From the IMG/VR virus record IMGVR_UViG_3300037502_003770, positions 248,001-312,000 of that record: a stretch of 64,000 nucleotides of DNA. One strand, given 5' to 3'. Positions within the stretch are counted from its first letter, which is position 1. Each line of letters opens with the position of its first letter. The translations under genes and the position numbers were made by a program. The notes below the pieces were generated by a model that saw only the letters and a program-made list of their open reading frames with translations, did not search any database and was not told where the DNA came from. Of this stretch, positions 1-64,000 are shown piece by piece.

Positions 1-1290
1 AATGATTTTTTTAATAAGAAAAGAAATCTTACTTTAGATTATAAAATATATGGTACATTAAATAATTCAGAAAATTTTCTTTATAATAAAAAAATTAACC
101 CTTCTAGTATAAGTGATTTCTTAAAAGATACTGATTTTTTTTATGATGAAGATAATTTAGAAAATTCAAATTATGATATTTATAATCAATTTAATTATTA
201 TATCGTATATCCAAGTAATTATAAATTGGTAGATTCAGATAATAATTATTTTCAAGTGCAATATAAAAAATTATCAGTTAATAATGATTTTAAAATACTA
301 GATTGTTCATATTCTAATGATATTTACAATGGTAAAATATATAATTATATTATAAATAATGATATTAATATAAAAGATAAATATACTTATTTAGAAAAAT
401 ATGAAAAAGAAATACCATTAACTGATTTATATTTATATATCGAACCAAAAAATTATACTTCTTTTAATGAAAGAGTTTTTAAAAATTATAATACTTATAA
501 TAAAAGTTTTTCAGCTTTAACAACAGGATTTAATAATGTTACATCTATTACAACTACATTACTTAATATAATTAAACCATCAAATTTTAGTATATCAGAA
601 TTTAAAACATTTTATGAGAAAAAATTATTAACATTTTTTAACTTATTTAATTTAGAATTAAATGATATTAATTTTCAAATATTAAAAGAGTTTTTAATAA
701 ATTATATAGATACATCTGATAATAGATTTTTTGATAAGTCATTATTTTATAAAGAAAATGACGTTTTAAATGGAGAAGTTTATTTTTTTAATGAAGATGA
801 TTATAGTTTTTCATTAGTTCAAGAACAATATTATTCAATAAAAAATAAAATACAAGATGATTTAATTAATGAAAATAAATATACAGCTTACACTTATAAT
901 ATAGTAAATAATAAAGTAGAAACTGAATTTGAATTTAAATATAAACCATTTTATCCAATAAATATTAGGAAGTTTTCAAATTATCTTGAAACAATTTATA
1001 TATCAGGAATTAATAATACAATTATACCTGATTATAGTATTAAAAATGAAACATATTATCTATGGAGAGATTTATTGGATATTGGTTTTATTGAACAAGA
1101 TGAAAATGATACTAACGGTGTAGATTACCCTTTTATAAATCAAAAACATTATTTATATAATAATATAAATATACAAGTACTACCTGATTTGTCAGATAGA
1201 AATACAATAATTTTATTTAAAGATTTACTTAGTAATAAAACTATTACAAAAGAAATTAATGAACTTAACATAGGTAATTTTATATGTTAA
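1..1290 (+). CDS. Putative virion structural protein, 5'-truncated by the window edge
   Basis: Frame 1 is open from base 1 into the 226..1290 ORF, so the TTG start at 226 is probably internal. Asn/Tyr-rich, with a C-terminal YLWRDLLDIGF..GVDYPF block, inside a structural-gene run. Confidence 0.55.
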   Translation, partial: NDFFNKKRNLTLDYKIYGTLNNSENFLYNKKINPSSISDFLKDTDFFYDEDNLENSNYDIYNQFNYYIVYPSNYKLVDSDNNYFQVQYKKLSVNNDFKILDCSYSNDIYNGKIYNYIINNDINIKDKYTYLEKYEKEIPLTDLYLYIEPKNYTSFNERVFKNYNTYNKSFSALTTGFNNVTSITTTLLNIIKPSNFSISEFKTFYEKKLLTFFNLFNLELNDINFQILKEFLINYIDTSDNRFFDKSLFYKENDVLNGEVYFFNEDDYSFSLVQEQYYSIKNKIQDDLINENKYTAYTYNIVNNKVETEFEFKYKPFYPINIRKFSNYLETIYISGINNTIIPDYSIKNETYYLWRDLLDIGFIEQDENDTNGVDYPFINQKHYLYNNINIQVLPDLSDRNTIILFKDLLSNKTITKEINELNIGNFIC

Positions 1291-2075
1291 AATTAAAAGA
1301 TAAAAATAAAGTAATTAACTTTACATTAACTAAAAAAAATGAAAAAGTATCTTCTAAAGAAGATTATAATTCTTATATAAATAAAGTTTCAGAAGAAAAT
1401 ATTATATTTCCAAAAGATGAAGAAATTACATTATTTTATCCTGAAGATAATTTTAATATTATACCATTTTATAAAACAAACAATAGTGATTTTTTATCAT
1501 TTAATACATACACTTCAATATTATATAATGAAAATGAATTAAAATATATTAATGATAATTTAAAGACTTCATATTATATTTTTTCAATATATGATAATTA
1601 TGATAGTAATAACCAAAAATTATTAAATCAATTTAAAATTAATGCTGGTGAGAAAGGTACGTATAATATTGTTAATCAACTTATAACTCCTAGATTAAAA
1701 TATTTTAATAATCAAGGTTTAACTAAATCTTTTAATGTTTTACCTATACCAATAGATAAACTGAAAAATAACACTATTTATTTAAAAATAGTGTTTTTTA
1801 ATTCAAAAAATGGTTTGTTTACTTATTTCAATAATAGTAGTCAAATTTTAACAACTGAGGAAAAAAATTATATAACAACAATAATTAATCCTATAAATAA
1901 AACCTATACTTTTAATAGTAACACTATTGAAATTACCCAATCTTCTATTAAAGATAGTTTTATTTATGAAAATAATAAATTAAATACCAATAAGAATACT
2001 TTATCACCATTAAATGATTCTAATGATGATATTTCTTTTGGTATAGATAATATTTTAAAAAAATTCAAAATATGA
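1284..2075 (+). CDS. Hypothetical, probable virion protein
   Basis: 263-aa ORF overlapping the upstream stop; context only. Confidence 0.5.
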   Translation: MLKLKDKNKVINFTLTKKNEKVSSKEDYNSYINKVSEENIIFPKDEEITLFYPEDNFNIIPFYKTNNSDFLSFNTYTSILYNENELKYINDNLKTSYYIFSIYDNYDSNNQKLLNQFKINAGEKGTYNIVNQLITPRLKYFNNQGLTKSFNVLPIPIDKLKNNTIYLKIVFFNSKNGLFTYFNNSSQILTTEEKNYITTIINPINKTYTFNSNTIEITQSSIKDSFIYENNKLNTNKNTLSPLNDSNDDISFGIDNILKKFKI

Positions 2076-2248
2076 TAGAAGCATTAAGTCTATTTTTTTT
2101 ATTTATGTCCATTGTTAAAGTTATAGGGACATTATACTATATAGTTTACTCATTTATAAAGAAAGAACCTATATTCTTTGAAAAAGAAGAAGAAAGGTTA
2201 ATGAACTGGTTTAGTTTTGCTTATATTCTAACATATATATTTTTTTAA
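2072..2248 (+). CDS. Small membrane protein (58 aa, two hydrophobic segments), absent from the ORF track
   Basis: The ATG overlaps the upstream TGA (ATGA). Translates MIEALSLFFLFMSIVKVIGTLYYIVYSFIKKEPIFFEKEEERLMNWFSFAYILTYIFF and fills the gap exactly. Confidence 0.65.
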   Translation: MIEALSLFFLFMSIVKVIGTLYYIVYSFIKKEPIFFEKEEERLMNWFSFAYILTYIFF

Positions 2249-2251
2249 TGT

Positions 2252-2740
2252 ATGGATATAGTAATTATTTTAGAATATCTTGTTTATTATGAATCTAGGT
2301 CTGGGATAAAACAAATGCAAATAAATTTTCGTTTATTTAATAAATATCTCTATGATTATAGATATAATCTTTTAATGATGGATTTTATTAAGGTATATTA
2401 TTCTTGTAATATAAATGAATGGTTTAGAAAGATTATATCTAGTGATGATGAATATTATCTTTTATTAAAAGATATATTAGAAAAAAATATAGAAGTATTT
2501 AATTATTTACCTTATATTACAATATTTAATAACGATAAATTAATATGTAAACTTTTTAAATATAATACAAACCCTTTCAAAGATTTAAAAAAACGTTATA
2601 TAGAACATTTTATAAATAAAAATTCATATTCAAAATTACAATTTTTAAGAAATAAAGAAAGAATTATAAAAATATATAATGAAGGCGATAAATCTATTAA
2701 AGATTATCTACCTGAAAATTTTAAATATATTTTAGATTAA
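2252..2740 (+). CDS. Hypothetical protein; N-terminus loosely resembles the array motif
   Basis: 162 aa, begins MDIVIILEYLVYYE. Confidence 0.55.
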   Translation: MDIVIILEYLVYYESRSGIKQMQINFRLFNKYLYDYRYNLLMMDFIKVYYSCNINEWFRKIISSDDEYYLLLKDILEKNIEVFNYLPYITIFNNDKLICKLFKYNTNPFKDLKKRYIEHFINKNSYSKLQFLRNKERIIKIYNEGDKSIKDYLPENFKYILD

Positions 2741-2742
2741 AA

Positions 2743-2751
2743 ACTATTTAT
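2743..2751 (+). promoter_or_regulatory. Putative late-promoter motif ACTATTTAT
   Basis: About 20 nt upstream of the neck gene. The same motif recurs upstream of about 12 other starts. Confidence 0.6.
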
Positions 2752-2770
2752 ATTTATAAGTTAAATATAA

Positions 2771-3889
2771 ATGGAAATCTTAGATAGGGAAAAATTATTT
2801 AGACAAATTAGAGTTGAATGTATAGCTACGGCTAGACCAGCAGTTAATAAAGATTTAACAGACGATGTTATATTAACTCAAATTGAAATAGCTATGGAAG
2901 ATTACATGGCTTATATACAAAACTGGTTAACATTACAACAATGGTCTTCTTTGTCTAATTTAGATATATCGCAAGCTGACTTAGTTAATGCTTTTACAAC
3001 TAAAACATTAGATTTTGAAAAAGAATTCGCAGCAGCTTTTGGAAAACAAACTGGTATAGGTGTTATAGGTGATTGGGAATTAAAAAAGGATTTTGTAACA
3101 ATATCCGCAAATACTCAAAGTTATTTAATACCAGCTAATAGAGAAATAAATCAAGTTTTATGGGAAACACCGCCACAATTGGCAGGAAATATTATAGACC
3201 CATTTACACCTAATTCTTGGGCAGCAGCCCCTTATGGTTGGAATGTTGGGGGTGTACCAGCATCAGCTTTATTACCTGCATTTTCTTTAATGCTTACTTC
3301 GCAAGATAGGATGCAAAAGAAAAAACTTTTACAAAGTGAATTAACTTATAAAATAAGTCCTGGACCTAACGGTACGAAAAGATTATTTTTATATCCGATG
3401 CCTGGCGGTAGAGATGAAATGACTGGACCTGGTTTTGCATCTTTGAAAAGATTTGAAGGTTCTCAAGTATGGTATTGGTATTATGATACTAATACTTTGG
3501 GTAGAGATAAATGTTTAGAAGAAAATAATGATATTATAATATTACCAACAGATGTACCTTTTAGAATTTTAAAATGGGAAAGATTAAATTCACCTACACA
3601 AAATAAAGTTAGAAGATTAGCTGTATCTTATTGTAAAAAATATGTTGGTATGGTTATGGGTTTATATTCAGGTAAAATATCAGCACCTAATAACGATGAT
3701 TTACAATTAGATTATAATATGTTTATTGAACAATCAGAAAAAGAAAAGGAAAAAATATTTGAAGAACTTAAAGAAGAACTTAAAGAATTAGATTATACTA
3801 ATATAATAAAAAAGAAAGCTGAAATGGCTGACAGTTTAAATACTGTATTAAAATATTCACCACCTCAACAACCATTCTATTTCTTTTAA
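2771..3889 (+). CDS. Neck/head-completion protein, T4 gp13-like
   Basis: N-terminal PAVNKDLTDDVILTQIEIAMEDY and C-terminal KKYVGMVMGLYSG..LQLDY..EKEKIFEEL resemble gp13-type adaptors; preceded by the late motif. Confidence 0.65.
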   Translation: MEILDREKLFRQIRVECIATARPAVNKDLTDDVILTQIEIAMEDYMAYIQNWLTLQQWSSLSNLDISQADLVNAFTTKTLDFEKEFAAAFGKQTGIGVIGDWELKKDFVTISANTQSYLIPANREINQVLWETPPQLAGNIIDPFTPNSWAAAPYGWNVGGVPASALLPAFSLMLTSQDRMQKKKLLQSELTYKISPGPNGTKRLFLYPMPGGRDEMTGPGFASLKRFEGSQVWYWYYDTNTLGRDKCLEENNDIIILPTDVPFRILKWERLNSPTQNKVRRLAVSYCKKYVGMVMGLYSGKISAPNNDDLQLDYNMFIEQSEKEKEKIFEELKEELKELDYTNIIKKKAEMADSLNTVLKYSPPQQPFYFF

Positions 3890-3927
3890 AATAAAAAATC
3901 TACTTTTATTAAGTAGATTTTTTATTT
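3889..3927. terminator. Bidirectional intrinsic terminator between convergent genes
   Basis: Perfect 17-bp inverted repeat AAATAAAAAATCTACTT-ttatt-AAGTAGATTTTTTATTT, with A/T tracts in both arms. Confidence 0.75.
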
Positions 3928-4292
3928 GGTTGCATTTGTTTAATACTTTCTTGAATTTTCTTTCTTAATTCATCATCTAAAACTTCTAATTTCTTATTAT
4001 CCTCATCTATTTCTTTAGAACTTAATTTACCATTGTTAATAGCTGTTACATATTGAATATGTAGTTTCATTAAATCCATCTGAAATTTAAAAAATTGTTC
4101 TAAACTCTTTTGAGCATTGTTTCTAACGGTTTCAAATTGTATAATATCCGAATCATCCACCATCTTATCAATAGCTCTCCTGTAGTCTCTCTGTGCGTTA
4201 TCAATCAACATATCAAGATGTCTATTGATTTCATTAAACCTCTTTTTTAAAGATTCGTCATTAAATTCAATTTCACTCTTTCTTCTTTGCAT
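3909..4292 (-). CDS. Hypothetical helical/coiled-coil protein
   Basis: 127-aa ORF in a tightly packed minus-strand operon. Confidence 0.6.
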   Translation of the reverse strand: MQRRKSEIEFNDESLKKRFNEINRHLDMLIDNAQRDYRRAIDKMVDDSDIIQFETVRNNAQKSLEQFFKFQMDLMKLHIQYVTAINNGKLSSKEIDEDNKKLEVLDDELRKKIQESIKQMQPNKKST

Positions 4293-4297
4293 TTTAT

Positions 4298-4828
4298 TTA
4301 AAATATTATTAAACCTAATAATAATAAAGTTAAAACATTAGTTGTACCTAATATTATTATTCTATTATTTCTAGTTTTTATTTTTTTATCTTTATCTTCT
4401 ATAAGTAGTAATTTTTCATTAATAATTTTATCTTTATTTTGTAAAGATTTATTCATATTAGATATTTCACTATTTTGAACAGTAATTATTTCATGATAGT
4501 TTTCAATTATATCATCTTTTTCTTTTATAACCTCTTTATATTTAGCAATAATTTCCTTATTAACTTTAATAGATTCTTTAAGTTTACTAATTATACTATC
4601 TTTTTTTTCTAACCTTAATAATAAATATTCAGCATTTTTCTTATTAAATAAATTCTCATTTTTTAAAACAGCTAAATCTCTTATTTGTTTAGTATTAAAC
4701 AAAAATATAGTGTCCTTTAAAATAAAAGGTACTTTGCTTTCATATCTAATTTCAGGTTTAATGCTTTGAGATAAACATATAAATGGAATCAATAGAAGCG
4801 TTATTAAGATAATATATATTTTTTTCAT
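4298..4828 (-). CDS. Exported coiled-coil protein with C-terminal TM (spanin-like candidate)
   Basis: Signal peptide MKKIYIILITLLLIPFICLS|Q, long heptad coiled coil, C-terminal hydrophobic anchor. Confidence 0.5.
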   Translation of the reverse strand: MKKIYIILITLLLIPFICLSQSIKPEIRYESKVPFILKDTIFLFNTKQIRDLAVLKNENLFNKKNAEYLLLRLEKKDSIISKLKESIKVNKEIIAKYKEVIKEKDDIIENYHEIITVQNSEISNMNKSLQNKDKIINEKLLLIEDKDKKIKTRNNRIIILGTTNVLTLLLLGLIIF

Positions 4829-5171
4829 TTTTTTCTTTTATATTATTATTGATTTTATTTTCTAATATTTTATCATTATAATTTAAAGTATCAATATCTT
4901 TATTTATTAAAGAATCTTTATATTCTAAAAGAGATATTTTATTATTTAAATAAATAATGTTTTTATCTAAAGAATCTATTACGTTATTTAATGAATCTAT
5001 TTTATAAATATTTTTATCCGTAAAATTATCTTCTACAAATTGTTTATTATTACTAATAATAAAATATAAAACAAAGTATGATAAAACAACTAATGAAATA
5101 TATATTACATTTTTAGGTATTTTATTATATTTGTCCGATAGGGTTTGCATTATTTTCTTCATTCTCTTCAC
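4758..5171 (-). CDS. N-terminal TM plus coiled-coil protein (i-spanin-like candidate)
   Basis: TM VIYISLVVLSYFVLYFII followed by a coiled coil; overlaps the downstream gene by 71 nt. Confidence 0.5.
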   Translation of the reverse strand: MKRMKKIMQTLSDKYNKIPKNVIYISLVVLSYFVLYFIISNNKQFVEDNFTDKNIYKIDSLNNVIDSLDKNIIYLNNKISLLEYKDSLINKDIDTLNYNDKILENKINNNIKEKNEKNIYYLNNASIDSIYMFISKH

Positions 5172-5523
5172 CGTTTAACCATAAATCATAATAAGTATAT
5201 ATTTTTTCTATAACTTCTAATGATTCGTCTGTTAATTTTAAATTATCAGTTGTTAAAGTACAACCATCCATAAAATTATACTTGAATAAAATTTTATTAT
5301 TTGAATCAACTGGAACATAAGCTTCTATAAATTTATTATCTTCCGTTTCTTCATACTTTATAAATTTAATTCTAGTTGAAATAGCTTTTTTAAATTTATC
5401 TTGTATATCTTGTTGTATATCTAAATCAGCAGAGCTAACTTCTTCTTTAAGAAGATTAGTCTTACTTTTAAAATTTCTCATCTTGCTAACTAAATCTTTA
5501 GTTGATAAGTTTCTATCTTTCAT
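5125..5523 (-). CDS. Hypothetical late protein
   Basis: Preceded on the minus strand by the ACTATTTAT motif (5539-5547). Confidence 0.55.
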   Translation of the reverse strand: MKDRNLSTKDLVSKMRNFKSKTNLLKEEVSSADLDIQQDIQDKFKKAISTRIKFIKYEETEDNKFIEAYVPVDSNNKILFKYNFMDGCTLTTDNLKLTDESLEVIEKIYTYYDLWLNGEENEENNANPIGQI

Positions 5524-5538
5524 AATAAAATGTTTTAT

Positions 5539-5564
5539 ATAAATAGTAATTGTGAACTATTTAA
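5539..5564. promoter_or_regulatory. Back-to-back pair of late-promoter motifs
   Basis: ATAAATAGT (minus-strand ACTATTTAT) at 5539-5547 and ACTATTTAA at 5556-5564, between divergent genes. Confidence 0.6.
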
Positions 5565-5583
5565 TAATATATTACATAATATT

Positions 5584-6114
5584 ATGAATAATAAACAGAA
5601 AAAAATAATATCAACACCTACAGACCCATATAGATATTATGGAAATGAAGATTTTGAACATGATTTAGGTTATATTCAAGAATATTATAGTAGAGATGTT
5701 AGTACAAAAATAATACTTTACCAAATAGATACTGTTAAAACAAAAGTTAATCAACTTTATGGTGAAGCTAAAGCATACGATAAAAAAATATTACCACCAA
5801 TAGAATTAACAGCTATGATTGAAATTGGTGATATAAATTCAAAAAATTTAACAAGTACTGGTATTGTAGATGAAACTTATGATAGTTTTAAATTCTCTGT
5901 GTTTATAAATGAACTTAATGAAAAAAATGTTTCTATAAAAAGAGGTGATTTTATATTATATAACGATGGTACAGTATCTAATTTCTTTGAAATAAATAAA
6001 GTATCAAATATATTATCAAAGAACACAATAGGAGGTTTAAAACCATATTTCTTCTCTTGTGAAGCTATACTTCAAACAAATAACGTATTACCTAAAGAAT
6101 TAAAGATTGTTTAA
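5584..6114 (+). CDS. Neck/head-closure protein, T4 gp14-like
   Basis: IILYQID..KTKVNQLYGEA..KRGDFILY pattern. The start is probably Met19 of the called ORF (5584), because the late motif lies within the 5530-5583 extension. Confidence 0.6.
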   Translation: MNNKQKKIISTPTDPYRYYGNEDFEHDLGYIQEYYSRDVSTKIILYQIDTVKTKVNQLYGEAKAYDKKILPPIELTAMIEIGDINSKNLTSTGIVDETYDSFKFSVFINELNEKNVSIKRGDFILYNDGTVSNFFEINKVSNILSKNTIGGLKPYFFSCEAILQTNNVLPKELKIV

Positions 6115-6117
6115 TAA

Positions 6118-6360
6118 TTATAATAATCGATAATAAATAATTTTATAATTATTATTAGTATGTATTTTATTCTTACTATATAGAGTAACCCATTCATAAT
6201 ATATATCTTTTTTACTTCTATTTAAATCAGACTTTAAACAAAGACAAAAATCTACATGATTAAATATATTAGCAGGGTTGTCAGTACCATCCATATTATT
6301 ATCAATAATATATAAACTTTCTCTATAATAAGTTGTATTTATTTGTATTTCTATTTTCAT
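6118..6360 (-). CDS. Small array-family protein
   Basis: MKIEIQINTTYYRE...KIIYYRLL. Confidence 0.7.
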   Translation of the reverse strand: MKIEIQINTTYYRESLYIIDNNMDGTDNPANIFNHVDFCLCLKSDLNRSKKDIYYEWVTLYSKNKIHTNNNYKIIYYRLL

Positions 6361-6365
6361 ATTTT

Positions 6366-6551
6366 TTAGTAATAAGGTTTGTTTAATACATCTTCAAAAC
6401 ATACATGAGCTTCATTAATAAATGGAATGAAAATAGTAAATTGATAGTTTACAACATGTATACTTTTAATAATAACTAATGATTCGATACAACCATTTAA
6501 AAATAAATATTCATAATAAAAATTATTATTAATTCTAATTAATATTTTCAT
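6366..6551 (-). CDS. Small array-family protein
   Basis: MKILIRINNNFYYE...KPYY. Confidence 0.7.
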   Translation of the reverse strand: MKILIRINNNFYYEYLFLNGCIESLVIIKSIHVVNYQFTIFIPFINEAHVCFEDVLNKPYY

Positions 6552-6557
6552 AATTTT

Positions 6558-6758
6558 TTATTTACCATAATCACGATAGTATTTTACTATATTATATTTA
6601 CCAGGAAAAAAACAAAATTTATTTTCAAAATACTGATAAAATAACCAATCAATAAATTTAAGAAACCTACAATTATATCTTATATCAAAAGAAAATTCTA
6701 AAACAGAATAAAGAAATTCACGATATATAATATGTGTTAAAGTAATATTTATATTCAT
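6558..6758 (-). CDS. Small array-family protein
   Basis: MNINITLTHIIYRE...VKYYRDYGK. Confidence 0.7.
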   Translation of the reverse strand: MNINITLTHIIYREFLYSVLEFSFDIRYNCRFLKFIDWLFYQYFENKFCFFPGKYNIVKYYRDYGK

Positions 6759-6764
6759 AATTTT

Positions 6765-6968
6765 TTATTCGTGATAAGAATAATAAGTATTAACAACTAT
6801 TCTATCTTTTAAGGTAGAATTTTTAAATAATAAAATACTATGATATTTGTTTGTTTTGTTATAAAAATGAATTTTTATATATGAACCAATAAATGAATTT
6901 ATAATATCGTTGTCAATATATATTTCTTTATATTCAAGAAAATAATCAATGTAAATAAATATTTCCAT
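6765..6968 (-). CDS. Small array-family protein
   Basis: MEIFIYIDYFLEYKE...NTYYSYHE. Confidence 0.7.
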   Translation of the reverse strand: MEIFIYIDYFLEYKEIYIDNDIINSFIGSYIKIHFYNKTNKYHSILLFKNSTLKDRIVVNTYYSYHE

Positions 6969-6970
6969 AA

Positions 6971-7156
6971 TTAGAAACTATAATATTTATTACGATTTTT
7001 ACTAGGATATTTAATCATATAAGAATAAATTAAAGAAAATTCATTTAAAATTTTATTATCACTTTTTATTTCACATATAATATATGATATATTAGTATAA
7101 TAATAACATTCAAAATATTTTACATGTATATTATATAAATCAATTAATATTCGCAT
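6971..7156 (-). CDS. Small array-family protein
   Basis: MRILIDLYNIHVKYFE...KYYSF. Confidence 0.7.
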   Translation of the reverse strand: MRILIDLYNIHVKYFECYYYTNISYIICEIKSDNKILNEFSLIYSYMIKYPSKNRNKYYSF

Positions 7157-7379
7157 AAATATTATAATATTTACTGTGGTAACGTAAAAATATAAAATAA
7201 CTAAAATAATAGTTATCTGATAGTAAATCAGGGAATTCTAATTCATCTTTAATAAGAAAGAAATCATCTATAGTATTTATTTTTAATAAATTGATAATTA
7301 CTATAATTTGATTATCATTTCCATTAAATAAATTTTCAAAATAAGTTATAATATTTTCTATTTTAATTAATATTTCCAT
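7140..7379 (-). CDS. Small array-family protein
   Basis: MEILIKIENIITYFE...KYYNIYANIN. Confidence 0.7.
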   Translation of the reverse strand: MEILIKIENIITYFENLFNGNDNQIIVIINLLKINTIDDFFLIKDELEFPDLLSDNYYFSYFIFLRYHSKYYNIYANIN

Positions 7380-7382
7380 AGT

Positions 7383-7580
7383 TTAATAAAATTTATACTG
7401 TTCATCATGTAAACTAAAATATATTTTATTATCGTTTTCCCAATTATATATTATATAGTTAATATAATATTCTTTTCTTAGACGAGTTAAAGGATATAAT
7501 ATTAAATTAGAATTAAATAGAAATCCTGTATCAGAGTTCTCCCTATAATAAGAATTATACGTTTCTATTTCTATTTCCAT
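7383..7580 (-). CDS. Small array-family protein (recent duplicate of the next gene)
   Basis: MEIEIETYNSYYRE...IIYNWENDNKIYFSLHDEQYKFY. Confidence 0.75.
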   Translation of the reverse strand: MEIEIETYNSYYRENSDTGFLFNSNLILYPLTRLRKEYYINYIIYNWENDNKIYFSLHDEQYKFY

Positions 7581-7767
7581 AGTTTAATAGTATTTATATT
7601 CTTTATTATGAGTCGAAAAATATATCTTACCATCATTTCTCCAATTATTATATATGATATATTTCTTTAATATTAAAGATAATTTTAAAATAGATTTAAA
7701 TTTATATTCTTTGTCAGAGCTATATTCCTTATAATAAGAATTATACGTTTCTATTTCTATTTCCATA
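7544..7767. repeat. 38-bp perfect direct repeat covering two array gene starts
   Basis: TATAATAAGAATTATACGTTTCTATTTCTATTTCCATA at 7544-7581 and 7730-7767. Confidence 0.9.
7584..7766 (-). CDS. Small array-family protein (recent duplicate of the previous gene)
   Basis: MEIEIETYNSYYKE...IYNNWRNDGKIYFSTHNKEYKYY. Confidence 0.75.
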   Translation of the reverse strand: MEIEIETYNSYYKEYSSDKEYKFKSILKLSLILKKYIIYNNWRNDGKIYFSTHNKEYKYY

Positions 7768-8541
7768 ATTACTAAAATACTGATATATTTCCACTTTTGT
7801 TAAATAAGGACTTGTAATAAATGATTTTCCTTTAGTAAGGTCTTCATTTTCAAATACATCTTTTATATAAGAAAGATTATTTTTATCAAAAACTAAGACT
7901 TTATAAATCATATTATGTTTATCAGGTGTAGTTATTTTACCAACATTGCTTCCACGTCTAATAATAGAAAAATCGTATTCTAAAGAATCATAATTTTTAT
8001 CACGTTTATCAAATAATTTAAATAAATCACTTTTATTAGAAGTATTGCTTTTGTTTAATAAACCGTTCTTTGGTCTAATATAAATATTAAAACAACAATG
8101 AAGTTTTCTACTATCAGAAAAATTTACTATTCCTAAATCAATACTTTCAACTAAATCAAAATCAAATAAAGTATTTGTATTATTTAATTGAGTGATTGGT
8201 AAAATAAAACCTACTACATCAGATATTTTAACTGATTTTTTAAAAAAACTTCTAGCTAAATTATTTCTTTCACCAAAAGGAGGGTTTCCTATAATTAATC
8301 TACCTTTTTGATAATCAATACCTAATTTAAGAAAATCAGCTTTTATAATAGAATCATCTTCAGGTTCAATATCGTAACCAATACAATCAGGTATTAATTT
8401 TAGAAAAGAACCATTTCCAGCAGAAGGTTCTATTACTTGAGAAATTTCAATATTATGTAAATTACATATTTCATATATTTTATTTATACAAAATTGAGCT
8501 GTTTCTTGAGGAGTATAGTACTTGTCGTTTTCTATTTTCAT
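7741..8541 (-). CDS. DNA adenine methyltransferase (gamma-class motif order)
   Basis: YYTP, SAM motif VIEPSAGNGSF, catalytic IIGNPPFG. Confidence 0.85.
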   Translation of the reverse strand: MKIENDKYYTPQETAQFCINKIYEICNLHNIEISQVIEPSAGNGSFLKLIPDCIGYDIEPEDDSIIKADFLKLGIDYQKGRLIIGNPPFGERNNLARSFFKKSVKISDVVGFILPITQLNNTNTLFDFDLVESIDLGIVNFSDSRKLHCCFNIYIRPKNGLLNKSNTSNKSDLFKLFDKRDKNYDSLEYDFSIIRRGSNVGKITTPDKHNMIYKVLVFDKNNLSYIKDVFENEDLTKGKSFITSPYLTKVEIYQYFSNYGNRNRNV

Positions 8542-8747
8542 AATATTTGTGAATTAATGAATCTACTGTATTTTGCAATTTTGTTTATAATAAAATTAAT
8601 ATTTCTATAAAATTTAATATTTGTTTCACTATGATATAATCTATTATATTGAATAAGCATTGTAAATGAAAATCTATAATTTTTAAAGATACTTAAATTA
8701 TCTATTTCAAAATAAGTAAAGTTTTCAGTTTTAATACTTAAAATCAT
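8538..8747 (-). CDS. Small array-family protein
   Basis: MILSIKTENFTYFE. Confidence 0.7.
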   Translation of the reverse strand: MILSIKTENFTYFEIDNLSIFKNYRFSFTMLIQYNRLYHSETNIKFYRNINFIINKIAKYSRFINSQIL

Positions 8748-8998
8748 TTTATTTTATATGAACGAAGTGTTTTTAATATTTCATCATCTATTAATTTAGT
8801 AGTTTCATATGATATGAGTTTTGACATGAAAGTTTCTATATTATTAGTTTCATAATAAAAAGTTTTAGAATCAATATGATTTATACTATTTTCTTCAATA
8901 TAAACAGTATATTCTAAATCTAATTTTATTAAAGTAATACTAATTTCAAAAGAATTTTCTTTATAAGAAAAATTATTTGTTTTGATTAAAATTTTCAT
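8744..8998 (-). CDS. Small array-family protein
   Basis: MKILIKTNNFSYKEN; shares internal KTFYYE with KTTYYE of its neighbour. Confidence 0.7.
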   Translation of the reverse strand: MKILIKTNNFSYKENSFEISITLIKLDLEYTVYIEENSINHIDSKTFYYETNNIETFMSKLISYETTKLIDDEILKTLRSYKIK

Positions 8999-9263
8999 TT
9001 GTTAACATATTTAAATTAAAATTTAAAGGTACTTCACTAATAAATGAAGGTACTTTTATATTTATTGTACATAGGTGAAAATGGCTTTCATAATAAGTTG
9101 TTTTTTTAGAAAAACTAACAACATTATAGTAATAATTATTATCAAAATATAATCTTATTATTAAACTAGGTAAATGAATAAAAGCACCAATATCATAATT
9201 AGAATTTTCATAATCAAAATTTTCTATATAAGAAAAATTATTTATTTTAATTTGTAATTTCAT
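8973..9263 (-). CDS. Small array-family protein
   Basis: MKLQIKINNFSYIEN. Confidence 0.7.
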   Translation of the reverse strand: MKLQIKINNFSYIENFDYENSNYDIGAFIHLPSLIIRLYFDNNYYYNVVSFSKKTTYYESHFHLCTINIKVPSFISEVPLNFNLNMLTNENFNQNK

Positions 9264-9435
9264 GATTTAAATAATATTTATTTTTTCTATTATTATGTAA
9301 TAAAGTATCCTTTTCATAATATAATCTTATATAATCATATTCAGGTAAAAATATAATTCTACAATAAATGTAATAATATTTAAAATCATAATCTTCACTA
9401 TATTCAAAATTTTCTAAAGTAATTAAAATCAACAT
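9247..9435 (-). CDS. Small array-family protein
   Basis: MLILITLENFEYSE...KYYLNHEITN. Confidence 0.7.
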   Translation of the reverse strand: MLILITLENFEYSEDYDFKYYYIYCRIIFLPEYDYIRLYYEKDTLLHNNRKNKYYLNHEITN

Positions 9436-9439
9436 AATT

Positions 9440-9631
9440 CTAAAGTTTATAATATTTTATATTTTGTAAATCAAATATTAGTTTAGATTTAAAAATATTA
9501 TAATAAGATTTATCATCAATAAAATTTAATAAATTTATAGTAAATTTTATAATTGTAGAACTACCATGTACTAGACGTTCACAATAAAATTTATAATTAT
9601 CAAACATTACTCTAATATTAATATTTTCCAT
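9440..9631 (-). CDS. Small array-family protein (start revised to internal Met)
   Basis: Met13 of the called ORF gives MENINIRVMFDNYKFYCE...IKYYKL and reduces the overlap with the ATP-grasp gene. Confidence 0.6.
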   Translation of the reverse strand: MENINIRVMFDNYKFYCERLVHGSSTIIKFTINLLNFIDDKSYYNIFKSKLIFDLQNIKYYKL

Positions 9632-10400
9632 CAATAACTTGTTTAAATCTTTTATAATAGTTTTCAAAAAAATTCATATTATCAAAACCATAAGTACCTG
9701 TACCAAAAATATCATTTATTTCAATTAAAGATGTTTTACCATTTTTAAGTACTGCAAAATCTAATGTATATAATTCAGGAGTTTTATTATAAGTAATATT
9801 ACTAAAATCTTGAATACATTCCATAACTAATTTTTTATCAAGAAAATAATTATTATCATTTAATGTATCACCAAGATATAATTTAACTGATAAAATTTCA
9901 TTCTTATGAATCCATAATCTATATTCTGATAATATATCAATATGTGTTGAATATAAAAACGGTACTGAAGATTCGATATTACTATCAACTAGTAAATTAA
10001 ATTGTCTTTCATTTTCAATAAATGAACCATTAAATAATTTAGTCATGTTTAAAGGTTTTACAAAAATACCTTCATTATGTTCTTTGATTAATTTATCAAA
10101 ACTGTTTATATTTCCAAGAATTAATTTTCTTTCAAAAAACTTCTCATTCATATAAATCATTTGATTTGTTAAAGAATAAGTTTCTTCAATATTATAATAT
10201 TCTTTAAGTTTTTGAAAACAATATTCAACGCTACCAGAAAAAATATCACCTTCTTGAAAGGAAGATTCATCTGTTGTGTATTCAATATTTGTTTTGTTCC
10301 ACCAATTATATTTTTTAATTGAGGAAATTAAATCAAAAGTATGTTGATAGAGCGGTAATCCGTCTTCATCTTTTTGATATATAAGTTTAATATTTTTCAT
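9618..10400 (-). CDS. ATP-grasp domain protein (R2K/DUF4343-like)
   Basis: IFVKP..TKLFNG, SEYRLWI and YTLDFAV....TSLIEIND..G.YG motifs. Confidence 0.8.
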   Translation of the reverse strand: MKNIKLIYQKDEDGLPLYQHTFDLISSIKKYNWWNKTNIEYTTDESSFQEGDIFSGSVEYCFQKLKEYYNIEETYSLTNQMIYMNEKFFERKLILGNINSFDKLIKEHNEGIFVKPLNMTKLFNGSFIENERQFNLLVDSNIESSVPFLYSTHIDILSEYRLWIHKNEILSVKLYLGDTLNDNNYFLDKKLVMECIQDFSNITYNKTPELYTLDFAVLKNGKTSLIEINDIFGTGTYGFDNMNFFENYYKRFKQVIDGKY

Positions 10401-10608
10401 TAAATATATTAGGATTAAGTTTTAGTTGTAAATTAAACAACCTCCACATATCATATTCTTCATAATAATTATATTCGGACCAAATATGTGAAATAGTACC
10501 ATCAGTAAAATAAAAATCTAATTTTAACGGTAAAAATCTACCTTCTAATTTAATTGTAAAATCTATTTCTGAATAAGTGATGTGATTTGTTTTAATTATT
10601 ATATTCAT
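10387..10608 (-). CDS. Small array-family protein
   Basis: MNIIIKTNHITYSE. Confidence 0.7.
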   Translation of the reverse strand: MNIIIKTNHITYSEIDFTIKLEGRFLPLKLDFYFTDGTISHIWSEYNYYEEYDMWRLFNLQLKLNPNIFNEKY

Positions 10609-10883
10609 TAGAAACTGTTTTTATTATAAAAATTACAAGTATGAAAATTTTTAGAACTAAATATTAGTACAATATCATTAAATATATCCATATATATAAA
10701 CATTGTATTATATTTATAAAGAAAATCATTATCTTTAATATTAAATCCTATACAAGTAAGAAATTTACCATACGAAGTACTATAACTTTCAAGATAATTT
10801 ACAGATTCTTCATATAGTATATTATTAATTGTAATTTGTAAAATAATATATCTACCTGTTTTTTTATTAAAAATACCAGCCAT
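10608..10883 (-). CDS. Small array-family protein (motif offset by about 11 aa)
   Basis: MAGIFNKKTGRY-IILQITINNILYEE...CNFYNKNSF. Confidence 0.65.
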   Translation of the reverse strand: MAGIFNKKTGRYIILQITINNILYEESVNYLESYSTSYGKFLTCIGFNIKDNDFLYKYNTMFIYMDIFNDIVLIFSSKNFHTCNFYNKNSF

Positions 10884-10895
10884 AAAAAAATTTTA

Positions 10896-11165
10896 TTAAG
10901 TTAGTTGATTATAGTTGTAGTAATAATTATTTCCGTAATCTAAATAATAGTAAAATTGATTAAATCTAATAATTATATCTAATTCAATATATTCTCTATT
11001 TTTATCAATAGTTTTATTATTAAGATTATAAATATGATTATTATGATAATAATCAGATGGAAAAGTAAATAATTCTTTATAAAAGTCGATTTTATAAAGA
11101 AAGAAATAAGAATCTACTAATTCTTTATATTCAAAAAAATCATTTGCTATATATAAGTTATTCAT
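10896..11165 (-). CDS. Small array-family protein
   Basis: MNNLYIANDFFEYKE...NNYYYNYNQLT. Confidence 0.65.
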   Translation of the reverse strand: MNNLYIANDFFEYKELVDSYFFLYKIDFYKELFTFPSDYYHNNHIYNLNNKTIDKNREYIELDIIIRFNQFYYYLDYGNNYYYNYNQLT

Positions 11166-11382
11166 AATATTTAAATTTTAAAATTTTATAACCAAAAGTA
11201 CTAATATTAAGAATATCATGATTATCTGATATAGTTGAATTATCTATATCAAATGCTAATCTATTTTTATATTGTAAATCATTTACTGATAATAAAATAC
11301 CAGCATGTATAAATCTATTAAAAATTATACCTGTAGTTTCCTTATAAAGAAAGTTATCAGATAGTTTAATTATTATTTCCAT
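11158..11382 (-). CDS. Small array-family protein
   Basis: MEIIIKLSDNFLYKE...FKYYE. Confidence 0.7.
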   Translation of the reverse strand: MEIIIKLSDNFLYKETTGIIFNRFIHAGILLSVNDLQYKNRLAFDIDNSTISDNHDILNISTFGYKILKFKYYE

Positions 11383-11639
11383 AAAAAATCAATTTTATCT
11401 TTAAAAGTAACATATTCAGAATTGTAATAATCATAAGATTTATGCTGTGTAATTAAATAATTATATTCATAAATAAAATTATGTTCATTTAAAATATTAC
11501 AAGTAATACCCTTATCAACACATTCAATAAAATTAAAATTGAAATATTCTTGTACTTCATACTTATTTAAGTAAACAAGATTAAAAGAATCACGTCTTTC
11601 AACATAGTTTATTTTATTTAAATAAAGTTTTATTTCCAT
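11373..11639 (-). CDS. Small array-family protein
   Basis: MEIKLYLNKINYVE. Confidence 0.7.
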   Translation of the reverse strand: MEIKLYLNKINYVERRDSFNLVYLNKYEVQEYFNFNFIECVDKGITCNILNEHNFIYEYNYLITQHKSYDYYNSEYVTFKDKIDFLWK

Positions 11640-11647
11640 AAAATATT

Positions 11648-11836
11648 TTAGTTATAATAATTAAACTTTTCATAATCGAATAAATCAAATTTTATACAAT
11701 TATAAGACCTTGATTTAAATACGAACTTTTCGGTGGTATCAAATGATAATAAGTATATTATTTTGTAATGTAAAAAAATACCAATACTTGAATTTTCAGT
11801 ATAATTGATTTCTAAAAGTTCAATTGAAATTAACAT
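11648..11836 (-). CDS. Small array-family protein
   Basis: MLISIELLEINYTE...FNYYN. Confidence 0.7.
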   Translation of the reverse strand: MLISIELLEINYTENSSIGIFLHYKIIYLLSFDTTEKFVFKSRSYNCIKFDLFDYEKFNYYN

Positions 11837-12081
11837 AATTGATAAAAATTAAATTGAATATCTTTACGACCATCATAATCACCATCTTTAATTACAGAAT
11901 CAATATAAGATTGAATATAATAAGATTGATTAAAACTATTATAATCAAAAACAAAAATATATTCTTCTGTGATAATAGACCTTGATATTTTAAAAGATAA
12001 ATAAAGTCGAGATTCTATTCTATATTTAGAACAACGTTCAATATATTCATAATTATTTGTTTTTATATCTATTTCTAACAT
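11830..12081 (-). CDS. Small array-family protein
   Basis: MLEIDIKTNNYEYIE...FNFYQLC. Confidence 0.7.
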   Translation of the reverse strand: MLEIDIKTNNYEYIERCSKYRIESRLYLSFKISRSIITEEYIFVFDYNSFNQSYYIQSYIDSVIKDGDYDGRKDIQFNFYQLC

Positions 12082-12082
12082 A

Positions 12083-13927
12083 TTACTTTTTATAAATTTC
12101 TTTAAATTTATTAATTACTTCAGCAAGTACACTACTATTAGAATTATCTATATAATCAATATTATCTACAACTTTGTTAATAACTTTAAGTTTATTATTA
12201 ATAATTTCATAAATTGTCTCATCAATTGTTTCACTAAACAAAAATATAAATACATTTGTATGTTCTTTTTGTCCAGACCTATGTATTCTAGCATAACATT
12301 GTTCATTTTCGGCAGGAACATAGCTTTGTGATAACATAAACATATTCTTTGCTTTAGTTAAAGTAATACCTGCGTTACCAGCCCCAACTGTTAATAATAA
12401 ATTTTGTATAGTATTATTATCTCCTTGAAAAATATCAACAATATCTTGTCTTGTATCGGACTTTATATCACCAGTATATAATTCACTATTATTAAGAATG
12501 GTTTTAAGTTCTTTTAATGAAGATTTATAACAATCAAATATTAAAACTTTTTCATTTTCTTCATTTAAACGTTCAATATATTCTACTAAATATTTAGATT
12601 TTAATTTTGATGTATATTGTCTTAATTCGGTTAAGATTGTTAACGGTGTTTTTTGTTTTTCATTTAAAGAAATATTCATATTACCATTTTTATCTTCTTT
12701 ATAATCACTTAAATTATCCCAATTAGCATCTTTAAATCCACTTTCTATTCTTTTATATTCAGCTTCTTCTGAAGGTGTTAATTCTAAATAAATCTTATTT
12801 ATTGTTAAAGGAGGTAATTCTTTAAGAACATCTTCTTTTTTTACACGAAACATTATCTTTGATAATTTTTCATATATCATATCAAATTTAATATTATCAT
12901 TTATTTGTACGTATGTATTAATCTTATTATTAAAGAACATACCACAATATTCAGTATAGAATTTATTTTTACTTTTAAATTCTATCGGTCTTAATAATTT
13001 AAGTAAATTATATAATTCTTGTACTCTATTTGGAACTGGAGTACCTGTTAATAACATAAGATTTGTATTACTTAAAGATTTCTTAAAACTTTTAGTAAAA
13101 TTCTTAAACATTTGTGTTTTAGAATTCTTTAATTTATGTGCTTCATCAAAAATAATACTATCAACATTAGATAAACCTAAACTTGTTATTTTTTTATTAA
13201 CATCAAAATTTCTTGAAAAATACTCATAGTTAGTAATAATATATTTACTTTCTTCTAAAGAATAACAATTTAACTTAGATTTTGAATTTAAAACAAAAGC
13301 TTTTGAATTTGTAAAGTGATGTATTTCTTTAAGCCAATTAAGTTTTAAAGAACTAGGTACTATAACTAAAACTTTTTTACTTTGATTGATTTCTGATGCT
13401 AATATAGCTAATAATGTTTTACCAGTACCTAAATCGGCAGCTATTAAACTATTTTTTAAATGATTAGCAAATAATGCACCTTTTATTTGGTGATTATATG
13501 GTTTCACACCTTCTTTTAAATATTTAGAATAATCAAACTTTTCCGAAACTTCATCTAATGATTGTAAAAACGTATTTAGATTAGAATCTATTGTTGCAAT
13601 AATTTCTTTGTTTTTATCTTCCTTAATTTTTTTTCTCTTATAGAAATCTAATTTTGAAGAAAAAACTTCTTTATCTTCACTATTTACAAAAGAAAAAAAT
13701 ATATCTTTCCTTGATTTATATTCAGATATTAAACAATATAAATTATATCCGTTAAGATGCCAAGTCTTATCAGAAGGGTTATATTTTTTATCATCAAGTT
13801 TTTTTATATTAAAAACAAGCTCTTCATTATAAAATGACTTTAATGAAAAGGTCTTTTTATCCGAAAGGAGAGTTATGTTTACTTTAAAAATTTCAGTTGC
13901 CGTATGTATATTTGTATTTTCAAACAT
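12083..13927 (-). CDS. SNF2-family ATPase/helicase with a HARP-like N-terminus
   Basis: AADLGTGKT (Walker A), FDEAH, LTGTP..N, GITLT, QCYARIHRSGQ; N-terminal KYNPSDKTW. Confidence 0.92.
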   Translation of the reverse strand: MFENTNIHTATEIFKVNITLLSDKKTFSLKSFYNEELVFNIKKLDDKKYNPSDKTWHLNGYNLYCLISEYKSRKDIFFSFVNSEDKEVFSSKLDFYKRKKIKEDKNKEIIATIDSNLNTFLQSLDEVSEKFDYSKYLKEGVKPYNHQIKGALFANHLKNSLIAADLGTGKTLLAILASEINQSKKVLVIVPSSLKLNWLKEIHHFTNSKAFVLNSKSKLNCYSLEESKYIITNYEYFSRNFDVNKKITSLGLSNVDSIIFDEAHKLKNSKTQMFKNFTKSFKKSLSNTNLMLLTGTPVPNRVQELYNLLKLLRPIEFKSKNKFYTEYCGMFFNNKINTYVQINDNIKFDMIYEKLSKIMFRVKKEDVLKELPPLTINKIYLELTPSEEAEYKRIESGFKDANWDNLSDYKEDKNGNMNISLNEKQKTPLTILTELRQYTSKLKSKYLVEYIERLNEENEKVLIFDCYKSSLKELKTILNNSELYTGDIKSDTRQDIVDIFQGDNNTIQNLLLTVGAGNAGITLTKAKNMFMLSQSYVPAENEQCYARIHRSGQKEHTNVFIFLFSETIDETIYEIINNKLKVINKVVDNIDYIDNSNSSVLAEVINKFKEIYKK

Positions 13928-14037
13928 ATAAATATAGATTGTTAATGTGGTATATATTTTTATAATTCTTTTTTGTTAAAAAATTTTAACATTTTAAATA
14001 TTAAGTTTTACTAGCAGTAAATTAAGAAGAAAATAGT

Positions 14038-15033
14038 ATGATTAAGCCGATTAGGGTTAAAAATATTGAAAGAGCGGTTATATATGAACATAGAAGAATA
14101 CTCTATGTTCCGTTACAACTTGCACATACTATTTTAAATACTGGTGTAGCCGAACTAAACATGTTCCGTTGTTATTTAGGTTTATCTTTTTATAGTTCAG
14201 GAAATATTAAATATACTAATGAATTATTAGAAAAAGTAGCCGAAACAACCGCTATGGATAAAAAATCAGTTAGAAATCATATCAAAACTTTATTAGATAA
14301 AAAATATATTGGTTTTAATCCTAAGACCAATACTATTTTTGTTAATGGTTTAGATAAATTAAGAAAAATGTTTAATATTTCTTCAAGAAAAGCATTTCTT
14401 CTTAATATAGAGGATATTTTTGATAAAAACCGATTTAAAGCTCTAATATTTTCTTCTTTTTCAGAAAACACTCTTTCTTTTCAAAAAAGAGTTAAATCTG
14501 AAAAGTTCATTAAAGAACAAATCCTGTCGTCAGCACTGGATTCAAAAAAAGACGTTGAATCTTATATAAAGCATCTTAACCTTTCAAAACCATCTTTAAG
14601 AAAAAGATATATTAAATCAATTTTAAACAGTACAAATGTATTTACCGAAGGGCGAGAACTTATACAGCGTGTTCCTGAAAATCCTAAAAATAAATATGTA
14701 GAAAATGTTGAGAGTTATTTAGGTATATCTTGTTCAATTTATTCAGATAATTTTAAACGTAGTAAATCTTGGGCTTCCAAGATGAAAAAAAAATCTGTTG
14801 ATTATAACTTTACAAGTTATCAACATATGTATAAACCTGTATTTCAAGTATGGGAAAAGAATATTGAATTTACAAGAAAAGCTATTCTTGAATTTGATGA
14901 TGTTAAATTTAATAGATATGCCGTTCATAGAGTAGGAAACAGACTTATGGTTTGTGAACAACTATATGATAGTATTGTTATTAATAAAGAATCTATTAAG
15001 TTAGTTAATAGAAAGCCATTCTCTAAGATATAA
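14038..15033 (+). CDS. Basic winged-HTH DNA-binding protein, possible replication initiator
   Basis: HTH-like LEKVAETTAMDKKSVRNHIKTLLDKKYI and a second HTH-like ISCSIYSDNFKRSKSWASKMKK; followed by a structured 200-bp intergenic region. Confidence 0.5.
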   Translation: MIKPIRVKNIERAVIYEHRRILYVPLQLAHTILNTGVAELNMFRCYLGLSFYSSGNIKYTNELLEKVAETTAMDKKSVRNHIKTLLDKKYIGFNPKTNTIFVNGLDKLRKMFNISSRKAFLLNIEDIFDKNRFKALIFSSFSENTLSFQKRVKSEKFIKEQILSSALDSKKDVESYIKHLNLSKPSLRKRYIKSILNSTNVFTEGRELIQRVPENPKNKYVENVESYLGISCSIYSDNFKRSKSWASKMKKKSVDYNFTSYQHMYKPVFQVWEKNIEFTRKAILEFDDVKFNRYAVHRVGNRLMVCEQLYDSIVINKESIKLVNRKPFSKI

Positions 15034-15233
15034 AACTTTTGGGAAAATACGGAAACCATACTATACAGCGTAGCTGTATATAATATATAGACTGCAAGTC
15101 TAACCGATAGGAAAGAGAAAAAGAATATTTACTAAGAATAGCTGTCTTTTAAGAATAATTATATATATTCTATAGTAGAAATCTATTTATTATAAAATAA
15201 CTATTTATTAAAGAATAGATTATTTATACAGTA
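15034..15233. other. Structured intergenic region, candidate replication origin, with late promoters
   Basis: Hairpins TATACAGC-GTA-GCTGTATA (15062-15080), TAGACT-GCA-AGTCTA (15088-15102) and TTCTA-TAG-TAGAA (15168-15180); AAGAATA four times; CTATTTAT at 15183 and 15201. Confidence 0.45.
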
Positions 15234-17927
15234 ATGGGACTACTAAAGGACAGTACTAAACTTAGAGAACAGCTTTTATCTAAAAATTTATATAATTATA
15301 AAGATGCTTATGATTTATCAAGGGATGAGTTTACTTCTATTCTTAATAAATCTTTAAGTTTAGGTATAGAGTTAAGAAGGAATCTTTTTATTGACACAAT
15401 AGAAAGACTTTCAGATAACACTTCTTTAGTAAACATAGGTTATCAACAATTAGCTAAATCTTTACAAAATAGAATAGCTGATAGGTTTTTATCTAATAAT
15501 TTAGAAGTTACTCCAACAACTATTTCTTTTAAAGGTAAAAGTTCTTTTAAAAGTAAAGATTTTAAAATAACCCCTTATGTTAATCAGAATGTATCTGAAG
15601 TATTTATAAATGAATTTCTAGGATATAATTCTGATGATAATTTACCTAGACTTACTTTAGAAAATGATTTATTTAATAATTTAGGGGATTTTCAAAAAAG
15701 AACGCTTATTAGTAATATTTCTAAGAATAGATTTTATAATCCAATATTTGATTCTTCTATAACAGAAAAACCTAAACAAAAAGAAAACTTTGTTTATTCT
15801 AATAGATATTTATCTCAAGATAATACGACTTACCAAAGTAACATAGAACCTAATTTAAATATAGATATTCAAAAACCTTCTGATACAGTATTACAAGTAT
15901 TAGATAATTATGATATTGAATTTGATATGGGTTTTGGTAACACTAAAAAACCTTATTTAAATAATTTATCTGATGAAGAAAAATATTTATACTATAGTAA
16001 TTTATCTGATGATGATTTAAATAATAAATTTAACATTAAAAGAGGATTATTGTATTATACAAATAAAATTATTACAGATAAAAGTATTGATAATAAAATA
16101 TCTAAAACCTTAGATGCTCTAAATATAGAGTATGGTGTTGATGAAAATACTGGTAATAGAGTATATAGAGGTGCTTCTGAATGTAGGTCTTTTACAATTG
16201 CCGACCAATATGATAGATTTGAAAGATTAATAAGAAGCAATGGTAATGATAATTCAAAAAGCGTATTAAGAGATTCACCTTCACCTAAAATATTTTTTAA
16301 GAATAGTGATTCTTTGGATGAAAAGAAAAGAGTTTCTTTTTCAATAGAAAATCTAGCTGTTAATAAAAAGGGTATTCCTGATTGTGAGATTGGTCCTAAT
16401 GGTGGTAGATTACTTTGGTTTGTTCCTTATGATTTAAAGATTTCGGATAATAATAGTATTAACTGGGAAAGTAAAGATATTGTTGGTAGAATAGAAAAAT
16501 TATATTCTTATACCAATACAGAAAGAAGACTTTCTTTAACATTTAAATTATTAATGGATTTTCCTCCTCAATTTAAAGAGTATTTTGAACAAGATACTAC
16601 TAATTATACTAATTTAGTTTCTTATATACAAGGTTGTTTAAATACAAATAATAATTCAACTCCACAGGTAAATCAAACACAAGTTATAACCACACCTACT
16701 ATTAATCAACCTAAAACTAAAATACCTTCTATTACAGTAAAACCAATAGTTTATTTTGATAATGATATTGATATAATTGATAGTAGTTACGAATTTACAA
16801 ATTTAAATAAAGAATATGATAAAGATATTGATTTATTAGTTGAAAAATTAATAGAAAATATAAATGTTAATAGAAAAAAAATACAGATAAAAATATTGGG
16901 TCAAGCTAGTTCATTATATTTAAGTGATTATAATGCAGCCTTATCATTTAGAAGGTCTAAAGCTATTATGTTAGATATAATAGAAAGATATAATAATTCT
17001 CAATTAGATAAATCAATATTACCAAATATTGTTTTAGAAAACTTTAACCCTAATGAAAGATTTAATTATATTAAAAAAGAAGATGTTTTAAGAGGTGTAA
17101 ATAATTTAATAAATGAATCAAAGGGATATGTTAAATTTTTATTAGGTGGTTTTGGTGAAGAACCTTCTAATAGTACACAGGTAATTCCTGTAGATGCTAC
17201 TGATTTTGAGAAAAATAAAATTATTAACGATATTAAAGCTAAAAAAGAAAGAAATTCAAGAGTTACTGATGTTGAATTTATTGGTGATATAAATATTTCA
17301 GATAATACAACAACTTCAAGTAATATTACTCAAAATACTGATTCTACTGTTACTTTAGGAAATGATAATAATATAAATATAGTTAATATTCCTTGCGATG
17401 ATGATTATTTAGATTTTCAAGCTAGAAATATAACTGATAGAATAAAAAGTTCTTTTGATAATTTTAAATATCTTACACCTATATTTCATTCTCAAACTCC
17501 TTATGATTTTGTTAAAAGATATTTATTTTTACAACAATTAACTAGACCAGGTTCTACTGAGGATAGAATTAATCAAATTGGAGGAAATTCAGTTTTTGGT
17601 AAAATGCCTGTTATTGTAATAAAATTATATGATTTTATTTATTCAAAAGCTATTTGTAATAGTATAAACTTTTCATTTGATGATGCTACATGGGATTTTA
17701 ATCCTGAAGGTATGGGTGCTATTCCAATGAGTTGTACTGTAACAATGGATATGGTTTTAATTGGTGGTCAATCATTATCAGGACCAATTGATAAAATACA
17801 AACAGCAGATGATTTTAATTTCTTATCAACTTCAACTTTTGAAAGTAATTATTATCAATCATATTCTATTGATAAAGCTAAACAACAGGAAATAAATCAG
17901 GAAAAATTAAATCAAAATAAAAAATAA
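15234..17927 (+). CDS. Baseplate/tail-tube-initiator-like protein with an inserted OmpA-like domain
   Basis: PYDLKISDNNSINWESKDIVGRIEKLYSYTNTERRLSLTF and C-terminal PMSCTVTMDM tube-like halves. OmpA-like motifs VYFDND, GQAS, YNAALSFRRS, GFGEEP, RNSRV lie between them. Confidence 0.7.
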   Translation: MGLLKDSTKLREQLLSKNLYNYKDAYDLSRDEFTSILNKSLSLGIELRRNLFIDTIERLSDNTSLVNIGYQQLAKSLQNRIADRFLSNNLEVTPTTISFKGKSSFKSKDFKITPYVNQNVSEVFINEFLGYNSDDNLPRLTLENDLFNNLGDFQKRTLISNISKNRFYNPIFDSSITEKPKQKENFVYSNRYLSQDNTTYQSNIEPNLNIDIQKPSDTVLQVLDNYDIEFDMGFGNTKKPYLNNLSDEEKYLYYSNLSDDDLNNKFNIKRGLLYYTNKIITDKSIDNKISKTLDALNIEYGVDENTGNRVYRGASECRSFTIADQYDRFERLIRSNGNDNSKSVLRDSPSPKIFFKNSDSLDEKKRVSFSIENLAVNKKGIPDCEIGPNGGRLLWFVPYDLKISDNNSINWESKDIVGRIEKLYSYTNTERRLSLTFKLLMDFPPQFKEYFEQDTTNYTNLVSYIQGCLNTNNNSTPQVNQTQVITTPTINQPKTKIPSITVKPIVYFDNDIDIIDSSYEFTNLNKEYDKDIDLLVEKLIENINVNRKKIQIKILGQASSLYLSDYNAALSFRRSKAIMLDIIERYNNSQLDKSILPNIVLENFNPNERFNYIKKEDVLRGVNNLINESKGYVKFLLGGFGEEPSNSTQVIPVDATDFEKNKIINDIKAKKERNSRVTDVEFIGDINISDNTTTSSNITQNTDSTVTLGNDNNINIVNIPCDDDYLDFQARNITDRIKSSFDNFKYLTPIFHSQTPYDFVKRYLFLQQLTRPGSTEDRINQIGGNSVFGKMPVIVIKLYDFIYSKAICNSINFSFDDATWDFNPEGMGAIPMSCTVTMDMVLIGGQSLSGPIDKIQTADDFNFLSTSTFESNYYQSYSIDKAKQQEINQEKLNQNKK

Positions 17928-17928
17928 T

Positions 17929-18228
17929 ATGAGTTTAAATAGATATATAAATATAAGTAAAGAACCTTTAATAGATTTTATTAAAATTCCTGTATTACCA
18001 ACTGATGAATATATACAATATAAAGTAGGTGTTACTGTTTTTGATAATTTATCTTTTGAATATTATGGTAATAGTGAATACTCATATTTAATAAAAAACG
18101 CTAATCCTCAAAAAATATTTGAATTTGATTTTGAAAATGGTGATATAATAAGAATACCTTTACCATTACAGTCAGCTATTGATAGATATAACATTTCTAA
18201 AAATAAACTATATACTTTAAATAATTAA
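17929..18228 (+). CDS. LysM-like baseplate wedge protein (gp53/tail X-like)
   Basis: FDNLSFEYYGNSEYSYLIKNANP...GDIIRIP. Confidence 0.75.
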   Translation: MSLNRYINISKEPLIDFIKIPVLPTDEYIQYKVGVTVFDNLSFEYYGNSEYSYLIKNANPQKIFEFDFENGDIIRIPLPLQSAIDRYNISKNKLYTLNN

Positions 18229-18235
18229 AAATTAT

Positions 18236-21200
18236 ATGGTAAATAAAATACTATCAAATAAATACAATAATGTTTTATTTGTAGACCCTAATGCTGTTGC
18301 TGCTAATGATACTGTAGATATTTATAATATTTCAACAAGTCCTGAAAATATAAGACCTCACTTAGAGTTTTATTGTATTCCTAGAATTGGTAATAATATA
18401 ACACTAGATAAAAATAATAAAGCTATTTTATCTGATAATAATTCTATTAATAATATAAAAGTTAATTTTTTAGGTTTTGATAGTAACACTGGTCATTATA
18501 CAAATAAATATTTAACTGATATATATAATCAAGAAAGAACTGATAATTTTGAAGGTTTTGGTATTACTAATATAAATATTAAAATATCAGCAAATTATGT
18601 CCCTGAAGTAAATATAGAATTTATTGATATTAAAGGTAGAAGTATAAGTGATATTAATTCACCATATAGAAGATTATTTGATGTACCACCTCCTTTATTT
18701 AAATTAATAGTTAAAGGTGGTTATGGTTTATTTACTGAATTTGATTTATATATTACAAAACATGAAATAAGTTCTGATGAATCTCAAAATTTAATTATAA
18801 AAGCTGATTTTATTGGTGATAGATATGGTGTTTTAACCGATGTATTATTAGGTTATTTAAATTCAGTTTATTTCATGGAAAGTAATTCTACTGGAATAGA
18901 TATTAGTTCACAAACAAAAGCTACAAGTTTTTATGAATTTATGTCTAGGTCTAAAGTTCTTTATTCAAATGTAGATAAATTTAAAAAGAATAGCTCTTTA
19001 TTTAAAAAACAAGAAGCTATTCAAGAAAAAATAAACAAAATAAAAGAAGTAGATGATAATATAAAAAATCTATTATCAATAGATGAATTACTTTCTCAAA
19101 TAAAAAGTCTTTATGAAACAAATAGTACTAAATATACTTTAGTAAATAATAATTTAATTTCATCACCTAATATTATTAATATTGGTGATAATGAATTTTC
19201 TATTGAGTTAGATAAAATTTTTGTATCAGATTATATTAAAACAGTAAAAAAACAATTTTCAGATTTATTATTTAATATAAATTCTAGTTTTCCTGAATTT
19301 GGTCTAAATTATAATATTGATGAAGATATTGAAATTCTTACGTTTACAAACCAAAATAATTCTTTAGGTTTAAGATTTACTAAAATAATAGAAAAAAACA
19401 AAAATTATTTATCTACTTTAGAAAAAGAGTTAAAATCAACAAATGAATTATTAGCAAAAGAAGCTGAAGATATAGTATTTCAAACAATTTCATCAAAACC
19501 TACTATTGGTAATATATTTTCTTTTATTCTAAAAGATACTGATAAATTTTTAAAATTATTAAAACAATCAGGAGATGAAGGTGGTAAACGTACTTTACGA
19601 ATAAATAATAATATTAAAACAAGAGGCGGTTATCCTACTGTAATTAATAATAGTGGTAAAGTTATATATCCTGGTATTTTAGATGAGTTTAAAGATTTTC
19701 CTGAAGTAAAATTTGTTGAAAAATATTTAAATGCTTTAATTAATAAAAAACTAACTGATTCTGAAATAGATAGACAATTTATTTCACAAGGTACTAATAC
19801 AACACAAACTGGTAATGAAAGTTATATACCTATTTCTGTTGACGAATCATTTTCAATAAGGAAAAGTTTAGGTGTAGAAAATTATTATTATAATATAAAT
19901 AATGATTTTAGAAAAATATTTACTAATGTATTTTTACGTTATGTAGTTTTAAGGGATAGTATTTATTATAATCAATTTAATAATGAAAATATTTTAACTT
20001 TTTATGCAAAAGCTGAAGCTAGAAACATAGTTTATTCTATGATAGCTAATAAAAAAATGTTAGATATTTTAACAAAAAAAGGTTTTGATACTTTAAATAA
20101 AAGTAATTATTATGAAGATTTAGTTAGAACTATATTTAATAATCAATTACCTGAAGAGATTATTAAAATTAATAAAGGTAAAGAAGAAAAAATACCATTT
20201 GAAATTGGTTTAATTAAAGAAAAAATAGATTATTTATCAACATCTAATAAAGATTATAATTCATTAAAAATAATTAAAGCAGATGAAAATTATACATTTT
20301 CACCTAGTCAAGTTACTATTTCATCAACAAATGATATTATTTCAGAATACATAAATGGTCAGAAAAATTTTATTGATAATATATTAGATTCTTTTGTATT
20401 TGATGATTTAAATAAATTGGAATTTAATCAAAATTTTTTCTTTAATAAAGATAAGAATTATAATAATGAATTAGGTAATTCAAATAGTGATTTTTTAAAT
20501 TTAAAAGATAATAATATATTAACTAAAATTTTTAATTATATAGTTGGTATTGAAACAAAAAATAATTTATATTCGTTTTTTCAAACAGCTACAATAAAAG
20601 AATATAATTTTTCTAAAGATTCAATTGATACTACCAATGGTATATCTATTGATGTATTATTTAATAGTTTATCTTATTCTTCCGATGCTTCTTATTTTCG
20701 TGATTTTATTACCAAAATGACTTTTAAATTATCAACACCATCTTTAGTTGAAATACCATATTTATTCATTTTATATTTTGGTTATATATTAAAAGAAATG
20801 AATAAATCTAATAGTACTTTTATTAATGATATTGGTCGTAGTATTGATTTTCAAGGTTTAAATTCTAATATTGACGAACAGTTTTTTATTGATGAATATA
20901 ATTCTTTTTTAAATAATAGTAACTTATTTGAATATAAAATTTTACCTGAATCAACTGATGAGAATGAAAAATTCTTTTTGGATAATTTTTTAATTAAAAG
21001 ATATATTTTAGTTAAAAATAATAATTGTTTTAGAATATTGAAACAAGAAAGTAAAAGAACTTTTTCTCAAGTAAATGATAATAAAATAAATACTTATTTA
21101 AAACACTTAATAAGTGAAATGCTTAATGTTGCAAAATCTTATTTATCTGATTTAAATAAAGAAGAACAAAAAATTCGTTCCGAAATAAATGATAATGATT

Positions 21201-22846
21201 TAAAAGAACAGGTTTATTATAATTTTAAAACAATATATGAAAGATATTTATATAATAAAGAATATAAACCTTTTGCCGATAATAATGGTATTCCGTTAGA
21301 ACAAAGTTTTCAATTTGTTGATAGAGTATATAAAGATATTTCTCAAGACGTAATATTGACTTATGATAAACTTGTTCAAGATTCAAAAACCGATGATATA
21401 AGTATTTATACATCTATTTCAAATTTATTATCACATAATAATTTTATATTTTTCCCTTTTCAAAATTTTATAGCATCAGGTGATGGTAATTTAGAAGAGT
21501 GGATAAAATGTTTTCAAGTAAGTAATACTAATATAAGAGAAAATCAATCAAAACCTAGTTTTGTTTGTATGTTTACAGGTGGTTATTCTAATTATTTAAA
21601 TATTGATAATAATTCTCCATCATATCCTGATGATGGTGTTAAAATATATAATTTTGATGAAAACAGTAATTATGTTATAAATAATAATTTACCACAAGAT
21701 TTTTTATCTGGTAATACAATATATTGTTTTAGATATAATTATGGTCAACAAAATGAAGCTGTTTTTAATGGTATTAATTTAAGTACAACCCAATTTAATA
21801 ATACTGATGCTTCTTTAAAAATACAAGATTCCGTAATTAATCAACAATATAATTCAAACCCTATTTCTAAAGGACAGAGTTTATTAAATATTTATAGAAA
21901 TTTATCATATACTCTATCTTCAGGTATATATTATGGTAATGTATGTATTCAACCTACACAATATATACAATTAGATAATGTACCTTTATTTAATGGTTTA
22001 TATATGATATATGAAGTTGAACATAAAATGTCTACTAATAATAGATTAGAAACATCTTTTAAGGCTTACCGTATTAATAAATATGTTATTCGTTTAGTAA
22101 CAGATATTGCTTTAGATATATTTGGTATTGATACAGGTGTTAATAGTTCACAAAATGAAATTAATACTACTAATACAAATAATTCTAACGATACACTATT
22201 TTTACAAAGTAAAGTAAAAGAAAATTCAACTCAATTTGTTCAGAAAGCACAAGATATAGCTACTAAATTTAATATTAATCCAGATTGGTTAATGTTAGTT
22301 ATTGATACTGAAACAGGTTTTAATGATAATGTAATTAGAGGTAGAGTAAATAATAATGTTGGTTTAACTCAATTATTACCGATTACAATTCAAGAATTAA
22401 TTAACCAATATAAATTAAATATTTCAGTAGAAACATTAAGAAATAGAATTATAAATGCACCTTATGTAAATATTAATTCAAATGGTTTAGATAAAACTAA
22501 AGGTTTCTTTTATACAGGTAATCATGATAATAATGACCAATTAGATTATTTTTATATGTACTATAATATAGCTTCAATAAAAAACAGAAACATTAAAGAT
22601 ATTTATCCAAGTTTTTATCATATGAAAGCTTTTGGTTTTGAACCTTATGGGGTATATGTCAAATATCTTAAAAGTAATTCTTCTGATTCTGAATTTAGAA
22701 AAGATTCTTTATCTTATAATCCAGAAGTTTTAAAATATAATTCTGATGTTATTGGTAAAGAAGGTATTATTGAAAATATGATTCAATTCTTTAACAATAA
22801 AATGAAAAAAGAGTACAAGTATCCTATCGAAAATCTTGTTTCTTAA
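18236..22846 (+). CDS. Large baseplate hub/tail-tip protein with a C-terminal lytic transglycosylase-like domain
   Basis: N-terminal FGITNINIK..PEVNIEFIDIKG; hub-like GNVCIQPTQY..FNGLYMIYEVEH; C-terminal IATKFNINPDWLMLVIDTETGF..VGLTQ. Confidence 0.7.
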   Translation: MVNKILSNKYNNVLFVDPNAVAANDTVDIYNISTSPENIRPHLEFYCIPRIGNNITLDKNNKAILSDNNSINNIKVNFLGFDSNTGHYTNKYLTDIYNQERTDNFEGFGITNINIKISANYVPEVNIEFIDIKGRSISDINSPYRRLFDVPPPLFKLIVKGGYGLFTEFDLYITKHEISSDESQNLIIKADFIGDRYGVLTDVLLGYLNSVYFMESNSTGIDISSQTKATSFYEFMSRSKVLYSNVDKFKKNSSLFKKQEAIQEKINKIKEVDDNIKNLLSIDELLSQIKSLYETNSTKYTLVNNNLISSPNIINIGDNEFSIELDKIFVSDYIKTVKKQFSDLLFNINSSFPEFGLNYNIDEDIEILTFTNQNNSLGLRFTKIIEKNKNYLSTLEKELKSTNELLAKEAEDIVFQTISSKPTIGNIFSFILKDTDKFLKLLKQSGDEGGKRTLRINNNIKTRGGYPTVINNSGKVIYPGILDEFKDFPEVKFVEKYLNALINKKLTDSEIDRQFISQGTNTTQTGNESYIPISVDESFSIRKSLGVENYYYNINNDFRKIFTNVFLRYVVLRDSIYYNQFNNENILTFYAKAEARNIVYSMIANKKMLDILTKKGFDTLNKSNYYEDLVRTIFNNQLPEEIIKINKGKEEKIPFEIGLIKEKIDYLSTSNKDYNSLKIIKADENYTFSPSQVTISSTNDIISEYINGQKNFIDNILDSFVFDDLNKLEFNQNFFFNKDKNYNNELGNSNSDFLNLKDNNILTKIFNYIVGIETKNNLYSFFQTATIKEYNFSKDSIDTTNGISIDVLFNSLSYSSDASYFRDFITKMTFKLSTPSLVEIPYLFILYFGYILKEMNKSNSTFINDIGRSIDFQGLNSNIDEQFFIDEYNSFLNNSNLFEYKILPESTDENEKFFLDNFLIKRYILVKNNNCFRILKQESKRTFSQVNDNKINTYLKHLISEMLNVAKSYLSDLNKEEQKIRSEINDNDLKEQVYYNFKTIYERYLYNKEYKPFADNNGIPLEQSFQFVDRVYKDISQDVILTYDKLVQDSKTDDISIYTSISNLLSHNNFIFFPFQNFIASGDGNLEEWIKCFQVSNTNIRENQSKPSFVCMFTGGYSNYLNIDNNSPSYPDDGVKIYNFDENSNYVINNNLPQDFLSGNTIYCFRYNYGQQNEAVFNGINLSTTQFNNTDASLKIQDSVINQQYNSNPISKGQSLLNIYRNLSYTLSSGIYYGNVCIQPTQYIQLDNVPLFNGLYMIYEVEHKMSTNNRLETSFKAYRINKYVIRLVTDIALDIFGIDTGVNSSQNEINTTNTNNSNDTLFLQSKVKENSTQFVQKAQDIATKFNINPDWLMLVIDTETGFNDNVIRGRVNNNVGLTQLLPITIQELINQYKLNISVETLRNRIINAPYVNINSNGLDKTKGFFYTGNHDNNDQLDYFYMYYNIASIKNRNIKDIYPSFYHMKAFGFEPYGVYVKYLKSNSSDSEFRKDSLSYNPEVLKYNSDVIGKEGIIENMIQFFNNKMKKEYKYPIENLVS

Positions 22847-22849
22847 TTT

Positions 22850-23458
22850 ATGCCGTTATTTAATTTTCTTATTGAAGATAAAAAGATTATCACAAATCAA
22901 AATAATTCTGAAATATATAATTATTGTTCTTATTCAGATAATATATTTGAAAATGAAGTCAATATTATATATGGTTATGAAAAAGCTAAACAAATTTTAA
23001 ATAAAAAAATAGATGTTTCTACATACAAAATAACTGATAACATATATTGGTTAGCTAAAAAAGATGAAAGTAGTAAATATTTTATTGATGGATTAAATTA
23101 TATTACTGATAATATATATGATATACTAACAAAAAATATTCATATTAAAAAAATAGATATTTCTTTTGAAGAAGATTATTTTAGTAAATTAGATAATATT
23201 ATTAAAGATGAAAGTATTATATATACAAATAATAAAATTGACTATTATCTTTATTTAGATAATATTATTTATATTTTTGATTTAAGGTATTTATATTATT
23301 TTGAAATGAATAAAGAAATATCATTATTATATAATAAACTCAATAAAGGTGTATATGATAAAACTAATGAAAAATATAATATATACAAGAGTTTATTTTA
23401 TAAAGAAAATGATATTTTAAAATATATACCATTCTTTTTGAAAAAGCACTATTTATAA
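22850..23458 (+). CDS. Hypothetical protein
   Basis: 202-aa ORF, packed in the operon. Confidence 0.55.
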   Translation: MPLFNFLIEDKKIITNQNNSEIYNYCSYSDNIFENEVNIIYGYEKAKQILNKKIDVSTYKITDNIYWLAKKDESSKYFIDGLNYITDNIYDILTKNIHIKKIDISFEEDYFSKLDNIIKDESIIYTNNKIDYYLYLDNIIYIFDLRYLYYFEMNKEISLLYNKLNKGVYDKTNEKYNIYKSLFYKENDILKYIPFFLKKHYL

Positions 23459-23468
23459 TAAAAATATT

Positions 23469-23654
23469 ATGGAAAATAATAAAATAACAAATAAAGTAGA
23501 AAAGTTTTTAAATAAAACTTCTAAAGAAGAAACAAAAGAAACTGTTAAAGTTATCAATAATAATGATGGTTTAATTGATTTGAATGAAGTAATAAACAAA
23601 ACAGTTAAGAGTTCAGACGGTAGAACTTTATTACGTGAAGTTACAAATTACTAA
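23469..23654 (+). CDS. Small late protein
   Basis: ACTATTTAT at 23448-23456 upstream; ends DGRTLLREVTNY. Confidence 0.55.
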   Translation: MENNKITNKVEKFLNKTSKEETKETVKVINNNDGLIDLNEVINKTVKSSDGRTLLREVTNY

Positions 23655-23686
23655 AAAATACTATTTATAAATAAATAATATTTATA

Positions 23687-24298
23687 ATGGAATATAAATC
23701 TAAATTTAAACATTTACTTGAATTTAATATTAAAGGTACTAAAGATTTATCTTTAAAAGAAATAGATGGTGATAACAATACGGATTCTACTGGTTTAGAA
23801 TTACCAGATTTAGGTTTAGATGAACCTAATCAAAATAATGAATTACCTTCATTACCACCTACTAATAATGAAACACCTCCTGAAATGGAGAGTAATATTG
23901 ATACAAATGAAAATCCTTTAAGCGGTGATGTTGATGTTTTAGGTTCTATTGCTAAAGTACATGCTCAAAAATTAGATAAAGTTTTAGATTTTATCAATGA
24001 TTTAAATGATAAAATGAAAAATTTAGATAAAACAATTGAAACACAAACTGAAACAATATCCAAACAACAAGAAGAAATAAAAAAATTAAAACCTCCTACT
24101 CCATTAGAAAATTTATATAGAATGGTAGATATAACTGGTGGTAAAACAATAGACCAATATTGGAATAGTTATTCTCAAGATAAAGGTTTAGATAAAAGCT
24201 TTACTCCAGATGAAGAAGGTTTTTATAGTATAGATATTAAAGATATTAATACTAAATCTAGTACATCAGTTAAAGATTCTCTTTTTAATAATAAATAA
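23687..24298 (+). CDS. Acidic/Pro-rich plus coiled-coil late protein (scaffold/head-internal-like)
   Basis: Late motif at 23660-23668; low-complexity D/E/P segment followed by a coiled coil. Confidence 0.55.
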   Translation: MEYKSKFKHLLEFNIKGTKDLSLKEIDGDNNTDSTGLELPDLGLDEPNQNNELPSLPPTNNETPPEMESNIDTNENPLSGDVDVLGSIAKVHAQKLDKVLDFINDLNDKMKNLDKTIETQTETISKQQEEIKKLKPPTPLENLYRMVDITGGKTIDQYWNSYSQDKGLDKSFTPDEEGFYSIDIKDINTKSSTSVKDSLFNNK

Positions 24299-24300
24299 AA

Positions 24301-25698
24301 ATGTCAATTTTTAGAAGTTATATCAATAAACAATCTACATTAATAAACAGTAATGCTAGTACAAACACGACTAATAATTCATTAAATCCTATTATAGAAA
24401 TAGGTTATGGTAATAGTAGTATGAGTTTTACAGGGACAACTGTACCTATAACAGCTACAACTTCTAGTAGATATATTTTTGATATTGATTTAACTCCTTT
24501 AAGAAATAAAATAAATTATTATGAATATAATTCATCTCTTTTTGAAAAACATACTTTAAATTTTACAAATGTTATTTCTTTTAGTAAAGATGAAATAATG
24601 TATGATTTTTTAGAAAATAAAAGAGCAAATGATATTACTTTAGTTTTATATAAACTAAATGAAAGTTTTATACAAGGTAATGGATATGATTATGTTTATA
24701 ATACAAATACTGTAATTAATCAAAATCAATTAAATACAGCTTCTAATTGGATAAAAAGAGATAATACGAATAATTGGACAGAAGAAGGTTCTTTTACTAC
24801 ATTAGACCCATCTGATATTATTGATACACAATATATTGAATATGGTTATGAAGATTTAAATTTTGATGTTACAAACTATATTAATAGTGTTTTATTTAGT
24901 GGAACAACTCATTATGGTTTTGGGATATGTTTATCATCTAGTACTGAAACTTTAAAAAGTGAAAAGTATAATGTAATAACTTTTTATTCAAGAACAACTA
25001 ATACTTTTTATAAACCTTATTTACAAAGTAAATATAATGATTTTGTTTATGAGAACAGGAATAAATTTTATTTAGATAATGTAAACACTTTATGTTTTAG
25101 TACATCTAAACCTTTAAACTCATCTCCTACCGTATCTATTAAAGATTATAATAATCTATCTTTTTCAAGTTTTACACCTATTAAAATAAGTAAGTTTTTA
25201 TATAAAATAGATTTTTCCGTAAGTTCATCATCTTACCCTGATTTAGTTAATTTTTATGATGAATGGTCTTATAATAATAAAACTAGAATACAAGAATTTA
25301 CTCTTTATGATAGTGAATCATTATATGAAATGGATAGTCATATAAATAATTATGAATTATGGTATGGTGTACATGGTATTAAAAACAATCAAACCATTTC
25401 AAATAGTACAGGTACTAAAAGAATAAATTTAAATATTAAACAATTAAAAGATTCAAGAATAACAAACGAACCTGAAATTTTTAATTTACAATATAGAGTT
25501 TACACAACACAAGGTAAGAATGAAATAGAAATCATTCCTTATACAAATATAAATAAAATTGAAAGTAATTATTACTTTGATATAGATTTTTCTTGGTTTA
25601 TACCTCAATTCTATTATTTACAAATAAGAGTTGCCAATAATGATATAGAATATAAAAACAACCAATTAATAAAGTTTAGAATTGTGGAGAATTTTTAA
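24301..25698 (+). CDS. Virion structural protein (beta-rich)
   Basis: 465 aa with SRYIFDID, WTEEG, LNFDVTNYIN, FYSRTTNTFYKPYL blocks; late operon context. Confidence 0.55.
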   Translation: MSIFRSYINKQSTLINSNASTNTTNNSLNPIIEIGYGNSSMSFTGTTVPITATTSSRYIFDIDLTPLRNKINYYEYNSSLFEKHTLNFTNVISFSKDEIMYDFLENKRANDITLVLYKLNESFIQGNGYDYVYNTNTVINQNQLNTASNWIKRDNTNNWTEEGSFTTLDPSDIIDTQYIEYGYEDLNFDVTNYINSVLFSGTTHYGFGICLSSSTETLKSEKYNVITFYSRTTNTFYKPYLQSKYNDFVYENRNKFYLDNVNTLCFSTSKPLNSSPTVSIKDYNNLSFSSFTPIKISKFLYKIDFSVSSSSYPDLVNFYDEWSYNNKTRIQEFTLYDSESLYEMDSHINNYELWYGVHGIKNNQTISNSTGTKRINLNIKQLKDSRITNEPEIFNLQYRVYTTQGKNEIEIIPYTNINKIESNYYFDIDFSWFIPQFYYLQIRVANNDIEYKNNQLIKFRIVENF

Positions 25699-25729
25699 AA
25701 AATATTTTTCTACTATTTATATAAAACTA

Positions 25730-25758
25730 TTAACAATTTTAAACTACAATAGTATATT
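25730..25758 (+). promoter_or_regulatory. Putative early/middle promoter TTAACA-N17-TATATT
   Basis: Heads the replication operon; the same bipartite motif occurs at 8 or more other intergenic sites. Confidence 0.55.
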
Positions 25759-25801
25759 AAACAAATTAAATAATTTTAAACAAACAAAAACATTTTAACT
25801 T

Positions 25802-26632
25802 ATGGGATTTCAATCAAAATCTAATGCCCCACAAAAAAACGTTCATTTTATCCAAATCAAATCTGAACAAGACGAAAACAAAGTAATTACTGGTAAATTT
25901 TTTCAAGTAACAACTAAAGACCCTGAAACTAACGGTTATAAAACCGAACTAATGAAATCAGGTGCTAATCCAAAACCATTTTTCGGTTATCTAATTAGAA
26001 TAGATAGAAAATTAGATGCAACAATTAAGAAAAAAGATGGTACAATTATTTTAGACCCACATTTAGTATTTGTATTTAACGATGGTCCGAAAGACCCGAA
26101 TGAATATCATTTAAAAATGCGTTGGACAACCGATAAAGGTCAAGTAGAAATTAATACTGGTACTTTATTAAATAGTTTAGCTGGTTGTAAGAAGTTTGGT
26201 TATTTTAAACTTTCAATTGTAGAAAGCGAAGATAAAGAAACTAACAAAAAAAGACACAATATCTATCTTAGAAATGATATTAACTTTAAAGGTGATGTAG
26301 CATCTTTCTATCCTCCAAAAGACGGTTCAGAAGATAAAACAAAAACCAGATGGATGTATGACTACAAAGATATTCCAGCTTTTTCTATTAAAGAAAATAT
26401 TAAAGGTAAACTTAGAGATGTAGATAATAAGGAAGAACATCAAGAATTTTATTTAAATTTGATTGATAATCATATTCAACATAAAATTGATAAGTACTTG
26501 GAATCAATATCTGTAACAAAATCTGATGAATTTCCTTTAGATGTAGAAGACTATGAAGAAGATGATATTATTTCAGATGTAGAAGAAACGGAAACAAATG
26601 AAGTTTTAGAAGACGATGATTTACCGTTTTAA
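25802..26632 (+). CDS. Single-stranded DNA-binding protein (putative)
   Basis: Very acidic C-tail ending DDDLPF; directly upstream of the recombinase. Confidence 0.65.
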   Translation: MGFQSKSNAPQKNVHFIQIKSEQDENKVITGKFFQVTTKDPETNGYKTELMKSGANPKPFFGYLIRIDRKLDATIKKKDGTIILDPHLVFVFNDGPKDPNEYHLKMRWTTDKGQVEINTGTLLNSLAGCKKFGYFKLSIVESEDKETNKKRHNIYLRNDINFKGDVASFYPPKDGSEDKTKTRWMYDYKDIPAFSIKENIKGKLRDVDNKEEHQEFYLNLIDNHIQHKIDKYLESISVTKSDEFPLDVEDYEEDDIISDVEETETNEVLEDDDLPF

Positions 26633-26650
26633 TTAATTTTTATTATTAAG

Positions 26651-26689
26651 TTAACAAGCGTTATTGATATTTTCTTTAACGCTTGTTAA
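26651..26689 (+). terminator. 13-bp hairpin between SSB and recombinase (terminator or processing site)
   Basis: TTAACAAGCGTTA-N13-TAACGCTTGTTAA perfect inverted repeat. Confidence 0.55.
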
Positions 26690-26732
26690 TTATATTCATA
26701 TTTTTATCAATATTAAATCCAAATTTATACAC

Positions 26733-27860
26733 ATGTCAAGAATTAAAGAAAAAGAAGAGAAAAAAAGTATTACAAAAAAAGTTTTTTCATTATCAGATTA
26801 TAAAGAAAATAATGATTTAAACGAATCATCAAAAGACAAAGAAATGTCTTTTTATGAATTAAGTCCAGCTTTTAAAGAAGCTACTGGGTTGCCTGGTTTT
26901 GCAAAAGGTTATGTCCATGTTGTAAGGGGGTTTTCAGATACAGGTAAAAGTACAGCAGCATTTGAGGCAGCTGTAGCAGCACAAAAATGTGGTGATATTC
27001 CTGTGATTATGGATATGGAAAACAACTTAGATTGGAAACACTTAGAAAATATGGGTTTTGAGTATACTGAAATTGTTGACCCAGATACAGGTGAAGTAAC
27101 AGGTTATGATGGTAATTTTATTTATGCTGATACATCTTATATTGTAAGACATATTTCTAAAAAAAGAGATAAAGCTGCGACAGAAGCAACAATTGAAGAT
27201 AGTGCCAAGTTTATACATAAACTTTTAGACGACCAAGCATCAGGAAAACTACCATTTAATTTATGTTTTATTTATGATTCAGTTGGTGTACTTAATAGTA
27301 TTCAAACTGTAAAATCATTAGATAATGAAACATCTAATAATAATCAATGGAACGCAGGTGCTTATGAATCATCTTTTAAAAGTATTTTAAATCAATTAAT
27401 TCCAAATTCAAGAAAAGAAATTTCTGAATATATTAATACTTTAATTGTAGTAAATAGAGTTTGGGAGAAAAGTGTAGCTGGAAAACCTGTTATTGAAAAT
27501 AAAGGTGGTAAATCTTTTTATTCAGCTTGTAGAACACTTATTCATTGTGGTGGTGTAATGTCTCATGGTATTAAGAAAATTAATGCTGTTAAGAATGGTA
27601 ATACTGTTTTATTAGGTAATGTTACTAAATTATCAGTTGTTAAAAATCAATTAGGTGGTGGTTACGGAGGTATTTCACTAGAAGGTGATATTATTTCAAC
27701 TCCACATGGTTATATTTCAAATACACCTGAAGCTATTAAAAAATACAAACAAGATTATTTAGAGTATTTTGCTAAATTATTAGGTGATAATGATTTTGAA
27801 TTAAAAGAAGATATTAAATATACAAAAGAATTTTTAGATGAAGAAGGAAGTATTGAGTAG
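26733..27860 (+). CDS. recA: RecA/UvsX-like recombinase
   Basis: Walker A GFSDTGKST, Walker B FIYDSVG, GGKSFYS, VVKNQ. The ATG at 26733 is preferred over the TTG at 26664, which lies inside the hairpin. Confidence 0.85.
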   Translation: MSRIKEKEEKKSITKKVFSLSDYKENNDLNESSKDKEMSFYELSPAFKEATGLPGFAKGYVHVVRGFSDTGKSTAAFEAAVAAQKCGDIPVIMDMENNLDWKHLENMGFEYTEIVDPDTGEVTGYDGNFIYADTSYIVRHISKKRDKAATEATIEDSAKFIHKLLDDQASGKLPFNLCFIYDSVGVLNSIQTVKSLDNETSNNNQWNAGAYESSFKSILNQLIPNSRKEISEYINTLIVVNRVWEKSVAGKPVIENKGGKSFYSACRTLIHCGGVMSHGIKKINAVKNGNTVLLGNVTKLSVVKNQLGGGYGGISLEGDIISTPHGYISNTPEAIKKYKQDYLEYFAKLLGDNDFELKEDIKYTKEFLDEEGSIE

Positions 27861-28977
27861 AACTGTTAAACCAATACCTAAATTAAATACACTACCATTA
27901 ACCAATACTATAACTTTATTAGTTGATGGTAGTTATTTAATTAAAAAATCATTTTTAGGTGCTGATAGTTTAAACAATTCTCAAGGCACACATATTGGTG
28001 CATTATATTCATTTATAATGACAATTAGAAAAATTATAAAAGAAACTAATGCTAATAAATGTGTTGTATTTTTTGATGGTGATAATTCAGGTAAATATAG
28101 ATATACTTTATATGAAGATTATAAAGCTAATAGAACAAGTAAAGATTGGTATAAAAAAATATCTCTTTCAGAAAAAGAAGTTTTAAATGAAGAGATAAAA
28201 CAAAAATCACTTCTTTCCCAAAAAGTAAAAATTCAAAACTATTTAGAAAACTTGTATATTAGACAAATAGAATGTGAATATATAGAATCTGATGATTTAA
28301 TAGCTCAATATTGTAAAAATTATCATAAAGAAGAAAAAATACACATATATACTAATGATAGAGATATGTGCCAATTAATAGAATATGATAATGTATCAAT
28401 TTATTTAGCTAATCAGAAGAAACTTTTTAACAAAGATAATTATTTTTTGTTATTTAAACATTCTTATAAAAATCTTAAATTGATAAAAACTATTTGCGGT
28501 GATTCATCTGATAATATAAAAGGTATTAAAGGTTGTGGTGAAACTGTTTTATTAAAACATTTTCCTGAATTAAACGATAATACTACATACGATTTTTATT
28601 ATATTATAAATAAAGCAAAAGAAATAAATGAAGAAAGAATTAAAAACAAACAAAAACCTTTAGCTTTTTTAGATAATATAGTAGATGGTATTTTTTCAGG
28701 TGATTTAAAAGTAAAATCAGCTATTAATCAATTTAAGATTTATGATGAAATCATTGACTTACTAAACCCAATATTAAACCATGAAGCAATACACGAATTA
28801 AAGATTATATCTGAATATCCATTGGATATTGAAAATAGGACAAGCAAACATTTACTTGAAATGATGAACCAAGATAGTTTTTTTGAAAATTATAAAGGTA
28901 GTCTATCAAGTTTTACCGAACCGTTTCATCCTTTAATTTTAAAGGAAAAACAACTTTATAAAGAAAACAATAATTAA
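27838..28977 (+). CDS. 5'-3' exonuclease/flap endonuclease (T4 RNase H/PolA-N-like)
   Basis: LLVDGS, FFDG, YKANR, ESDDLIA, DRDMCQL, GDSSDNIKGIKGCG. Confidence 0.92.
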   Translation: MKKEVLSRTVKPIPKLNTLPLTNTITLLVDGSYLIKKSFLGADSLNNSQGTHIGALYSFIMTIRKIIKETNANKCVVFFDGDNSGKYRYTLYEDYKANRTSKDWYKKISLSEKEVLNEEIKQKSLLSQKVKIQNYLENLYIRQIECEYIESDDLIAQYCKNYHKEEKIHIYTNDRDMCQLIEYDNVSIYLANQKKLFNKDNYFLLFKHSYKNLKLIKTICGDSSDNIKGIKGCGETVLLKHFPELNDNTTYDFYYIINKAKEINEERIKNKQKPLAFLDNIVDGIFSGDLKVKSAINQFKIYDEIIDLLNPILNHEAIHELKIISEYPLDIENRTSKHLLEMMNQDSFFENYKGSLSSFTEPFHPLILKEKQLYKENNN

Positions 28978-28993
28978 TTAAATTCAAATTTAT

Positions 28994-29530
28994 ATGGAAA
29001 ATAATAAATCAGATTACATTTTTACTTTAAAAATCAATAATCATAATATTTCTCAAAGATGCTTCCCAGCTGATATTTTTAATCATGATGTTAGATATAA
29101 TGTTGATATTAAAGATATTAGTAAAAATTTTATTCACAGATTACAAACTATTCTTAGTAAAAAAACTAATGAATTAACATTTTTTGATACTGAAGTAAAG
29201 GGTCTTTCTAAAAGAAAACCAGATTTTATAGTACCAGAAGATTTAACAGAAGCTTTCAGTTATTCATTATCTTATGATAATAATACAATTATTGAAAGAA
29301 AGTTTACAGTTAAAAACTTTAATATTAAATCAACATATAGTAATGAACTATATGAAGAAATTTTAAATATTACTAGAGATATTTCTGATAAGCTTTTAGC
29401 TGCTGATAAAAAACAACAAATCGAAGAATATTTATTAACAAATTATTATAATTATCAAATTTCTGATATTAGAGTAATGGAACCTTCTAAGAAAAAAGCT
29501 CTTTTACAAAAAGTAAATCATTTAATTTAA
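28994..29530 (+). CDS. Hypothetical protein with an internal duplication
   Basis: FTLKINNHNISQRCF and YSLSYDNNTIIERKF are similar units. Confidence 0.55.
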   Translation: MENNKSDYIFTLKINNHNISQRCFPADIFNHDVRYNVDIKDISKNFIHRLQTILSKKTNELTFFDTEVKGLSKRKPDFIVPEDLTEAFSYSLSYDNNTIIERKFTVKNFNIKSTYSNELYEEILNITRDISDKLLAADKKQQIEEYLLTNYYNYQISDIRVMEPSKKKALLQKVNHLI

Positions 29531-29573
29531 TAAAACTAATTTTAAACAAAACTAAAACATTTTAAACAACTTT

Positions 29574-31928
29574 ATGTCAACAAAGTATCTTAAACTTAAA
29601 GAAAACTATTTTTTAATCAAACAAGAAATAGAAAAAAAAGAAACGGTTTTAAAGAAACCAAATATTAACCATATTATTGTTATTGATTGCTCAGGTTCAA
29701 TGTATTACGAACTTGAGTCAATCAGAAAGCAATTAAAAAATAAATTACCTAACTTAGTAAATATAAACGATACTGTTAGTATAATTTATTTTTCAGGTAA
29801 AAACCAATATGGTATTTTAAAAGAATCTGTAGAGATTAAATCTCCTCAACAATTAACAGATTTAAATAAAGCAATTGATAAATGGTTAGTCCCTATGGGA
29901 TTAACAGGTTTTAAACAACCTTTAGAAGAAGTAAAATCTTTAATAGAAAGAATTAAATCTTCTAAAAATGATGGTTCTTTATTTAGTATGTTGTTTTTAA
30001 CTGATGGATATGATAATCAATGGTCTGAAAAAGAAATATTAAATGTTATTTCTGATTTAGATAGAGATTTATCAAACGCTACTTTTGTAGAATATGGTAA
30101 CTATTGTAATCATAATCTTTTAGTTAAAATGGCTGAAGGCTGTGGTGGTAAATTAATATATTCAGATAATTTTGATGAATATGATATTATTTTTGAGAAA
30201 GAAATTTCTTTAGAAAGTATCTACCCTAAAACATATGTTAAATTATCACATGTTTCTAATAGCGATATTTATTTCTCTTTTGATAATGTTACTAAAAATG
30301 TATTAACATTTACACCAAATCAAAATAATGAAATCGCTATTAATGATAATTTAGAATATATTTGTTATATTTCTAACACTAAACCTGAAAATTCTTCATT
30401 AATTGAAATAGGTGATACTAGAGATGATATAAATTATTCATTTTTATATCTTCTTTCAATGAAAATGAAGAGTAAAGAAATTTATTATCTTTTAGAAAAC
30501 GAACTTAACGATTCTTATTTGTATAATATATACAAAAATTGTATAGGTAAACAAAAGTATAATAGTTTTCAAAATGATATTTTATCATGTTTAAGTGATA
30601 AATCATTAAGATATAGAACTGGTAGAAATTTAGATTTATCAGAATCAAAAGTTTCAGTATTAGATTTAATTTCATTTTTATCTGAGTATCGAATAATTAC
30701 TCATAAAGATTATTTTAAATATAATAAAATTGGTAGAGCTAAAAAATCAGCTTCTTTAGTATTAAATCAAGATGATAAAAATCAAATTTTATCCTTACTT
30801 GAAGATAACTCTAATATAAGTTCTATTGAAAGTTTATTAGAAAGTATCAAAAGTAGTAAACCAAAAGATTTGACTTTTGAATATAAAGAATCTTTATATG
30901 AAAACAACTTTCCTTTTTTGAAAGATATTGTTTATAATACTGATAGAGCTAATTTATCGTTTAGAGTTAAATATGAAGGTCATGTAAATATTAAAGAAAC
31001 GTTGCAAAATACTGATGAGTTCATTAAACTTTCAGAAAATAATGTTCCTTTTGATTTCCCAACTTTTATATATAGAACTTTTACTATTATTAAAGATGGT
31101 ATTTTAAATATTAGTAAATTACCGATATTTGTACCTTCAGATATAGAAAGTGCTAATAAATTGTTTGATTATTTAAATGATAATAAAATTAAATATGAAT
31201 TAGAAGTATTTAATGATGATTTTTTAAATGAATCATGTGTTGTTTTAATAGATTTAAATTCTTTACCAATTATCAAACGTTCAGATATTGCTGATATTAA
31301 AGCAGTTAATACTTTCACTAATTTTGCTAAATTACAAGTATTAAAAGCTAAACAAAAGGTATATAAATACTTTGAAAATGAACACTTCCCTAAAGTAAGT
31401 AAAGGTTTTATTGAATTTTACGGTGAAGAATGTACTAATATTTTAAAGAATTTAGGTTTAACAGAAAGTAATGGTTTTGCACCTAAGACTGTTAATGATG
31501 AAGTTTCTGATGTGTATATTGCAACTGAAATTAAATTATCAGCTAAAGGGTTAAGTTCTTTCCCTAAAGTTACAGATGTTATAACTAAATTCCAATCTGG
31601 AAAGAAAATGACTATTTCTGAAAGTTTAATGTATCCTCCAATTAAAGAATATCAAGATTTAGTTAATAGTGAATATTATTTAAATTCTCCTGATAAAGAT
31701 AAGACTAATATTTTATCTAAATTCTTTAAAGAAAGAACAAAAGAAACTATTAATGAAACTAGATATGTTAACAGTTTAATTGCAAAGGATGTATTTTCTT
31801 TAGTATTATCTCAAACTTGGTTTGAAGAGTTTCAAGAAAATATTGATAATTCAAAAATGAGTATTACTTTAGATAATAATGTTTTTGAAATATCAGCTGC
31901 AATGAAAGAAGTTGAGGTTGCTATATAA
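29574..31928 (+). CDS. von Willebrand factor A domain protein
   Basis: MIDAS motif VIDCSGSM ... T ... FLTDG. Confidence 0.85.
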   Translation: MSTKYLKLKENYFLIKQEIEKKETVLKKPNINHIIVIDCSGSMYYELESIRKQLKNKLPNLVNINDTVSIIYFSGKNQYGILKESVEIKSPQQLTDLNKAIDKWLVPMGLTGFKQPLEEVKSLIERIKSSKNDGSLFSMLFLTDGYDNQWSEKEILNVISDLDRDLSNATFVEYGNYCNHNLLVKMAEGCGGKLIYSDNFDEYDIIFEKEISLESIYPKTYVKLSHVSNSDIYFSFDNVTKNVLTFTPNQNNEIAINDNLEYICYISNTKPENSSLIEIGDTRDDINYSFLYLLSMKMKSKEIYYLLENELNDSYLYNIYKNCIGKQKYNSFQNDILSCLSDKSLRYRTGRNLDLSESKVSVLDLISFLSEYRIITHKDYFKYNKIGRAKKSASLVLNQDDKNQILSLLEDNSNISSIESLLESIKSSKPKDLTFEYKESLYENNFPFLKDIVYNTDRANLSFRVKYEGHVNIKETLQNTDEFIKLSENNVPFDFPTFIYRTFTIIKDGILNISKLPIFVPSDIESANKLFDYLNDNKIKYELEVFNDDFLNESCVVLIDLNSLPIIKRSDIADIKAVNTFTNFAKLQVLKAKQKVYKYFENEHFPKVSKGFIEFYGEECTNILKNLGLTESNGFAPKTVNDEVSDVYIATEIKLSAKGLSSFPKVTDVITKFQSGKKMTISESLMYPPIKEYQDLVNSEYYLNSPDKDKTNILSKFFKERTKETINETRYVNSLIAKDVFSLVLSQTWFEEFQENIDNSKMSITLDNNVFEISAAMKEVEVAI

Positions 31929-32025
31929 TTTAGCAACTTCAAACTTTATATATTAACAATTTTCAACTTGTATTGGTAGTATTTACATATTTATATTACC
32001 AATACTTTTAATCTATATAATAAAA

Positions 32026-33483
32026 ATGTCAAATAATATAGTACTACCACCTTTAACAGAAGAGTTTCAAAGAAAACTTTTATACCATTTATTTTTTAAT
32101 TCCACACATTTTACTAAGGATGTTATTACTGAATTAACTCCTCAACACTTCACTAAAGATTCTCATAAAGTAATTTATTCTTTGATAAAGAATTATTTTG
32201 AAACATATAATGTTTTTCCTAATATTTCTAATATTAAAGAAGAAATCAATACTAATTATGGTAATGAAATAGAAAAAGCTACATACAAAAATGAACTTTT
32301 AAACATCTTTAATTTAAAGAAAGAAAATAATGATGTTAAGTTTATTGAACAAAATCTTGTAAGATTTATTAAAATACAAATGGTTTCTAACTTTCAGGAA
32401 GAATTATCTGAAATGTTACAATCAGGTGATTTAAGTAAAATAGATATTATACAAGATATTTATAAAAAAATATCACATATTGGTGATAAAGAAGATTATG
32501 GTGTCAATGTATTTGATGCTGATAATAAAAATGTATTCTCTACTGTACAAAGAGACCCTATTCCAACAGGATTTAAAAATTTAGATAAAGTAATTACAGG
32601 TTTAGGTAAAGGTAAATTAGGATTGATATTAGCACCTCAAGGTGTTGGTAAAACTACTATTTTAACAGCTATGGCTACCAATGCTTATGAATCTGGTAAA
32701 AAAGTTTTACATGTTATTTTTGATGAAAATGAAGAATCTGAAATTAGAAGGTTAGCCTATGCTAAATGGAGTAAAGTTTCTATTAAAGAATTTTCTAAAC
32801 AAAAAGAATTAATTGAAAAAAGAGTAGATGAATTTAAAAAGAAACATTTTAAAACTATATCTTTAGGGTATTATTGTATTAAAAGGTTTTGTAGTGATGG
32901 TATGACAGTTTCTAAATTAAAAAACTGGATTATTAAACACGAAGAAACTATGGGTATTAAATTTGAAATAATTTTTGTTGATTATTTAGATGAAATTGAA
33001 CCTACTAAAAATAAAACAGGTGATATTTATAATGGACAAGTAGAAGTTGTAAAATCATTCCGTTCAATGTTAGTTGATTTAGATATTCCTGGTTGGAGTG
33101 CTATTCAAGCGAAAAAAGAATCTAATACTAAAGCTGTTTTAGATTTAAATGATGTAGGTGGTTCAGCTTCTCGTATTAAAAAAGCACAACTTATTGTAGG
33201 TATAGCAAGAGATAATGATATGAGAAAACAAGGTACTGCAACTTTTAATATATTAAAATCAAATATATCAGGTTCAGGTCATGTATTCCCTAATTCAACT
33301 TTTGATACTGAAACATTAAATATTGTTTTAAATAAACCTGAAGGCGGTTCTTGGGATATTAACGAAGATGAAGATGAAAGAGTAGACCAATATGTTTCTC
33401 AAGAAGAGAAAAAAGCCCTTTCTTCAAATAATATTGTTAAAGACGATATAGAAGAACTTATTCATGAAATAGATTTTAATTAA
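32026..33483 (+). CDS. dnaB: DnaB/gp41-like replicative helicase
   Basis: IPTGF..LD, APQGVGKT, IFVDYLD, WSAIQ. Confidence 0.88.
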   Translation: MSNNIVLPPLTEEFQRKLLYHLFFNSTHFTKDVITELTPQHFTKDSHKVIYSLIKNYFETYNVFPNISNIKEEINTNYGNEIEKATYKNELLNIFNLKKENNDVKFIEQNLVRFIKIQMVSNFQEELSEMLQSGDLSKIDIIQDIYKKISHIGDKEDYGVNVFDADNKNVFSTVQRDPIPTGFKNLDKVITGLGKGKLGLILAPQGVGKTTILTAMATNAYESGKKVLHVIFDENEESEIRRLAYAKWSKVSIKEFSKQKELIEKRVDEFKKKHFKTISLGYYCIKRFCSDGMTVSKLKNWIIKHEETMGIKFEIIFVDYLDEIEPTKNKTGDIYNGQVEVVKSFRSMLVDLDIPGWSAIQAKKESNTKAVLDLNDVGGSASRIKKAQLIVGIARDNDMRKQGTATFNILKSNISGSGHVFPNSTFDTETLNIVLNKPEGGSWDINEDEDERVDQYVSQEEKKALSSNNIVKDDIEELIHEIDFN

Positions 33484-33493
33484 AAAATAAAAT

Positions 33494-34564
33494 ATGAAAG
33501 ACATAAAATTTGATTTTAACGATATAACATTATTTCCTGATACTTTATCAGAAATAGAATCAAGAAAAGAATGTATATCATTATATAATGATGGTAATTT
33601 ACCAATTATTTCATCACCAATGTATAGTATAATTCCTCATAATATTAACTATACAGACCTCTCTAAGACGTTGGAACTATTCAAACATAATAGTATAGTT
33701 CCAACTATTCCTAGAGGCATTACAGTACCTTTATGTTCAAAATACTTTACTTCTTTTTCATTACAAGAATTTAAAGAAAAGTTTTTATCTAAAAAAATAG
33801 ATAATAACCCACATAAAGATAAACAACCATATAAAGTATTAATTGATATGGCAAATGGTCATATGAAATCTTTATTAGATGCTGTAATTGAATTTAGAAA
33901 ATTATATAATAGAGATGAAATTTTACTTATGGTTGGAAATATTGCAAATCCAAATACATATAGAGAATTATCTCAAGCTGGAGCTGATTATATTAGAATA
34001 GGTATTGGTGGTGGATTTAATTGTTTAACATCTACTCAAACATCAGTACATTATCCTTTAGCTTCTTTAATTATTAGTTGTTACGAACAAAAGAAATTTT
34101 TATTTAATCCAGCTAAAATTGTTGTAGATGGTGGTATTAGAAATTATTCTGATATAATAAAATCCCTTAATTTAGGTGCGGATTATGTTATGTTAGGTAG
34201 TCTAATATCAAAATCATATGATTTACCTAAAGAAAATTATATTAAAATATTTAATAAATATTATAAGATTAATTCTTATTTAAGTAATTATATTTATTCT
34301 AAAACAAAAATTCCTTTATATAGAAAAACAGAAGGAATGTCAAGTAAATCAGTACAAAAACTATGGGGTAAAAAATTAACAACTTCAGAAGGAAATGTTA
34401 CTTATCAAAAAGTAACTCATACAGTAAATAGTTTTGTTAATAATTTAAATGATTATTTAAAATCAGCTATGAGTTATAGTAATTGTAAAACCCTAGAAGA
34501 ATTTATAGGTAATCAAAACTTTATTTTTATTACAGAAAACTCTTTTAAACGAATAAATAAATAA
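33494..34564 (+). CDS. GMP reductase/IMP dehydrogenase family protein
   Basis: FDFNDI, SSPM, IDMANGH, GIGGGFNCLTS (catalytic Cys), VDGGI, GADYVMLG, SEG, LKSAMSY. Confidence 0.88.
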   Translation: MKDIKFDFNDITLFPDTLSEIESRKECISLYNDGNLPIISSPMYSIIPHNINYTDLSKTLELFKHNSIVPTIPRGITVPLCSKYFTSFSLQEFKEKFLSKKIDNNPHKDKQPYKVLIDMANGHMKSLLDAVIEFRKLYNRDEILLMVGNIANPNTYRELSQAGADYIRIGIGGGFNCLTSTQTSVHYPLASLIISCYEQKKFLFNPAKIVVDGGIRNYSDIIKSLNLGADYVMLGSLISKSYDLPKENYIKIFNKYYKINSYLSNYIYSKTKIPLYRKTEGMSSKSVQKLWGKKLTTSEGNVTYQKVTHTVNSFVNNLNDYLKSAMSYSNCKTLEEFIGNQNFIFITENSFKRINK

Positions 34565-34565
34565 T

Positions 34566-34814
34566 ATGTTATATACTGATGGAATACATTTAATTACTGA
34601 TGAAGTATCTATGAATGAATTACATGAATTCGCTGAAAGTATTGGTGTTAAAAGATGTTGGTTTCACAACCCTCGTGGAAAAAATAAACCACACTATGAT
34701 TTAACAAAACCTGAATTAATTGAAAAAGCTATTGAAAATGGAGTAAAATTAGTTTCTTCTAAAGAAATAGTTTTAATATTAAAAGATAGACTATCTAAAA
34801 AAAACTTTAAATAA
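34566..34814 (+). CDS. DUF4031-like protein
   Basis: HLITD...ELHEFAESIGVKRCWFH...PHYDL. Confidence 0.75.
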   Translation: MLYTDGIHLITDEVSMNELHEFAESIGVKRCWFHNPRGKNKPHYDLTKPELIEKAIENGVKLVSSKEIVLILKDRLSKKNFK

Positions 34815-34818
34815 AAAT

Positions 34819-35784
34819 ATGTTAGAAATAAATAAAACACACTTAGATGATTGTTTAAATGTGTTAAAAACAACTGATGAAAATTCAATTGATTCATTAG
34901 TAACAGACCCACCATACGGTATATCATATCAAAATAATGAATGGGACAAATTATTACCTAATAAAGAAATTTGGTCTGAAACTTTAAGGATTTTAAAGCC
35001 AGGTGCTTTTGGTGCTGTATTTTCATCTGTTAGATTAATGCACAGATTAATGGTTGATATTGAAGATAGTGGTTTTATAATAAAAGATGTATTATTTTGG
35101 GCATACCTGAATGGTATGCCCAAAAATAGAGATATATCATTGGATATAGATAAAGAATTAAATATTGAAAGTAACATTATAGGTGAATATAAATACAAAC
35201 AGGGGTATGTTAAAGGTGGTTCTGATACATATAAAGCTGATAGTAAATTAAAAAAAGAAGCTAATTCTGAATTAGGAAAGAAATATAAAGGTTCAGGGTT
35301 AGGATTAAAACCAGCATACGAACCTATAATATTGATACAAAAACCTATTGAGTGTGAGAACGTAGCACAAAATATTATAAAATATAGTACAGGTGTTTTA
35401 AATTTAGAAGAATGTAGAATACCTTATTTAAAAAATGAAAAAAAAGTAGGGCATAATCCTCACGATTTAGGTAGAGTTCCTTCTAATATTATTAGAATAG
35501 ATGAGTTTGAAGATGATTTAGATAAATTCTTTTTAATACCTAAAGTTCGTCAAAAAGCTGATAAGTTTAATAATCACCCAACAATAAAACCTATTGAATT
35601 AATAGGACATTTAGTTAATCTAACAAGTTTTAAAAACCAAACAGTATTAGACCCATTTGCAGGTTCAGGCACAACAGGCGTAGCCTGTATAAATACAAAT
35701 AGAAATTATATTATGATAGAAAAAGAAAAAGAATATTATGATATAATAAATAAAAGAATTGAACAAACTTTAACAAATAAATAA
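34819..35784 (+). CDS. DNA N6-A/N4-C methyltransferase (beta class)
   Basis: VTDPPY, HPTIKP, VLDPFAGSGTT. Confidence 0.92.
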   Translation: MLEINKTHLDDCLNVLKTTDENSIDSLVTDPPYGISYQNNEWDKLLPNKEIWSETLRILKPGAFGAVFSSVRLMHRLMVDIEDSGFIIKDVLFWAYLNGMPKNRDISLDIDKELNIESNIIGEYKYKQGYVKGGSDTYKADSKLKKEANSELGKKYKGSGLGLKPAYEPIILIQKPIECENVAQNIIKYSTGVLNLEECRIPYLKNEKKVGHNPHDLGRVPSNIIRIDEFEDDLDKFFLIPKVRQKADKFNNHPTIKPIELIGHLVNLTSFKNQTVLDPFAGSGTTGVACINTNRNYIMIEKEKEYYDIINKRIEQTLTNK

Positions 35785-35789
35785 TTTTT

Positions 35790-36347
35790 ATGAATAAAAA
35801 TCAATTTTTTCTAGCTGCTTTATTAGAATACCTTAAATTAGGTTATATTTATATTAATGATGAAATTTATATTGGTGATATTAAAGAAGCTAGAAAATCT
35901 CATAAACTTTCTTATAATCTTTTTAAAGAAAATTCTATTATAGAATTAGGTGATTTTATAGAACAATTTTATAAAAAACCTATACATAGATTTGAATTTT
36001 TAAGTAAAAATTCTATTATAGATAAAGATACAAATATTCATTATTATTTTACATTTTCATACGATATGAAAAATAATATCAATACTACAACTCTTAAAGA
36101 ATTAGCTAAAGAAAAGATTTTAGATGATGTTGAAAATGACTTAGATTATGAATATCATAAGTATTTTGATTTTGATTGGTATGTTAAAGACCAACTTAAA
36201 TATTTCGATTATAATGAATTAGATTATAAAGAAATAGAAGTTAAATGGTTTAATATTCTTGGTACAGATGTTTTTATTAGTGAAAATAAAGATGCTTTTC
36301 AAGAAGAAAAATTTATTGTTAGTAAAAATCAACTTAAACTATTTTAA
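35790..36347 (+). CDS. Hypothetical protein
   Basis: 185-aa ORF, operonic. Confidence 0.55.
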   Translation: MNKNQFFLAALLEYLKLGYIYINDEIYIGDIKEARKSHKLSYNLFKENSIIELGDFIEQFYKKPIHRFEFLSKNSIIDKDTNIHYYFTFSYDMKNNINTTTLKELAKEKILDDVENDLDYEYHKYFDFDWYVKDQLKYFDYNELDYKEIEVKWFNILGTDVFISENKDAFQEEKFIVSKNQLKLF

Positions 36348-36400
36348 CAAACAATAAATTTAATAATATTATTAGTAATTTTAAACTAACTAAAATTCTA

Positions 36401-36973
36401 ATGAAAAAACAAACGTTTTTTATAAAACCTACTAAAGAAACAATCCTTTCAGAATTAGATAAGTTCAAACAAGTCTTATCTAATTCTGTTGATAAAAATA
36501 TTTTTAAAATAAATGAAGATTATAGTAAATATGATTTTTCTTCTTTAAAGAAGAATATTACTAAAAAAGTAGATAATTTATTAAAGGATTTTAATAAAAT
36601 TCATATATGTACTAAATTTAATCATGACCAATCTATGTTTATTCATCATAATTGGAAGTTTTTTTCTAATAAGAAAGAATTACTTTCTTTTATAAAAAAT
36701 AATATTATATTAGACTCTAATAATAATGAAATATCTTTTAAGGAATTTTGTAAAAGAAATAACTTAAATTCTAAATTAGAATATACTATTGAGGAAGAAA
36801 ACAATGCTTATAAAATATTTTATAACAATTATGATTTTAATATTATGAATAATACTTATAATAATATAAGTAAAGATATTACAATTGAAGAATTTTATAA
36901 TGAAGAATTTAAAACAAAGTTTCCACATATATCTTTTGATTTCTATTTAGAAGGATTAAGATTTTTAAATTAA
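36401..36973 (+). CDS. Hypothetical protein
   Basis: 190-aa ORF downstream of TTAACA-N17-TATTAT (36344). Confidence 0.55.
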   Translation: MKKQTFFIKPTKETILSELDKFKQVLSNSVDKNIFKINEDYSKYDFSSLKKNITKKVDNLLKDFNKIHICTKFNHDQSMFIHHNWKFFSNKKELLSFIKNNIILDSNNNEISFKEFCKRNNLNSKLEYTIEEENNAYKIFYNNYDFNIMNNTYNNISKDITIEEFYNEEFKTKFPHISFDFYLEGLRFLN

Positions 36974-36980
36974 TTGTATA

Positions 36981-37562
36981 ATGAATACAAGTCCTTATAA
37001 TTTAGGTGATATTACAGCACCAACAAAAAAATATCATATGTTGACTTTTACTGGCAAACATATTAATCCTTTTGAAATTGAACCTGACGATATTGATATT
37101 ATTGATATAGGTCAAGCTTTATCAAAGATTTGTCGTTTTGGTGGTCATATAAAACATTTTTATAGTGTTGCTCAACATAGTATTTATGTTTCACTTTTTT
37201 GTAATCCTGAACATGCTTTATATGGTTTACTACATGATGCAACAGAAGCATATTGTGGTGATGTAATTAGACCAATAAAATATAGAGATGAATTTAAATT
37301 TTATAGAGAAGCTGAAGATATTTTATTCAAAAAAGTATTACTTAAATTTGGTTTAGACCCAAATAAAGAAATTCCTGATGTTTGGAACATTGATAATAGT
37401 ATTCTAATTAATGAAAAGAAAGCTCTTAGCAATACACCTGATTTTGAATGGGATGCTGCTTATAATTTTGAGCCTGTTAATGGTTTAAAAATAACAGAAT
37501 TTCACTCACCAGAAATAGCATTTACTAATTTTATGTCAAGATTTAATGATTTAACAAAATAA
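36981..37562 (+). CDS. HD-domain 5'-deoxynucleotidase (YfdR/YfbR-like)
   Basis: DIDIIDI..ALS..CRFGGH, YSVAQHS, LLHDATEAY.GD. Confidence 0.88.
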   Translation: MNTSPYNLGDITAPTKKYHMLTFTGKHINPFEIEPDDIDIIDIGQALSKICRFGGHIKHFYSVAQHSIYVSLFCNPEHALYGLLHDATEAYCGDVIRPIKYRDEFKFYREAEDILFKKVLLKFGLDPNKEIPDVWNIDNSILINEKKALSNTPDFEWDAAYNFEPVNGLKITEFHSPEIAFTNFMSRFNDLTK

Positions 37563-37567
37563 TTATT

Positions 37568-37792
37568 ATGTATCTTATTGTAAAATATAAAGATAGCGCA
37601 ATACCAATACCAGATACATTAAATTTAAAAAATTATAGAATGACACTACATTATAGTGATGGTAAAAGTGAAAACTTTTTTCCTGATATGAAAAATAATA
37701 TTTGGGAAAGTGAAATAACTGATAAAATTTATAAATCTGGTGAGGGTGTTAATAATGTTGAACAAATATTATTAATTAAAATGAATAAATGA
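37568..37792 (+). CDS. Hypothetical protein
   Basis: 74-aa ORF, translationally coupled to the next gene. Confidence 0.5.
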   Translation: MYLIVKYKDSAIPIPDTLNLKNYRMTLHYSDGKSENFFPDMKNNIWESEITDKIYKSGEGVNNVEQILLIKMNK

Positions 37793-38205
37793 AAAAATTA
37801 GAGATTGAAATTTTTATTGATGATAAAGATGAATTTACATGCTTTCAATATTTAAAACAAATTTCTTTATTTGAAGATAAATTATCTATTAGAAAAACAG
37901 ATATTCCTAATATATATCAATCATTTATTAATGGTGAACATATTTTAGTAATAGAAGTTGATAAACATTTAGATTGTTTTGAATTTGAAATTCATCATCG
38001 TGATTATTATCCTCATACAGACCAATATGAAATATCAGCTTATAATCTTATAACAAATGAAAGTGTTACTATTATTGATAGCTCTGATTTAGAAGATATT
38101 TTAAATATTGATATGAATGATTTAACAATAATAAATGTTTTCGATACTTTAGAAGGATTAGAAATAAAAGATAAAAAATTTTTACTATTAAAATATGAAA
38201 GATAA
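37789..38205 (+). CDS. Hypothetical protein
   Basis: 138-aa ORF, overlaps its neighbours. Confidence 0.55.
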   Translation: MKKLEIEIFIDDKDEFTCFQYLKQISLFEDKLSIRKTDIPNIYQSFINGEHILVIEVDKHLDCFEFEIHHRDYYPHTDQYEISAYNLITNESVTIIDSSDLEDILNIDMNDLTIINVFDTLEGLEIKDKKFLLLKYER

Positions 38206-38803
38206 TAAAATTAAATTTATTGGAATAAGTGGAAAAATTGGTTCAGGTAAAGATACCTCCGCTTTAGAATTAAGAACTATTATTAATAATCATTTTAAAA
38301 ATGAGGTGATTAAACCTGAAATATATATTAGATATTTTGCAGATACTTTAAAAGAAATAACTTCTATTTTATCAGGTGTAGAAATAAACAAACTTTATAC
38401 TCAAGAAGGTAAAAATATTTACGTAGATTCATTTGAAATGACAACAGGTGAGATGTTACAAAAATTAGGTACTGATGTAATGAGAAATCATTTTGATACT
38501 GATGTTTGGATAAAAGCATTATTAAATAATTATTATACATATCCAAAAAATACAATATTTATTTTACCTGATGTAAGGTTTGAAAATGAATATAATCTAG
38601 TAAATGAAAATGGTATTATGATTAGAATTAATGGAGACCCTGCATTAGTTAGAGCAAATTCTAATAGAGATTTAAATCACATATCTGAAACAGCATTGGA
38701 TAACGCTGATTTTGAATATGTTATTAATAATAATGGTACTCTTACTGAATTAAGAGAAAAACTTGAACAAATTTTTTCTGAAATAAAAAGCGATTTAATA
38801 TAA
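38195..38803 (+). CDS. Deoxynucleoside monophosphate kinase
   Basis: GISGKIGSGKDT, FADTLK, LQKLGTD, DVRFENE, HISE. Confidence 0.88.
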   Translation: MKDNKIKFIGISGKIGSGKDTSALELRTIINNHFKNEVIKPEIYIRYFADTLKEITSILSGVEINKLYTQEGKNIYVDSFEMTTGEMLQKLGTDVMRNHFDTDVWIKALLNNYYTYPKNTIFILPDVRFENEYNLVNENGIMIRINGDPALVRANSNRDLNHISETALDNADFEYVINNNGTLTELREKLEQIFSEIKSDLI

Positions 38804-38848
38804 GTTATATAACTTTTAATAAATCAAAAACTTTATAACTAATACAAT

Positions 38849-39028
38849 ATGAAAACAGTAAATATTTTAATTCAAGCAAAAGAAAAATTTGAATCTATCG
38901 AAAAAATTAATGAATATCTTAATAATAATATAGATGAGGTTAATAAGTTTAATGAAACTAAAAAACAAATTAATCTTTTAACCAAAAAATATAAACGTAA
39001 ATTAAAAGAATTAACTGATAAAATTTAA
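38849..39028 (+). CDS. Small basic coiled-coil protein (59 aa), absent from the ORF track
   Basis: MKTVNILIQAKEKFESIEK...KLKELTDKI fills the gap. Confidence 0.5.
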   Translation: MKTVNILIQAKEKFESIEKINEYLNNNIDEVNKFNETKKQINLLTKKYKRKLKELTDKI

Positions 39029-39055
39029 TCTTTTATAAAGAAATATTTAATATTT

Positions 39056-39814
39056 ATGTTAGAAATAAATAAAACATATCTTGGTGATTGTTTAGAAATA
39101 ATGAAAGATATTGATAATAAATCAATAGATTTAATATTATGTGATTTGCCATATGGTACAACGCAATGTAAATGGGATGTGATAGTTCCTTTTGATAAAC
39201 TTTGGCAACAATATGAAAGAATAATAAAAGATAATGGTGCGATTCTTCTTTTCGCCCAAACACCTTTTGATAAAGTTTTAGGTTGTTCAAATTTACCTTT
39301 ACTTAGATATGAGTGGATATATGAAAAGGGAACGGCTACAGGTTCTTTAAATTCTAAAAAGATGCCAATGAAAGCACATGAAAATATTTTAGTATTTTAT
39401 AAAAATCTTCCTACTTATAATCCTCAAAAAACATACAATCATAAACCTGTTAATAGTAATTTTAAAACAGCTGCGGTTTATAATAAATCACCGATTTATG
39501 GTAAAGTAAATAAAGATATTAAAGGTGGAGGCAATACTGATAGGTTACCAAGAAGCGTAATTAAATTTTCAACAGACACTCAAAAGAATAGAAAAAAAGA
39601 ATTTAATTTCCCAACTCAAAAACCTGTCGCTTTATGTGAATATTTAATAAAAACATATTCTAATGAAGGGAATTTAGTTTTGGATAATTGTGCAGGTTCA
39701 GGAACAACTGGTATTGCTGCAATTAATACAAATAGAAATTATATTATGATTGAAAATAATGAAAATCATTTTAATTTAATAAATAAAAGAATCGAAGAAA
39801 CTTTAACAAAATAA
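39056..39814 (+). CDS. DNA N6-A/N4-C methyltransferase (beta class)
   Basis: LCDLPYG, PTQKPVAL, VLDNCAGSGTT. Confidence 0.92.
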   Translation: MLEINKTYLGDCLEIMKDIDNKSIDLILCDLPYGTTQCKWDVIVPFDKLWQQYERIIKDNGAILLFAQTPFDKVLGCSNLPLLRYEWIYEKGTATGSLNSKKMPMKAHENILVFYKNLPTYNPQKTYNHKPVNSNFKTAAVYNKSPIYGKVNKDIKGGGNTDRLPRSVIKFSTDTQKNRKKEFNFPTQKPVALCEYLIKTYSNEGNLVLDNCAGSGTTGIAAINTNRNYIMIENNENHFNLINKRIEETLTK

Positions 39815-39848
39815 AAATAGTTTAATAGTAACAAAAAATTTAAATAAT

Positions 39849-40103
39849 ATGAAAAAAACTACATTAGAAAATTTAATAGAACTTAAAGAAAAACTACCTT
39901 CATTTCATAGTAGACGTAATTTTGTAAAATTACAAGAATTCAATTTATATATTAAATACCATACTTATCAACAGGACCAAAAACTTATTGATGAAAAATA
40001 TAATCAATACCTTGATTGTTTAGAATATTATTTTAATGATGTTTTTAGTTTTTATAATCATAATTATGATAATGAAAAAATTTTTAATAGATACATTTAT
40101 TGA
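39849..40103 (+). CDS. Hypothetical protein
   Basis: 84-aa ORF. Confidence 0.5.
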   Translation: MKKTTLENLIELKEKLPSFHSRRNFVKLQEFNLYIKYHTYQQDQKLIDEKYNQYLDCLEYYFNDVFSFYNHNYDNEKIFNRYIY

Positions 40104-40446
40104 GAATGAAACTTTTTTAGAAGAAAAAAAACATAAAGTAAAAAATGCTATTTCTGAAAAAGTAAAACCTTTAGAAGAAAATTTATCTGATTTAAATAAG
40201 TCTATTACAACAAATCAATCTGATTCAGAAGAAATAAAATCTTTTAAAGAAAAAGTTTCTTCTTTAGAAGAAAGGATTAAAAAATTAGAAAATAAAATTT
40301 CTATAAATGATTATTTAGGACCTAATCGTATTGGCGGTAAACCTTATCTCCCATATCCTTTACCTCAACCAACAATACCATACACACCAGTAACACCGTA
40401 TTATATTATTTGTACTACTAGTACTGGCGAAATCAATAAAAAATAA
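40072..40446 (+). CDS. Coiled-coil protein with a Pro/Tyr-rich tail
   Basis: The MKKFLID start is preferred over 40036; tail PYLPYPLPQPTIPYTPVTPYY. Confidence 0.5.
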   Translation: MKKFLIDTFIENETFLEEKKHKVKNAISEKVKPLEENLSDLNKSITTNQSDSEEIKSFKEKVSSLEERIKKLENKISINDYLGPNRIGGKPYLPYPLPQPTIPYTPVTPYYIICTTSTGEINKK

Positions 40447-40476
40447 AATTAATTTAGAATAAATTTATATATAAAA

Positions 40477-41343
40477 ATGAATAAAATATCAGCAAGAATT
40501 ATTGCAGACTCTTTAAATCCTATTGGTATTAGATTAACAACTATGGTTGTAGTCTTTCCTAGAATGATTTTAAGTGAATTTAATACTCATAGAGTGTTTT
40601 CAAGAAACTCAGCTTCTTCAAGAGCAATTCCATTTAATAAAATGATTAAACTTGTAAATGAAGAACCATTTATCCCTATATCTTTTATGAAAGAACATAA
40701 AGGTATGCAAGGAAATGAATATTTTACTGAAGAAAAAGATATTCAAGAATTAACAAAAAATTGGTTATTAGCTAGAGATAAAGCTGTAGAATCAGCAAAA
40801 ATTTTATCAGAACAAGGATTAACAAAACAATTATGTAATAGAATTCTTGAACCTTTTATGTATCATACTGTAATTGTAACAGCAACAGAATGGAATAATT
40901 TCTTAAATTTAAGAATGGATTCTGGAGCTGAAATACATATACAAGAATTGGCAAGACAAATGTATACAGCTTTACAAGAATCTACACCAAAACAATTACA
41001 AGATAATGAATGGCATATTCCTTTTGGTGAAATGATGGATATTAACAGAATTAATGATACAGCATTAAAAATGTTAAGTACAGAAGAAGAAATGAGATTA
41101 AAAATTGCAACAGCAAGATGTGCAAGAGTATCATATTTGAATTTTGAAGGAAAAGATGATTATACAGCTGATTATATTTTACATGATACTTTAGCTTCAT
41201 CAGGTCATTTTTCTCCTATGGAACATTGTGCTTTAGCAATAGATAGTGATGAATTAATATTAGAAAATGGAAATCTAAGAGGTTTTATACAATATAGAAA
41301 AACCTTTGAAAACGAAAACAGAACTCAAGAGGTAAAAATATAA
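40477..41343 (+). CDS. thyX: Flavin-dependent thymidylate synthase
   Basis: EFNTHRVFSRNSASSRAIP, KQLCNRILEP, ARCARVSY, GHFSPMEH. Confidence 0.88.
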   Translation: MNKISARIIADSLNPIGIRLTTMVVVFPRMILSEFNTHRVFSRNSASSRAIPFNKMIKLVNEEPFIPISFMKEHKGMQGNEYFTEEKDIQELTKNWLLARDKAVESAKILSEQGLTKQLCNRILEPFMYHTVIVTATEWNNFLNLRMDSGAEIHIQELARQMYTALQESTPKQLQDNEWHIPFGEMMDINRINDTALKMLSTEEEMRLKIATARCARVSYLNFEGKDDYTADYILHDTLASSGHFSPMEHCALAIDSDELILENGNLRGFIQYRKTFENENRTQEVKI

Positions 41344-41397
41344 TATTTTTTAACAAAATCATATTTAAAAAAATATATTAAGTCTATTTAAAGGAAC

Positions 41398-41432
41398 AAG
41401 CTTAACTTTGATATTAAATCATTGTTAAGCTT
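41398..41432 (+). promoter_or_regulatory. Stem-loop in the nrdA leader
   Basis: AAGCTTAAC..TGAT-attaa-ATCA..GTTAAGCTT, downstream of both promoter-type motifs (41350, 41384). Confidence 0.45.
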
Positions 41433-41473
41433 TTGTCATCTAAAATAAAAAATATTTATAACAAACAAAACAA

Positions 41474-43759
41474 ATGCAAGTCAAAAAACGAAACGGACAA
41501 CTAGAAGAATTACATTACGAAAAAATTAACAAAGTATTAAATTGGGCTGTTATGGATATATCTGACGTAAATAGTTCAGATGTAGCTATGAACGCTAAAC
41601 TACAATTATATGATGGGATTTCAACAGACTCTATTCATGAGGTATTAATTAATTCAGCTGTAGAATTAATTTCAGAAGAAAATCCAAACTATCAATATGT
41701 TGCTTCTTCATTATTAAATTATCTTATCAGAAAAAGATTATTTAATTCACAAAATGATTTACCTTCATTATATGAATTAGTTAAGAAAAATATTAAACTA
41801 GGTTTTTATAACTCAGAATTTTTAGATTTATATACAGAAGAAGAATTTAATACTATCAACGGTTATATTAAACATGATAGAGATTATCTTTTAACTTATA
41901 GTGGATTACAACAAGTAATAGACAAATATTTAGTAAAGGATAGGTTTAATAATCAAATATTTGAAACACCACAATATATGTGGATATTAATTTCAATGTA
42001 TTTATTTAAACATTATCCAAAAGACAAAAGATTAAAACAAGTTAAATCTTTTTATGATGATATTTCTAAATTAAAATTAAATTTATCTACACCAATATTG
42101 TCAGGCGTTAGAACACCTATGACGCAATTTAGTTCTTGTGTATTAGTTGAAGTAGGTGATAATTTAGATTCTATTTTTGCCTCCGTACAGGCTGTTGGTA
42201 AGTACACAGCAAGAAAAGCTGGTATAGGTCTTCATTTAGGAAACATTCGTGCATTAGGTGATAAAATTAGGAATGGTGAAGTAATTCATACAGGTGTAGT
42301 ACCTTTTGCAAAAGTTTTTGAATCAACTGTTAAATCTTGTCAACAAGCAGGTTTAAGAGGAGGTGGTGCAACTACTTATTTCCCTATTTGGCATAAAGAA
42401 ATTGAAAATATTGTAGTATTAAAAAATAATAGAGGAACAGAAGATAATAGAGTTAGAAAACTTGATTATGGTATACAAATTAATAAATTATTCTACAATA
42501 GGTTAATTAAAAAACAAAATATTACTTTATTTTCTCCTCATGATGTTCCTTCTTTAAAAGAAGCTTTTTATTCAGGAAATAATGAAGTTTTTGAAAAAAT
42601 ATATACTGAATTAGAGAATGACCCATCTATTTCAAAAAAGAGTATTCCTGCAACAGAATTATTTAATTCAATAGCAAAAGAAAGATTGGAAACAGGTCGT
42701 ATTTACATTATGAATGTGGATAATGTAAATAATAATGGTTCTTTTAATGTACAAACTCGTATGTCGAATTTGTGTGCTGAAATCACGTTACCAACAAAAC
42801 CTATCCAACATATTGATGACCCTGATGGTGAAATAGCTTTATGTGTACTTTCAAATATTAATTTAGCACATATTAAAGATTTTACTGATTTAAGAGAACT
42901 ATGTCATAACACAGTAAGAGCTTTAGATAGTATTATAGATATTCAGGATTACCCAATTGAGGCTGCAAAGAAAATGTTAAAAAGAAGAAGTATTGGTGTT
43001 GGTGTAACTAATTTAGCATATTTTTTAGCTAAAAGAAATTTAAAATATGGTTCTGATGAAAGTTTAGTTTTATTAGATGAACTATTTGAACATTTTGCTT
43101 ATTATTTAACAGAAGCTACAGTACAATTAGCAAAAGAATTTGGTAAATGTGAATATTTTGAAGAAAGTAAATATTCTAAAGGTTTATTAAATATTGATAG
43201 ATATAATAAAAAAGTAGATTCTTTAACTCAAAATAGACCACTTTCTTTAGATTGGGATTCTTTAAGAAAAGATGTTTTAACTTACGGTGTAAGAAACTCT
43301 TGCATTTCAGCATTTCCACCAAATGAGTCCAGCTCGTTGGTGTCGAATTCTACTAATGGTATTGAACCTATTAGGTCATTAATTACCGCAAAGAAGTCTA
43401 AGCAAGGCGTTTTAAAAGTTGTCGCTCCTGAAAGTAATAAACTTAAAAACAAATATGAATTAGCTTTTGATATTAGTAATTCAGCAATAAATAAAACAGT
43501 TGCAGTAATACAGAAATATACAGACCAAGCAATATCAGTAAATCATTATTACTCACCAAAGAAATATGATAATGGAAATATTCCTATTTCTGTAATTATA
43601 AAAGATATATTAGAATTTTATAATTATGGTGGAAAATGTTTATATTATGCAAATACTGATAATAATAAAAACTCAGCTGAAAATGAAGTAAATAAAGAAT
43701 TAGAATATATTGTTTCTAATGATGATACTTCTTGCGAAAGTGGTGCTTGTTCACTTTAA
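41474..43759 (+). CDS. nrdA: Ribonucleotide reductase class Ia alpha subunit with ATP cone
   Basis: VKKRNG ATP cone, FSSCVL, SNLCAEI, LCVLS, LYY, C-terminal CESGAC. Confidence 0.97.
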   Translation: MQVKKRNGQLEELHYEKINKVLNWAVMDISDVNSSDVAMNAKLQLYDGISTDSIHEVLINSAVELISEENPNYQYVASSLLNYLIRKRLFNSQNDLPSLYELVKKNIKLGFYNSEFLDLYTEEEFNTINGYIKHDRDYLLTYSGLQQVIDKYLVKDRFNNQIFETPQYMWILISMYLFKHYPKDKRLKQVKSFYDDISKLKLNLSTPILSGVRTPMTQFSSCVLVEVGDNLDSIFASVQAVGKYTARKAGIGLHLGNIRALGDKIRNGEVIHTGVVPFAKVFESTVKSCQQAGLRGGGATTYFPIWHKEIENIVVLKNNRGTEDNRVRKLDYGIQINKLFYNRLIKKQNITLFSPHDVPSLKEAFYSGNNEVFEKIYTELENDPSISKKSIPATELFNSIAKERLETGRIYIMNVDNVNNNGSFNVQTRMSNLCAEITLPTKPIQHIDDPDGEIALCVLSNINLAHIKDFTDLRELCHNTVRALDSIIDIQDYPIEAAKKMLKRRSIGVGVTNLAYFLAKRNLKYGSDESLVLLDELFEHFAYYLTEATVQLAKEFGKCEYFEESKYSKGLLNIDRYNKKVDSLTQNRPLSLDWDSLRKDVLTYGVRNSCISAFPPNESSSLVSNSTNGIEPIRSLITAKKSKQGVLKVVAPESNKLKNKYELAFDISNSAINKTVAVIQKYTDQAISVNHYYSPKKYDNGNIPISVIIKDILEFYNYGGKCLYYANTDNNKNSAENEVNKELEYIVSNDDTSCESGACSL

Positions 43760-43780
43760 ACAATCTTTTTAATAAAACAT

Positions 43781-43822
43781 AAATCAACCATATAATAATA
43801 TTTTGTATGGTTGATTTTTTTT
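43781..43822 (+). terminator. Intrinsic terminator after nrdA
   Basis: AAATCAACCATATAA/TTGTATGGTTGATTT stem followed by a T run. Confidence 0.75.
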
Positions 43823-43879
43823 AACAAAAAGATAAACTTTATATACTATTAAAAAATAAAAACCCTTTATAAAAAAAAT

Positions 43880-44206
43880 ATGTTTACAAAAATAATAAAT
43901 TTCTTTAAAAGAAAACCTAAACAAGAAAATAAACCTACTAAAAAAACTAGTTATACTAGCAGTAGAATGATATCAGAAAGTAATTATTCATCTAATATAG
44001 ATAATACTTATTCAGATATTACAGCGCAACATATCATATTTAATAATATGTTTAATTCTTCAAATGATTCTACTTCTGATTCAAGCGATAATTCATCAAG
44101 TAGTTATATTCCTGATTCTTGGTCTTCTTCTGATAGTTATTCTAGTTCAGATTCTTCATATTCAAGCGATAGTTCAAGTTGTGATTCATCAAGTTCTTCA
44201 GATTAA
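43880..44206 (+). CDS. Ser/Asp-rich low-complexity protein
   Basis: Basic amphipathic N-terminus and an SSDSS-rich tail; own TTAACA-N17-TACTAT promoter at 43821-43849. Confidence 0.6.
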   Translation: MFTKIINFFKRKPKQENKPTKKTSYTSSRMISESNYSSNIDNTYSDITAQHIIFNNMFNSSNDSTSDSSDNSSSSYIPDSWSSSDSYSSSDSSYSSDSSSCDSSSSSD

Positions 44207-44211
44207 TAATT

Positions 44212-44562
44212 ATGATTTTATCATTTCCTTTACATCTTCATAAAAATGATAGGGTTTTACAAGAAATTAAAATTCATACTTATAAATTATATAAAAAGTA
44301 TCAAAATATATTAAGACTAGTTATAAACCATATTTATAAAATAAATAATAGATTTGAGTTACATCTATCTGAAATAGATAAAAAACTTAGATTATCACTA
44401 TTTATAGATAAAGATACTACTTTAAATTACATTCTTGATTTAACTAGTAAAACCTTTAATTATTCTTTATCTAATAAAGAAAATATTATAGTAGAATATA
44501 CTTTCTCTTTAAAAGAGTTTTTTATTCATAGTAAATTATTATCAGAGTACAAAAAAATATAA
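44212..44562 (+). CDS. Hypothetical protein
   Basis: 116-aa ORF. Confidence 0.5.
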   Translation: MILSFPLHLHKNDRVLQEIKIHTYKLYKKYQNILRLVINHIYKINNRFELHLSEIDKKLRLSLFIDKDTTLNYILDLTSKTFNYSLSNKENIIVEYTFSLKEFFIHSKLLSEYKKI

Positions 44563-44568
44563 AAAAAT

Positions 44569-45654
44569 ATGACAAATAATACAATTATTAATTTAAATAA
44601 AAATATTGATTTCTCAAAAGAACCTATTTTCTTTGGTGAAAAATTAAATATACAAAGATACGATAACCCTAAACATGGTGTATTTTTAAAATTTTTTAAT
44701 GAACAGGTTTCAGCTTTTTGGAGACCTGAAGAAGTAACTATATCTAATGATAGGTTAGATTATGAAAAAATGGAAGACTTTGAGAAATTCATTTTTACAA
44801 AAAATCTAGGATATCAAATTCTTTTAGATTCAGTACAAAGTAGGGGTATCCATAATTTACTTGAGAATTGTTCTTCTCCAGAAGTTGAAGTTTTTTGTAA
44901 GAGTTGGGAGTTTTTTGAAACAATACATAGTTATTCATATACATATATTATTCAAAATATTTATCCTAATGCTAAGGAAATATTGGATAATATAATGCTT
45001 GATGAAGAAATCTTAAAAAGAACAACATCTGTTACAAAATATTATGATAGTTTAATTAATAATATTGGCGATGAAAGTTTAGAAGAATTAAAGAAAAAAT
45101 TATATCTTACTTTAGTAAGTATTAATATTTTAGAAGGTATTAGATTTTATATTTCATTTGCTTGTTCTTTTTCTTTTGCTCAAAATAAGAAAATGGAAGG
45201 TAACGCTAAAATTATTTCTTTAATTGCTGGTGATGAAAATAAACATTTAGGTTTTACACAAAAATTAATTAATATATTAAAAACAGAAGAAAGCGAAGGT
45301 TTTGTTGAAATAGCAAAAGAATGTGAACCTTTAGTTGAACAAATGTTTAAAGATGCTGCTGAAGAAGAAATGAGATGGGCTGAATATTTATTTAAAGATG
45401 GTAAACATATGCTTGGTTTAAATAAAGATATTCTTGTTCAGTACATGAAGTTTTTAACAAATCAAAGAATGGCTGCTATTAAAAGTAAACCATGTTTTGA
45501 AAAAACTAAAAATCCTATTACTTGGATGAATCATTGGTTAGACAATAAATCTTTACAAGTAGCACCTCAAGAAACAGAAATTGAATCTTATGTAATATCT
45601 TCAACTAAAAATGATTTAGAAAGTATAGATTTTGATGGTTTTGATTTAGATTAA
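44569..45654 (+). CDS. nrdB: Ribonucleotide reductase class Ia beta subunit
   Basis: FWRPEE, LLDSVQ, ETIHSYSY (radical Tyr), LEGIRFY, DENKH, VAPQETE. Confidence 0.97.
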   Translation: MTNNTIINLNKNIDFSKEPIFFGEKLNIQRYDNPKHGVFLKFFNEQVSAFWRPEEVTISNDRLDYEKMEDFEKFIFTKNLGYQILLDSVQSRGIHNLLENCSSPEVEVFCKSWEFFETIHSYSYTYIIQNIYPNAKEILDNIMLDEEILKRTTSVTKYYDSLINNIGDESLEELKKKLYLTLVSINILEGIRFYISFACSFSFAQNKKMEGNAKIISLIAGDENKHLGFTQKLINILKTEESEGFVEIAKECEPLVEQMFKDAAEEEMRWAEYLFKDGKHMLGLNKDILVQYMKFLTNQRMAAIKSKPCFEKTKNPITWMNHWLDNKSLQVAPQETEIESYVISSTKNDLESIDFDGFDLD

Positions 45655-45656
45655 TA

Positions 45657-45944
45657 ATGGAAATATCAATTAAAACTAATAATATTACTTATTTTGAATC
45701 AAATAATGTTCATAATATTATTAAATGTTATTTTAGTAATCTTTATCTGATTTATGAATTAGAAATTCTTAAAGATAAGGATTACTTTTTAAGAATAAAA
45801 TTTGAAGATTATGATTGTTTCCTTTCTATTAAAAGAAATTTATTAGAATATAGATATATTAGTATTAAAGATTTTAATATATTATCTATTGGTACATACT
45901 TAAAAAATCCTCAGCACACAAAATACGAAAAACTTATTAAATAA
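45657..45944 (+). CDS. Dispersed member of the small array family
   Basis: MEISIKTNNITYFE matches the array consensus very closely. Confidence 0.7.
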   Translation: MEISIKTNNITYFESNNVHNIIKCYFSNLYLIYELEILKDKDYFLRIKFEDYDCFLSIKRNLLEYRYISIKDFNILSIGTYLKNPQHTKYEKLIK

Positions 45945-45949
45945 TTCTT

Positions 45950-46261
45950 ATGAAAGAAATAAAAAATCAAGAAGAAATAATCTCTTTATTAGAAAATAAA
46001 GAATCTTTTATGTTGTATTGTTCAACACAAACTTGCATGCCTTGCAAAATATTAAAACCTGAAATAGAAAGTAATTTATCAGAATTTAATGATAAAATGA
46101 ATTATGTTTCTTTAGAAAACACAGAAGATTTACCAGCAAGATTTAATTTTAAATCTGTTCCTACAATTTTATTTTTTAGAGAAGGTCAATTAGTAAACAA
46201 AGGTACTGGTACTAAAGAATTAACTTTAGATTTTATTAAAAATAATTTACTTACTTTATAA
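45950..46261 (+). CDS. Thioredoxin
   Basis: CMPC active site and SVPT cis-Pro motif; next to nrdB. Confidence 0.85.
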   Translation: MKEIKNQEEIISLLENKESFMLYCSTQTCMPCKILKPEIESNLSEFNDKMNYVSLENTEDLPARFNFKSVPTILFFREGQLVNKGTGTKELTLDFIKNNLLTL

Positions 46262-46512
46262 TGGAAAATTTAGTATTACGATATTTTGAATCTGAAGAAT
46301 TTGTTGGGAATTGGGAACATATAAAACCTTTTAAATATTCTTCAAAAGAAGATTTCTTTTTACATATTATGTATCAACCTATAATTTTAAAAGAATTTAA
46401 TTTATGGGATGAAACAGATTTAACTACATCTGAAAGAATAGAAGAAATACTTGACAATATAGAAGTTTTTACTTTAGAAGAATGGTTTTCACAAAATGAA
46501 ATTAAACTATGA
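46261..46512 (+). CDS. Hypothetical protein
   Basis: 83-aa coupled ORF. Confidence 0.55.
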   Translation: MENLVLRYFESEEFVGNWEHIKPFKYSSKEDFFLHIMYQPIILKEFNLWDETDLTTSERIEEILDNIEVFTLEEWFSQNEIKL

Positions 46513-46880
46513 TAAAAGTGAGGTTTAATTTAGCTAGAGGTAAAAATTATAAAAAATGGAAAATTGATTATGGTAATAATAATGTTACATATCATTCTAT
46601 TGATGAAGTTTTTTTAATTATGAAAAATTGTTTTCTTAAAAATAATACTAAAATAGCTAATAAAATATTTAACGGTGCTAATAAAAATGTTTGTGCTTTT
46701 ATCATATGTGAAAATATCGAAATAATATTAAAAACAGAATCTATCTTAGAAAAAAATGATTTAGAATTAAAATATAATCCTAAAGTAAATCCATATTGGG
46801 TTTTTAATGATGTTAATTATGATAATAAGACTATTAGTGAATTATATACAGTAAGTAACAAAATATATATTAAAAATTAA
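46509..46880 (+). CDS. Hypothetical protein
   Basis: 123 aa; VRFNLARG..WKI and LKYNPKVNPYW blocks. Confidence 0.55.
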   Translation: MIKVRFNLARGKNYKKWKIDYGNNNVTYHSIDEVFLIMKNCFLKNNTKIANKIFNGANKNVCAFIICENIEIILKTESILEKNDLELKYNPKVNPYWVFNDVNYDNKTISELYTVSNKIYIKN

Positions 46881-46926
46881 CATCATATATAAAATAAATA
46901 CTATTTATAAATAAATATTTAATAGA

Positions 46927-47901
46927 ATGGAAAATACTTCCTTTAAAAATAAAAAATTAGTACAGGTTGATAATAATTTAAAAGAATATTTATTAAAAGA
47001 ATTAATAAATACAGGTTTAATTCAAGAAGATTTTAACAAACCAACAGCTTATAAACCTTTACAGGATAAAGTTTCTAAAAATAGTGTTACTTATTTTAAA
47101 AATAAAATAGATAATGATGAACATATTGATGAACCCATTGTAGATATTAATAATAATATTTTAGATGGTCATCACAGAATGAAAGCCTTTAGTTTAGACC
47201 CTTTAATTTCACAAGTTAAAACATTAAAAATAATGTTAAGTGGTGAGGATGCTATTAAACTATTAAATAAAATTAAAGATAGATATGATTTCTTTTCTAA
47301 GGATGTAGAGTTTATTGAATATAATCCTTTTCATACTGAAAGAGAAGAAAGTATTTCACAAGAAGATATCACCAATTATAATACATCTAATTTAGGTATT
47401 GATAATTCACAATTTTATCAAAATTATAAACCTCAAGCACCAGCTGATTTTTTTGGTCAAGGTACAATGGATTCATTTTTTCCTGAAAACGATAATATTT
47501 ATAATCAAGATACCAATCAACAAAATATAACTGACATAAACAATTTAACATCTTCAGATAGTAGTGAAATAATAGATTATGAAAATGATTACACAGTTTA
47601 TTCAATGAAACCTATTGATAAAAATGATAGAACAGGTTTTGTTGTTTCATTGATTAATAATAATCATAAATTTGAATATACTTTATCTTTTGATAATTTA
47701 ATTGAATTTGAAGATATGGCTTATTTAGATTTTTTAAAATATTTTGTTTCATTAAATGATGAGAATAATTTTTATAATAAATTTAAATCAGAAAACCCAA
47801 CAGAAAGTTTAGCTTTACAAAAAACAGTTAATCATATTTGTAAAATAAATAATGTTGACGGTGTGAAAATTGGTGAAAAATTTATTTTTATTGTAAATTA
47901 A
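46927..47901 (+). CDS. ParB/Srx-like domain late protein
   Basis: PIVDINNNILDGHHR; late motif at 46900-46908. Confidence 0.65.
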   Translation: MENTSFKNKKLVQVDNNLKEYLLKELINTGLIQEDFNKPTAYKPLQDKVSKNSVTYFKNKIDNDEHIDEPIVDINNNILDGHHRMKAFSLDPLISQVKTLKIMLSGEDAIKLLNKIKDRYDFFSKDVEFIEYNPFHTEREESISQEDITNYNTSNLGIDNSQFYQNYKPQAPADFFGQGTMDSFFPENDNIYNQDTNQQNITDINNLTSSDSSEIIDYENDYTVYSMKPIDKNDRTGFVVSLINNNHKFEYTLSFDNLIEFEDMAYLDFLKYFVSLNDENNFYNKFKSENPTESLALQKTVNHICKINNVDGVKIGEKFIFIVN

Positions 47902-47984
47902 TTCTAAAATACACTTAATAATTTTAACAATTGTCCAATAGATTATTTACTATTGGACAATTACTTTTTAATATAAATTTAAAT

Positions 47985-49394
47985 ATGAATAAATATAAAA
48001 TTTTAGTATACAATCAAGATACTCATGGTGTTGGATTTTATCGGATGACACAACCAGCTTTACAATTAAATAAAGATTATTCAGATATTTTTGATATTGA
48101 AATAAATCCTTTAGCTGATGTTAATAATGATGATTATATTAAACAATTTTCTATGATATGGTGTCACAGAACAATAGTTGATTATAATAATATGGAATCA
48201 TATATGAAAAAAATGAGGTCTTTTGGAATAAAAGTTGTATTAGATATAGATGATTATTGGTCTGTACCTGAAACCCACTATTTATATCATGACCTTAAAG
48301 CTAGTGGGTTAGCTAAAATGATTATTAATAATATTAAATTAGTTGATGCTGTTACTACAACAAACCCATATTTTGCTTCTTTAATTAGACCTTTTAATAA
48401 AAATGTTTTTGTTATTGAAAATGGTATCGATACTTCATTAGACCAATACAATGAAGAAAAAAATAATTCTAAATTTACTAGAATTGGTTATTTAGGTGGT
48501 TCTTCTCACTATGAAGATTTATCTTTATTAAAAGATGGTTTTGAAATAATGTTAAATGATTCTTCAATTGAAAATAAATATCAATTTAATTTGGTTGGTT
48601 GGGATTTAAGAGGTACAATGACTGAAAATAAAGTTAACGATGAATTATATAGAGAATTTGTTGAAGAAATGCAAAATGTATATAAAATTCAATATACAAG
48701 AGAATTAGCTAATCTTTTAGCTAAAGCTGGACAAGATTTATCAAGAATTAATAATTTTCCACAACCTTTAGTTGAAAAATATAATAATAAACTAGTTACT
48801 AGAACTCAAAGAGCAATTAAACCTACTGAAAGTATTTGGTATAAATATGAAAAAGATATTTTTACTTCAAATTATAAATTAATTAAAGATAAAAATTATT
48901 ATGAATATTTAATGGAATTCAATCTAAATGATAGGTTTGGAAATGAATTAGAAGAACAACCATATGTAAGACATAAAACAGATGGTATTTATGAATTTGC
49001 TAAAAACTATAAACATATTGATGTTGCTTTAGCTCCTTTAAAAGTTACAGGTAAAGTAAAAAATGGTATTTTACTAATGAATGATAATAATAATTTTCAA
49101 TTATGTAAATCTAATTTAAAAATATTAGAATCAGCTTTTTATAAAACACCTATCATTTGTTCAGAAATATCTACTTATACTTATGATAAGGATTTTCAAC
49201 ATGGTAAAAATATTTTATTTGTATCACCTGAAAGACAAGAAAAAGATTGGTATAAGAATATTAAAAGATTAATTAATAATCCTAATGAAAGAATAGACAT
49301 GGGATTACTTGCTTATGAAACAGTAAAAGATAAGTATAATCTAAAAACATTAACTGAAAAAAGAAAAGATATTTATTTATCAATTCTAAAATAA
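47985..49394 (+). CDS. Glycosyltransferase, GT-B fold (GT4-like)
   Basis: GVGFYRM, LDIDDYW, RIGYLGGSSH, DVALAPL, KSNLKILE. The ATG at 47985 is preferred over the TTG inside the hairpin. Confidence 0.85.
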   Translation: MNKYKILVYNQDTHGVGFYRMTQPALQLNKDYSDIFDIEINPLADVNNDDYIKQFSMIWCHRTIVDYNNMESYMKKMRSFGIKVVLDIDDYWSVPETHYLYHDLKASGLAKMIINNIKLVDAVTTTNPYFASLIRPFNKNVFVIENGIDTSLDQYNEEKNNSKFTRIGYLGGSSHYEDLSLLKDGFEIMLNDSSIENKYQFNLVGWDLRGTMTENKVNDELYREFVEEMQNVYKIQYTRELANLLAKAGQDLSRINNFPQPLVEKYNNKLVTRTQRAIKPTESIWYKYEKDIFTSNYKLIKDKNYYEYLMEFNLNDRFGNELEEQPYVRHKTDGIYEFAKNYKHIDVALAPLKVTGKVKNGILLMNDNNNFQLCKSNLKILESAFYKTPIICSEISTYTYDKDFQHGKNILFVSPERQEKDWYKNIKRLINNPNERIDMGLLAYETVKDKYNLKTLTEKRKDIYLSILK

Positions 49395-49413
49395 TAAAAT
49401 ATATTAAATTAAT

Positions 49414-50262
49414 ATGGAAGAAAATAACAATATAGATAGTTTTTTTGATTTATTAAAAAATCTACCTGAAAATATTAAAAATAAACTAGCCTCCACAATA
49501 ATAAGTGGAGGTATAGCTTTAAGTAATGTTGAAAAGAATACTTTAAATGATTCTAATAAAACAGAAATTTCTCAAGCAATGGGTCTTGAACAAGGAAATT
49601 TTTTAGCTGATTTACTTGCAGGTAGAAAAACTAAAGCTTCTCAAGAATATGTTAAGAAATATTATGAAATTTTAAATAGAAGTGTTCTTTTAGAACAAAA
49701 ACATCGTGATATAGAATCTAAAAAAGATGGTTTATATAATAGAATGGCTAATGCTTTTCTTGATGAAGGAAATGTCAATCAATATCAAAAATATAATTTT
49801 AGACAAAACGCTTCTCATGAAGAAAATAAAGAACTTTTAAATGAACAATTTAATAGACAATTATCAAATAATCCAAATTATAAATTCTTATTTAATGTAC
49901 AACCTAAATTAGAAAGTTATTCACCTGATTATAGTAACCCTTCTTTAATAAGTCATAATTATAATGTTATTATAAATAATAATGCTGATATACAATATTT
50001 AAAATTCATCTATGCTTTGATTAATAGTATTTATGTATATGAAAATAAATCAAACAAAAATGATGTTTTAATTGAAATAAAACTTATTTCAGATAATGGA
50101 TTTAATACTTTTGTAAAAAATATTATGACAGTTACAAGTCTTGATATTTTAATTAAATCAATTGTTAATGAAGGCGATAAAGAATATTCTTTTAATATGT
50201 ACTCTCAAGAAAATATTCAATCTGAAAGAAAAATTATTTTAAAAGGTGATGTTATTTTTTAA
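49414..50262 (+). CDS. Hypothetical protein
   Basis: 282-aa ORF. Confidence 0.6.
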   Translation: MEENNNIDSFFDLLKNLPENIKNKLASTIISGGIALSNVEKNTLNDSNKTEISQAMGLEQGNFLADLLAGRKTKASQEYVKKYYEILNRSVLLEQKHRDIESKKDGLYNRMANAFLDEGNVNQYQKYNFRQNASHEENKELLNEQFNRQLSNNPNYKFLFNVQPKLESYSPDYSNPSLISHNYNVIINNNADIQYLKFIYALINSIYVYENKSNKNDVLIEIKLISDNGFNTFVKNIMTVTSLDILIKSIVNEGDKEYSFNMYSQENIQSERKIILKGDVIF

Positions 50263-50301
50263 CAAAATATATTTCTAAAAGTATTATCTATATCAAACAA
50301 G

Positions 50302-50373
50302 ACGATTGTAGTTCAGCAGGTAGAACGAAGGTCAGAAAACCTTGAGTCGACAGTTCAAGTCTGTCCTTTCGTT
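50302..50373 (+). ncRNA. Non-canonical tRNA-like RNA, apparently derived from tRNA-Phe(GAA)
   Basis: Intact D arm GTTC-AGCAGGTA-GAAC and T arm GACAG-TTCAAGT-CTGTC. Anticodon arm AAGGT-CAGAAA-ACCTT has a 6-nt loop with no U33. Two T-T mismatches in the acceptor stem; no CCA. Confidence 0.65.
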
Positions 50374-50392
50374 TGTTTGATATTTTAATTTT

Positions 50393-50465
50393 GGTGTTGT
50401 AGCTCAGTTGGTAGAGCGATTGACTGTTAATCAATTGGTCGTAGGTTCAATCCCTACCATCACCG
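50393..50465 (+). tRNA. tRNA-Asn(GTT)
   Basis: Cloverleaf with ATTGA-CTGTTAA-TCAAT anticodon arm and G73; CCA not encoded. Confidence 0.92.
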
Positions 50466-50496
50466 CTTTATTTTAAAAATATAATCTTTCTTTAAT

Positions 50497-51102
50497 ATGA
50501 ATTATTCTAAACATTTATTTATTTCTATTGGTACTGAAATTAACTTTGATTTTCATTCTATTTCTGATGAATATGAATTAAAATTAGTTAATGATTCTAA
50601 AAATAACAATGAATATGCTAGTTTAGTTTATTTAGGTGAATTTTCTGAATTAAAACAATTTACTTTAGGTTATGTAGATTCAACAACAAATGAATTTAAA
50701 AGTAGTACATTTAAAATAGATGATAAATATACAACAGAAAAAGAATTATTAACGATTTTAGTTAAATGTTTAAAACAATTTTATCAAAAATATCCTGTTT
50801 TAAACGGTTATATGTTATTTGATTATATAACTCCTTTTTTAATAAAAAGATTAATTGTTAATGGTTTTTTATTAAATGAATTACCAGCTCATTTAACAGA
50901 TTATACAAAAAAGCCTTGGGAAAAAATAAACTTTTGTTTATATGATTTCTGGAAGTTTGGTAGTTATAATAAATCTGCAACAATGTATATTCTATGTAAA
51001 CTATTTAATGTTGAATTTGATATACATAATATAAATAGTGAGACCTTTCTAAAAAGTTATTTTTCTTTAATTGAGAAAATCTTTAAGAAGAATACTATTT
51101 AA
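50497..51102 (+). CDS. PolB-type 3'-5' exonuclease-like protein, probably catalytically dead
   Basis: EKELL, PFLIKRLIVNG..LP, KPWE and DFWKFG resemble the stand-alone PolB-exo family, but ExoI reads SIGT rather than DIET. Confidence 0.55.
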   Translation: MNYSKHLFISIGTEINFDFHSISDEYELKLVNDSKNNNEYASLVYLGEFSELKQFTLGYVDSTTNEFKSSTFKIDDKYTTEKELLTILVKCLKQFYQKYPVLNGYMLFDYITPFLIKRLIVNGFLLNELPAHLTDYTKKPWEKINFCLYDFWKFGSYNKSATMYILCKLFNVEFDIHNINSETFLKSYFSLIEKIFKKNTI

Positions 51103-51117
51103 ATAAAATATAAACAA

Positions 51118-51191
51118 CGCAGGGTAGAGCAGTGGTCAGCTCGCAAGGCTCATAACCTTTGAGGTCGTTGGTTCGAATCCAATCCCTGCTA
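51118..51191 (+). tRNA. Initiator-type tRNA-Met(CAT)
   Basis: C1:T72 mismatch, A11-U24 pair (GAGC/GCTC), loop CTCATAA; one extra T at the 3' side of the anticodon stem. Confidence 0.85.
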
Positions 51192-51231
51192 CTAATTTAA
51201 ATTAATTTTACTATTTATATAATATATATTT

Positions 51232-52485
51232 ATGTACTCTATTAAAATAAGACTTTATTTAAATAAAAAACAACAAGAAAAATTAGAATCAATTTTTAAT
51301 TCTTGTCGTTTTATTTATAATAAATGTCTTTCTTATAAAATAGATACATATAATAATGAAAAAAGAATTTTAAGTGAATTTGATTTAGTAAATTATTATG
51401 GGCAAGTTTTAAGAAAAGACCCTAATTATAGTTTTTTATTAAATACAAATTCTAAACTACATAATTCTACAATTCTTCATGTTAATTCATCATTTGTCAA
51501 TTTTATTAAACATAATAAAGGTTTTCCTAAGTTTAAAAGTAAAAGAGAAAAAGAAAAAAGTTGTAAATTTCCTAATAAAGCTATTTCTGTTAACTTTTTA
51601 TCAGAAGGAAAGTATTTAAATTTTATAACTGATTTTAATAGAGTAAGGTTTAGAACTTCAAAAAAATATTTAGAAATATTAAAATCTATTAAAAGAGATG
51701 ATATACAAAACATAACTGTTACTAAGAAAAGAAGTGGTATTTATGAAGCTTCCATTTGTTTAAATAAATCAAAACCAAAGGGAAAAAAGTTAAAAGATAC
51801 CAATTCTATTATAGGAATAGATTTAGGTGTTAAACAACTATTAACCCTTTCTGATAATACCTCCTTTCAAAATAAAAAGTTTTATAAGAAAGAGGATATT
51901 AAATTAAAGAAATTACAAAGAAAGCTTTCTAAAAGTATAAAGTGTTTTAAAGAGAGTAAAAATGAAGATAGTAAGTATTTTGGAAAAAATAAAGGTAAAA
52001 ATTTAGAAAAGAACAGATTAAAAGTAGCAAGACTTAATGAAAAAATAACAAACCAAAAAGATACTTATATTCATGAAATAACTTCTAAAATTATAAACGA
52101 AAACCAAGTTATAATAATGGAAGATTTGAATGTACAAGGAATGTTAAAAAATCATAAACTTGCAAGGTCAATTCAAAATGTCTCTTTTTATGAAATAAAG
52201 AGGCAGTTAGAATATAAATCGTCTTTTTATGGAAGAGAATTAATCCTTGTAGATAGGTTTTTTCCATCAAGTAAGACTTGTTCTTGCTGCGGAAGTAAAA
52301 AGAAAGATTTAAAATTAAGTGACCGAGTATACAAATGTAATAACCCTTCATGCGGAGTAGAAATCGATAGAGATTTAAATGCAGCGATTAATATTCGCAA
52401 CGAAGGAATAAAAATAAAAAATAACCTTCACTTAAATGTGAAGGTTATTAAAAAGAAAAGTAGGGGTCCGTTGCTCCGAACATAA
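51232..52485 (+). CDS. tnpB: TnpB RNA-guided endonuclease (IS200/IS605/IS607 family), no adjacent transposase
   Basis: N-terminal HTH (KIRLY..CRFIYN), GFPKFKSK, RuvC D (GIDLG), E (MEDL), D (DRDLNAAINI), zinc ribbon CSCC...C...C. Confidence 0.93.
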   Translation: MYSIKIRLYLNKKQQEKLESIFNSCRFIYNKCLSYKIDTYNNEKRILSEFDLVNYYGQVLRKDPNYSFLLNTNSKLHNSTILHVNSSFVNFIKHNKGFPKFKSKREKEKSCKFPNKAISVNFLSEGKYLNFITDFNRVRFRTSKKYLEILKSIKRDDIQNITVTKKRSGIYEASICLNKSKPKGKKLKDTNSIIGIDLGVKQLLTLSDNTSFQNKKFYKKEDIKLKKLQRKLSKSIKCFKESKNEDSKYFGKNKGKNLEKNRLKVARLNEKITNQKDTYIHEITSKIINENQVIIMEDLNVQGMLKNHKLARSIQNVSFYEIKRQLEYKSSFYGRELILVDRFFPSSKTCSCCGSKKKDLKLSDRVYKCNNPSCGVEIDRDLNAAINIRNEGIKIKNNLHLNVKVIKKKSRGPLLRT

Positions 52486-52596
52486 CGCTTGCGGACTATC
52501 CACTATCGGGGTTATAATTGCAATATATTATAATTAGATATGATAGGTTGAAACAAGAAAAATATAAAACGATGTCTCTCAGGTAACATTTAATAT
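52420..52596 (+). ncRNA. Putative omega-RNA (reRNA) of TnpB; boundaries uncertain
   Basis: GC-richer structured tract overlapping the tnpB 3' end: 12-bp hairpin at 52420-52449, GTAGGG..CCGAA..ACGCTTGCGGACTATC pairing with GATAGGTTGAAACAAG, inner TTATAAT/ATTATAA stem. Confidence 0.6.
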
Positions 52597-52668
52597 GCTC
52601 GGTTGGTCTAACGGTCATGACGACTCACTTTCTATGAGTAAATAAGAGTTCGATTCTCTTATCGAGTA
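52597..52668 (+). tRNA. tRNA-Glu(TTC) with U37
   Basis: Acceptor GCTCGGT/ATCGAGT, anticodon arm ACTCA-CTTTCTA-TGAGT, T arm AAGAG-TTCGATT-CTCTT. Confidence 0.85.
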
Positions 52669-52679
52669 CAATAAAATAC

Positions 52680-52754
52680 GGAGTATTGGTATAATGGTTA
52701 TTACGCTTCACTGTCTATGAAGTAATACGAGTTCGATTCTCGTATACTCCGCCA
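52680..52754 (+). tRNA. tRNA-Asp(GTC) with U37
   Basis: Acceptor GGAGTAT/ATACTCC, anticodon arm CTTCA-CTGTCTA-TGAAG, G73, encoded CCA. Confidence 0.88.
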
Positions 52755-52773
52755 AATTAAATTAATATATAAT

Positions 52774-52989
52774 ATGACAACAGAACAAGGAAAATTTTTT
52801 ACAGTAAAAGTAAAATACGAAGAAACTACTGAAAAGGGTGGTACAAAATTAAAAACAGAATATAAAATTGTAAGAGCAGATTCTACAACAGAAGCTACCG
52901 AAAAGGTTTATAAATTATTCGATAACACAATGCTTATTTTTGAAGTTACTGATGTAAATTCAATGAAAGCTAATGAATATGTTAACTAA
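52774..52989 (+). CDS. DUF4494-like small protein
   Basis: FFTVKVKYE....G..K..TEYKIVRADSTTEATEKV resembles the N-domain of Bacteroidota DUF4494. Confidence 0.6.
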   Translation: MTTEQGKFFTVKVKYEETTEKGGTKLKTEYKIVRADSTTEATEKVYKLFDNTMLIFEVTDVNSMKANEYVN

Positions 52990-53004
52990 AAATAATTATT
53001 TTTT

Positions 53005-53370
53005 ATGATTTCTATTAATTTAGAAGAAACTAAAAATCAAATAAAAGAACTTTTATTTAAAAAAGGAAATCTTTATTTTGAAAGTAAAGATACTGAAATA
53101 AATAAAACTTTTGATGAAGTATATGATATTAATTTATTTCATAATGGAAGTCAGTTTATTTTAACTTTTTTATATAAAAGTTTTTATATTGATGAAGATA
53201 GATTTTTCTTTTTTAAAACCCTTTCTTCAGATAAAGTATTTTTTAATCAAGATGAAAATCTTGATGATGTTATTAATAAAGCTATTGATAACCTAAATAT
53301 GAATAAAATAAATAAAACAATCTTTAATAAAGAATATAGGTCTTTTTTAAAGAAAATTAAAGAATTATAA
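53005..53370 (+). CDS. Hypothetical protein
   Basis: 121-aa ORF. Confidence 0.55.
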   Translation: MISINLEETKNQIKELLFKKGNLYFESKDTEINKTFDEVYDINLFHNGSQFILTFLYKSFYIDEDRFFFFKTLSSDKVFFNQDENLDDVINKAIDNLNMNKINKTIFNKEYRSFLKKIKEL

Positions 53371-53374
53371 AAAT

Positions 53375-53584
53375 ATGTTTTTAGATGTAAGGGACCAAGA
53401 TTATTTAGATAGTAAAGAAAAAAATTCTATTAAAGAAATCATGACAAGTATTATTAATAGAACTGAAAAAACTTTAGAAGAAAGTAGGAAAATATCTAAT
53501 AAAGTACCAGGATTAAATGAAAATTTAAATGATATTGAAAAAATACTTTTAAAAATAAAAGAAAATTTACAAAAATTAAATTAA
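53375..53584 (+). CDS. Small coiled-coil protein
   Basis: 69-aa ORF. Confidence 0.5.
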   Translation: MFLDVRDQDYLDSKEKNSIKEIMTSIINRTEKTLEESRKISNKVPGLNENLNDIEKILLKIKENLQKLN

Positions 53585-53585
53585 A

Positions 53586-54347
53586 ATGGATAATACAGAA
53601 CAACAAATAGAAGAATCAAAAGTAATAGTTACTTATGATGAAAATGGTTTTGCTACGATTCTTTTAAAAGAATTTAATGATATTAAAAATGTTAATATAC
53701 CATCTTGTACAATTAAAGAAATTAAATTATTATCTAATGCTTTATCTGATACCGATAGTAAATATATTACTAAATTAATATATATTGAAAATAAATTAAA
53801 AGATATAGAAAAAGTAGTTAATAAACTACCAACCAAATCAAATTTTGATACATTATATAATAAAGTATCAAGAATTAATGATTATATTTATGAATTAAAA
53901 AATCCTAAAATAGAAGATAGTGAAGAAACTAAAAAGTTTTTAGCTGAACAAAAGGTTTTAAATGATAAAAAGAAAGAAGAATTATTAAAACAATTACTTG
54001 AAGATGAAATTAATGACAATGAGTATAATACAACAAATTATACAAATAAAAATACTCATAAAGTTCATATTAAAGATAATTGCATTATACATAAACATGA
54101 TTTAGAATATACTAAAGATAATTTTTACAATGAAGCAACCAAGTTTCATGGTGAAGATATATTAAAAACAGTAGTTGATATGGATTATAGTTGGTATAAG
54201 AAAAAGTTTTCTATTATAAAAGAAGTTCCAATTATACATGAATATACTGATAATGCAATTTGTATTTTTTTAAAAGATTATTCTGATTTAAAAGATATTG
54301 AAGAACAAATAAAAGATAAAACAATAAAAGAAATTAAATTAATATAA
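53586..54347 (+). CDS. Coiled-coil protein; C-terminal domain paralogous to the next gene
   Basis: VPIIHEY..NAICIFLKDYSDLKDIEEQIKDKTIKEI. Confidence 0.6.
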   Translation: MDNTEQQIEESKVIVTYDENGFATILLKEFNDIKNVNIPSCTIKEIKLLSNALSDTDSKYITKLIYIENKLKDIEKVVNKLPTKSNFDTLYNKVSRINDYIYELKNPKIEDSEETKKFLAEQKVLNDKKKEELLKQLLEDEINDNEYNTTNYTNKNTHKVHIKDNCIIHKHDLEYTKDNFYNEATKFHGEDILKTVVDMDYSWYKKKFSIIKEVPIIHEYTDNAICIFLKDYSDLKDIEEQIKDKTIKEIKLI

Positions 54348-54350
54348 ATT

Positions 54351-54866
54351 ATGGACATGCAACCTTTCATAGAAAGTACAACAGATAAATTAAATCTTAT
54401 CTTAGAAAAAATTTCTTCTTTAGAAGAAAGAGTAAATAAAACATCTAACTTAGAAAATTTTCCAAAAGAAAATAAACTTACAAGTAAAGAGAATAATTCT
54501 TTAAATTTAAAATTTTTTAAAGATGGTACATTAAATATTGAAACAATTGATTTAATTGATTTGTATTATCAAAAAACGTATATTTCTTTGTATAGTTCAA
54601 GATTTTTAGATAAATTAATTTTTAATGATAAAGATAATTTTTTATTATTTTTAAGTGAAGTTAATTCAGATTTTATAAATAATCCTAGAAAACAAGAAAA
54701 ATTAATTAAACTTGGTTATAATAATATAACTAGTGTACCTATTATTTTTTATCATAAATATTTAGGTAATGAAAAATTAAATATTTATTTAAAACAATAT
54801 TCTGATATTAGTTTAATATCAGAAGAAATAAAAAATAAAGATATAAATGGTATATTTTTATATTAA
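54351..54866 (+). CDS. Paralog of the upstream gene's C-terminal domain
   Basis: VPIIFYHKY..NEKLNIYLKQYSDISLISEEIKNKDINGI. Confidence 0.6.
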   Translation: MDMQPFIESTTDKLNLILEKISSLEERVNKTSNLENFPKENKLTSKENNSLNLKFFKDGTLNIETIDLIDLYYQKTYISLYSSRFLDKLIFNDKDNFLLFLSEVNSDFINNPRKQEKLIKLGYNNITSVPIIFYHKYLGNEKLNIYLKQYSDISLISEEIKNKDINGIFLY

Positions 54867-55261
54867 AATTATGGCAATAACAAATGAAAAATTTGATACT
54901 GATGAAGAATATTATTCTTATATTAAAAATCAACCTTTAACAAAAGAAGATTTTAATACAATTAAAAATTCTATAATTAAAACAGAAACAAATTCTGATT
55001 ATTTAATATCAAAATTAAATAATCTTGAAAATGAATTAAATTATAAAAGAATATCAACATCTATTAGAATAAACGAAAAAGAAGATTAATTTTTAAAATA
55101 AAAAATATGTTTTCAGAAGACTACGCATCCCCACCACAACCTTCAGCTGAAGTGAGATTACTAATTGATATTAGTAAATCTTTAAAAGAAATTCTTGCAA
55201 TATTAAAAGAATCACAAAATTCTAATAATTATCAATATAATTTTAATAATAAAATACGTAA

Positions 55262-56794
55262 ATGATTTCAATAGTAGTATCATCACATCTTTCAGATAAT
55301 GAAGATGAACTTTTTAGAAAACATATTTTATCTACCGTAGGATTAAAACCTTCTATGGTAGATATTCACATCTATAAAAATTACAAACAGTATTCTTTAT
55401 CAGAAATATATAATAAAGGATTAAAAGATTCTATCTTTGATAAAGTTATTTTTTGTCATAATGATATTATTTTTAATACTCAAAACTGGGGGAAAAGATT
55501 GTTATCTAATTTTGAAAATAATCCTAAATATGGTATATTAGGTCTTGCAGGTACAACTGATTTATCAGCTCAATCACAAGGTATGTGGTGGCATCACAGC
55601 GAAAGAATGATAGGTCAAGTATCTCATTCTCATAATGGCAGAACTACTGAAAGTAAATACTCTTCAAATTTTGGTGATACTATTTTAGATGTTGTATGTA
55701 TTGATGGATTATTTATTGCTGTAGATAAAACTAAATTAAAAAAAGGTTTTAATCAAGAGTTTGAAGGGTTTCACTTTTATGATATTTCTTTTTGTTGTGA
55801 TAATTTTTTAGAAGGTGTAAATATTGGTGTTATATTTAATATTAAATTAACACATAAATCTATTGGTATGGTAAATGATGAATGGCATGCTAATAGACAA
55901 AAATTTGTTTTTAATTATTGGAATGAATTATCTGAAAATAAGTTTACTTTAAAACCTGATATTCTTTTCACAAAAGAAGTTAAAGTAAATATAAAGAAAG
56001 CACCAAAGGTTGCAATTATTATACCAAATAAATCTAATAATAAAATATTATTTGATTGTATAAATTCTTTTATTCAAAATAATAAATATACAAACTATAC
56101 TTTCTTTATTGCTGATACTGGTTCTAGTGAAGATGAACTTTCTGAAATTGAATCTTTTCTAAAAGAAAATAGTGTTCAATCAAAATTAATTAAGTACAAT
56201 TATTATAATTACGCAAAGATTAATAATGATGTTGTTAAAAATCATGTTACAGATGAATATGAACTTCTATTGTTCTGCAATAACGATATAAAGCTTCTAA
56301 ATAATGTTTTGGACCAAATGGTTCAAGAATATAATTCAAACCCTCACGTTGGTACTATTGGTGCAAGATTACACTATATCGATAATAGTATTCAACATTC
56401 AGGAATAGAATGTTTTTTAAGTAATAAAAATAAACAAGTATATTTAACCCATCATGGTTTAAGGTCTTATTATAATTATTATAATCAAAATACTAATGTA
56501 ATAGGAAATACTGCTGCATTAATGATGATTAATAAAAAATTATTTAATACATTTAATATGTTTAATGAAGAATATAATGAATGTTTTGAAGATGTTGAAC
56601 TTAATGTAAAATGTATTCTTTCTAAAAGAAGTAATATTTTTTTAAGTAACGCTGTTGCTTATCATTATGAATCTATAACAAGAAATCAAGATTTAAATAA
56701 AATAGAAAGACAAAATCAAGATTATCCAAAAATAATTAATTTTATTTTAACAAATTTTAATAAACTATCTACTTATATAAAACAAGTAAACTAA
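55262..56794 (+). CDS. Two-domain GT2-family glycosyltransferase
   Basis: Domain 1: IFCHNDI, IDGLF, GFHFYD. Domain 2: IIIPN, ADTGS, FCNNDI, FEDVEL, HYES. Confidence 0.88.
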   Translation: MISIVVSSHLSDNEDELFRKHILSTVGLKPSMVDIHIYKNYKQYSLSEIYNKGLKDSIFDKVIFCHNDIIFNTQNWGKRLLSNFENNPKYGILGLAGTTDLSAQSQGMWWHHSERMIGQVSHSHNGRTTESKYSSNFGDTILDVVCIDGLFIAVDKTKLKKGFNQEFEGFHFYDISFCCDNFLEGVNIGVIFNIKLTHKSIGMVNDEWHANRQKFVFNYWNELSENKFTLKPDILFTKEVKVNIKKAPKVAIIIPNKSNNKILFDCINSFIQNNKYTNYTFFIADTGSSEDELSEIESFLKENSVQSKLIKYNYYNYAKINNDVVKNHVTDEYELLLFCNNDIKLLNNVLDQMVQEYNSNPHVGTIGARLHYIDNSIQHSGIECFLSNKNKQVYLTHHGLRSYYNYYNQNTNVIGNTAALMMINKKLFNTFNMFNEEYNECFEDVELNVKCILSKRSNIFLSNAVAYHYESITRNQDLNKIERQNQDYPKIINFILTNFNKLSTYIKQVN

Positions 56795-56800
56795 AATAAT

Positions 56801-56953
56801 ATGGAAGAAAATACTATACCAGAAGAAACATTACCAATGGCAGATTGTATCGATTGCGATGAATGTACATGTGGTAAAAAACCACAAGAAGAAAAAATAA
56901 CAACTACACAAGAAGAATGTTTTTGTGGTAAAGCAAATTGTGATTGTGAATAA
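56801..56953 (+). CDS. Cys-rich metallothionein-like microprotein (50 aa), absent from the ORF track
   Basis: MEENTIPEETLPMADCIDCDECTCGKKPQEEKITTTQEECFCGKANCDCE; its TAA overlaps the next ATG (TAATG). Confidence 0.7.
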   Translation: MEENTIPEETLPMADCIDCDECTCGKKPQEEKITTTQEECFCGKANCDCE

Positions 56954-57726
56954 TGAAGTTAGGTGTTTCTTATAATCTTTTTGATGGTGAAGAACTATTA
57001 GAAAAATCCATTCTCTCAATTCGAGAGAATGTTGATTATATATCAGTTGTTTTTCAGATGGTTTCTAATTTAGGTGATATTTGTAATCCTGAAATTAAAA
57101 ATCAATTAATAGAACTTAAATCTAAAGGTTTAATTAATGATTTTTATTTATATATTCCTGATTTACATAATTCTCCACATTATAATGAAATTACAAAAAG
57201 AAATATTGGTTTAGACTTATCTAAATTAAATAATTGTACTCATCATATGTCAATGGATACTGATGAGTTTTATTTAGATAAAGAATTTAAGTTCTTAAAA
57301 GAAGAAATGATTACTAATGATTATGATTCATCTTGTTGTCAAATGCAAACTTATTATAAAGAACCAATATATCAAATTTTTCCTCCTGAAGAATATTATG
57401 TTTCTTTAATATTTAAAATAAGAGAAGGAATTAATTTTGAATTTAATACTTCTTTTCCAACACTAGTTGACCCAACAAGAAGAATGCTTCCTGAAAATTG
57501 TAGAATTTTTAATAGAGAAGAAATTCAAATGCACCATTTTTCTTATGTTAGAAATGATATTAGAAAGAAATTAAGTAATTCTTCAGCTATTTCTAATATA
57601 AAAAATAATATTGAGACAGTAATTAATCATTTTGAAAATTACATATATCCACAGAAAGCTTTATGGGGTGGTGTAGGTATAACGGAATATGAAATTAATA
57701 AAGTAGAAAATATATTTAATATATGA
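56953..57726 (+). CDS. GT-A fold glycosyltransferase-like protein
   Basis: GEELLEKSILSIRENVDYI, E..KRN.GL, MDTDE (DxD), MHHFSYVR. Confidence 0.7.
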   Translation: MKLGVSYNLFDGEELLEKSILSIRENVDYISVVFQMVSNLGDICNPEIKNQLIELKSKGLINDFYLYIPDLHNSPHYNEITKRNIGLDLSKLNNCTHHMSMDTDEFYLDKEFKFLKEEMITNDYDSSCCQMQTYYKEPIYQIFPPEEYYVSLIFKIREGINFEFNTSFPTLVDPTRRMLPENCRIFNREEIQMHHFSYVRNDIRKKLSNSSAISNIKNNIETVINHFENYIYPQKALWGGVGITEYEINKVENIFNI

Positions 57727-58367
57727 AAATAACAGATTTTTTTGATAAGATTTATTGTATAAATTTAGAACATAGAACTGATAGATGGGAACTTGCTTTA
57801 AAAGAATTTAAAAAAATTGGAATAGAAAACGATGTTTTTAGATTTAATGGTGTTTATAATAAAGAAAATGGTAATTTAGGTTGTACTCACAGTCACTATA
57901 ATGTAATTAAACATGCTAAAGATAATAATTATGAAAGAATTTTAATTTTTGAGGATGATGTTTTATTTTTAGATGAAAATATTTCTTTAATTGAAAATAT
58001 TTTAGAACAATTAAAAAATATTGAGTATGATATTTTTTATTTTGGTGCTACTGTTGACCCAAATGTTGGTTTCTTATATAAAGAAACTGAAAATATAGTC
58101 AGAACAAATTTTGCTTATGCTCTTCAATCATATTCTGTTACAAATAAAGTTTATGACTTCATTTTAAAAAATGCAATAAATTATGAAATAATGGATGTAT
58201 TTTTAAATCAATTTTTAGTTCCTTTAAATAAAGCTTACATATCTAATCCAATGTTAACTATTCAACAATCTAATAATTTTTCAGATATTCAGAAGAATAA
58301 TTCAGATTCTTATGAATGGATGATAGATTTTTTTAATAAAATTAAATTAAAATCAAATATTAACTAA
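57723..58367 (+). CDS. GT25-family glycosyltransferase
   Basis: YCINLEHRTDRW, LGCTHSH, LIFEDD. Confidence 0.85.
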   Translation: MKITDFFDKIYCINLEHRTDRWELALKEFKKIGIENDVFRFNGVYNKENGNLGCTHSHYNVIKHAKDNNYERILIFEDDVLFLDENISLIENILEQLKNIEYDIFYFGATVDPNVGFLYKETENIVRTNFAYALQSYSVTNKVYDFILKNAINYEIMDVFLNQFLVPLNKAYISNPMLTIQQSNNFSDIQKNNSDSYEWMIDFFNKIKLKSNIN

Positions 58368-58369
58368 AA

Positions 58370-59155
58370 ATGACTTCTATAAATTTATGTGGTGGTTTAG
58401 GTAATCAGTTATTTCAGATAGCAACTTGTTATAATCATGCTGTATCAAACAATGGTACAGCTATTTTTGATTTAGATTCATGTTACACACCAAATCAAGG
58501 TAATACTTCTTCTAAATATAAAGATAATATTTTTTCAAGATTAAATATTGGTAAAATTACTAATATAGAAAATACTTATAATGAGATAAATCATTATTAT
58601 AATGAAATTCCTTATAAAGAAAATCAAATTTTAAATGGATATTTTCAATCATATAAATATTTTAATAAAGAAGTAATTAACTATATATTTTTATTTACTG
58701 ATGAATATATTATTAATGATTATATTAAACAGTATGAAAATTATTATTTATGTACAATTCATATAAGACGAGGTGATTATCTTTCATTTAATCATGTACA
58801 TAATACATTAGATATCGAATATTATAAAGAGGCAATTTCTTTAATAAAAAATAATTATTCTGCTGTTAAATTCTTTATTATTAGTGATGATATCTCTTTT
58901 TGTAAAGAACATTTTTTTGAAGAAGAATATATTTATCCAGAATTTAATAATGAAGTGTTAGATTTTTTACTTATAAAAAATAGTCATTTAAATATTAATG
59001 CAAACTCAAGTTTTAGTTTATTTGCTTCTTATTTAAATAATTATAATAATATAAAAATATATCCTTCTAAATGGTTTCAAGATAATACACTAGAATACAA
59101 AGTAGAAGATAAAATAAATTTAGAAAATAAGAATAATATAATTATCACATGTTAA
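58370..59155 (+). CDS. GT11 alpha-1,2-fucosyltransferase-like protein
   Basis: GGLGNQLFQ, GYFQS, HIRRGDY, ISDD, ANSSFS. Confidence 0.9.
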   Translation: MTSINLCGGLGNQLFQIATCYNHAVSNNGTAIFDLDSCYTPNQGNTSSKYKDNIFSRLNIGKITNIENTYNEINHYYNEIPYKENQILNGYFQSYKYFNKEVINYIFLFTDEYIINDYIKQYENYYLCTIHIRRGDYLSFNHVHNTLDIEYYKEAISLIKNNYSAVKFFIISDDISFCKEHFFEEEYIYPEFNNEVLDFLLIKNSHLNINANSSFSLFASYLNNYNNIKIYPSKWFQDNTLEYKVEDKINLENKNNIIITC

Positions 59156-59760
59156 TAGACTTAACTACATTAGTACAAAAATATAATTTAAAAATTAAAG
59201 GAATAATACATGTAGGTTCACATGAATTAGAAGAATTACCTAAATATAAAGAAAATAATGTTGATAATATTATTTGGATAGATGGTAATCCTGACTTAGT
59301 TAATAACGCTAGAAATAATTTTCCTGATGAAAAAATATTTCATTATCTAATATCTGATTCAGATGATAAAGAAGTTACATTTAATATCTCTAATAATGGA
59401 CAATCAAGCTCTATATTAGAGATGGGAACTCATAAGAATTATTATCCTTCAATTCATTACATAGATACAAAAGTATTAAAAACTAATAAATTATCAAGTA
59501 TAATTATTAATGAAAATATAGATATTAATTCATTTAATTTTTTAAACCTTGATATACAAGGGGTTGAATACGAAGCTTTAGTTGGTTTAGAGAAGTATAT
59601 AGATAATATAGATTATATTTATACTGAAGTTAACTTTCAGGAAGTATATATCAATTGTAAAAAAGTTGAAGAAATAGATAATCTACTTAATAATTTTACA
59701 AGAGTCGAAACAGCTGATAGTGGAGCTGGCTGGGGAGATTCTTTCTATATTAGGAAATAA
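59149..59760 (+). CDS. FkbM-family methyltransferase
   Basis: IIHVGSH, QSSSIL, LNLDIQGVEYEAL, YTEV, WGDSFY. Confidence 0.85.
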   Translation: MLIDLTTLVQKYNLKIKGIIHVGSHELEELPKYKENNVDNIIWIDGNPDLVNNARNNFPDEKIFHYLISDSDDKEVTFNISNNGQSSSILEMGTHKNYYPSIHYIDTKVLKTNKLSSIIINENIDINSFNFLNLDIQGVEYEALVGLEKYIDNIDYIYTEVNFQEVYINCKKVEEIDNLLNNFTRVETADSGAGWGDSFYIRK

Positions 59761-59766
59761 AATTTT

Positions 59767-60387
59767 ATGAAAAAAAGAGTTTGTGTTGCCCATTATAATG
59801 AAGACTTAGATTGGTTAAAAAAGATTAATAATGATATAGATATTTTTGTATATCATAAAAAGGATAATAATCTTGATTATAATCAAAAAGTAATTTTAGA
59901 TAAAAATAATTTTGAATTAAGAAATGTTGGTCGAGAATCACATACTTATTTAAAACATATTATTGATAATTATGATAATTTATGCAATATTGAATATTTT
60001 TCACAAGGCTATCCATATGAGTATGATTTTGTAAATATTATCAATAATGATAATGTATCAGAATATAAACAATATAGTAATTATCATTGTACTTTTTTTT
60101 CTAAAAACGGTTATATAACCGAACATATGAAAAACGAGAATTATCCTGATACAATTGATATATGGAATAATTTATTTAATTATCCACCACCAGAATTAAC
60201 AACAATCATACCACATGCTTTTATTAAACTTAATAAAGAAACAATATTAATACATGATAAAAGTGTTTATATTAAATGTTTAGAATATTTTAAAGATAAT
60301 GAAAAAAATAATTTATATGGATGGTCTTTTGAATATTTTTGGGCTTTACTTTTTAATGAACATCATATAATAAAACAAGATGTATAA
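59767..60387 (+). CDS. DUF3431-like protein
   Basis: AHYNEDLDW, NVGRESHTYLKHIIDNYDNL, FSQG.P, FEYFW. Confidence 0.75.
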   Translation: MKKRVCVAHYNEDLDWLKKINNDIDIFVYHKKDNNLDYNQKVILDKNNFELRNVGRESHTYLKHIIDNYDNLCNIEYFSQGYPYEYDFVNIINNDNVSEYKQYSNYHCTFFSKNGYITEHMKNENYPDTIDIWNNLFNYPPPELTTIIPHAFIKLNKETILIHDKSVYIKCLEYFKDNEKNNLYGWSFEYFWALLFNEHHIIKQDV

Positions 60388-61468
60388 CTATATTATAGTA
60401 GGTTCAGGTTTTTTTGGTTCTATTTGTGCTAGAGAATTAACAGACAAAGGTTATAAATGTCTAGTTTTAGAAAAAAGAAATCATATTGGTGGAAATTGTT
60501 TTACTGAAAAAAAAGATAATATTCATATACATACTTACGGTCCACATATTTTTCATACATCTAATGAAAATGTATGGTCTTGGATAAATAAGTATGTTTC
60601 TTTTAACAATTTTACTTTAAGACCAGTTGCTAATTATAAAGGTGAAATATATTCTTTACCTTTTAATATGTTTACATTTTCAAAATTATGGAATATAACT
60701 AAACCCGAAGAAGCATTTGAAATAATTAAAAAACAAAGCCAATATATCGGTGAACCAACTAATTTAGAAGAACAAGCTATTAAATTAGTTGGTTCAGATG
60801 TTTATGAAAAACTAATAAAAGGTTATACAACTAAACAATGGAAAAAAGAACCTAAATACTTACCTAAAGAAATTATTAAAAGATTACCAGTAAGATTTAC
60901 TTATGATAATAATTATTTTAATGATAAATATCAGGGTATTCCTATTGGTGGTTATACACAAATATTTGAAAAACTTTTAGAAGGAATTGAAGTTAGATTA
61001 AATATTGATTTTTTTGAAGATAAACAATATTGGTTAGAAAATACTGAAAAAATCATATATACTGGTCCAATTGATAAATTTTATAATTATAAATTTGGTT
61101 ATTTAGAATATAAAACAACCAGATTTGAAACTTATAGAAAAGAAATTGATAATTATCAAGGTACTGCAATGATGAATTTTACTGATATTGAAACTAATTA
61201 TACTAGAATAATAGAACATAAACATTTTGATTATATCAACAATGATATTACTTGGATAAGCTACGAATACCCTAATGAATATATTCCCAATAAAACTGAA
61301 CCCTATTATCCTGTTAATGATTTAAATAATAATAGTTTATATAATAAATATTTTGAATTAAGTAAAAATGAAAAAAATATTTATTTTGGTGGAAGATTAG
61401 CTGAATATAAATACTATGACATGCACCAAGTTATAGAATCAGCTTTAAACTTTGTTACTAATTTATAA
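60380..61468 (+). CDS. glf: UDP-galactopyranose mutase
   Basis: IVGSGFFG FAD motif, HIGGNC, YGPHIFHT, YQGIP..GYT, TRIIEHKHF, GRLAEYKYYDMH. Confidence 0.95.
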   Translation: MYNYIIVGSGFFGSICARELTDKGYKCLVLEKRNHIGGNCFTEKKDNIHIHTYGPHIFHTSNENVWSWINKYVSFNNFTLRPVANYKGEIYSLPFNMFTFSKLWNITKPEEAFEIIKKQSQYIGEPTNLEEQAIKLVGSDVYEKLIKGYTTKQWKKEPKYLPKEIIKRLPVRFTYDNNYFNDKYQGIPIGGYTQIFEKLLEGIEVRLNIDFFEDKQYWLENTEKIIYTGPIDKFYNYKFGYLEYKTTRFETYRKEIDNYQGTAMMNFTDIETNYTRIIEHKHFDYINNDITWISYEYPNEYIPNKTEPYYPVNDLNNNSLYNKYFELSKNEKNIYFGGRLAEYKYYDMHQVIESALNFVTNL

Positions 61469-61513
61469 GAAAACTCAAATAAAAATACTATTTAATCATA
61501 AAGATTTTCCTTT

Positions 61514-61816
61514 ATGATTTTTTTATATCTAATTAAAAATATTGATAATAGTACATACAAAATAGGTGTTTCTAAAAACCCTTCTCTTAGAATAAAGCAA
61601 CTTCAAACAGGTAACGCTTCTAAATTAGAATTAATTCATAGTTTTAAAACTACTTTTCCTTATAAAATAGAATCTTCTTTACATAGGAAATATTCTTTAC
61701 AAAATATTCATAATGAATGGTTTCAGATGTCTTCAATTGATATAGAAGATTTCTTAAATGAATGTAAAAGATTAGACAAAGTTTTTCATGTCTTAAATGA
61801 AAAAATTACTATTTAA
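61514..61816 (+). CDS. GIY-YIG superfamily nuclease (T5orf172/MUG113-like)
   Basis: LYLI, YKIGVS..P..RIKQLQTGN, IESSLH, EWF. Confidence 0.8.
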   Translation: MIFLYLIKNIDNSTYKIGVSKNPSLRIKQLQTGNASKLELIHSFKTTFPYKIESSLHRKYSLQNIHNEWFQMSSIDIEDFLNECKRLDKVFHVLNEKITI

Positions 61817-61831
61817 TTAAAAATATTTAAA

Positions 61832-63355
61832 GTGGATAGTAATACTAAAGATTTTTTAAAACAACTTAATGAAACAAAATCTTTTAAAAAGAAAATAGAT
61901 TTATGTAATCAAAATTTACAAAAGTTAGGTGTAGGTTCTTCAAGAATTGTGTACGATTTAGGTGATAATAAGGTTTTAAAATTAGCAAAAAATGCTAAAG
62001 GTCTTGCTCAAAATTCAGTAGAATGGGATATGTATAAATATAGTGGTGAGATTGAATTATTAAATATTACATATGAATGTGCTGATGATGATAGTTACGT
62101 TATAGCTGAAAAGGCTAATAAAATTACTAAAAATAAATTTGTACAATTAACACATATTCCTAATATAAAAGATATATATGAATTAAGAGATGTACTAAAT
62201 AATTGTCTTAGAGTATATTTTTATCCAAGAAATTCATATCCTAATTTAACAGATGAACAAGTTGCTTATTACAATGATTTATTAGAAAATAACGATTTTA
62301 TTTCTTCTTTAGTTACTTTAATTAATGATTTTAGAATACAACTTAATGATTTATTAAGACCAGCTAATTTAGGTATAATAAATGAAAATGGAAAAGAAAA
62401 ACTTGTAATAATAGATTATGGTTTTAATGATGATGTGGCTAGGAATAGTTATGGTTATAAAAACGTTGGTATGTATGAAAATTTAAATGAATCAAATATT
62501 GTCTCTGAGGTTTCTCTTTCTTTAATAAATGAAATTCCTAAAGGAAATACATTTCATGATAAATATACTCCTTCTTATTATAATGAATTAAAAAAAGATA
62601 TACAAGCTAATGGAATTAAAGAACCGATTACATTAAAATATTATTATGAAACTAATACTTTAGAATTAGGTGAAGGTCATCATAGACTACAAATAGCAAA
62701 TGAACTTAATTTAAAAACAATACCTGTTCAAATAAAAGTTATATATAAAGGAAAAATAAATACAACTTCTTTAAAATCTTTTGATAAAAATAAAATTTTT
62801 CAAGCACCAATAAAATTAGATATTGAAAAGTATGAGAAAAGAAATTATTTTCCAACATATATAAATCCCTCAGAAATAGGGTTAATACAAAATTTAAACG
62901 AAAATAAATATATGAATACAAATAAACAAAAACTAAGTCAACTGATAGAATCAGTTGTAAAAGAAGAACTAAAAAAAGTTCTTAAAGAACAGCAAGAAGA
63001 ACAATTATCTTCTCAATTAGAAGATGATTTTCTTTCTTTAATAAGTAATTTAAATGAAGAATATGAATCTGAACTTGATTATAAAGATATTGCAGAAGAT
63101 ATTAAAATTATAAAAGAACCTAAACAAATTCTAAATTTTATATCAAAACATATCAAAGGTTCTTATAATTTAATTAAATCTTATATGTCAAAAGGAATGT
63201 CAGTTGCTTTAATTGCAAGTATTTTAGGTGGAACAATTCAATCATGCGCTGTTTCAGGTGGTTGCAAACAAAGAGGAAGTTTTTCTAATTTTCAAAAATC
63301 AAAACCAGGAAAAAAGATGTCTAATAAAAGACATACTAGACCTCAAGGTTGGTAA
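61832..63355 (+). CDS. Protein-kinase-like plus ParB/Srx-like plus C-terminal membrane-helix fusion
   Basis: LGVGSSRIVY..VLKLA..E, DLLRPANLG, IIDYG; then DIQANGIKEPI..GEGHHRL; then VALIASILGGTI and a basic tail. Late motif at 61808-61816. Confidence 0.75.
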   Translation: MDSNTKDFLKQLNETKSFKKKIDLCNQNLQKLGVGSSRIVYDLGDNKVLKLAKNAKGLAQNSVEWDMYKYSGEIELLNITYECADDDSYVIAEKANKITKNKFVQLTHIPNIKDIYELRDVLNNCLRVYFYPRNSYPNLTDEQVAYYNDLLENNDFISSLVTLINDFRIQLNDLLRPANLGIINENGKEKLVIIDYGFNDDVARNSYGYKNVGMYENLNESNIVSEVSLSLINEIPKGNTFHDKYTPSYYNELKKDIQANGIKEPITLKYYYETNTLELGEGHHRLQIANELNLKTIPVQIKVIYKGKINTTSLKSFDKNKIFQAPIKLDIEKYEKRNYFPTYINPSEIGLIQNLNENKYMNTNKQKLSQLIESVVKEELKKVLKEQQEEQLSSQLEDDFLSLISNLNEEYESELDYKDIAEDIKIIKEPKQILNFISKHIKGSYNLIKSYMSKGMSVALIASILGGTIQSCAVSGGCKQRGSFSNFQKSKPGKKMSNKRHTRPQGW

Positions 63356-63418
63356 TTTATTAACAAATTTATTAAAAAATTATAATATAGCTTCTAATAA
63401 ACAGAAGCTATATTTTTT

Positions 63419-63973
63419 ATGAATGAACAAAACGAATCAAACAAACTAAACGAAGAATTTGTAACCATACCAAAATCTTTAGAATTAAAATTTCCATCAG
63501 CTTTACATACTGTTGATATGACATTAATTTATAATCATTTTAATTGGAAAAAATTTAAGTTTGAAACTTATTTTCTTTTATGTAAAAAACATTCTGAATT
63601 AGATAAACCTTATTGGAGGTTTTCAGGTGGTTTTTATGATGTATATAAAGATAAAACTTTAGAAGAAACCGTTATAAGAGAATTTAAAGAAGAAACAGGT
63701 ATTGATATTTCAGGTTGTGAAATTGAATATATTTCTTCTCACTTAATAGATGATGAAAGATATAAAAAATCTCAACATAAAATTGTAACCAGTTTTTATG
63801 GAATTGAATTATATGATAGAGAAATCTTTAATAAAGATTTAACTTTACAAGGTTTCGATGATGTTGCTTTAGTAAAATGGTTTGACTTAAATTCACCAGA
63901 TATTGAAGAAATAATAAATCCAATACATTTAGATTTGTTTAATGATTTAAAAAGTATTTACGCAAGAAGATAA
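63419..63973 (+). CDS. Nudix hydrolase
   Basis: Nudix box GGFYDVYKDKTLEETVIREFKEETG; DD..VKW. Confidence 0.88.
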   Translation: MNEQNESNKLNEEFVTIPKSLELKFPSALHTVDMTLIYNHFNWKKFKFETYFLLCKKHSELDKPYWRFSGGFYDVYKDKTLEETVIREFKEETGIDISGCEIEYISSHLIDDERYKKSQHKIVTSFYGIELYDREIFNKDLTLQGFDDVALVKWFDLNSPDIEEIINPIHLDLFNDLKSIYARR

Positions 63974-64000
63974 TGAATAACGCACAATATAATAACCCAG

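Follow-up and report, generated by a model that had tools for sequence, protein, structure and literature searches.

The internal proteins of phage T4 have in common only an N-terminal capsid targeting sequence (CTS) of 10–19 residues, which gp21 cuts off after L/I-X-E; the bodies that remain are defence proteins of great diversity (PMC9026906, PMC3012670). In Bacillus phage G, a lineage-specific zinc ribbon occurs in ≈35 copies, an expansion called unprecedented, and its copies have been proposed to act as specific transcription factors or nucleoid-structuring proteins (PMC7824862). R2K.2 enzymes, in turn, are predicted protein-modifying peptide ligases in phage–host conflict, without known targets (PMC4431377, PMC7824862). 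Here we compare these systems with an array of small genes from an uncultivated T4-like jumbo phage.

The 64,000-nucleotide window analyzed here is the end of a 312.7-kb contig (20% GC) from this phage, which encodes Gp23 and a Peptidase_S77 prohead protease and whose relatives encode a T4-type portal. On the minus strand, positions 6118–12081 hold 20 co-oriented, densely packed ORFs of 60–96 residues (Table 1), as an earlier note on this DNA had described, and the independent gene callers of JGI and ENA give the same ORFs. Start codons are ambiguous at two members, m13 (9440–9667 from TTG or 9440–9631 from ATG) and m15. The ORF list bears out that a methyltransferase-like gene and an ATP-grasp gene are the sole interruptions. 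From the SNF2 gene to the last member, 23 genes fill 7,810 nucleotides with 12 overlaps and a largest gap of 12 nucleotides, a packing consistent with the proposed single transcription unit headed by the SNF2 gene. The ATP-grasp gene matches R2K_2 (E 5e-26) and overlaps each neighbor by 14 nucleotides. The translated methyltransferase-like gene contains NPPF and EPSAGNG motifs and has many metagenome homologues at 36–59% but no Pfam match. Both embedded genes are present in this cluster only.

Table 1 Coordinates of the array genes, the SNF2 gene and the further family member in the window
Feature	Position	Strand	Evidence and remarks
SNF2-family ATPase/helicase, 614 aa	12083..13927	-	PF00176 E 1.7e-31; Helicase_C 6e-11; phrog_62 DNA helicase 1.5e-92; heads co-directional block; 1 nt from first member
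m20, 83 aa	11830..12081	-	ORF list, alignment; leader leave-one-out E 9e-5
m19, 62 aa, C-terminus FNYYN	11648..11836	-	ORF list, alignment; AF2-modelled
m18, 88 aa, C-terminal extension beyond DYYN	11373..11639	-	ORF list, alignment
m17, 74 aa	11158..11382	-	ORF list, alignment
m16, 89 aa, leader most divergent	10896..11165	-	Alignment; weak in leave-one-out
m15, 91 aa, motif 13 residues in, start uncertain	10608..10883	-	96.7% ortholog in L003
m14, 73 aa	10387..10608	-	Alignment; 40% identity to m10
R2K.2-clade ATP-grasp enzyme, 260 aa	9618..10400	-	PF18299 91.7 bits (cut-off 26.2); phrog_7313
m13, 63 aa from ATG (75 aa from TTG at 9667)	9440..9631	-	JGI, ENA: 63 aa
m12, 62 aa	9247..9435	-	ORF list, alignment
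m11, 96 aa	8973..9263	-	Ortholog P0006, 91% identical
m10, 84 aa, helical C-terminal extension	8744..8998	-	ORF list; AF2; strain comparison
m09, 69 aa	8538..8747	-	ORF list, alignment
DNA methyltransferase-like, 266 aa	7741..8541	-	phrog_5172 2e-33; phrog_799 DNA methyltransferase 5e-14
m08, 60 aa	7584..7766	-	54% identity to m07
m07, 65 aa, duplicate of m08	7383..7580	-	Missing from related strains
m06, 79 aa	7140..7379	-	ORF list, alignment
m05, 61 aa	6971..7156	-	ORF list; between-strain pN/pS 0.86
m04, 67 aa, hairpin with one-residue insertion	6765..6968	-	Alignment; weak HMM score
m03, 66 aa	6558..6758	-	ORF list, alignment
m02, 61 aa, C-terminus KPYY	6366..6551	-	ORF list, alignment
m01, 80 aa, last gene of block	6118..6360	-	Related strains: other 64-aa member instead
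21st window member, 95 aa, solitary	45657..45944	+	Profile E 1e-3, outside training set

All 20 array members carry the N-terminal motif h-x-I-x-I-x3-N-x2-Y-x-E. The claim that Y-x-E is present in every one of them stands, because the alignment (n = 20) shows no variation at Y12, at E14, or at one C-terminal Tyr; I5 is conserved in at least 90%. The aromatic pair toward the C terminus is likewise real, but the earlier figure of three quarters was an underestimate since alignment places the pair in 20 of 20; it lies within 16 residues of the end in 14 of them, and the remaining members have C-terminal extensions. Across the family, the leader comprises 14 residues: h-x-I-x-I, an Asn-rich turn, and F-x-Y-x-E. 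Leave-one-out profiles of the leader recovered 15 of 20 members at E<0.05, whereas profiles of the body alone recovered none (0/20), in keeping with the remark that the middles are mostly unalignable; the exceptions are neighbors such as m07/m08 and m10/m14, which can be aligned over their full length. For 17 of the 20 members, the leader profile built without that member placed it in the top two of the 570 window ORFs, and the sole sequence to outrank it in those 17 was the 21st member, which directly follows a ribonucleotide reductase small subunit gene.

The motif occurs far above chance. As a degenerate DNA pattern, it matched the window 6 times against 0.00 expected, and of 61 small ORFs elsewhere in the genome, 20 scored higher than the 99th percentile of shuffles, where 0.6 would be expected. 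Calls requiring both motifs numbered 48 in 153 kb of the phage genome versus 9 in 977 kb of viral DNA used as a control. The ORFs occupy their strand although ≈1 in 10 random codons would be a stop, as estimated from base composition, their pN/pS is below 1, and synonymous codons vary at the conserved Ile and Asn positions. The small ORFs are a real coding protein family.

Reading 58% of the genome yielded at least 68 members at 10 sites, and in 153 kb of this DNA the family accounts for 10.4%. Instead of the self-contained module first envisaged, the array is the largest cluster of a family that occupies at least 10 sites. A longer subfamily (83–138 residues) has the leader alone in common. 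Among 67 paralogues the median best-match identity is 33%; the best match lies in the same cluster for 23, where 11 ± 3 would be expected, and for 16 it is the immediate neighbor. Family copies arise partly by tandem duplication. The usual neighbors are DNA methyltransferases, TnpB, and RNA-repair genes (RNA ligase, Hen1/PNKP), an association that is a weak argument because accessory genes cluster anyway in this genome. In relatives at 54–57% identity, Gp23 stands at the place of the array. A second, unrelated small-gene family is likewise expanded in the same genome.

As the earlier note had supposed, no named family accounts for these proteins: we detected no relative in Pfam, PHROG, PDB, or BFVD, and no homologue outside the phage's lineage among 1.84 billion representative proteins. 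The scarcity of detectable homologues may stem partly from the low search sensitivity for 60-residue, compositionally biased proteins. The domain is previously unseen and, within the proteins searched, the family appears confined to one uncultivated T4-like jumbo phage lineage.

The members are predicted to be soluble, beta-rich small proteins. They are enriched in Tyr (2.2-fold), Phe (1.7-fold), and Ile (1.4-fold), lack hydrophobic stretches of ≥15 residues, and range in pI from 4.3 to 9.8 (median 7.8), with 26 of 58 above 8 and 22 of 58 acidic. AF2 models of m10 and m19, both of low confidence (pLDDT 66.6 and 56.7), consist of a hairpin and further strands, the leader hairpin being the most confident part of each, which agrees with the constant beta-hairpin-like leader originally described. 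Because this confidence is low, the idea of one scaffold rests mainly on motifs and composition. The bodies are not free payloads: the C-terminal aromatic pair is kept and the composition is beta-strand-like, so that one small fold with variable surfaces fits. Rather than contributing to a core, the invariant Tyr-x-Glu at a fixed distance from the N terminus could serve as a signal for recognition or processing.

Related contigs were reached via P0006, the ortholog of m11. Between near-identical strains, nucleotide identity is 92.5–95.2% in the array versus 98.84% in the flank, and pN/pS is 0.41 in the array, 0.04 in the flanks, and 0.09 in the embedded enzymes. Constraint on the family is roughly ten times less than on flanking genes; most members have values of 0.07–0.5, and m10 and m05 reach 0.72–0.86. 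The array value of 0.41 denotes relaxed purifying selection and does not demonstrate positive selection, and per-gene counts are small. Members are also gained, lost, and replaced: one is inserted (m07), one is swapped for a different family member (m01), and m10 is a local hot spot of divergence with 62% amino acid identity between strains. Such faster evolution and gene turnover are as expected for conflict genes.

Our best guess is that these proteins are diversified binders for host takeover or counter-defence, and we give a probability of about 0.42 to the reading that a single small beta-rich scaffold expanded in this lineage and acquired diversified surfaces to serve those roles. A hairpin with a two-residue turn would place the conserved Ile, Ile, Phe, Tyr, and Glu side chains on one face, and this face together with the C-terminal Tyr pair might form a minimal conserved core or clasp, leaving the rest of the surface free to vary, as the spread of pI would suggest. 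The small proteins would be produced in the infected cell alongside early/middle-type conflict genes, namely the SNF2 ATPase, DNA methyltransferases, R2K ATP-grasp, and RNA-repair genes. They would share one scaffold and work as a set of binders, in which every member neutralizes or takes over its own host or competitor factor, a target that is probably polymorphic.

Capsid-targeted internal (ejection) proteins offer another, unlikely, account, in which the leader would be a CTS as in T4 IPI/IPII/IPIII/Alt, the invariant hydrophobic-x-Glu a T4-type prohead protease cleavage site, and the bodies would be injected with the DNA against host defences, as IPI* blocks GmrSD. The T4-like head and protease genes of this phage, the resemblance to T4 proteins that share just a short CTS, and the longer subfamily with its leader alone in common all fit, as do a Glu at median position 14 (range 10–26) with a hydrophobic residue always two before it and a cluster, G, that lies ≈3 kb from the head module. 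However, the P3-equivalent residue is Tyr in 65 of 67 members and Phe in 2, never Leu or Ile, and Ala never follows the Glu in these 67. The phage's own Gp23 propeptide boundary is L-N-E|S, with I/L-N-E kept in relatives, and its scaffold-like 482-residue protein has 19 [LI]-x-E and zero Y-x-E. An invariant Tyr where T4-type proteases need Leu or Ile argues against membership; moreover, the proteins are not uniformly basic, the arrays run in the same direction as replication and modification genes and not head genes, the C-terminal Tyr pair would go unexplained, and a cargo of 68 different species would have no precedent. Proliferation that is largely neutral or selfish, with ORFs of no individually important function duplicating and drifting where the accessory regions of an oversized genome are permissive, is improbable: the relaxed constraint and the gain and loss of members agree with it, and the second expanded family suggests a general propensity, but Tyr (or Phe) and Glu persist across 67 highly diverged paralogues, the ORFs stay open where stops are frequent, pN/pS of most members is well below 1, and carrying ≈10% of the genome without benefit would be a heavy burden on packaging.

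It is very unlikely that the members are nucleic-acid-binding or regulatory proteins, such as expanded transcription factors or nucleoid-structuring proteins. Although the small domain of phage G provides a jumbo phage precedent (PMC7824862), many members are basic, and clusters adjoin DNA-metabolism genes, our searches gave no known DNA-binding motif or fold match, the acidic members fit poorly, and quick turnover between near-identical strains would be unusual for regulators of a conserved genome. Highly improbable, finally, is the suggestion of modified-peptide precursors, by which the embedded R2K.2 ligase would attach an amino acid or peptide to the Glu14 side chain or the C terminus, with the leader as recognition element. 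The enzyme is intact and strongly constrained (pN/pS 0.08), overlaps both neighbors, and belongs to a clade of predicted conflict ligases (PMC4431377, PMC7824862); ATP-grasp ligases work on carboxylates, and Glu14 is the one invariant acidic residue. This reading is weak because the ATP-grasp gene occurs at 1 of 10 family sites and because the family is absent from the vicinity of the R2K.2 homologues of Pseudomonas phage pPa_SNUABM_DT01 and of an uncultured 636-kb phage. Nor does its embedded position by itself indicate coupling, as the methyltransferase lies within the array likewise. The enzyme falls outside the graspetide/microviridin type, no repeated Thr/Ser/Lys-Asp/Glu core is present in the bodies, and the members resemble folded beta-rich domains rather than leader–core peptides.

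Several known systems resemble the array in part. In bacteria, immunity proteins to polymorphic toxins, such as the SUKH/Imm families, are also encoded in rows of small and strongly diverged paralogues, where every protein is believed to neutralize another variant of a polymorphic effector, but they are cell-encoded known families beside toxin genes, and neither a toxin partner nor a sequence relationship is seen here. In large eukaryotic DNA viruses, multigene families such as ASFV MGF110/360/505 and poxvirus ankyrin/BTB likewise consist of diverged paralogues arranged in tandem where the genome is variable; their copy number depends on the strain, and they have been linked to immune evasion and host range; their proteins are much larger and have recognizable folds, whereas these are phage proteins of 60–100 residues without a known fold. 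Graspetide/microviridin-type RiPP arrays similarly combine several small ORFs, a conserved leader, and an adjoining ATP-grasp gene, yet here the enzyme is of the R2K.2 clade, the core motif for lactone or lactam rings is lacking, and 9 of 10 family sites have no ATP-grasp. The phage G zinc ribbon is also a small domain at tens of copies in a single jumbo phage lineage; the present domain differs, has no metal-binding Cys/His pattern, and reaches approximately twice the copies in 58% of the genome, mainly in tight tandem arrays. The closest analogy is the T4 internal proteins. In place of their handful, at least 68 copies exist here; the 14-residue leader has an invariant Tyr, never Leu/Ile, before the Glu and no Ala after it, the bodies keep a C-terminal Tyr pair, the proteins are not consistently basic, and their genes lie in a replication/modification context instead of among head or late genes. 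Both groups nonetheless occur in T4-like phages, join a short conserved leader ending in hydrophobic-x-Glu to highly diverse bodies, and occupy loci that are polymorphic among related phages and for which an anti-defence role is proposed (PMC3012670, PMC9026906).

The 20 ORFs of the array, which the earlier note had described as co-oriented and 60-96 aa long, were all found on the minus strand between window positions 6118 and 12081, and the gene order agrees with its account of an array headed by an SNF2 ATPase gene and interrupted only by ATP-grasp and methyltransferase genes. From the SNF2 gene to the last member (m01), the block comprises 23 genes in 7,810 nt; neighbouring genes overlap at 12 junctions and elsewhere are at most 12 nt apart. 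No intrinsic terminator was found. Because of this tight packing and the lack of a detectable terminator, transcription as a single unit from the 110-bp divergent region upstream of the SNF2 gene is plausible. Scans for sigma-70 promoters (127 matches versus 105 expected) and for the T4 late-promoter motif TATAAATA (68 versus 51) were uninformative at 20% GC. The last gene of the array and a convergent gene for a 194-aa protein (5530-6114) end 3 nt apart (window 6114-6118), and a terminator-like hairpin is absent there on both strands.

The array ORFs are genuine genes, because they are kept open in DNA in which, judged from base composition, about one in ten random codons would be a stop, because conserved Ile and Asn positions carry differing synonymous codons, because the JGI and ENA pipelines predict identical ORFs, and because pN/pS against orthologues from other assemblies is below 1. 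Alignment of the 20 members confirmed the reported Y-x-E in every one: Tyr12 and Glu14 of the leader, the N-terminal 14-residue motif, are invariant, as is one C-terminal Tyr, and Ile5 is present in at least 90%. The C-terminal aromatic pair that had been noted is also real, but it occurs in 20 of 20 members by alignment rather than in about three quarters; six members run on for 15-35 residues past it.

A degenerate DNA pattern of the leader motif has six matches in the window, where 0.00 would be expected. In a leave-one-out test, leader profiles built from 19 members placed the omitted one first or second of 570 window ORFs for 17 of the 20 members and detected it at E < 0.05 for 15; the sole sequence to outrank omitted members was a 21st, solitary family member. 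Profiles of the bodies only, that is, of the remainder of each member, detected none of the 20 omitted bodies at E < 0.05. Because leader profiles detect and body profiles do not, the picture of a constant leader with an unalignable body, first drawn by eye, is statistically right. Some neighbouring members are full-length duplicates (m07/m08, 54% identity; m10/m14, 40%); a view of the whole family as full-length paralogues, taken from BLAST pairs, was dropped once the body-only test failed. No column of the bodies is conserved except the C-terminal Tyr. Tyr12 and Glu14 stay invariant when 48 members drawn from four sites are compared, and a longer-bodied subfamily (83-138 aa) has only the leader in common, in the form M-[KR]-I-x-I-F-[ND]-[ND]-N-F-x-Y-[LV]-E.

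Other parts of the genome were reached by a motif scan of viral contigs, extended through exact-protein look-ups, and the resulting census covers 180.6 kb, or 57.8%, of the 312,694-bp source contig (IMGVR_UViG_3300037502_003770), in which the window spans positions 248,001-312,000. It yielded 68 members, distributed over 10 sites. In a 153-kb portion of the genome, 67 members accounted for 10.4% of the DNA. We observed 48 double-motif calls, compared with 3.7 after shuffling of the same ORFs, and 977 kb of unrelated viral loci used as a control gave nine, never two per locus. With an ungapped PSSM trained only on the window members, 20 of the 61 small ORFs at other sites scored higher than 99% of shuffles, where 0.6 were expected. 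Iterative HMM searching of the genome, hampered by the strong divergence of the bodies, gained no members beyond 30, and membership was thereafter decided by shuffling-controlled PSSM and regex tests. The 162-aa gene at 2252-2740 (+), which starts M-D-I-V-I-I-L-E-Y-L-V-Y-Y-E, does not score as a member; in relatives of 54-57% identity, the gene at its position is unrelated in sequence. A 118-aa protein elsewhere in the genome (L016:8999-9355, +) has a family-like start, M-K-I-I-I-D-L-E-N-V-I-Y-R-Y, without the Glu, and matches DUF6642 of Pfam just below threshold (25.2 bits, cut-off 27).

Features of the phage genome. Positions without a prefix are those of the window; L016, L053, L119, L195 and L198 are separately read stretches of the same genome.
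Feature	Position	Strand	Remark
SNF2 ATPase gene	12083-13927	-	PF00176, E 1.7e-31; precedes array
ATP-grasp gene, 260 aa	9618-10400	-	Pfam R2K_2, E 5e-26; interrupts array
Methyltransferase-like gene, 266 aa	7741-8541	-	Interrupts array
Family site	20.7-23.9 kb of contig		8 members
Family site	29.0-31.1 kb of contig		9 members
Family site	33.9-38.4 kb of contig		13 members
Family site	92.5 kb of contig		1 member
Family site	99.4-100.7 kb of contig		5 members
Family site	111.6 kb of contig		1 member
Family site	121.3-122.2 kb of contig		3 members
Family site	208.0-210.7 kb of contig		7 members
Family site (the array)	6118-12081	-	20 members
Family site	293.7 kb of contig		1 member
21st member, solitary	45657-45944		Adjoins ribonucleotide reductase small subunit; the family site at 293.7 kb of contig
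Methyltransferase / Mom-like genes	7741-8541, 34819-35784; L016:7662-8522; L053:5448-6188; L195:538-1176, 12379-13902		
TnpB / IS605 OrfB-like gene	51232-52485	+	HTH_OrfB_IS605, OrfB_IS605, Cas12f1-like TNB; within window tRNA cluster
Further TnpB copies	L119:3739-4977; L195:1258-2493		One of them within a family array
Hen1-like methyltransferase and PNKP-ligase RNA-repair pair	L195:2788-6821 (contig ~212.2-216.2 kb)		Few kb from cluster G (family cluster near head module) and AAA ATPase
Second small-protein family	L198:14962-17772 (contig ~105.4-108.2 kb)		

The window comes from an uncultivated jumbo phage, very AT-rich and distantly T4-like. Its major capsid protein, Gp23 (PF07068), is of the T4 type and is encoded on L195, as is a Peptidase_S77 prohead protease (PF03420). 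Further genes are for a family B DNA polymerase, DnaB, a RecA-like protein, ribonucleotide reductase, and ThyX. T4-like capsid genes in 2,157 phage records match the Gp23 homologue, which is ≈41% identical, over its C-terminal 38% only, to the Gp23 of Microcystis phage Mel-JY01 and of the Flavobacterium phages vB_FspM_immuto. Because of this similarity to Flavobacterium phages and the rarity of Shine-Dalgarno-like cores (upstream of 1 of 57 window ORFs of at least 100 aa), the host is possibly a member of the Bacteroidota. Five tRNAs lie in the window; for the one at 50301-50374 (+), ARAGORN gives no identity and a two-base '(ga)' anticodon, and tRNA-Asn, Met, Glu, and Asp (50393-52754) adjoin it.

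Family clusters occupy accessory regions with many conflict-type genes, their neighbours including DNA methyltransferases (three sites), TnpB, RNA ligase, peptidyl-tRNA hydrolase, an AAA ATPase, and Hen1/PNKP. Genome-wide, there are at least three TnpB genes and at least five DNA methyltransferases (N6_N4, Dam-type D12, and PHROG-only), plus a Mom-like/GIY-YIG gene, and three methyltransferase genes lie immediately next to family clusters. About nine proteins of 82-105 aa with an internal Y-[FL]-L-P-F-[KR]-I make up a second tandem family, unrelated to the first; the genome therefore has more than one small-gene expansion.

The earlier note named no family with the layout of the array, and Pfam and PHROG scans of the 20 members and 10 longer ones gave no significant match; the best E values, 0.032 for Pfam and 0.0063 for PHROG, each came from one of the 20 members, and no family was common to two. 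The best hit of a sequence-profile search of the PDB had an E value of 0.81, and Foldseek, queried with a low-confidence model, returned nothing below E 0.1 from the PDB and BFVD. An exhaustive HMMER profile search of 1.84 billion representatives recovered only the phage's own lineage (four matches, namely three of the window's own proteins and one 91% ortholog), an absence of homologues that is to be read with the limited search sensitivity for such short proteins. Word-indexed searches with 20- and 48-sequence profiles likewise returned only the genome's own proteins, and tblastn against 50,697 GenBank phages found no relatives. We saw no family members in the head-module regions of relatives of 54-57% identity or in 60 metagenomic loci (367 kb) with methyltransferase homologues; where the neighbouring 372-aa protein is 54-57% identical, Gp23 sits directly in the array's position. 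SNF2 and ATP-grasp queries of viral contigs found only the same contig, and the SNF2 query found nothing in metagenomes. On a giant-virus metagenomic contig (L050:980-1255 (-), IMGVR_UViG_GVMAG-M-3300023174-164), a 91-aa ORF starts M-I-I-S-I-T-S-D-N-T-E-Y-I-E, with P-Y-Y-Q-N-N near residue 60 and a C2H2-like stretch at its end; its weak profile match (E 0.0065) is probably due to chance.

The array is also present in ENA ERZ28593586 scaffold_385 and JGI 3300043338, which served for a comparison between strains. Nucleotide identity is 98.84%, gap-free, in the flank (window 1-6125) versus 92.5-95.2% in the array, and pN/pS (Nei-Gojobori) is 0.41 for the members, compared with 0.04 in eight genes of the flanks and 0.09 in the two enzymes embedded in the array. 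Leaders and bodies, compared in one strain pair, have pN values of 0.025 (13 changes) and 0.042 (75 changes), respectively. The other strains lack m07, a difference of one insertion, and carry a different 64-aa family member in exchange for m01; the 3' half of m10 has a nucleotide identity of only 78-87% between strains. A 450-nt stretch spanning m03-m04 (6487-6936) is 100% identical, and stretches near it (8731-9030 and 6191-6336) are 78-87% identical or unalignable, a mosaic that suggests recombination within the array. For 23 of 67 members (11 ± 3 expected), the best paralogue is found within the member's own cluster, and for 16 it is the adjacent gene; over all best hits, identity has a median of 33% and a maximum of 54%. 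This pattern points to tandem duplication followed by deep divergence. The family thus bears the features of a multigene family: many mostly tandem paralogues, a narrow phyletic range, and fast evolution with copy-number change.

Two AlphaFold runs, from alignments of 21 and 48 sequences, gave weak models (pLDDT 66.6 and 56.7), both of which predict a β-hairpin at residues 2-15, where local confidence is best, and further strands after it. Members are rich in Tyr, Phe, and Ile, poor in Gly, Ala, and Pro, and free of membrane-like stretches. If the hairpin has a two-residue turn, its geometry would put Ile3, Ile5, Phe10, Tyr12, and Glu14 on one face, and this face together with the C-terminal Tyr pair could form a minimal conserved core that leaves the remainder of the small domain free to vary. 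The members would then be a panel of binders, made together with the SNF2, methyltransferase, and ATP-grasp proteins and serving host takeover or counter-defence. This reading goes beyond the anatomy and the evolutionary pattern, and we put its probability at roughly 40%.

We consider it unlikely that the 14-residue hairpin is an address label that routes at least 68 diversified effectors, whether by capsid targeting or ejection or by docking to a single phage machine; in a variant of this idea, the embedded R2K ATP-grasp would recognise the label and modify the invariant Glu. The T4 internal proteins offer a specific precedent, having in common only a 10-19-residue capsid targeting sequence, which gp21 removes after L/I-X-E, and being past it diverse injected anti-defence proteins (PMC3012670, PMC9026906). 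The phage genome encodes a head module of the T4 type, including a Peptidase_S77 protease that resembles gp21, and the Glu of the members, at median position 14, falls within the length range of the targeting sequence. However, whereas T4 leaders end in L/I-X-E, those of the phage family end in Y/F-x-E: of 67 members, 65 have Tyr and 2 have Phe at -2 from Glu, none has Leu or Ile there, and none has Ala directly after the Glu, so the family lacks a defining feature of T4 internal proteins. The phage's own Gp23 boundary, moreover, reads L-N-E↓S, and [LI]-x-E occurs 19 times in its scaffold-like protein, Y-x-E not at all. As for the basic-cargo feature of T4 internal proteins, members have pI values of 4.3-9.8 (median 7.8), with 22 of 58 acidic and 26 of 58 basic. 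Despite the failed cleavage feature, the family may still work like T4 internal proteins, with leaders cut by the prohead protease and injected anti-defence bodies, but we regard this as quite improbable.

That the members are substrates of the embedded R2K.2 ATP-grasp is very unlikely. The enzyme is well conserved and matches its family model (91.7 bits against PF18299, curated cut-off 26.2, profile positions 1-145 of 147), and enzymes of its clade have been predicted to act as protein modifiers in conflicts between phage and host (PMC4431377), but it is missing from nine of the 10 family sites, and R2K.2 homologues in other jumbo phages lack family neighbours. A regulatory or DNA-binding role, of the kind proposed for the zinc ribbon of Bacillus phage G (PMC7824862), could apply with low probability, as could near-neutral proliferation.

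If the family is as it seems, about one-tenth of one phage genome is given over to 68 or more variants of a single tiny protein without a counterpart elsewhere in current databases. It would be a compact natural case of 'conserved clasp, variable surface' evolution in a bacterial virus and a likely source of new inhibitors that act against bacterial defences or host functions, and the embedded R2K.2 ATP-grasp has obvious candidate substrates adjoining it. In jumbo phages, much of what is annotated as 'hypothetical small ORF' may be hidden paralogy missed by standard profile searches. Were the leader an address label, the family would exceed every polymorphic arsenal of delivered anti-defence proteins so far known from phages and would also serve as a natural display scaffold; were the ATP-grasp variant true, it would supply the first substrates for the orphan R2K clade.

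Among known systems, we rejected graspetide-type RiPP precursors as a model for the members. Graspetides need a graspetide-type macrocyclase, whereas the phage's only ATP-grasp is of the R2K_2/R2K_3 type (PF18299, PF14243), in the CDC123-related clade, and graspetide cores repeat Thr/Ser/Lys and Asp/Glu ring positions, whereas the family bodies have no conserved core. We found no described equivalent of the domain, its copy number, or its leader/clasp architecture in the literature searched; lineage-specific expansion in large viruses is itself of a known kind. The zinc-ribbon expansion of phage G, with ≈35 copies, has been called unprecedented (PMC7824862), and the copy number of the present family, at least 68, is about twice that.

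What the first reader, a model, noticed from the sequence alone, without database searches (positions are those of the whole stretch)
7371..9263. Array caught expanding: recent tandem duplications keep the leader while the core diverges
Seen: a perfect 38-bp repeat spans the starts of two neighbours (7544-7581 and 7730-7767, both MEIEIETYNSYY). An 18-bp junction repeat TATTTCCATAGTTTAATA joins a stop to the next start at 7371-7388 and 7572-7589. The two proteins keep both ends (W.ND.KIYFS.H...YK.Y) but differ in the middle, including indels. A second close pair is 8744-8998 and 8973-9263 (NNFSY.EN, KT.YYE). Inference: a gene accordion in which the conserved leader DNA acts as a recombination handle for duplicating or shuffling units, with fast diversification of the core.
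Basis: partly seen in the sequence, partly recalled or inferred. Interest (0 to 1): 0.7.

Follow-up and report, generated by a model that had tools for sequence, protein, structure and literature searches.

The report
Fast-shuffling small-gene family in jumbo phage
The repeats mark one unit of a tandem array from a roughly 87-member, lineage-specific family of small proteins in a 313-kb T4-like jumbo phage; close relatives differ by whole units at exactly this spot, so the array does turn over, but by recombination between old, diverged copies rather than by a fresh duplication.

Summary
The 38-bp perfect repeat (7544-7581 / 7730-7767) and the 18-bp junction repeat are real. The 38-mer is the longest exact match among all 3,741 gene pairs of the family. 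The window lies in a 312,694-bp, 22% GC phage with T4-type capsid protein and prohead protease. The array (6118-12081, minus strand) holds about 20 of roughly 87 genes. These share an N-terminal module M-x-I-x-I-x3-N-x2-Y-x-E (Tyr and Glu invariant), and most end in K-Y-Y. The family has no Pfam, PHROG or database relatives outside this lineage. Two relatives that are 95-99% identical lack exactly the 201-bp unit 7383-7583. A third has one unit where this phage has four. Another lacks 613 bp. One gene is replaced outright, and one has a 23%-diverged core behind an unchanged leader. So copy number and content do vary. But the flagged pair is not a recent duplicate: the cores are about 60% identical, with indels. 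The best reading is unit-wise gain, loss and replacement by recombination at the conserved gene ends, with protein-level constraint on the leader. Protein function is unknown. This is a new variant of T4-type hyperplastic regions and giant-phage paralog families, unusual in scale.

The parts
7383..7580 (-). Gene B, 65-aa family member. With its 3-nt spacer (7383-7583, 201 bp) it is the unit present here and absent from relatives L009 and L010.
   Evidence: found only in this genome among 5.8 billion protein clusters
7584..7766 (-). Gene A, 60-aa family member and closest paralogue of B (54% aa). It has an orthologue in the relatives (92% aa). Its start overlaps the last 26 nt of the methyltransferase gene.
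7544..7581 (.). Copy 1 of the 38-bp perfect repeat (5' end of gene B)
7730..7767 (.). Copy 2 of the 38-bp perfect repeat (5' end of gene A)
7371..7388 (.). 18-bp junction repeat, copy 1 (end of B, spacer, start of gene 7140-7379)
7572..7589 (.). 18-bp junction repeat, copy 2 (end of A, spacer, start of B)
6118..6360 (-). Last array gene (80 aa). In the relatives a different 64-aa family member (31% aa identity) sits here between conserved flanks.
6366..7379 (-). Five family genes (6366-6551, 6558-6758, 6765-6968, 6971-7156, 7140-7379). 6450-6899 is identical to the relatives. In run X2, 6987-7757 (four units) is replaced by 173 nt.
7741..8541 (-). N6-adenine DNA methyltransferase-like gene (NPPF motif) inserted in the array. 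It is absent from the array of the more distant 14-kb relative.
8538..8747 (-). Family member, 69 aa
8744..8998 (-). Family member, 84 aa. Its first 66 nt differ at one position from the relatives, but the core is 23% diverged (61% aa identity).
8973..9667 (-). Three family members (8973-9263, 96 aa; 9247-9435, 62 aa; 9440-9631, 63 aa from its ATG)
9618..10400 (-). ATP-grasp enzyme of the R2K clade (PF18299, PF14243) embedded in the array
   Evidence: 98% aa identical in L009
10387..12081 (-). Upstream half of the array: seven small genes (10387-10608, 10608-10883, 10896-11165, 11158-11382, 11373-11639, 11648-11836, 11830-12081). A relative in run X2 lacks 11035-11647 (613 bp).
12083..13927 (-). 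SNF2-type helicase. Its stop abuts the first array gene, so the array is probably co-transcribed with it.
45657..45944 (+). Solitary family member (95 aa) between the ribonucleotide reductase small subunit and thioredoxin. It is 91% aa identical in a relative whose reductase subunit is 100% identical.
2252..2740 (+). 162-aa protein that carries the same N-terminal module on a different body

Best explanation
The finding is one spot in a hyperplastic small-gene array of a 313-kb, 22% GC, T4-like jumbo phage from groundwater and freshwater metagenomes. The array belongs to a lineage-specific family of about 87 genes, some 19% of the phage's genes, spread over at least ten arrays. Members share a 14-residue N-terminal module (M-x-I-x-I-x3-N-x2-Y-x-E), predicted to form a beta-hairpin, with Tyr and Glu invariant. 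Most are 55-100 aa and end in K-Y-Y; about 19 carry the module on longer bodies. SHOWN: the arrays change by whole units. Closely related phages differ by presence or absence of single units (gene B here), by blocks of two to four units, by outright replacement of a unit with another family member, and by exchange of a gene's core behind an unchanged leader. SHOWN: the genes are under purifying selection (pN/pS 0.33), weaker than on neighbouring enzymes (0.09). The leader is constrained as protein. INFERRED: these changes come from homologous or short-homology recombination between co-infecting relatives or between neighbouring units. Crossovers would fall in the only stretches that stay alike: the first 40-65 nt, and the Y-Y-stop-spacer-ATG junction. 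The A/B pair is best read as two old, diverged alleles or paralogues placed or kept in tandem. Their 38-nt identity is then a recombination or gene-conversion tract, not the trace of a fresh duplication. INFERRED, weaker: the proteins are accessory early or middle proteins (host takeover or anti-defence), co-transcribed with helicase, methyltransferase and nucleotide-metabolism genes. The N-terminal module would be a shared functional tag or structural core.
For: Genome identity: (T4-type prohead protease PF03420 and gp23-type capsid protein PF07068). Family reality: 71 small genes carry the N-motif against 7.5 +/- 2.7 in shuffles; 50 against 1.3 carry N- and C-motif together; the HMM has no hits in shuffled proteins. 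55 members pass the iterated HMM and 19 longer proteins carry the module. Tyr is present in 69/69 and Glu in 68/69. The fixed-register DNA pattern hits 41 times, with 0 in the reversed control. Turnover: the 201-bp unit is absent from L009 and L010. Run X2 has 173 nt in place of 771 nt, and a 613-bp gap elsewhere. A minor variant contig in the source-like run has a different B core and a different A 5' part. Gene 6118-6360 is replaced. Gene 8744-8998 has a diverged core and a conserved leader. A more distant relative has 15 small genes after the ATP-grasp gene and no methyltransferase. Selection. Protein-level leader constraint. Old age of the paralogues. The tandem is real in unitigs.
Against: Direction of the 201-bp event is unresolved because there is no outgroup with DNA. 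B occurs nowhere else in assembled data, which fits a gain in this lineage. How a 60%-identical core could arise by gain is inferred, not shown. Breakpoints at conserved gene ends are partly unavoidable, since diverged units can only be aligned there. Logan contigs are not reads: depths (B 10.3, A 15.6, flanks 12.9-16.1) and the depth-3 variant contig are weak population evidence. Timing of expression and function are untested. Both AlphaFold models are of low confidence (pLDDT about 60) and no fold match was found.
Confidence: 0.7

Rival explanations
1. One reading: B is a very recent tandem duplicate of A. The leader stayed identical while the core diversified extremely fast, as in a gene accordion with adaptive divergence.
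For: B is absent from the close relatives and from all other assembled data. The 38 nt are identical and the junction nearly so. A is B's closest paralogue. Small genes evolve faster than their neighbours (pN/pS 0.33 against 0.09).
Against: The A and B cores are about 60% identical with four indels, while the whole region differs from L009 by only about 5%. Where a core is divergent between orthologues, synonymous divergence rises too (pS 0.24 against about 0.10). That points to imported older sequence, not to selection on new mutations. No reverse transcriptase or diversity-generating retroelement is present, and changes involve all bases and indels. Nearly all family pairs are ancient.
Confidence: 0.12
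2. The 14-residue N-terminal module is a capsid-targeting and propeptide tag like that of the T-even internal proteins. The T4-type prohead protease would cleave it after the invariant Glu (Y-x-E). The family would then be a large, shuffled set of proteins packaged in the head and injected with the DNA.
For: The phage encodes a gp21-type prohead protease and a gp23-type capsid protein. T4 internal proteins share only a short N-terminal targeting sequence and are otherwise highly diverse (PMC3012670). The T4 protease cuts after Glu at I/L-x-E, and SPN3US paralogues gp53 and gp54 have identical 15-residue N-termini with x-x-E sites while the rest has diverged (PMC5694885). Here the Glu is invariant, and the same module sits on unrelated bodies, including DUF4116-repeat proteins.
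Against: P3 is Tyr, not the Ile or Leu of T4 sites. About 87 cargo genes would be without precedent. The arrays sit in operons with helicase, methyltransferase, ribonucleotide reductase and thioredoxin genes, a typical early or middle context. The proteins are very hydrophobic and aromatic (Tyr 12%, Phe 9%, Ile 13%), unlike the charged T4 internal proteins. AlphaFold places the module inside a beta-sheet rather than as a free tag. The conserved K-Y-Y end remains unexplained.
Confidence: 0.13
3. The conserved 5' stretch is a DNA- or RNA-level element, such as a promoter, translation-initiation signal or regulator site. The protein motif would be a by-product, and the small ORFs would be largely meaningless.
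For: The genes are packed with 0-7 nt spacers and no evident Shine-Dalgarno sequences, so translational coupling is likely. Codon 3 favours ATA more than the genome average.
Against: Nucleotide conservation is confined to the codons for Met1, Ile3, Ile5, Tyr12 and Glu14. The intervening codons vary at all three positions. Orthologues show purifying selection (pN/pS 0.33). A second conserved motif (K-Y-Y) lies at the C-terminus. The promoter scan is at background level and no terminators were found.
Confidence: 0.05
4. A RiPP-type cluster: the small genes are precursor peptides with a conserved leader and variable core, modified by the embedded ATP-grasp ligase and methyltransferase.
For: The shape is conserved N-terminus plus variable core, in many tandem copies, with an ATP-grasp gene in the array.
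Against: The ATP-grasp enzyme is of the R2K clade (PF18299, PF14243), not the graspetide or microviridin type. The methyltransferase matches DNA methyltransferases and has an NPPF motif. Only one of at least ten arrays has these enzymes. The C-terminus is conserved too. The proteins are 55-100 aa and predicted beta-rich, and the module also sits on 130-266-aa proteins.
Confidence: 0.03
5. Assembly artefact: two alleles of one gene from co-occurring strains were stitched in tandem through the shared 38-mer.
For: The source-like run contains a minor variant strain, and the graph breaks at the 38-mer.
Against: A unitig at depth 15.6 runs from the unique core and tail of A into the A/B-type leader. 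The next gene's leader differs from that leader at its 10th base. Another unitig runs from that leader through the core of B into the next gene. The 38-mer depth (24.1) is about the sum of the two.
Confidence: 0.03

Closest known systems
Hyperplastic regions of T4-type phages with modular shuffling at PeSL cassettes (Arbiol et al. 2010, PMC2839356; PMC4122927)
   Same: T4-like genome. Clusters of small non-essential genes of unknown function. Insertions, deletions and replacements of single genes between phages that are about 95% identical. Recombination at short conserved sequences that flank each gene.
   Different: There are no intergenic promoter and stem-loop cassettes here: spacers are 0-7 nt and the scan found no terminator-like sites. 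The conserved stretches are the coding ends of the genes themselves. The genes are all paralogues of one family, not unrelated ORFans.
T-even internal proteins that share only a capsid-targeting sequence (PMC3012670; Mullaney and Black 1996 as cited in PMC5694885)
   Same: A short conserved N-terminal leader ending at a Glu, followed by highly diverse small proteins. T4-type prohead protease present. The locus is variable between relatives.
   Different: The leader sequence is unrelated and P3 is Tyr. About 87 genes against a handful. Early-type operon context. Hydrophobic and aromatic composition. A conserved C-terminal K-Y-Y. Packaging and cleavage are untested.
Head paralogue families of giant phages SPN3US, phiKZ and 201phi2-1 (PMC5694885)
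   Same: Tandem paralogue families whose size varies widely between related phages (2 to 20 members). The paralogues gp53 and gp54 keep identical 15-residue N-termini while the rest has diverged.
   Different: No sequence relation. Those are 30-kDa and larger virion proteins, shown by mass spectrometry. The family here is four times larger, its members are much smaller, and virion location is unknown.
Poxvirus gene accordions (K3L amplification; from my own knowledge, Elde et al. 2012, not checked here)
   Same: Copy-number change of a tandem gene array in a large DNA virus.
   Different: Accordion copies are near-identical and transient. Here the units are old and diverged (mostly below 30% aa identity), and change is by single-unit indels and replacement between lineages.

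Membership tests
T4-type hyperplastic region with PeSL-mediated modular shuffling | T4-like phage backbone | tested here: met
   gp23-type capsid protein PF07068 (198 bits) and gp21-type protease PF03420 (97 bits) in the same genome
T4-type hyperplastic region with PeSL-mediated modular shuffling | Gene-sized insertions, deletions and replacements between closely related phages, clustered among small accessory genes | tested here: met
   201-bp, 613-bp and 771-to-173-nt differences, one gene replacement and one core replacement, against 98.8% identical flanks
T4-type hyperplastic region with PeSL-mediated modular shuffling | Intergenic promoter plus stem-loop terminator cassettes (PeSLs) flanking the shuffled genes | tested here: not met
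   Genes abut or overlap (spacers 0-7 nt). No terminator-like sites, and promoter-like sites at background level (128 against 108 +/- 12)
T-even internal proteins with capsid-targeting sequence | Short conserved N-terminal leader on otherwise diverse small proteins | tested here: met
   M-x-I-x-I-x3-N-x2-Y-x-E on about 87 proteins; cores mostly not alignable
T-even internal proteins with capsid-targeting sequence | Leader ends in a prohead-protease site (I/L-x-E in T4) | tested here: inconclusive
   Invariant Y-x-E at residues 12-14. P1 Glu fits; P3 Tyr is not the T4 consensus. The specificity of this phage's protease is unknown.
T-even internal proteins with capsid-targeting sequence | Proteins are packaged in the head and processed | not testable with these tools
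   Needs virion proteomics. The operon context with helicase and ribonucleotide reductase genes argues for early expression.
Gene accordion (recent tandem amplification) | Adjacent copies near-identical over their whole length | tested here: not met
   The best pair, A/B, is 54% aa identical, with a core of about 60% nt identity and four indels. Only 30 of 3,741 pairs reach BLASTP E<1e-3.
Gene accordion (recent tandem amplification) | Copy number varies between close relatives or within a population | tested here: met
Graspetide-type RiPP cluster | ATP-grasp ligase of the microviridin or graspetide type next to precursors with Thr/Ser and Asp/Glu core motifs | tested here: not met
   The ATP-grasp enzyme is of the R2K clade (PF18299 at 5e-26, PF14243). 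Cores are rich in Tyr, Phe, Ile and Asn. Most arrays lack the enzyme.
Diversity-generating retroelement target | Reverse transcriptase, and a template/variable repeat pair with adenine-specific changes | tested here: not met
   No PF00078 match in the genome, with positive controls. A/B differences involve all bases and indels.

The most novel reading that the evidence does not exclude
About one gene in five of this T4-like jumbo phage carries the same 14-residue N-terminal tag ending in an invariant Y-x-E. The tag could be a capsid-targeting and protease-processing signal. The phage would then load its head with a very large arsenal of small injected proteins, reshuffled at population level through unit-wise recombination in the arrays. 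That would be a scaled-up, combinatorial version of the T4 internal-protein system.
Probability: 0.13. Interest if true: 0.85.

Novelty: new variant of a known kind. Interest (0 to 1): 0.58.

Why it matters
Hyperplastic regions of small ORFan genes are thought to be where large phages adapt to hosts and defences, but the units are usually unrelated and their turnover is hard to follow. Here a single recognisable family supplies about 87 units. Gain, loss, replacement and core exchange can therefore be read directly between near-identical genomes. At least four structural states of one 1-kb segment already exist in public metagenomes. That makes the lineage a natural system for measuring rates and breakpoints of gene-cassette turnover in phages. 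It could also show what a shared 14-residue N-terminal module does on dozens of otherwise unrelated small proteins. A family that fills about a fifth of a phage's gene set is, to my knowledge, unusual for tailed phages and is closer to the paralogue expansions of giant eukaryotic viruses.

Tried and rejected
1. Pfam and PHROGs on ten array proteins gave nothing for the small proteins.
2. A profile of 20 members searched against 1.84 billion representative proteins gave four hits, all this phage or its two near relatives.
3. A word-based search with gene B found only itself.
4. The ESM Atlas gave only chance-level leads, score 0.86 or less.
5. Two AlphaFold2 runs with 61-63 paralogues as the alignment gave pLDDT about 60. 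Only the N-terminal hairpin or beta-meander was moderately confident. Foldseek against PDB had a best E of 0.58. No fold is assigned.
6. The search for related loci with the SNF2 helicase and with the relative's ATP-grasp protein found nothing in IMG/VR or JGI contigs.
7. The capsid protein found 598 IMG/VR relatives at 51% identity or less. None carries the family near its capsid gene. Four large relatives have no copy of the motif pattern, and five have no profile match. The control shows the profile test is weak.
8. DNA of the 14-kb intermediate relative (ERZ22067504) could not be fetched, so the 201-bp event could not be polarised.
9. Megablast against the deposited phage collection gave no match.
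10. The promoter and terminator scan was uninformative in 22% GC DNA.
11. A degenerate GIY-YIG nuclease origin of the N-terminal hairpin was considered. It was dropped because the spacing differs and Pfam gives no signal.
12. The RiPP, diversity-generating retroelement and assembly-artefact readings were rejected, as listed under the rival explanations.
Full report
**1. Where the window lies**

The window is bases 248001-312000 of a 312,694-bp IMG/VR virus record, estimated 96% complete. Its GC content is 22%. The record is JGI 3300037502 Ga0310151_0000017. Contigs of a subsurface-metagenome run are 100% identical to it.

The genome encodes a T4 gp23-type major capsid protein (PF07068, 198 bits) and a gp21-type prohead protease (PF03420, 97 bits). 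It is therefore a distant T4-like jumbo phage. The nearest capsid proteins in IMG/VR are 51% identical or less. Table 11 gives 93% coding density, so no other genetic code is needed.

**2. The observation**

- The 38-mer (7544-7581 and 7730-7767) covers the first 12 codons (MEIEIETYNSYY) of two adjacent minus-strand genes. I call them A (7584-7766, 60 aa) and B (7383-7580, 65 aa).
- The 18-mer (7371-7388 and 7572-7589) reads, on the coding strand, Tyr-stop-ACT-ATG-GAA-ATA. That is the end of one gene, a 3-nt spacer and the start of the next.
- A and B also share the C-terminal stretch W.ND.KIYFS.H...YK.Y. They differ in between, with four indels.

The 38-mer is the longest exact match among all 3,741 pairs of family genes in the genome; the next longest is 29 nt. 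Outside the tract, A and B are about 64% identical, so the heterogeneity is real.

It is not significant by BLASTP.

The tandem is not a misassembly. One unitig of the source-like run links the unique tail of A to an A/B-type leader. Another links the core of B to the next gene. The 38-mer unitig has depth 24.1, about the sum of 15.6 and 10.3.

**3. What the array is**

From 6118 to 12081, about 20 small genes (60-96 aa) lie head to tail on the minus strand, with spacers of 0-7 nt or short overlaps. They sit directly behind an SNF2 helicase gene (12083-13927). Two enzyme genes interrupt them: an NPPF-motif DNA methyltransferase (7741-8541) and an R2K-clade ATP-grasp enzyme (9618-10400).

All small proteins begin M-x-I-x-I-x3-N-x2-Y-x-E, and most end K-Y-Y within a few residues of the stop. 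In the alignment Y12 and E14 are invariant.

The family is genome-wide.

- 71 genes of 45-125 aa carry the N-motif, against 7.5 +/- 2.7 in composition-preserving shuffles.
- 50 against 1.3 carry both the N- and the C-motif.
- The family HMM hits no shuffled protein.
- 55 members pass an iterated HMM.
- A further 19 proteins of 130-266 aa carry the same N-terminal module on other bodies, some with DUF4116 repeats.

That makes about 87 of roughly 459 genes, in arrays at 20-38, 62-76, 86-92, 99-104, 121-122, 208-211 and 254-260 kb, plus solitary copies.

Aligned on the motif, Tyr is present in 69/69 and Glu in 68/69. The proteins are rich in Tyr (12%), Phe (9%) and Ile (13%) and poor in Ala, Gly and Pro.

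Nucleotide conservation in the leader is limited to codons 1, 3, 5, 12 and 14. The other codons vary at all three positions. The constraint therefore acts on the protein, not on a DNA element.

**4. Relatives and distribution**

Pfam and PHROGs have nothing for the small proteins. A profile search of 1.84 billion representative proteins returns only this phage and two near relatives.

A fixed-register DNA pattern for the motif hits 41 times in this genome. It hits zero times in the reversed control and zero times in four 229-296-kb relatives with 46-51% capsid identity. The family is thus confined to this phage's immediate lineage, as far as these tools can see.

AlphaFold2 with 61-63 paralogues as the alignment gives only pLDDT of about 60. 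It shows a moderately confident N-terminal hairpin (residues 3-6 and 11-14). In a 95-aa member it shows a five-strand meander followed by a helix. Foldseek finds no fold match.

**5.

Two contigs from other samples are 95-99% identical over 11 kb. They are L009, a 51-kb ENA scaffold, and L010, a JGI contig.

*The 201-bp unit.* Both contigs lack exactly 201 bp, which is gene B plus its spacer (7383-7583). They run from the A gene straight into gene 7140-7379. Their single gene is A-like over about 170 nt. Its last 15 nt (TATAGATTTTATTAA) are closer to the end of B (one mismatch) than to the end of A (three mismatches). If the event was a deletion, this places the crossover in the conserved 3' end or junction, not in the 38-bp leader. 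Two positions in the 38-mer (GAAACG here, AAAACA in the relatives) are shared by our A and B. That hints at conversion between them, but it cannot be polarised without an outgroup.

*Other differences from L009 and L010.*
- The last array gene (6118-6360) is replaced by another family member of 31% aa identity, between conserved flanks.
- Gene 8744-8998 keeps its first 66 nt (one change) while its core is 23% diverged.
- 6450-6899 is identical, and the 6 kb downstream is 98.8% identical.

*Other runs.*
- In run X2 a 21-kb contig joins the methyltransferase end (7758) to 6986 with 173 nt in between instead of 771. That is one unit where this phage has four.
- Another X2 contig skips 11035-11647 (613 bp).
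- The source-like run holds a depth-3 variant contig. It has a different B core (71 nt instead of 86) and a different 5' part of A, and it is preceded by another family-type gene end.
- A more distant relative (ATP-grasp enzyme 75% identical) has 15 small genes after the ATP-grasp gene and no methyltransferase. Here there are 13 small genes plus the methyltransferase, and in L009 there are 12.

Array order and copy number are therefore not invariant.

**6. How divergence is distributed**

Between orthologues, the first 42 nt differ at 2.6% of sites, the core at 5.7% (Fisher p=0.002) and the last 21 nt at 5.5%.

| Gene set | pN/pS |
|---|---|
| Twelve small orthologues, pooled | 0.33 |
| The two enzymes in the array | 0.09 |
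| Flanking genes | 0.04 |

The small genes are real and constrained, but their proteins evolve three to four times faster than the array enzymes. In the hot patch of 8744-8998, synonymous divergence rises as well (0.24 against about 0.10). That points to import of an older allele rather than a burst of selected mutations.

**7. Interpretation**

The 'recent duplication' part does not hold.

- The A and B cores are far more diverged than the time since the split from the relatives allows.
- Almost all family pairs are ancient.
- No reverse transcriptase is present that could drive targeted hypermutation.

The simplest account is recombination between co-infecting relatives or neighbouring units, with crossovers in the few stretches that remain similar. 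This would stack, remove or swap whole units, or swap cores. The 38-nt tract would then be a conversion or crossover tract. Since alleles with identical leaders and diverged cores demonstrably circulate (8744-8998), stacking two such alleles would produce exactly the A/B picture. This step is inferred, not shown.

**8. Comparison with known systems**

- *T4-type hyperplastic regions.* The behaviour matches these regions, in which recombination at short conserved cassettes (PeSLs) inserts, deletes and replaces small genes between 95%-identical phages (PMC2839356). Here there are no intergenic cassettes. The homologous stretches are the coding ends of one large paralogue family.
- *T-even internal proteins.* A conserved N-terminal leader on diverse small proteins recalls these proteins, which share only a capsid-targeting sequence (PMC3012670).
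- *SPN3US head paralogues.* Those family sizes vary from 2 to 20, and gp53 and gp54 keep identical 15-residue N-termini with x-x-E protease sites (PMC5694885). Because this phage has a T4-type protease and an invariant Y-x-E, a targeting and processing tag is a live hypothesis. I give it about 13%. Against it stand the early-type operon context, the hydrophobic composition, the conserved C-terminus and the sheer number of genes.
- The RiPP, DNA-element, retroelement and artefact readings are rejected on the tests listed under the rival explanations.

**9. Verdict**

The thing itself is a lineage-specific, hyper-expanded small-protein family whose arrays turn over by unit-wise recombination. 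That is a new variant of known phage hyperplastic regions and paralogue families, unusual in scale. The function of the proteins is unknown.

Noticed in passing
genome 157-198 kb and 6-10 kb (outside the window); window 2252-2740 for one N-motif protein: A second expanded family: 35 DUF4116 (PF13475) repeat matches in at least 15 ORFs of the phage. Several of the longer proteins with the N-terminal module carry DUF4116 repeats.
   Followed up: partly
window 46509-46880: A 123-aa gene between the thioredoxin-adjacent gene and a 324-aa gene is present here but absent from the 96%-identical relative L011. This is another single-gene indel, not of the family.
   Followed up: partly
L022:1802-3040 (genome about 22.2-23.4 kb): A TnpB/OrfB_IS605 (Cas12f1-like) gene sits inside one of the other family arrays.
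   Followed up: no
genome 69.7-71.1 kb, 76.3-77.6 kb and about 86.9 kb (L020:4792-6102, L020:11304-12611): Opposite-strand ORFs of about 435 aa, with no Pfam match, have ends about 90% identical and recur beside the arrays. They may be mobile or duplicated elements.
   Followed up: partly
window 50301-52754: A cluster of five tRNA genes (Asn, Met, Glu, Asp and one with an odd anticodon loop).
   Followed up: no
L020 (genome 65-85 kb): The phage carries ABC-transporter permease and ATPase genes, an OmpA-domain protein, an AAA ATPase and a ClpS homologue, interleaved with family arrays. A more distant relative (L008) encodes SmpB.
   Followed up: no
window 10896-11165: This 89-aa gene may be a fusion of two units. 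A relative in run X2 starts a shorter gene (new ATG, MVIK...) at about its codon 44, and the second half has its own N...Y.E and Y-Y motifs.
   Followed up: partly
window 7741-7766: The methyltransferase ORF ends inside the leader of gene A, with a 26-nt overlap in another frame. Its last residues are therefore dictated by the repeat; the arrangement is the same in the relatives.
   Followed up: partly

What the first reader, a model, noticed from the sequence alone, without database searches (positions are those of the whole stretch)
50291..50382. Clamped pseudo-tRNA-Phe: intact elbow, broken anticodon loop, acceptor extended by a 10-bp helix
Seen: perfect D and T arms, but a 6-nt anticodon loop (CAGAAA) with no U33, two T-T mismatches in the acceptor stem and no CCA. 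The flanks TATCAAACAA (50291-50300) and TTGTTTGATA (50373-50382) are exactly complementary and extend the acceptor helix. It is the first RNA after a TTAACA-N17-TATTAT promoter (50259-50287). Inference: random decay is unlikely to keep both elbow arms and add a clamp. This looks like a non-translating tRNA mimic, such as a decoy for host anticodon nucleases or tRNA sensors, a sponge for modification enzymes, or a processing signal.
Basis: partly seen in the sequence, partly recalled or inferred. Interest (0 to 1): 0.6.

Follow-up and report, generated by a model that had tools for sequence, protein, structure and literature searches.

The report
Sealed non-decoding tRNA mimic in phage
A 313-kb phage from groundwater and aquatic metagenomes starts its tRNA gene cluster with a tRNA-Phe-derived gene whose anticodon loop is one base short and whose two ends are zipped together by a flanking helix; related phages keep this shape through compensating mutations, so it is probably a working tRNA look-alike and not a dead gene, but its job is still unknown.

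Summary
Window 50302-50372 is a 71-nt tRNA-like gene (Rfam tRNA 44.9 bits) with an intact D/T elbow. It has a 6-nt anticodon loop (CAGAAA, no U33) and two U·U pairs in the acceptor stem. The flanking helix is 11 bp, not 10 (50290-50300 with 50373-50383), with G50301 bulged. Such a helix occurs about 1 in 10,000 times by chance in this 22%-GC genome, and 16 control tRNAs have 5 bp or less.

The window is part of a 312.7-kb jumbo phage record. Contigs of related phages from several assemblies give four versions in two diverged alleles. All keep a 71-72-nt body, a 6-nt U33-less loop (CAGAAA or CGAAAA, the latter being CUGAAAA minus U33) and the same clamp layout (-1 bulged, -2 paired to 73). The alleles differ by six two-sided compensatory changes (0 of 500 shuffles), and the G·U pairs point to RNA on the + strand. 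One lineage lost every genuine tRNA of the cluster but kept this element. No relative has a normal tRNA-Phe.

So it is a selected, non-decoding, end-sealed tRNA-Phe derivative. Whether it acts as a trans decoy or a cis processing/stability module is open. There are no expression data and the host is unknown.

The parts
50256..50287 (+). Promoter-like element TTTTTAACAAAAT...AAGTATTAT (-35 TTAACA at 50259-50264, 17-nt spacer, -10 TATTAT at 50282-50287).
   Evidence: It is the top sigma-70-type match, 10/12. It is almost invariant in all relatives (1-2 changes in 29 nt). The extended 32-mer recurs in the genome (47 copies with 9 or fewer mismatches, about 25 in shuffles), and one copy lies 15 nt upstream of the isolated tRNA-Met at genome 77672. 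Function was not tested.
50290..50300 (+). 5' arm of the leader-trailer helix ('clamp'), ATATCAAACAA.
   Evidence: It is exactly complementary to 50373-50383 and pairs in the MFE fold. The A/C-rich leader resembles the leaders behind other copies of the same promoter.
50301..50301 (+). Bulged nucleotide at position -1 (G), between the clamp and the acceptor stem. This is the canonical RNase P cleavage position.
   Evidence: The second allele has a bulged A at the same place.
50302..50372 (+). 71-nt tRNA-Phe-derived body. Acceptor 50302-08 / 50366-72 (U·U at 5-68 and 6-67); D arm 50311-26; anticodon arm 50328-43 with the 6-nt loop CAGAAA (50333-38); variable loop 50344-48; T arm 50349-65.
   Evidence: Rfam tRNA scores 44.9 bits. 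ARAGORN calls it tRNA-?(Ser|Phe). All tertiary-core nucleotides are present (U8, A14, G15-C48, G18, G19, T54, T55, C56, A58, C13-G22-G46), read directly. Covariation is shown.
50373..50383 (+). 3' arm of the clamp, TTGTTTGATAT. It starts at the discriminator position 73.
   Evidence: It co-varies with the 5' arm in the second allele.
50384..50392 (+). U-rich 9-nt spacer (TTTAATTTT) leading into tRNA-Asn. In the relatives L006 and the L007 type, an extra hairpin sits at this place.
   Evidence: The L007-type hairpin GGGGATGTAA-N6-TTACATCCCC followed by GAATTTTT is scored as terminator-like.
50393..50466 (+). tRNA-Asn(GTT), the next gene in the same presumed transcript. It is context, not part of the element.
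   Evidence: Rfam scores it 73.5 bits and ARAGORN calls it. There is no room for a promoter of its own.

Best explanation
The element is a maintained, non-decoding derivative of tRNA-Phe(GAA). It is transcribed from a conserved phage promoter as the first RNA of the tRNA cluster.

Shown:
- It keeps the full L-shape core: D/T elbow, acceptor/T stack, and a sequence-frozen D arm and anticodon stem.
- Its anticodon loop has 6 nt and no U33 in every version.
- Its 5' leader and 3' trailer form a 7-11-bp helix that continues the acceptor stem, with one bulged nucleotide at -1 and the discriminator paired.
- Acceptor stem, T stem and clamp co-vary between alleles.

Inferred:
- Without U33 and with a short loop it cannot form a normal anticodon U-turn, so it does not decode.
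- The sealed, variable acceptor end (discriminator U or G, not the A73 of tRNA-Phe) keeps it from being charged and from entering translation. It also shields both ends from exonucleases.
- It therefore works as a tRNA look-alike that occupies a tRNA-recognising factor in the infected cell. The most likely target is a host factor that reads the D/anticodon half of tRNA-Phe or the tRNA elbow, such as a tRNA-directed nuclease or sensor, or a processing or modification enzyme. In other words, it is a trans-acting decoy or competitor.

My odds:
- About 0.8 that it is a selected, non-decoding structured RNA.
- About 0.4 that it acts in trans as a mimic or decoy.
- About 0.3 that it instead acts in cis on its own transcript.
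For: Real and non-random:
- The clamp is 11 bp, P about 9e-5 per interval. Other tRNAs have 4 bp or less and outside controls 5 bp or less.

Conserved:
- There are four versions from two alleles. The upstream protein is only 53% identical between them.
- All have a 71-72-nt body, a 6-nt loop CAGAAA or CGAAAA, and the same clamp layout.

Covariation:
- 91% of cells are paired, and 6 pairs change on both sides against 1.8 ± 1.0 in shuffles (0/500). Slid registers give 32-48% paired and 0-1 double changes.
- The double changes are at acceptor 3-70 and 4-69, at T 51-63 and 52-62, and at two or more clamp pairs.
- Four G·U pairs in the second allele indicate RNA on the + strand.

Selection pattern:
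- 13 of 24 acceptor and T stem positions differ, against 0 of 40 in the D arm, anticodon stem, variable loop and T loop (Fisher 2e-7). No donor tRNA for a gene conversion was found.

Retention:
- The L010 lineage has tRNA-Asn internally deleted and Met, Tyr, Glu and Asp gone, yet the element is intact.
- No relative has a normal tRNA-Phe.

Origin:
- Infernal aligns CGAAAA as CUGAAAA with U33 deleted.

Thermodynamics:
- The clamp forms in the MFE of all four versions. The cloverleaf plus clamp lies within about 1 kcal/mol of the MFE in three of them.

Promoter and terminator:
- The promoter is conserved and belongs to a recurring class.
- The second allele has a terminator-like hairpin right after the clamp, as expected for a small RNA gene.

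Literature:
- The one review I read describes only 7-nt loops plus an enlarged 8-nt exception for active natural tRNAs (PMC7609411).
Against: - There is no expression evidence at all; no RNA run holds the phage.
- There are only two alleles, so all six compensatory changes lie on one branch, which gives weak phylogenetic replication.
- The L006 version weakens the design. It has a 1-nt deletion in the 3' arm and an A·A at 1-72, its clamp is reduced to 6+2 bp, and its cloverleaf is 6.6 kcal/mol worse than the MFE.
- The window allele carries two U·U pairs, and the 26 junction is 1 or 2 nt long. This looseness fits relaxed constraint.
- A transcription start about 7 nt after the -10 would remove part of the 5' arm.
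- No partner was found. The phage has no Ro60/TROVE, no CCA-adding enzyme and no RtcB.
- The host is unknown, so no target can be named.
- The element is always first in a polycistronic tRNA/ORF unit, which fits a cis role equally well.
Confidence: 0.45

Rival explanations
1. It is a cis-acting processing or stability module. The tRNA-shaped, end-paired structure at the 5' end of the operon transcript could act in either of two ways. It could be a landing site for RNase P, RNase Z or RNase III that punctuates the transcript, for example by cutting read-through mRNA from the upstream gene away from the tRNAs. Or it could be a 5' structural cap that hides the transcript's 5' end from 5'-end-dependent decay. 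In either case it has no role of its own after cleavage.
For: - It is always the first element after the promoter, with tRNA-Asn following after only 9-41 nt and no room for a second promoter.
- The likely start coincides with the 5' arm, so the primary 5' end would be base-paired (inference).
- The bulge sits exactly at the RNase P site in both alleles.
- The upstream ORF ends at 50262 and no terminator-like site lies between it and the element, so read-through is plausible.
- The element is retained in the L010 lineage, where only ORFs remain downstream.
- Leader-trailer stems are the classic processing device of rRNA precursors (established knowledge).
Against: - A processing or capping signal needs only the acceptor/T minihelix or a plain hairpin. 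Here the D arm and anticodon stem are sequence-frozen (0 of 40 changes), and the 6-nt loop length is kept.
- Genuine tRNAs such as Asn right next door would serve equally well as punctuation.
- The isolated tRNA-Met behind the same promoter class has no clamp.
- From general knowledge, not tested here: a paired leader-trailer is expected to hinder RNase P and RNase Z, not help them.
Confidence: 0.3
2. It is a decaying tRNA-Phe pseudogene. The gene lost function by an anticodon-loop deletion and is drifting. The clamp and the apparent covariation would be leftovers from the time it was functional, or a by-product of the promoter-proximal leader sequence.
For: - The non-canonical loop, the two U·U pairs, the A·A at 1-72 with a weakened clamp in L006, and the 1-2-nt junction variation.
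- The low Rfam score relative to its neighbours.
- tRNA clusters in these phages do lose and break genes: the L010 Asn deletion, and Tyr/Pro absent from the window.
- There are only two alleles.
Against: - Both alleles share the 6-nt U33-less loop and the clamp, so these features predate the split. The six compensatory double changes and the G·U-only single changes arose afterwards.
- No pair is lost in the second allele. It actually repairs both U·U pairs.
- The element outlives all true tRNAs in one lineage.
- The promoter is almost invariant.
- An 11-bp perfect flank helix is not a feature of any functional tRNA examined.
Confidence: 0.12
3. It is a DNA-level element. The inverted repeats would be terminal repeats or a cruciform/hairpin site for recombination, transposition (an IS605/TnpB element lies 0.85 kb away) or replication, and the tRNA-like sequence between them would be incidental.
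For: - A perfect 11-bp inverted repeat flanks a 73-bp unit.
- A TnpB gene is nearby and moves between sites in relatives.
- A neighbouring hairpin loop is inverted between L007 and L017, showing DNA-level flipping at inverted repeats in this region.
Against: - The second allele tolerates G·T but never A·C in the stems. That is an RNA signature specific to the + strand.
- Covariation also affects the internal T and acceptor stems.
- No target-site duplication is visible in the flanks.
- The element is at one fixed place in all relatives, whereas TnpB is elsewhere or absent.
- No other copy exists in the 313-kb genome.
Confidence: 0.05
4. It is still a decoder with unusual properties, for example a frameshift-promoting or doublet-reading tRNA, or one rescued by modification. 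After removal of the flanks and CCA addition it would be charged and used on the ribosome.
For: - The L-shape core is intact.
- GAA is present in the loop of both alleles.
- Four of the five genuine tRNAs also lack an encoded CCA, so CCA addition must occur in this host (my reading of the 3' flanks).
Against: - There is no U33 and the loop has 6 nt in all versions.
- The discriminator is U or G and always paired, not the A73 universal in tRNA-Phe (established knowledge of PheRS identity).
- The register of GAA within the loop differs between alleles (C-A-GAA-A versus C-GAA-AA).
- The one review I read describes no active natural tRNA with a 6-nt loop.
Confidence: 0.03

Closest known systems
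Ordinary phage-encoded tRNAs, including variants with anticodon-loop changes that evade host anticodon nucleases (van den Berg et al. 2023, eLife, PMC10264068, title and abstract only; PARIS and retron escape tRNAs, PMC11464382 and PMC11555353, listed)
   Same: It lies in a phage tRNA cluster. It has the tRNA fold with all tertiary-core nucleotides and passes the Rfam tRNA threshold. Its anticodon loop is altered relative to the canonical one.
   Different: Those tRNAs stay decoders, with 7-nt loops and free acceptor ends. This one has a 6-nt loop without U33 and a variable, paired discriminator, and its acceptor end is sealed by a 7-11-bp leader-trailer helix. Sixteen genuine tRNAs checked here have 5 bp or less.
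Bacterial Y RNAs that mimic tRNA: YrlA and D. radiodurans Yrn1 (Chen et al. 2014, RNA 20:1715, PMC4201824)
   Same: They are non-coding tRNA mimics with D and T arms whose 5' and 3' ends pair into a long stem, and they are also found in phages. As modelled in the paper, Yrn1 has a 5-bp 'anticodon' stem with a 6-nt loop.
   Different: There is no Ro60/TROVE gene in the phage and no match to any Rfam family other than tRNA. No GNCGAAN0-1G motif is in the sequence (read). In YrlA the terminal stem replaces the anticodon arm and the 'acceptor' is a closed hairpin. Here the terminal stem extends a true acceptor stem.
Bacillus cereus tRNA-Other, a pseudo-tRNA that works outside translation (Rogers et al. 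2012, PMC3399842; Ataide et al. 2005 and 2009, as cited there)
   Same: It is a tRNA-derived RNA that is poorly chargeable and not on polysomes, and it acts by being recognised as a tRNA (T-box regulation of trpS1). This is a precedent for a regulatory, non-translating pseudo-tRNA.
   Different: It is chromosomal, not phage-encoded. It is described as having a Trp anticodon. That paper's text never mentions the acceptor, so it describes no leader-trailer clamp. No sequence relationship was examined.
Leader-trailer processing stems of rRNA and some tRNA precursors (RNase III stems; from general knowledge, not tested here)
   Same: Sequences flanking a stable RNA pair to form a helix that encloses the mature domain.
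   Different: Those stems are longer, are removed during maturation and enclose functional RNAs. Here the enclosed RNA is itself non-canonical, and the helix directly stacks on the acceptor stem with a single-nucleotide bulge.
Phage T4 stable RNAs 'species 1 and 2' (rnaC, rnaD) in the T4 tRNA cluster (from memory, not checked here)
   Same: They are small stable RNAs of unknown function, co-transcribed and co-processed with phage tRNAs.
   Different: No sequence or structure relation was examined. They are larger and not simple cloverleaves.

Membership tests
tRNA (Rfam RF00005), structural family | Covariance-model score at or above the gathering threshold (29 bits). | tested here: met
   44.9 bits in the window and 45.5 bits in the second allele. 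Neighbouring genuine tRNAs score 55-73 bits.
tRNA (functional decoder) | 7-nt anticodon loop with U33 preceding the anticodon. | tested here: not met
   The loop is CAGAAA or CGAAAA, 6 nt with no U, in all four versions.
tRNA (functional decoder) | L-shape tertiary core: U8-A14, R15-Y48, G18/G19 with T55/C56, T54-A58, 13-22-46. | tested here: met
   All are present in the window sequence and unchanged in relatives. The D arm, variable loop and T loop show 0-4 differences, none at these positions.
tRNA (functional decoder) | Free single-stranded 3' end (discriminator plus CCA) that can be aminoacylated. | not testable with these tools
   No CCA is encoded, and the discriminator and trailer are paired to the leader. 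Processing, CCA addition and charging need experiments.
tRNA-Phe | Anticodon GAA at positions 34-36. | tested here: inconclusive
   GAA is in the loop of both alleles but in different registers (C-A-GAA-A and C-GAA-AA). Infernal aligns the second as CUGAAAA minus U33. This supports the origin, not the function.
tRNA-Phe | Discriminator A73 (PheRS identity element; established knowledge). | tested here: not met
   Position 73 is U in the window allele and G in the second allele, and it is always paired to -2.
YrlA / Y RNA | Encoded next to, and bound by, a Ro60/Rsr (TROVE) protein. | tested here: not met
   PF05731 has no match in the 313-kb phage record, while the control genomes respond. A host Ro60 cannot be excluded.
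YrlA / Y RNA | Sequence/structure match to the family model and the conserved GNCGAAN0-1G motif (PMC4201824). | tested here: not met
   A permissive Rfam scan (E up to 10) returns tRNA as the only credible hit. No GNCGAA is in 50288-50385.
Intrinsic terminator | G+C-rich hairpin immediately followed by a U tract. | tested here: not met
   In the window only the T arm is flagged, which is an artefact. The clamp is A/U-rich. A terminator-like hairpin exists only in the second allele, downstream of the clamp.
Transposable element with terminal inverted repeats (MITE-like) | Multiple copies and target-site duplication. | tested here: not met
   There is a single copy in the genome, at the same site in all relatives, and no direct repeat outside the arms.

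The most novel reading that the evidence does not exclude
A phage-encoded RNA anti-defence of a new type. It would be a tRNA-Phe look-alike made unusable for translation on purpose (U33 deleted, acceptor end sealed by a leader-trailer helix). It would titrate or jam a host tRNA-directed immune nuclease or tRNA sensor. The fast, structure-preserving turnover of its acceptor stem, T stem and clamp, set against a frozen D/anticodon half, would be the trace of an arms race.
Probability: 0.2. Interest if true: 0.85.

Novelty: new variant of a known kind. Interest (0 to 1): 0.62.

Why it matters
Phage genomes are full of 'undetermined' or 'pseudo' tRNA calls that annotation pipelines discard. This one shows comparative evidence of selection for a tRNA shape that cannot decode and whose ends are locked together.

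If it is a trans-acting mimic, it would add an RNA decoy to the fast-growing list of conflicts between phages and tRNA-targeting bacterial defences. Known phage answers there are replacement tRNAs that still decode.

If it is a cis module, it would be a new way of organising tRNA-operon processing or stability in phages.

Either way it gives a concrete criterion for re-examining discarded pseudo-tRNAs in viral genomes: a leader-trailer helix, a U33-less short loop and covarying stems. It also gives a small, easily synthesised RNA for biochemical tests.

Tried and rejected
1. Near kin by DNA. Three patterns in viral contigs, one in metagenome contigs and one in bacterial genomes gave no kin. 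The single bacterial hit, L019, is an unrelated truncated tRNA-Trp fragment.
2. Kin through single flank proteins or phrog_2426 in IMG/VR: none. The relatives came instead from the protein word search plus contig look-ups. A third search, with the 324-aa neighbour, found only the same two clades.
3. L015 has the ORF in another context without the element. P0007's contig had no DNA available.
4. The nearest cultured phages (Ackermannviridae-like) share only about 30% protein identity. The 'tRNA-OTHER' beside tRNA-Asn in Salmonella phage bering is a 144-nt annotation with no tRNA signal, so it is not an analogue.
5. Y RNA/YrlA idea. It was prompted by the annotation of the Ackermannviridae homologues of the phrog_2426 protein as vWA proteins. 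In the window's own protein the VWA_3 match is below Pfam's cut-off (21 bits against 27). I rejected the idea because there is no TROVE, no Rfam match and no motif.
6. Phage-encoded partners. There is no CCA-adding enzyme and no RtcB. The Rnl1 search was uninformative because its control rang nowhere. An OB-fold Rnl-type ligase exists far away, with no evident link.
7. The frozen-core pattern found only ordinary tRNAs of other identities. I used them as clamp controls.
8. The MAFFT alignment A1 mis-registers the diverged acceptor stem. I replaced it with position-based tables and a model-based alignment.
9. PMC8915964 was read for leader-trailer effects on RNase P, but it does not address such duplexes.
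10. No RNA-seq run holds the phage, so expression could not be tested.
Full report
**What is there**

The window is bases 248001-312000 of a 312,694-bp IMG/VR virus record (22% GC, CheckV 96% complete). Genes are tightly packed on the + strand. The nearest cultured phages (Ackermannviridae-like) share only about 30% identity in a marker protein.

The genome has six tRNA-model hits. One is an isolated tRNA-Met. The other five form a cluster in the window: the element, then Asn, Met, Glu and Asp, with a TnpB gene inserted in the cluster.

It has perfect D and T arms with all tertiary-core nucleotides, a 5-bp anticodon stem closing a 6-nt loop CAGAAA without U33, and two U·U pairs in the acceptor stem. 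Rfam's tRNA model gives 44.9 bits, above threshold but below the 55-73 bits of its neighbours. No other Rfam family matches credibly, even at E up to 10.

**The clamp**

The flanks pair over 11 bp, not 10 (50290-50300 with 50373-50383). G50301 at position -1 is bulged and the discriminator is paired.

In this genome a perfect flank helix of 11 bp or more occurs at 9e-5 of random 70-76-nt intervals. The five genuine tRNAs have 4 bp or less, and 11 distinct tRNAs from unrelated phages have 5 bp or less.

The helix forms in the minimum-free-energy fold (z = -3.7). The cloverleaf plus clamp lies within about 1 kcal/mol of the MFE.

**Promoter**

TTAACA-N17-TATTAT (50259-50287) is the best sigma-70-like site of the region. 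Such matches are not enriched in this AT-rich DNA (27 found, 26.5 expected).

Better evidence comes from three facts:
- The 29-nt site is nearly invariant in all relatives.
- The extended motif recurs in the genome above shuffled expectation (47 against about 25 copies).
- The isolated tRNA-Met at genome 77672 lies behind the same motif at the same distance, with a similar A/C-rich leader but no complementary trailer.

So the leader is a shared promoter-proximal feature, and what is special here is the matching 3' arm. A start about 7 nt after the -10 would lie inside the 5' arm, leaving about 6-9 bp of clamp in the RNA and placing the 5' end in the helix. This is inference.

**Relatives**

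DNA-pattern scans and single-protein locus searches found nothing.

Laying the contigs of four public runs on 48000-53000 showed three things:
- an identical source contig;
- an independent aquatic run with a 98.5% relative;
- a contig in which exactly 50288-50388 is replaced by 122 other letters.

Homologues of the flanking ORFs and look-ups of their contigs then gave 11 loci. They hold four distinct versions of the element in two alleles. The upstream protein is only 53% identical between the alleles.

**Comparison of the versions**

- All bodies are 71-72 nt.
- All have a 6-nt loop without U. It is CAGAAA in the window, L016 and L006. It is CGAAAA in the L007 type, which Infernal aligns as the tRNA-Phe loop CUGAAAA with U33 deleted.
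- The D stem and anticodon stem are invariant.
- In the acceptor stem, 3-70 changes G-C to U-A and 4-69 changes A-U to U-A. Both U·U pairs become A-U and G·U. Pairs 1-72 and 7-66 become G·U.
- In the T stem, 51-63 changes C-G to A-U, 52-62 changes A-U to U-A, and 50-64 becomes G·U.
- The clamp keeps its layout: -1 is bulged and pairing begins at -2:73. It is 11 bp in the window allele and 7 bp (plus G·U extensions) in the second allele, with different sequences in both arms.
- L006 is a weakened variant. One T is deleted in the 3' arm and there is an A·A at 1-72, leaving 6+2 bp.

**Formal test**

I built a covariance model with the cloverleaf plus clamp and realigned the four versions. This conservative alignment follows sequence homology in the clamp. 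On it:
- 91% of cells pair (shuffles 85 ± 1.6%, 0 of 500 reach the observed value);
- six pairs change on both sides (shuffles 1.8 ± 1.0, 0 of 500);
- sliding the partners by 1-3 columns gives 32-48% paired and 0-1 double changes.

Single-sided changes give G·U and never A·C, which indicates RNA on the + strand.

Differences between the alleles are concentrated. 13 of 24 acceptor and T stem positions differ, against 0 of 40 in the D arm, anticodon stem, variable loop, T loop and positions 8-9 (Fisher 2e-7). No other tRNA in the held sequences could have donated the second allele's stems.

The caveat is that there are only two alleles, so these are events on a single branch.

**Retention**

The clusters are fluid:
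- L006 and L013 also carry Tyr and Pro.
- The window has lost Tyr and Pro where TnpB sits.
- In the L010 lineage tRNA-Asn has an internal 27-nt deletion and Met, Tyr, Glu and Asp are absent, yet the element and its promoter are untouched.

No relative has a canonical tRNA-Phe.

**Interpretation**

Relatives do not carry a normal tRNA-Phe, the clamp is conserved as a structure, and the odd bases are reproduced in independent assemblies. Expression remains untested because no RNA run holds the phage.

The data show a tRNA-Phe derivative that lost U33 before the alleles split. Since then it has been kept in tRNA shape, with its ends sealed. I infer the following:
- It does not decode. It has no U-turn nucleotide and a short loop, and the one review I read describes only 7-nt loops plus an 8-nt exception (PMC7609411).
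- It is not charged as tRNA-Phe. The discriminator is U or G and is paired.

The frozen D/anticodon half argues for a reader that sees more than the acceptor/T minihelix. This favours a trans-acting mimic or decoy (about 0.4) over a pure cis processing or stability module (about 0.3). Against that, the fixed position at the head of the operon, the bulge at the RNase P site and the base-paired 5' end fit the cis model well. A decaying pseudogene (about 0.12), a DNA-level element (about 0.05) and a residual decoder (about 0.03) are less likely, for the reasons given under the rival explanations.

**Partners sought**

The phage has no Ro60/TROVE, no CCA-adding enzyme and no RtcB. The Rnl1 search was uninformative because its control did not respond. 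An OB-fold Rnl-type RNA ligase lies about 200 kb away.

The well-conserved 201-aa ORF inside the cluster looks like a PolB-exo/DEDD 3'-5' exonuclease fold by Atlas features (0.94) and structure (TM 0.82). It has no Pfam hit. It keeps an Exo II-like motif, but the Exo I and Exo III acidic residues are not evident. A link to the element is only a lead.

**Comparison with known systems**

- It passes the structural test for tRNA but fails the decoder tests (loop length, U33, A73).
- It resembles bacterial Y RNAs (YrlA, Yrn1) in being a tRNA mimic with paired termini, and Yrn1 is even modelled with a 6-nt 'anticodon' loop (PMC4201824). It fails every membership feature tested: no Ro60, no model match, no motif, and a different topology.
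- B. cereus tRNA-Other (PMC3399842) is a functional precedent for a non-translating pseudo-tRNA.
- Phage tRNAs that evade anticodon nucleases (PMC10264068) remain decoders.

I therefore rate it a new variant of a known kind (tRNA-derived mimics), of moderate to high interest. It becomes much more interesting if the decoy reading is confirmed.

**Limits**

There are only two alleles, no expression data, an unknown host, and rough E-values for the custom model. The statements on RNase P/Z behaviour with paired flanks and on PheRS identity rest on general knowledge, not on tests here.

Noticed in passing
window 51232-52485 (+), with flanks 51196-52592: A TnpB/IS605 OrfB gene (Pfam OrfB_IS605, Cas12f1-like TNB and HTH domains) sits between tRNA-Met and tRNA-Glu. 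In relatives this 1.4-kb segment is absent, and about 380 nt holding tRNA-Tyr, a 59-aa ORF and sometimes tRNA-Pro lie there instead. Those relatives carry a TnpB copy at a different site (L006:769-2010, L013:809-2050). This looks like an insertion polymorphism that cost the window phage two tRNAs.
   Followed up: partly
window 50497-51102 (+): The 201-aa ORF embedded in the tRNA cluster is 90-99% identical across alleles, while its upstream neighbour is only 53% identical. It resembles stand-alone PolB-exo/DEDD 3'-5' exonucleases by ESM Atlas features (0.94) and structure (TM 0.82). Pfam gives no hit even at E = 10. An Exo II-like motif NGYMLFDYITPFL is kept, but the Exo I and Exo III acidic residues are not evident. 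It may be an RNA-end enzyme or an inactive binder.
   Followed up: partly
L007:1520-1545 versus L017 (same place); absent in window 50384-50392: Between the clamp and tRNA-Asn the second allele has a 10-bp hairpin, GGGGATGTAA-N6-TTACATCCCC followed by GAATTTTT, scored as terminator-like. Its 6-nt loop is inverted between L007 (TCATAT) and L017 (ATATGA), a DNA flip across the inverted repeat. L006 has an A/T-rich hairpin at that place, and the window and L016 have none.
   Followed up: partly
L010:5895-5945 (also L011, L012): In this lineage tRNA-Asn has lost its anticodon arm through a 27-nt deletion between TGGT microhomologies, and the other tRNAs of the cluster are gone. The 204-aa ORF is followed directly by the DUF4494 gene.
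   Followed up: partly
genome (outside the window) 77625-77656, 98042-98073, 97012, 118209 and 119365, 139480; window 50256-50287: A recurring promoter-like class, (T)TTTAACAAAA...(A)GTAtTAT, lies mostly on the + strand ahead of genes. Copies at 118209 and 119365 have identical 80-nt surroundings, so a repeat spaced about 1.16 kb apart lies there.
   Followed up: no
genome 95891-96943 (+), outside the window (L020:1033-2085): This is an RNA ligase of the OB-fold type (Pfam RNA_ligase PF09414 at 53 bits, plus the PHA02142 OB-fold domain). The phage therefore has RNA nick-sealing capacity, which hints at RNA repair. No kinase/phosphatase partner was seen in the two neighbouring ORFs.
   Followed up: partly
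window 29574-31928 (+): A 784-aa protein of phrog_2426 (480 bits) has a weak vWA domain, below Pfam's cut-off. Its homologues in Ackermannviridae and other large myoviruses (about 30% identity) are the closest link to cultured phages.
   Followed up: partly
L006, L017 versus L007, window: tRNA-Asn (window 50393-50466): tRNA-Asn exists in at least three strongly different, fully compensated versions that do not follow the alleles of the neighbouring element. L017 combines the L007-type element with an L006-like Asn. The cluster is therefore a recombination mosaic at the scale of about 100 nt.
   Followed up: no
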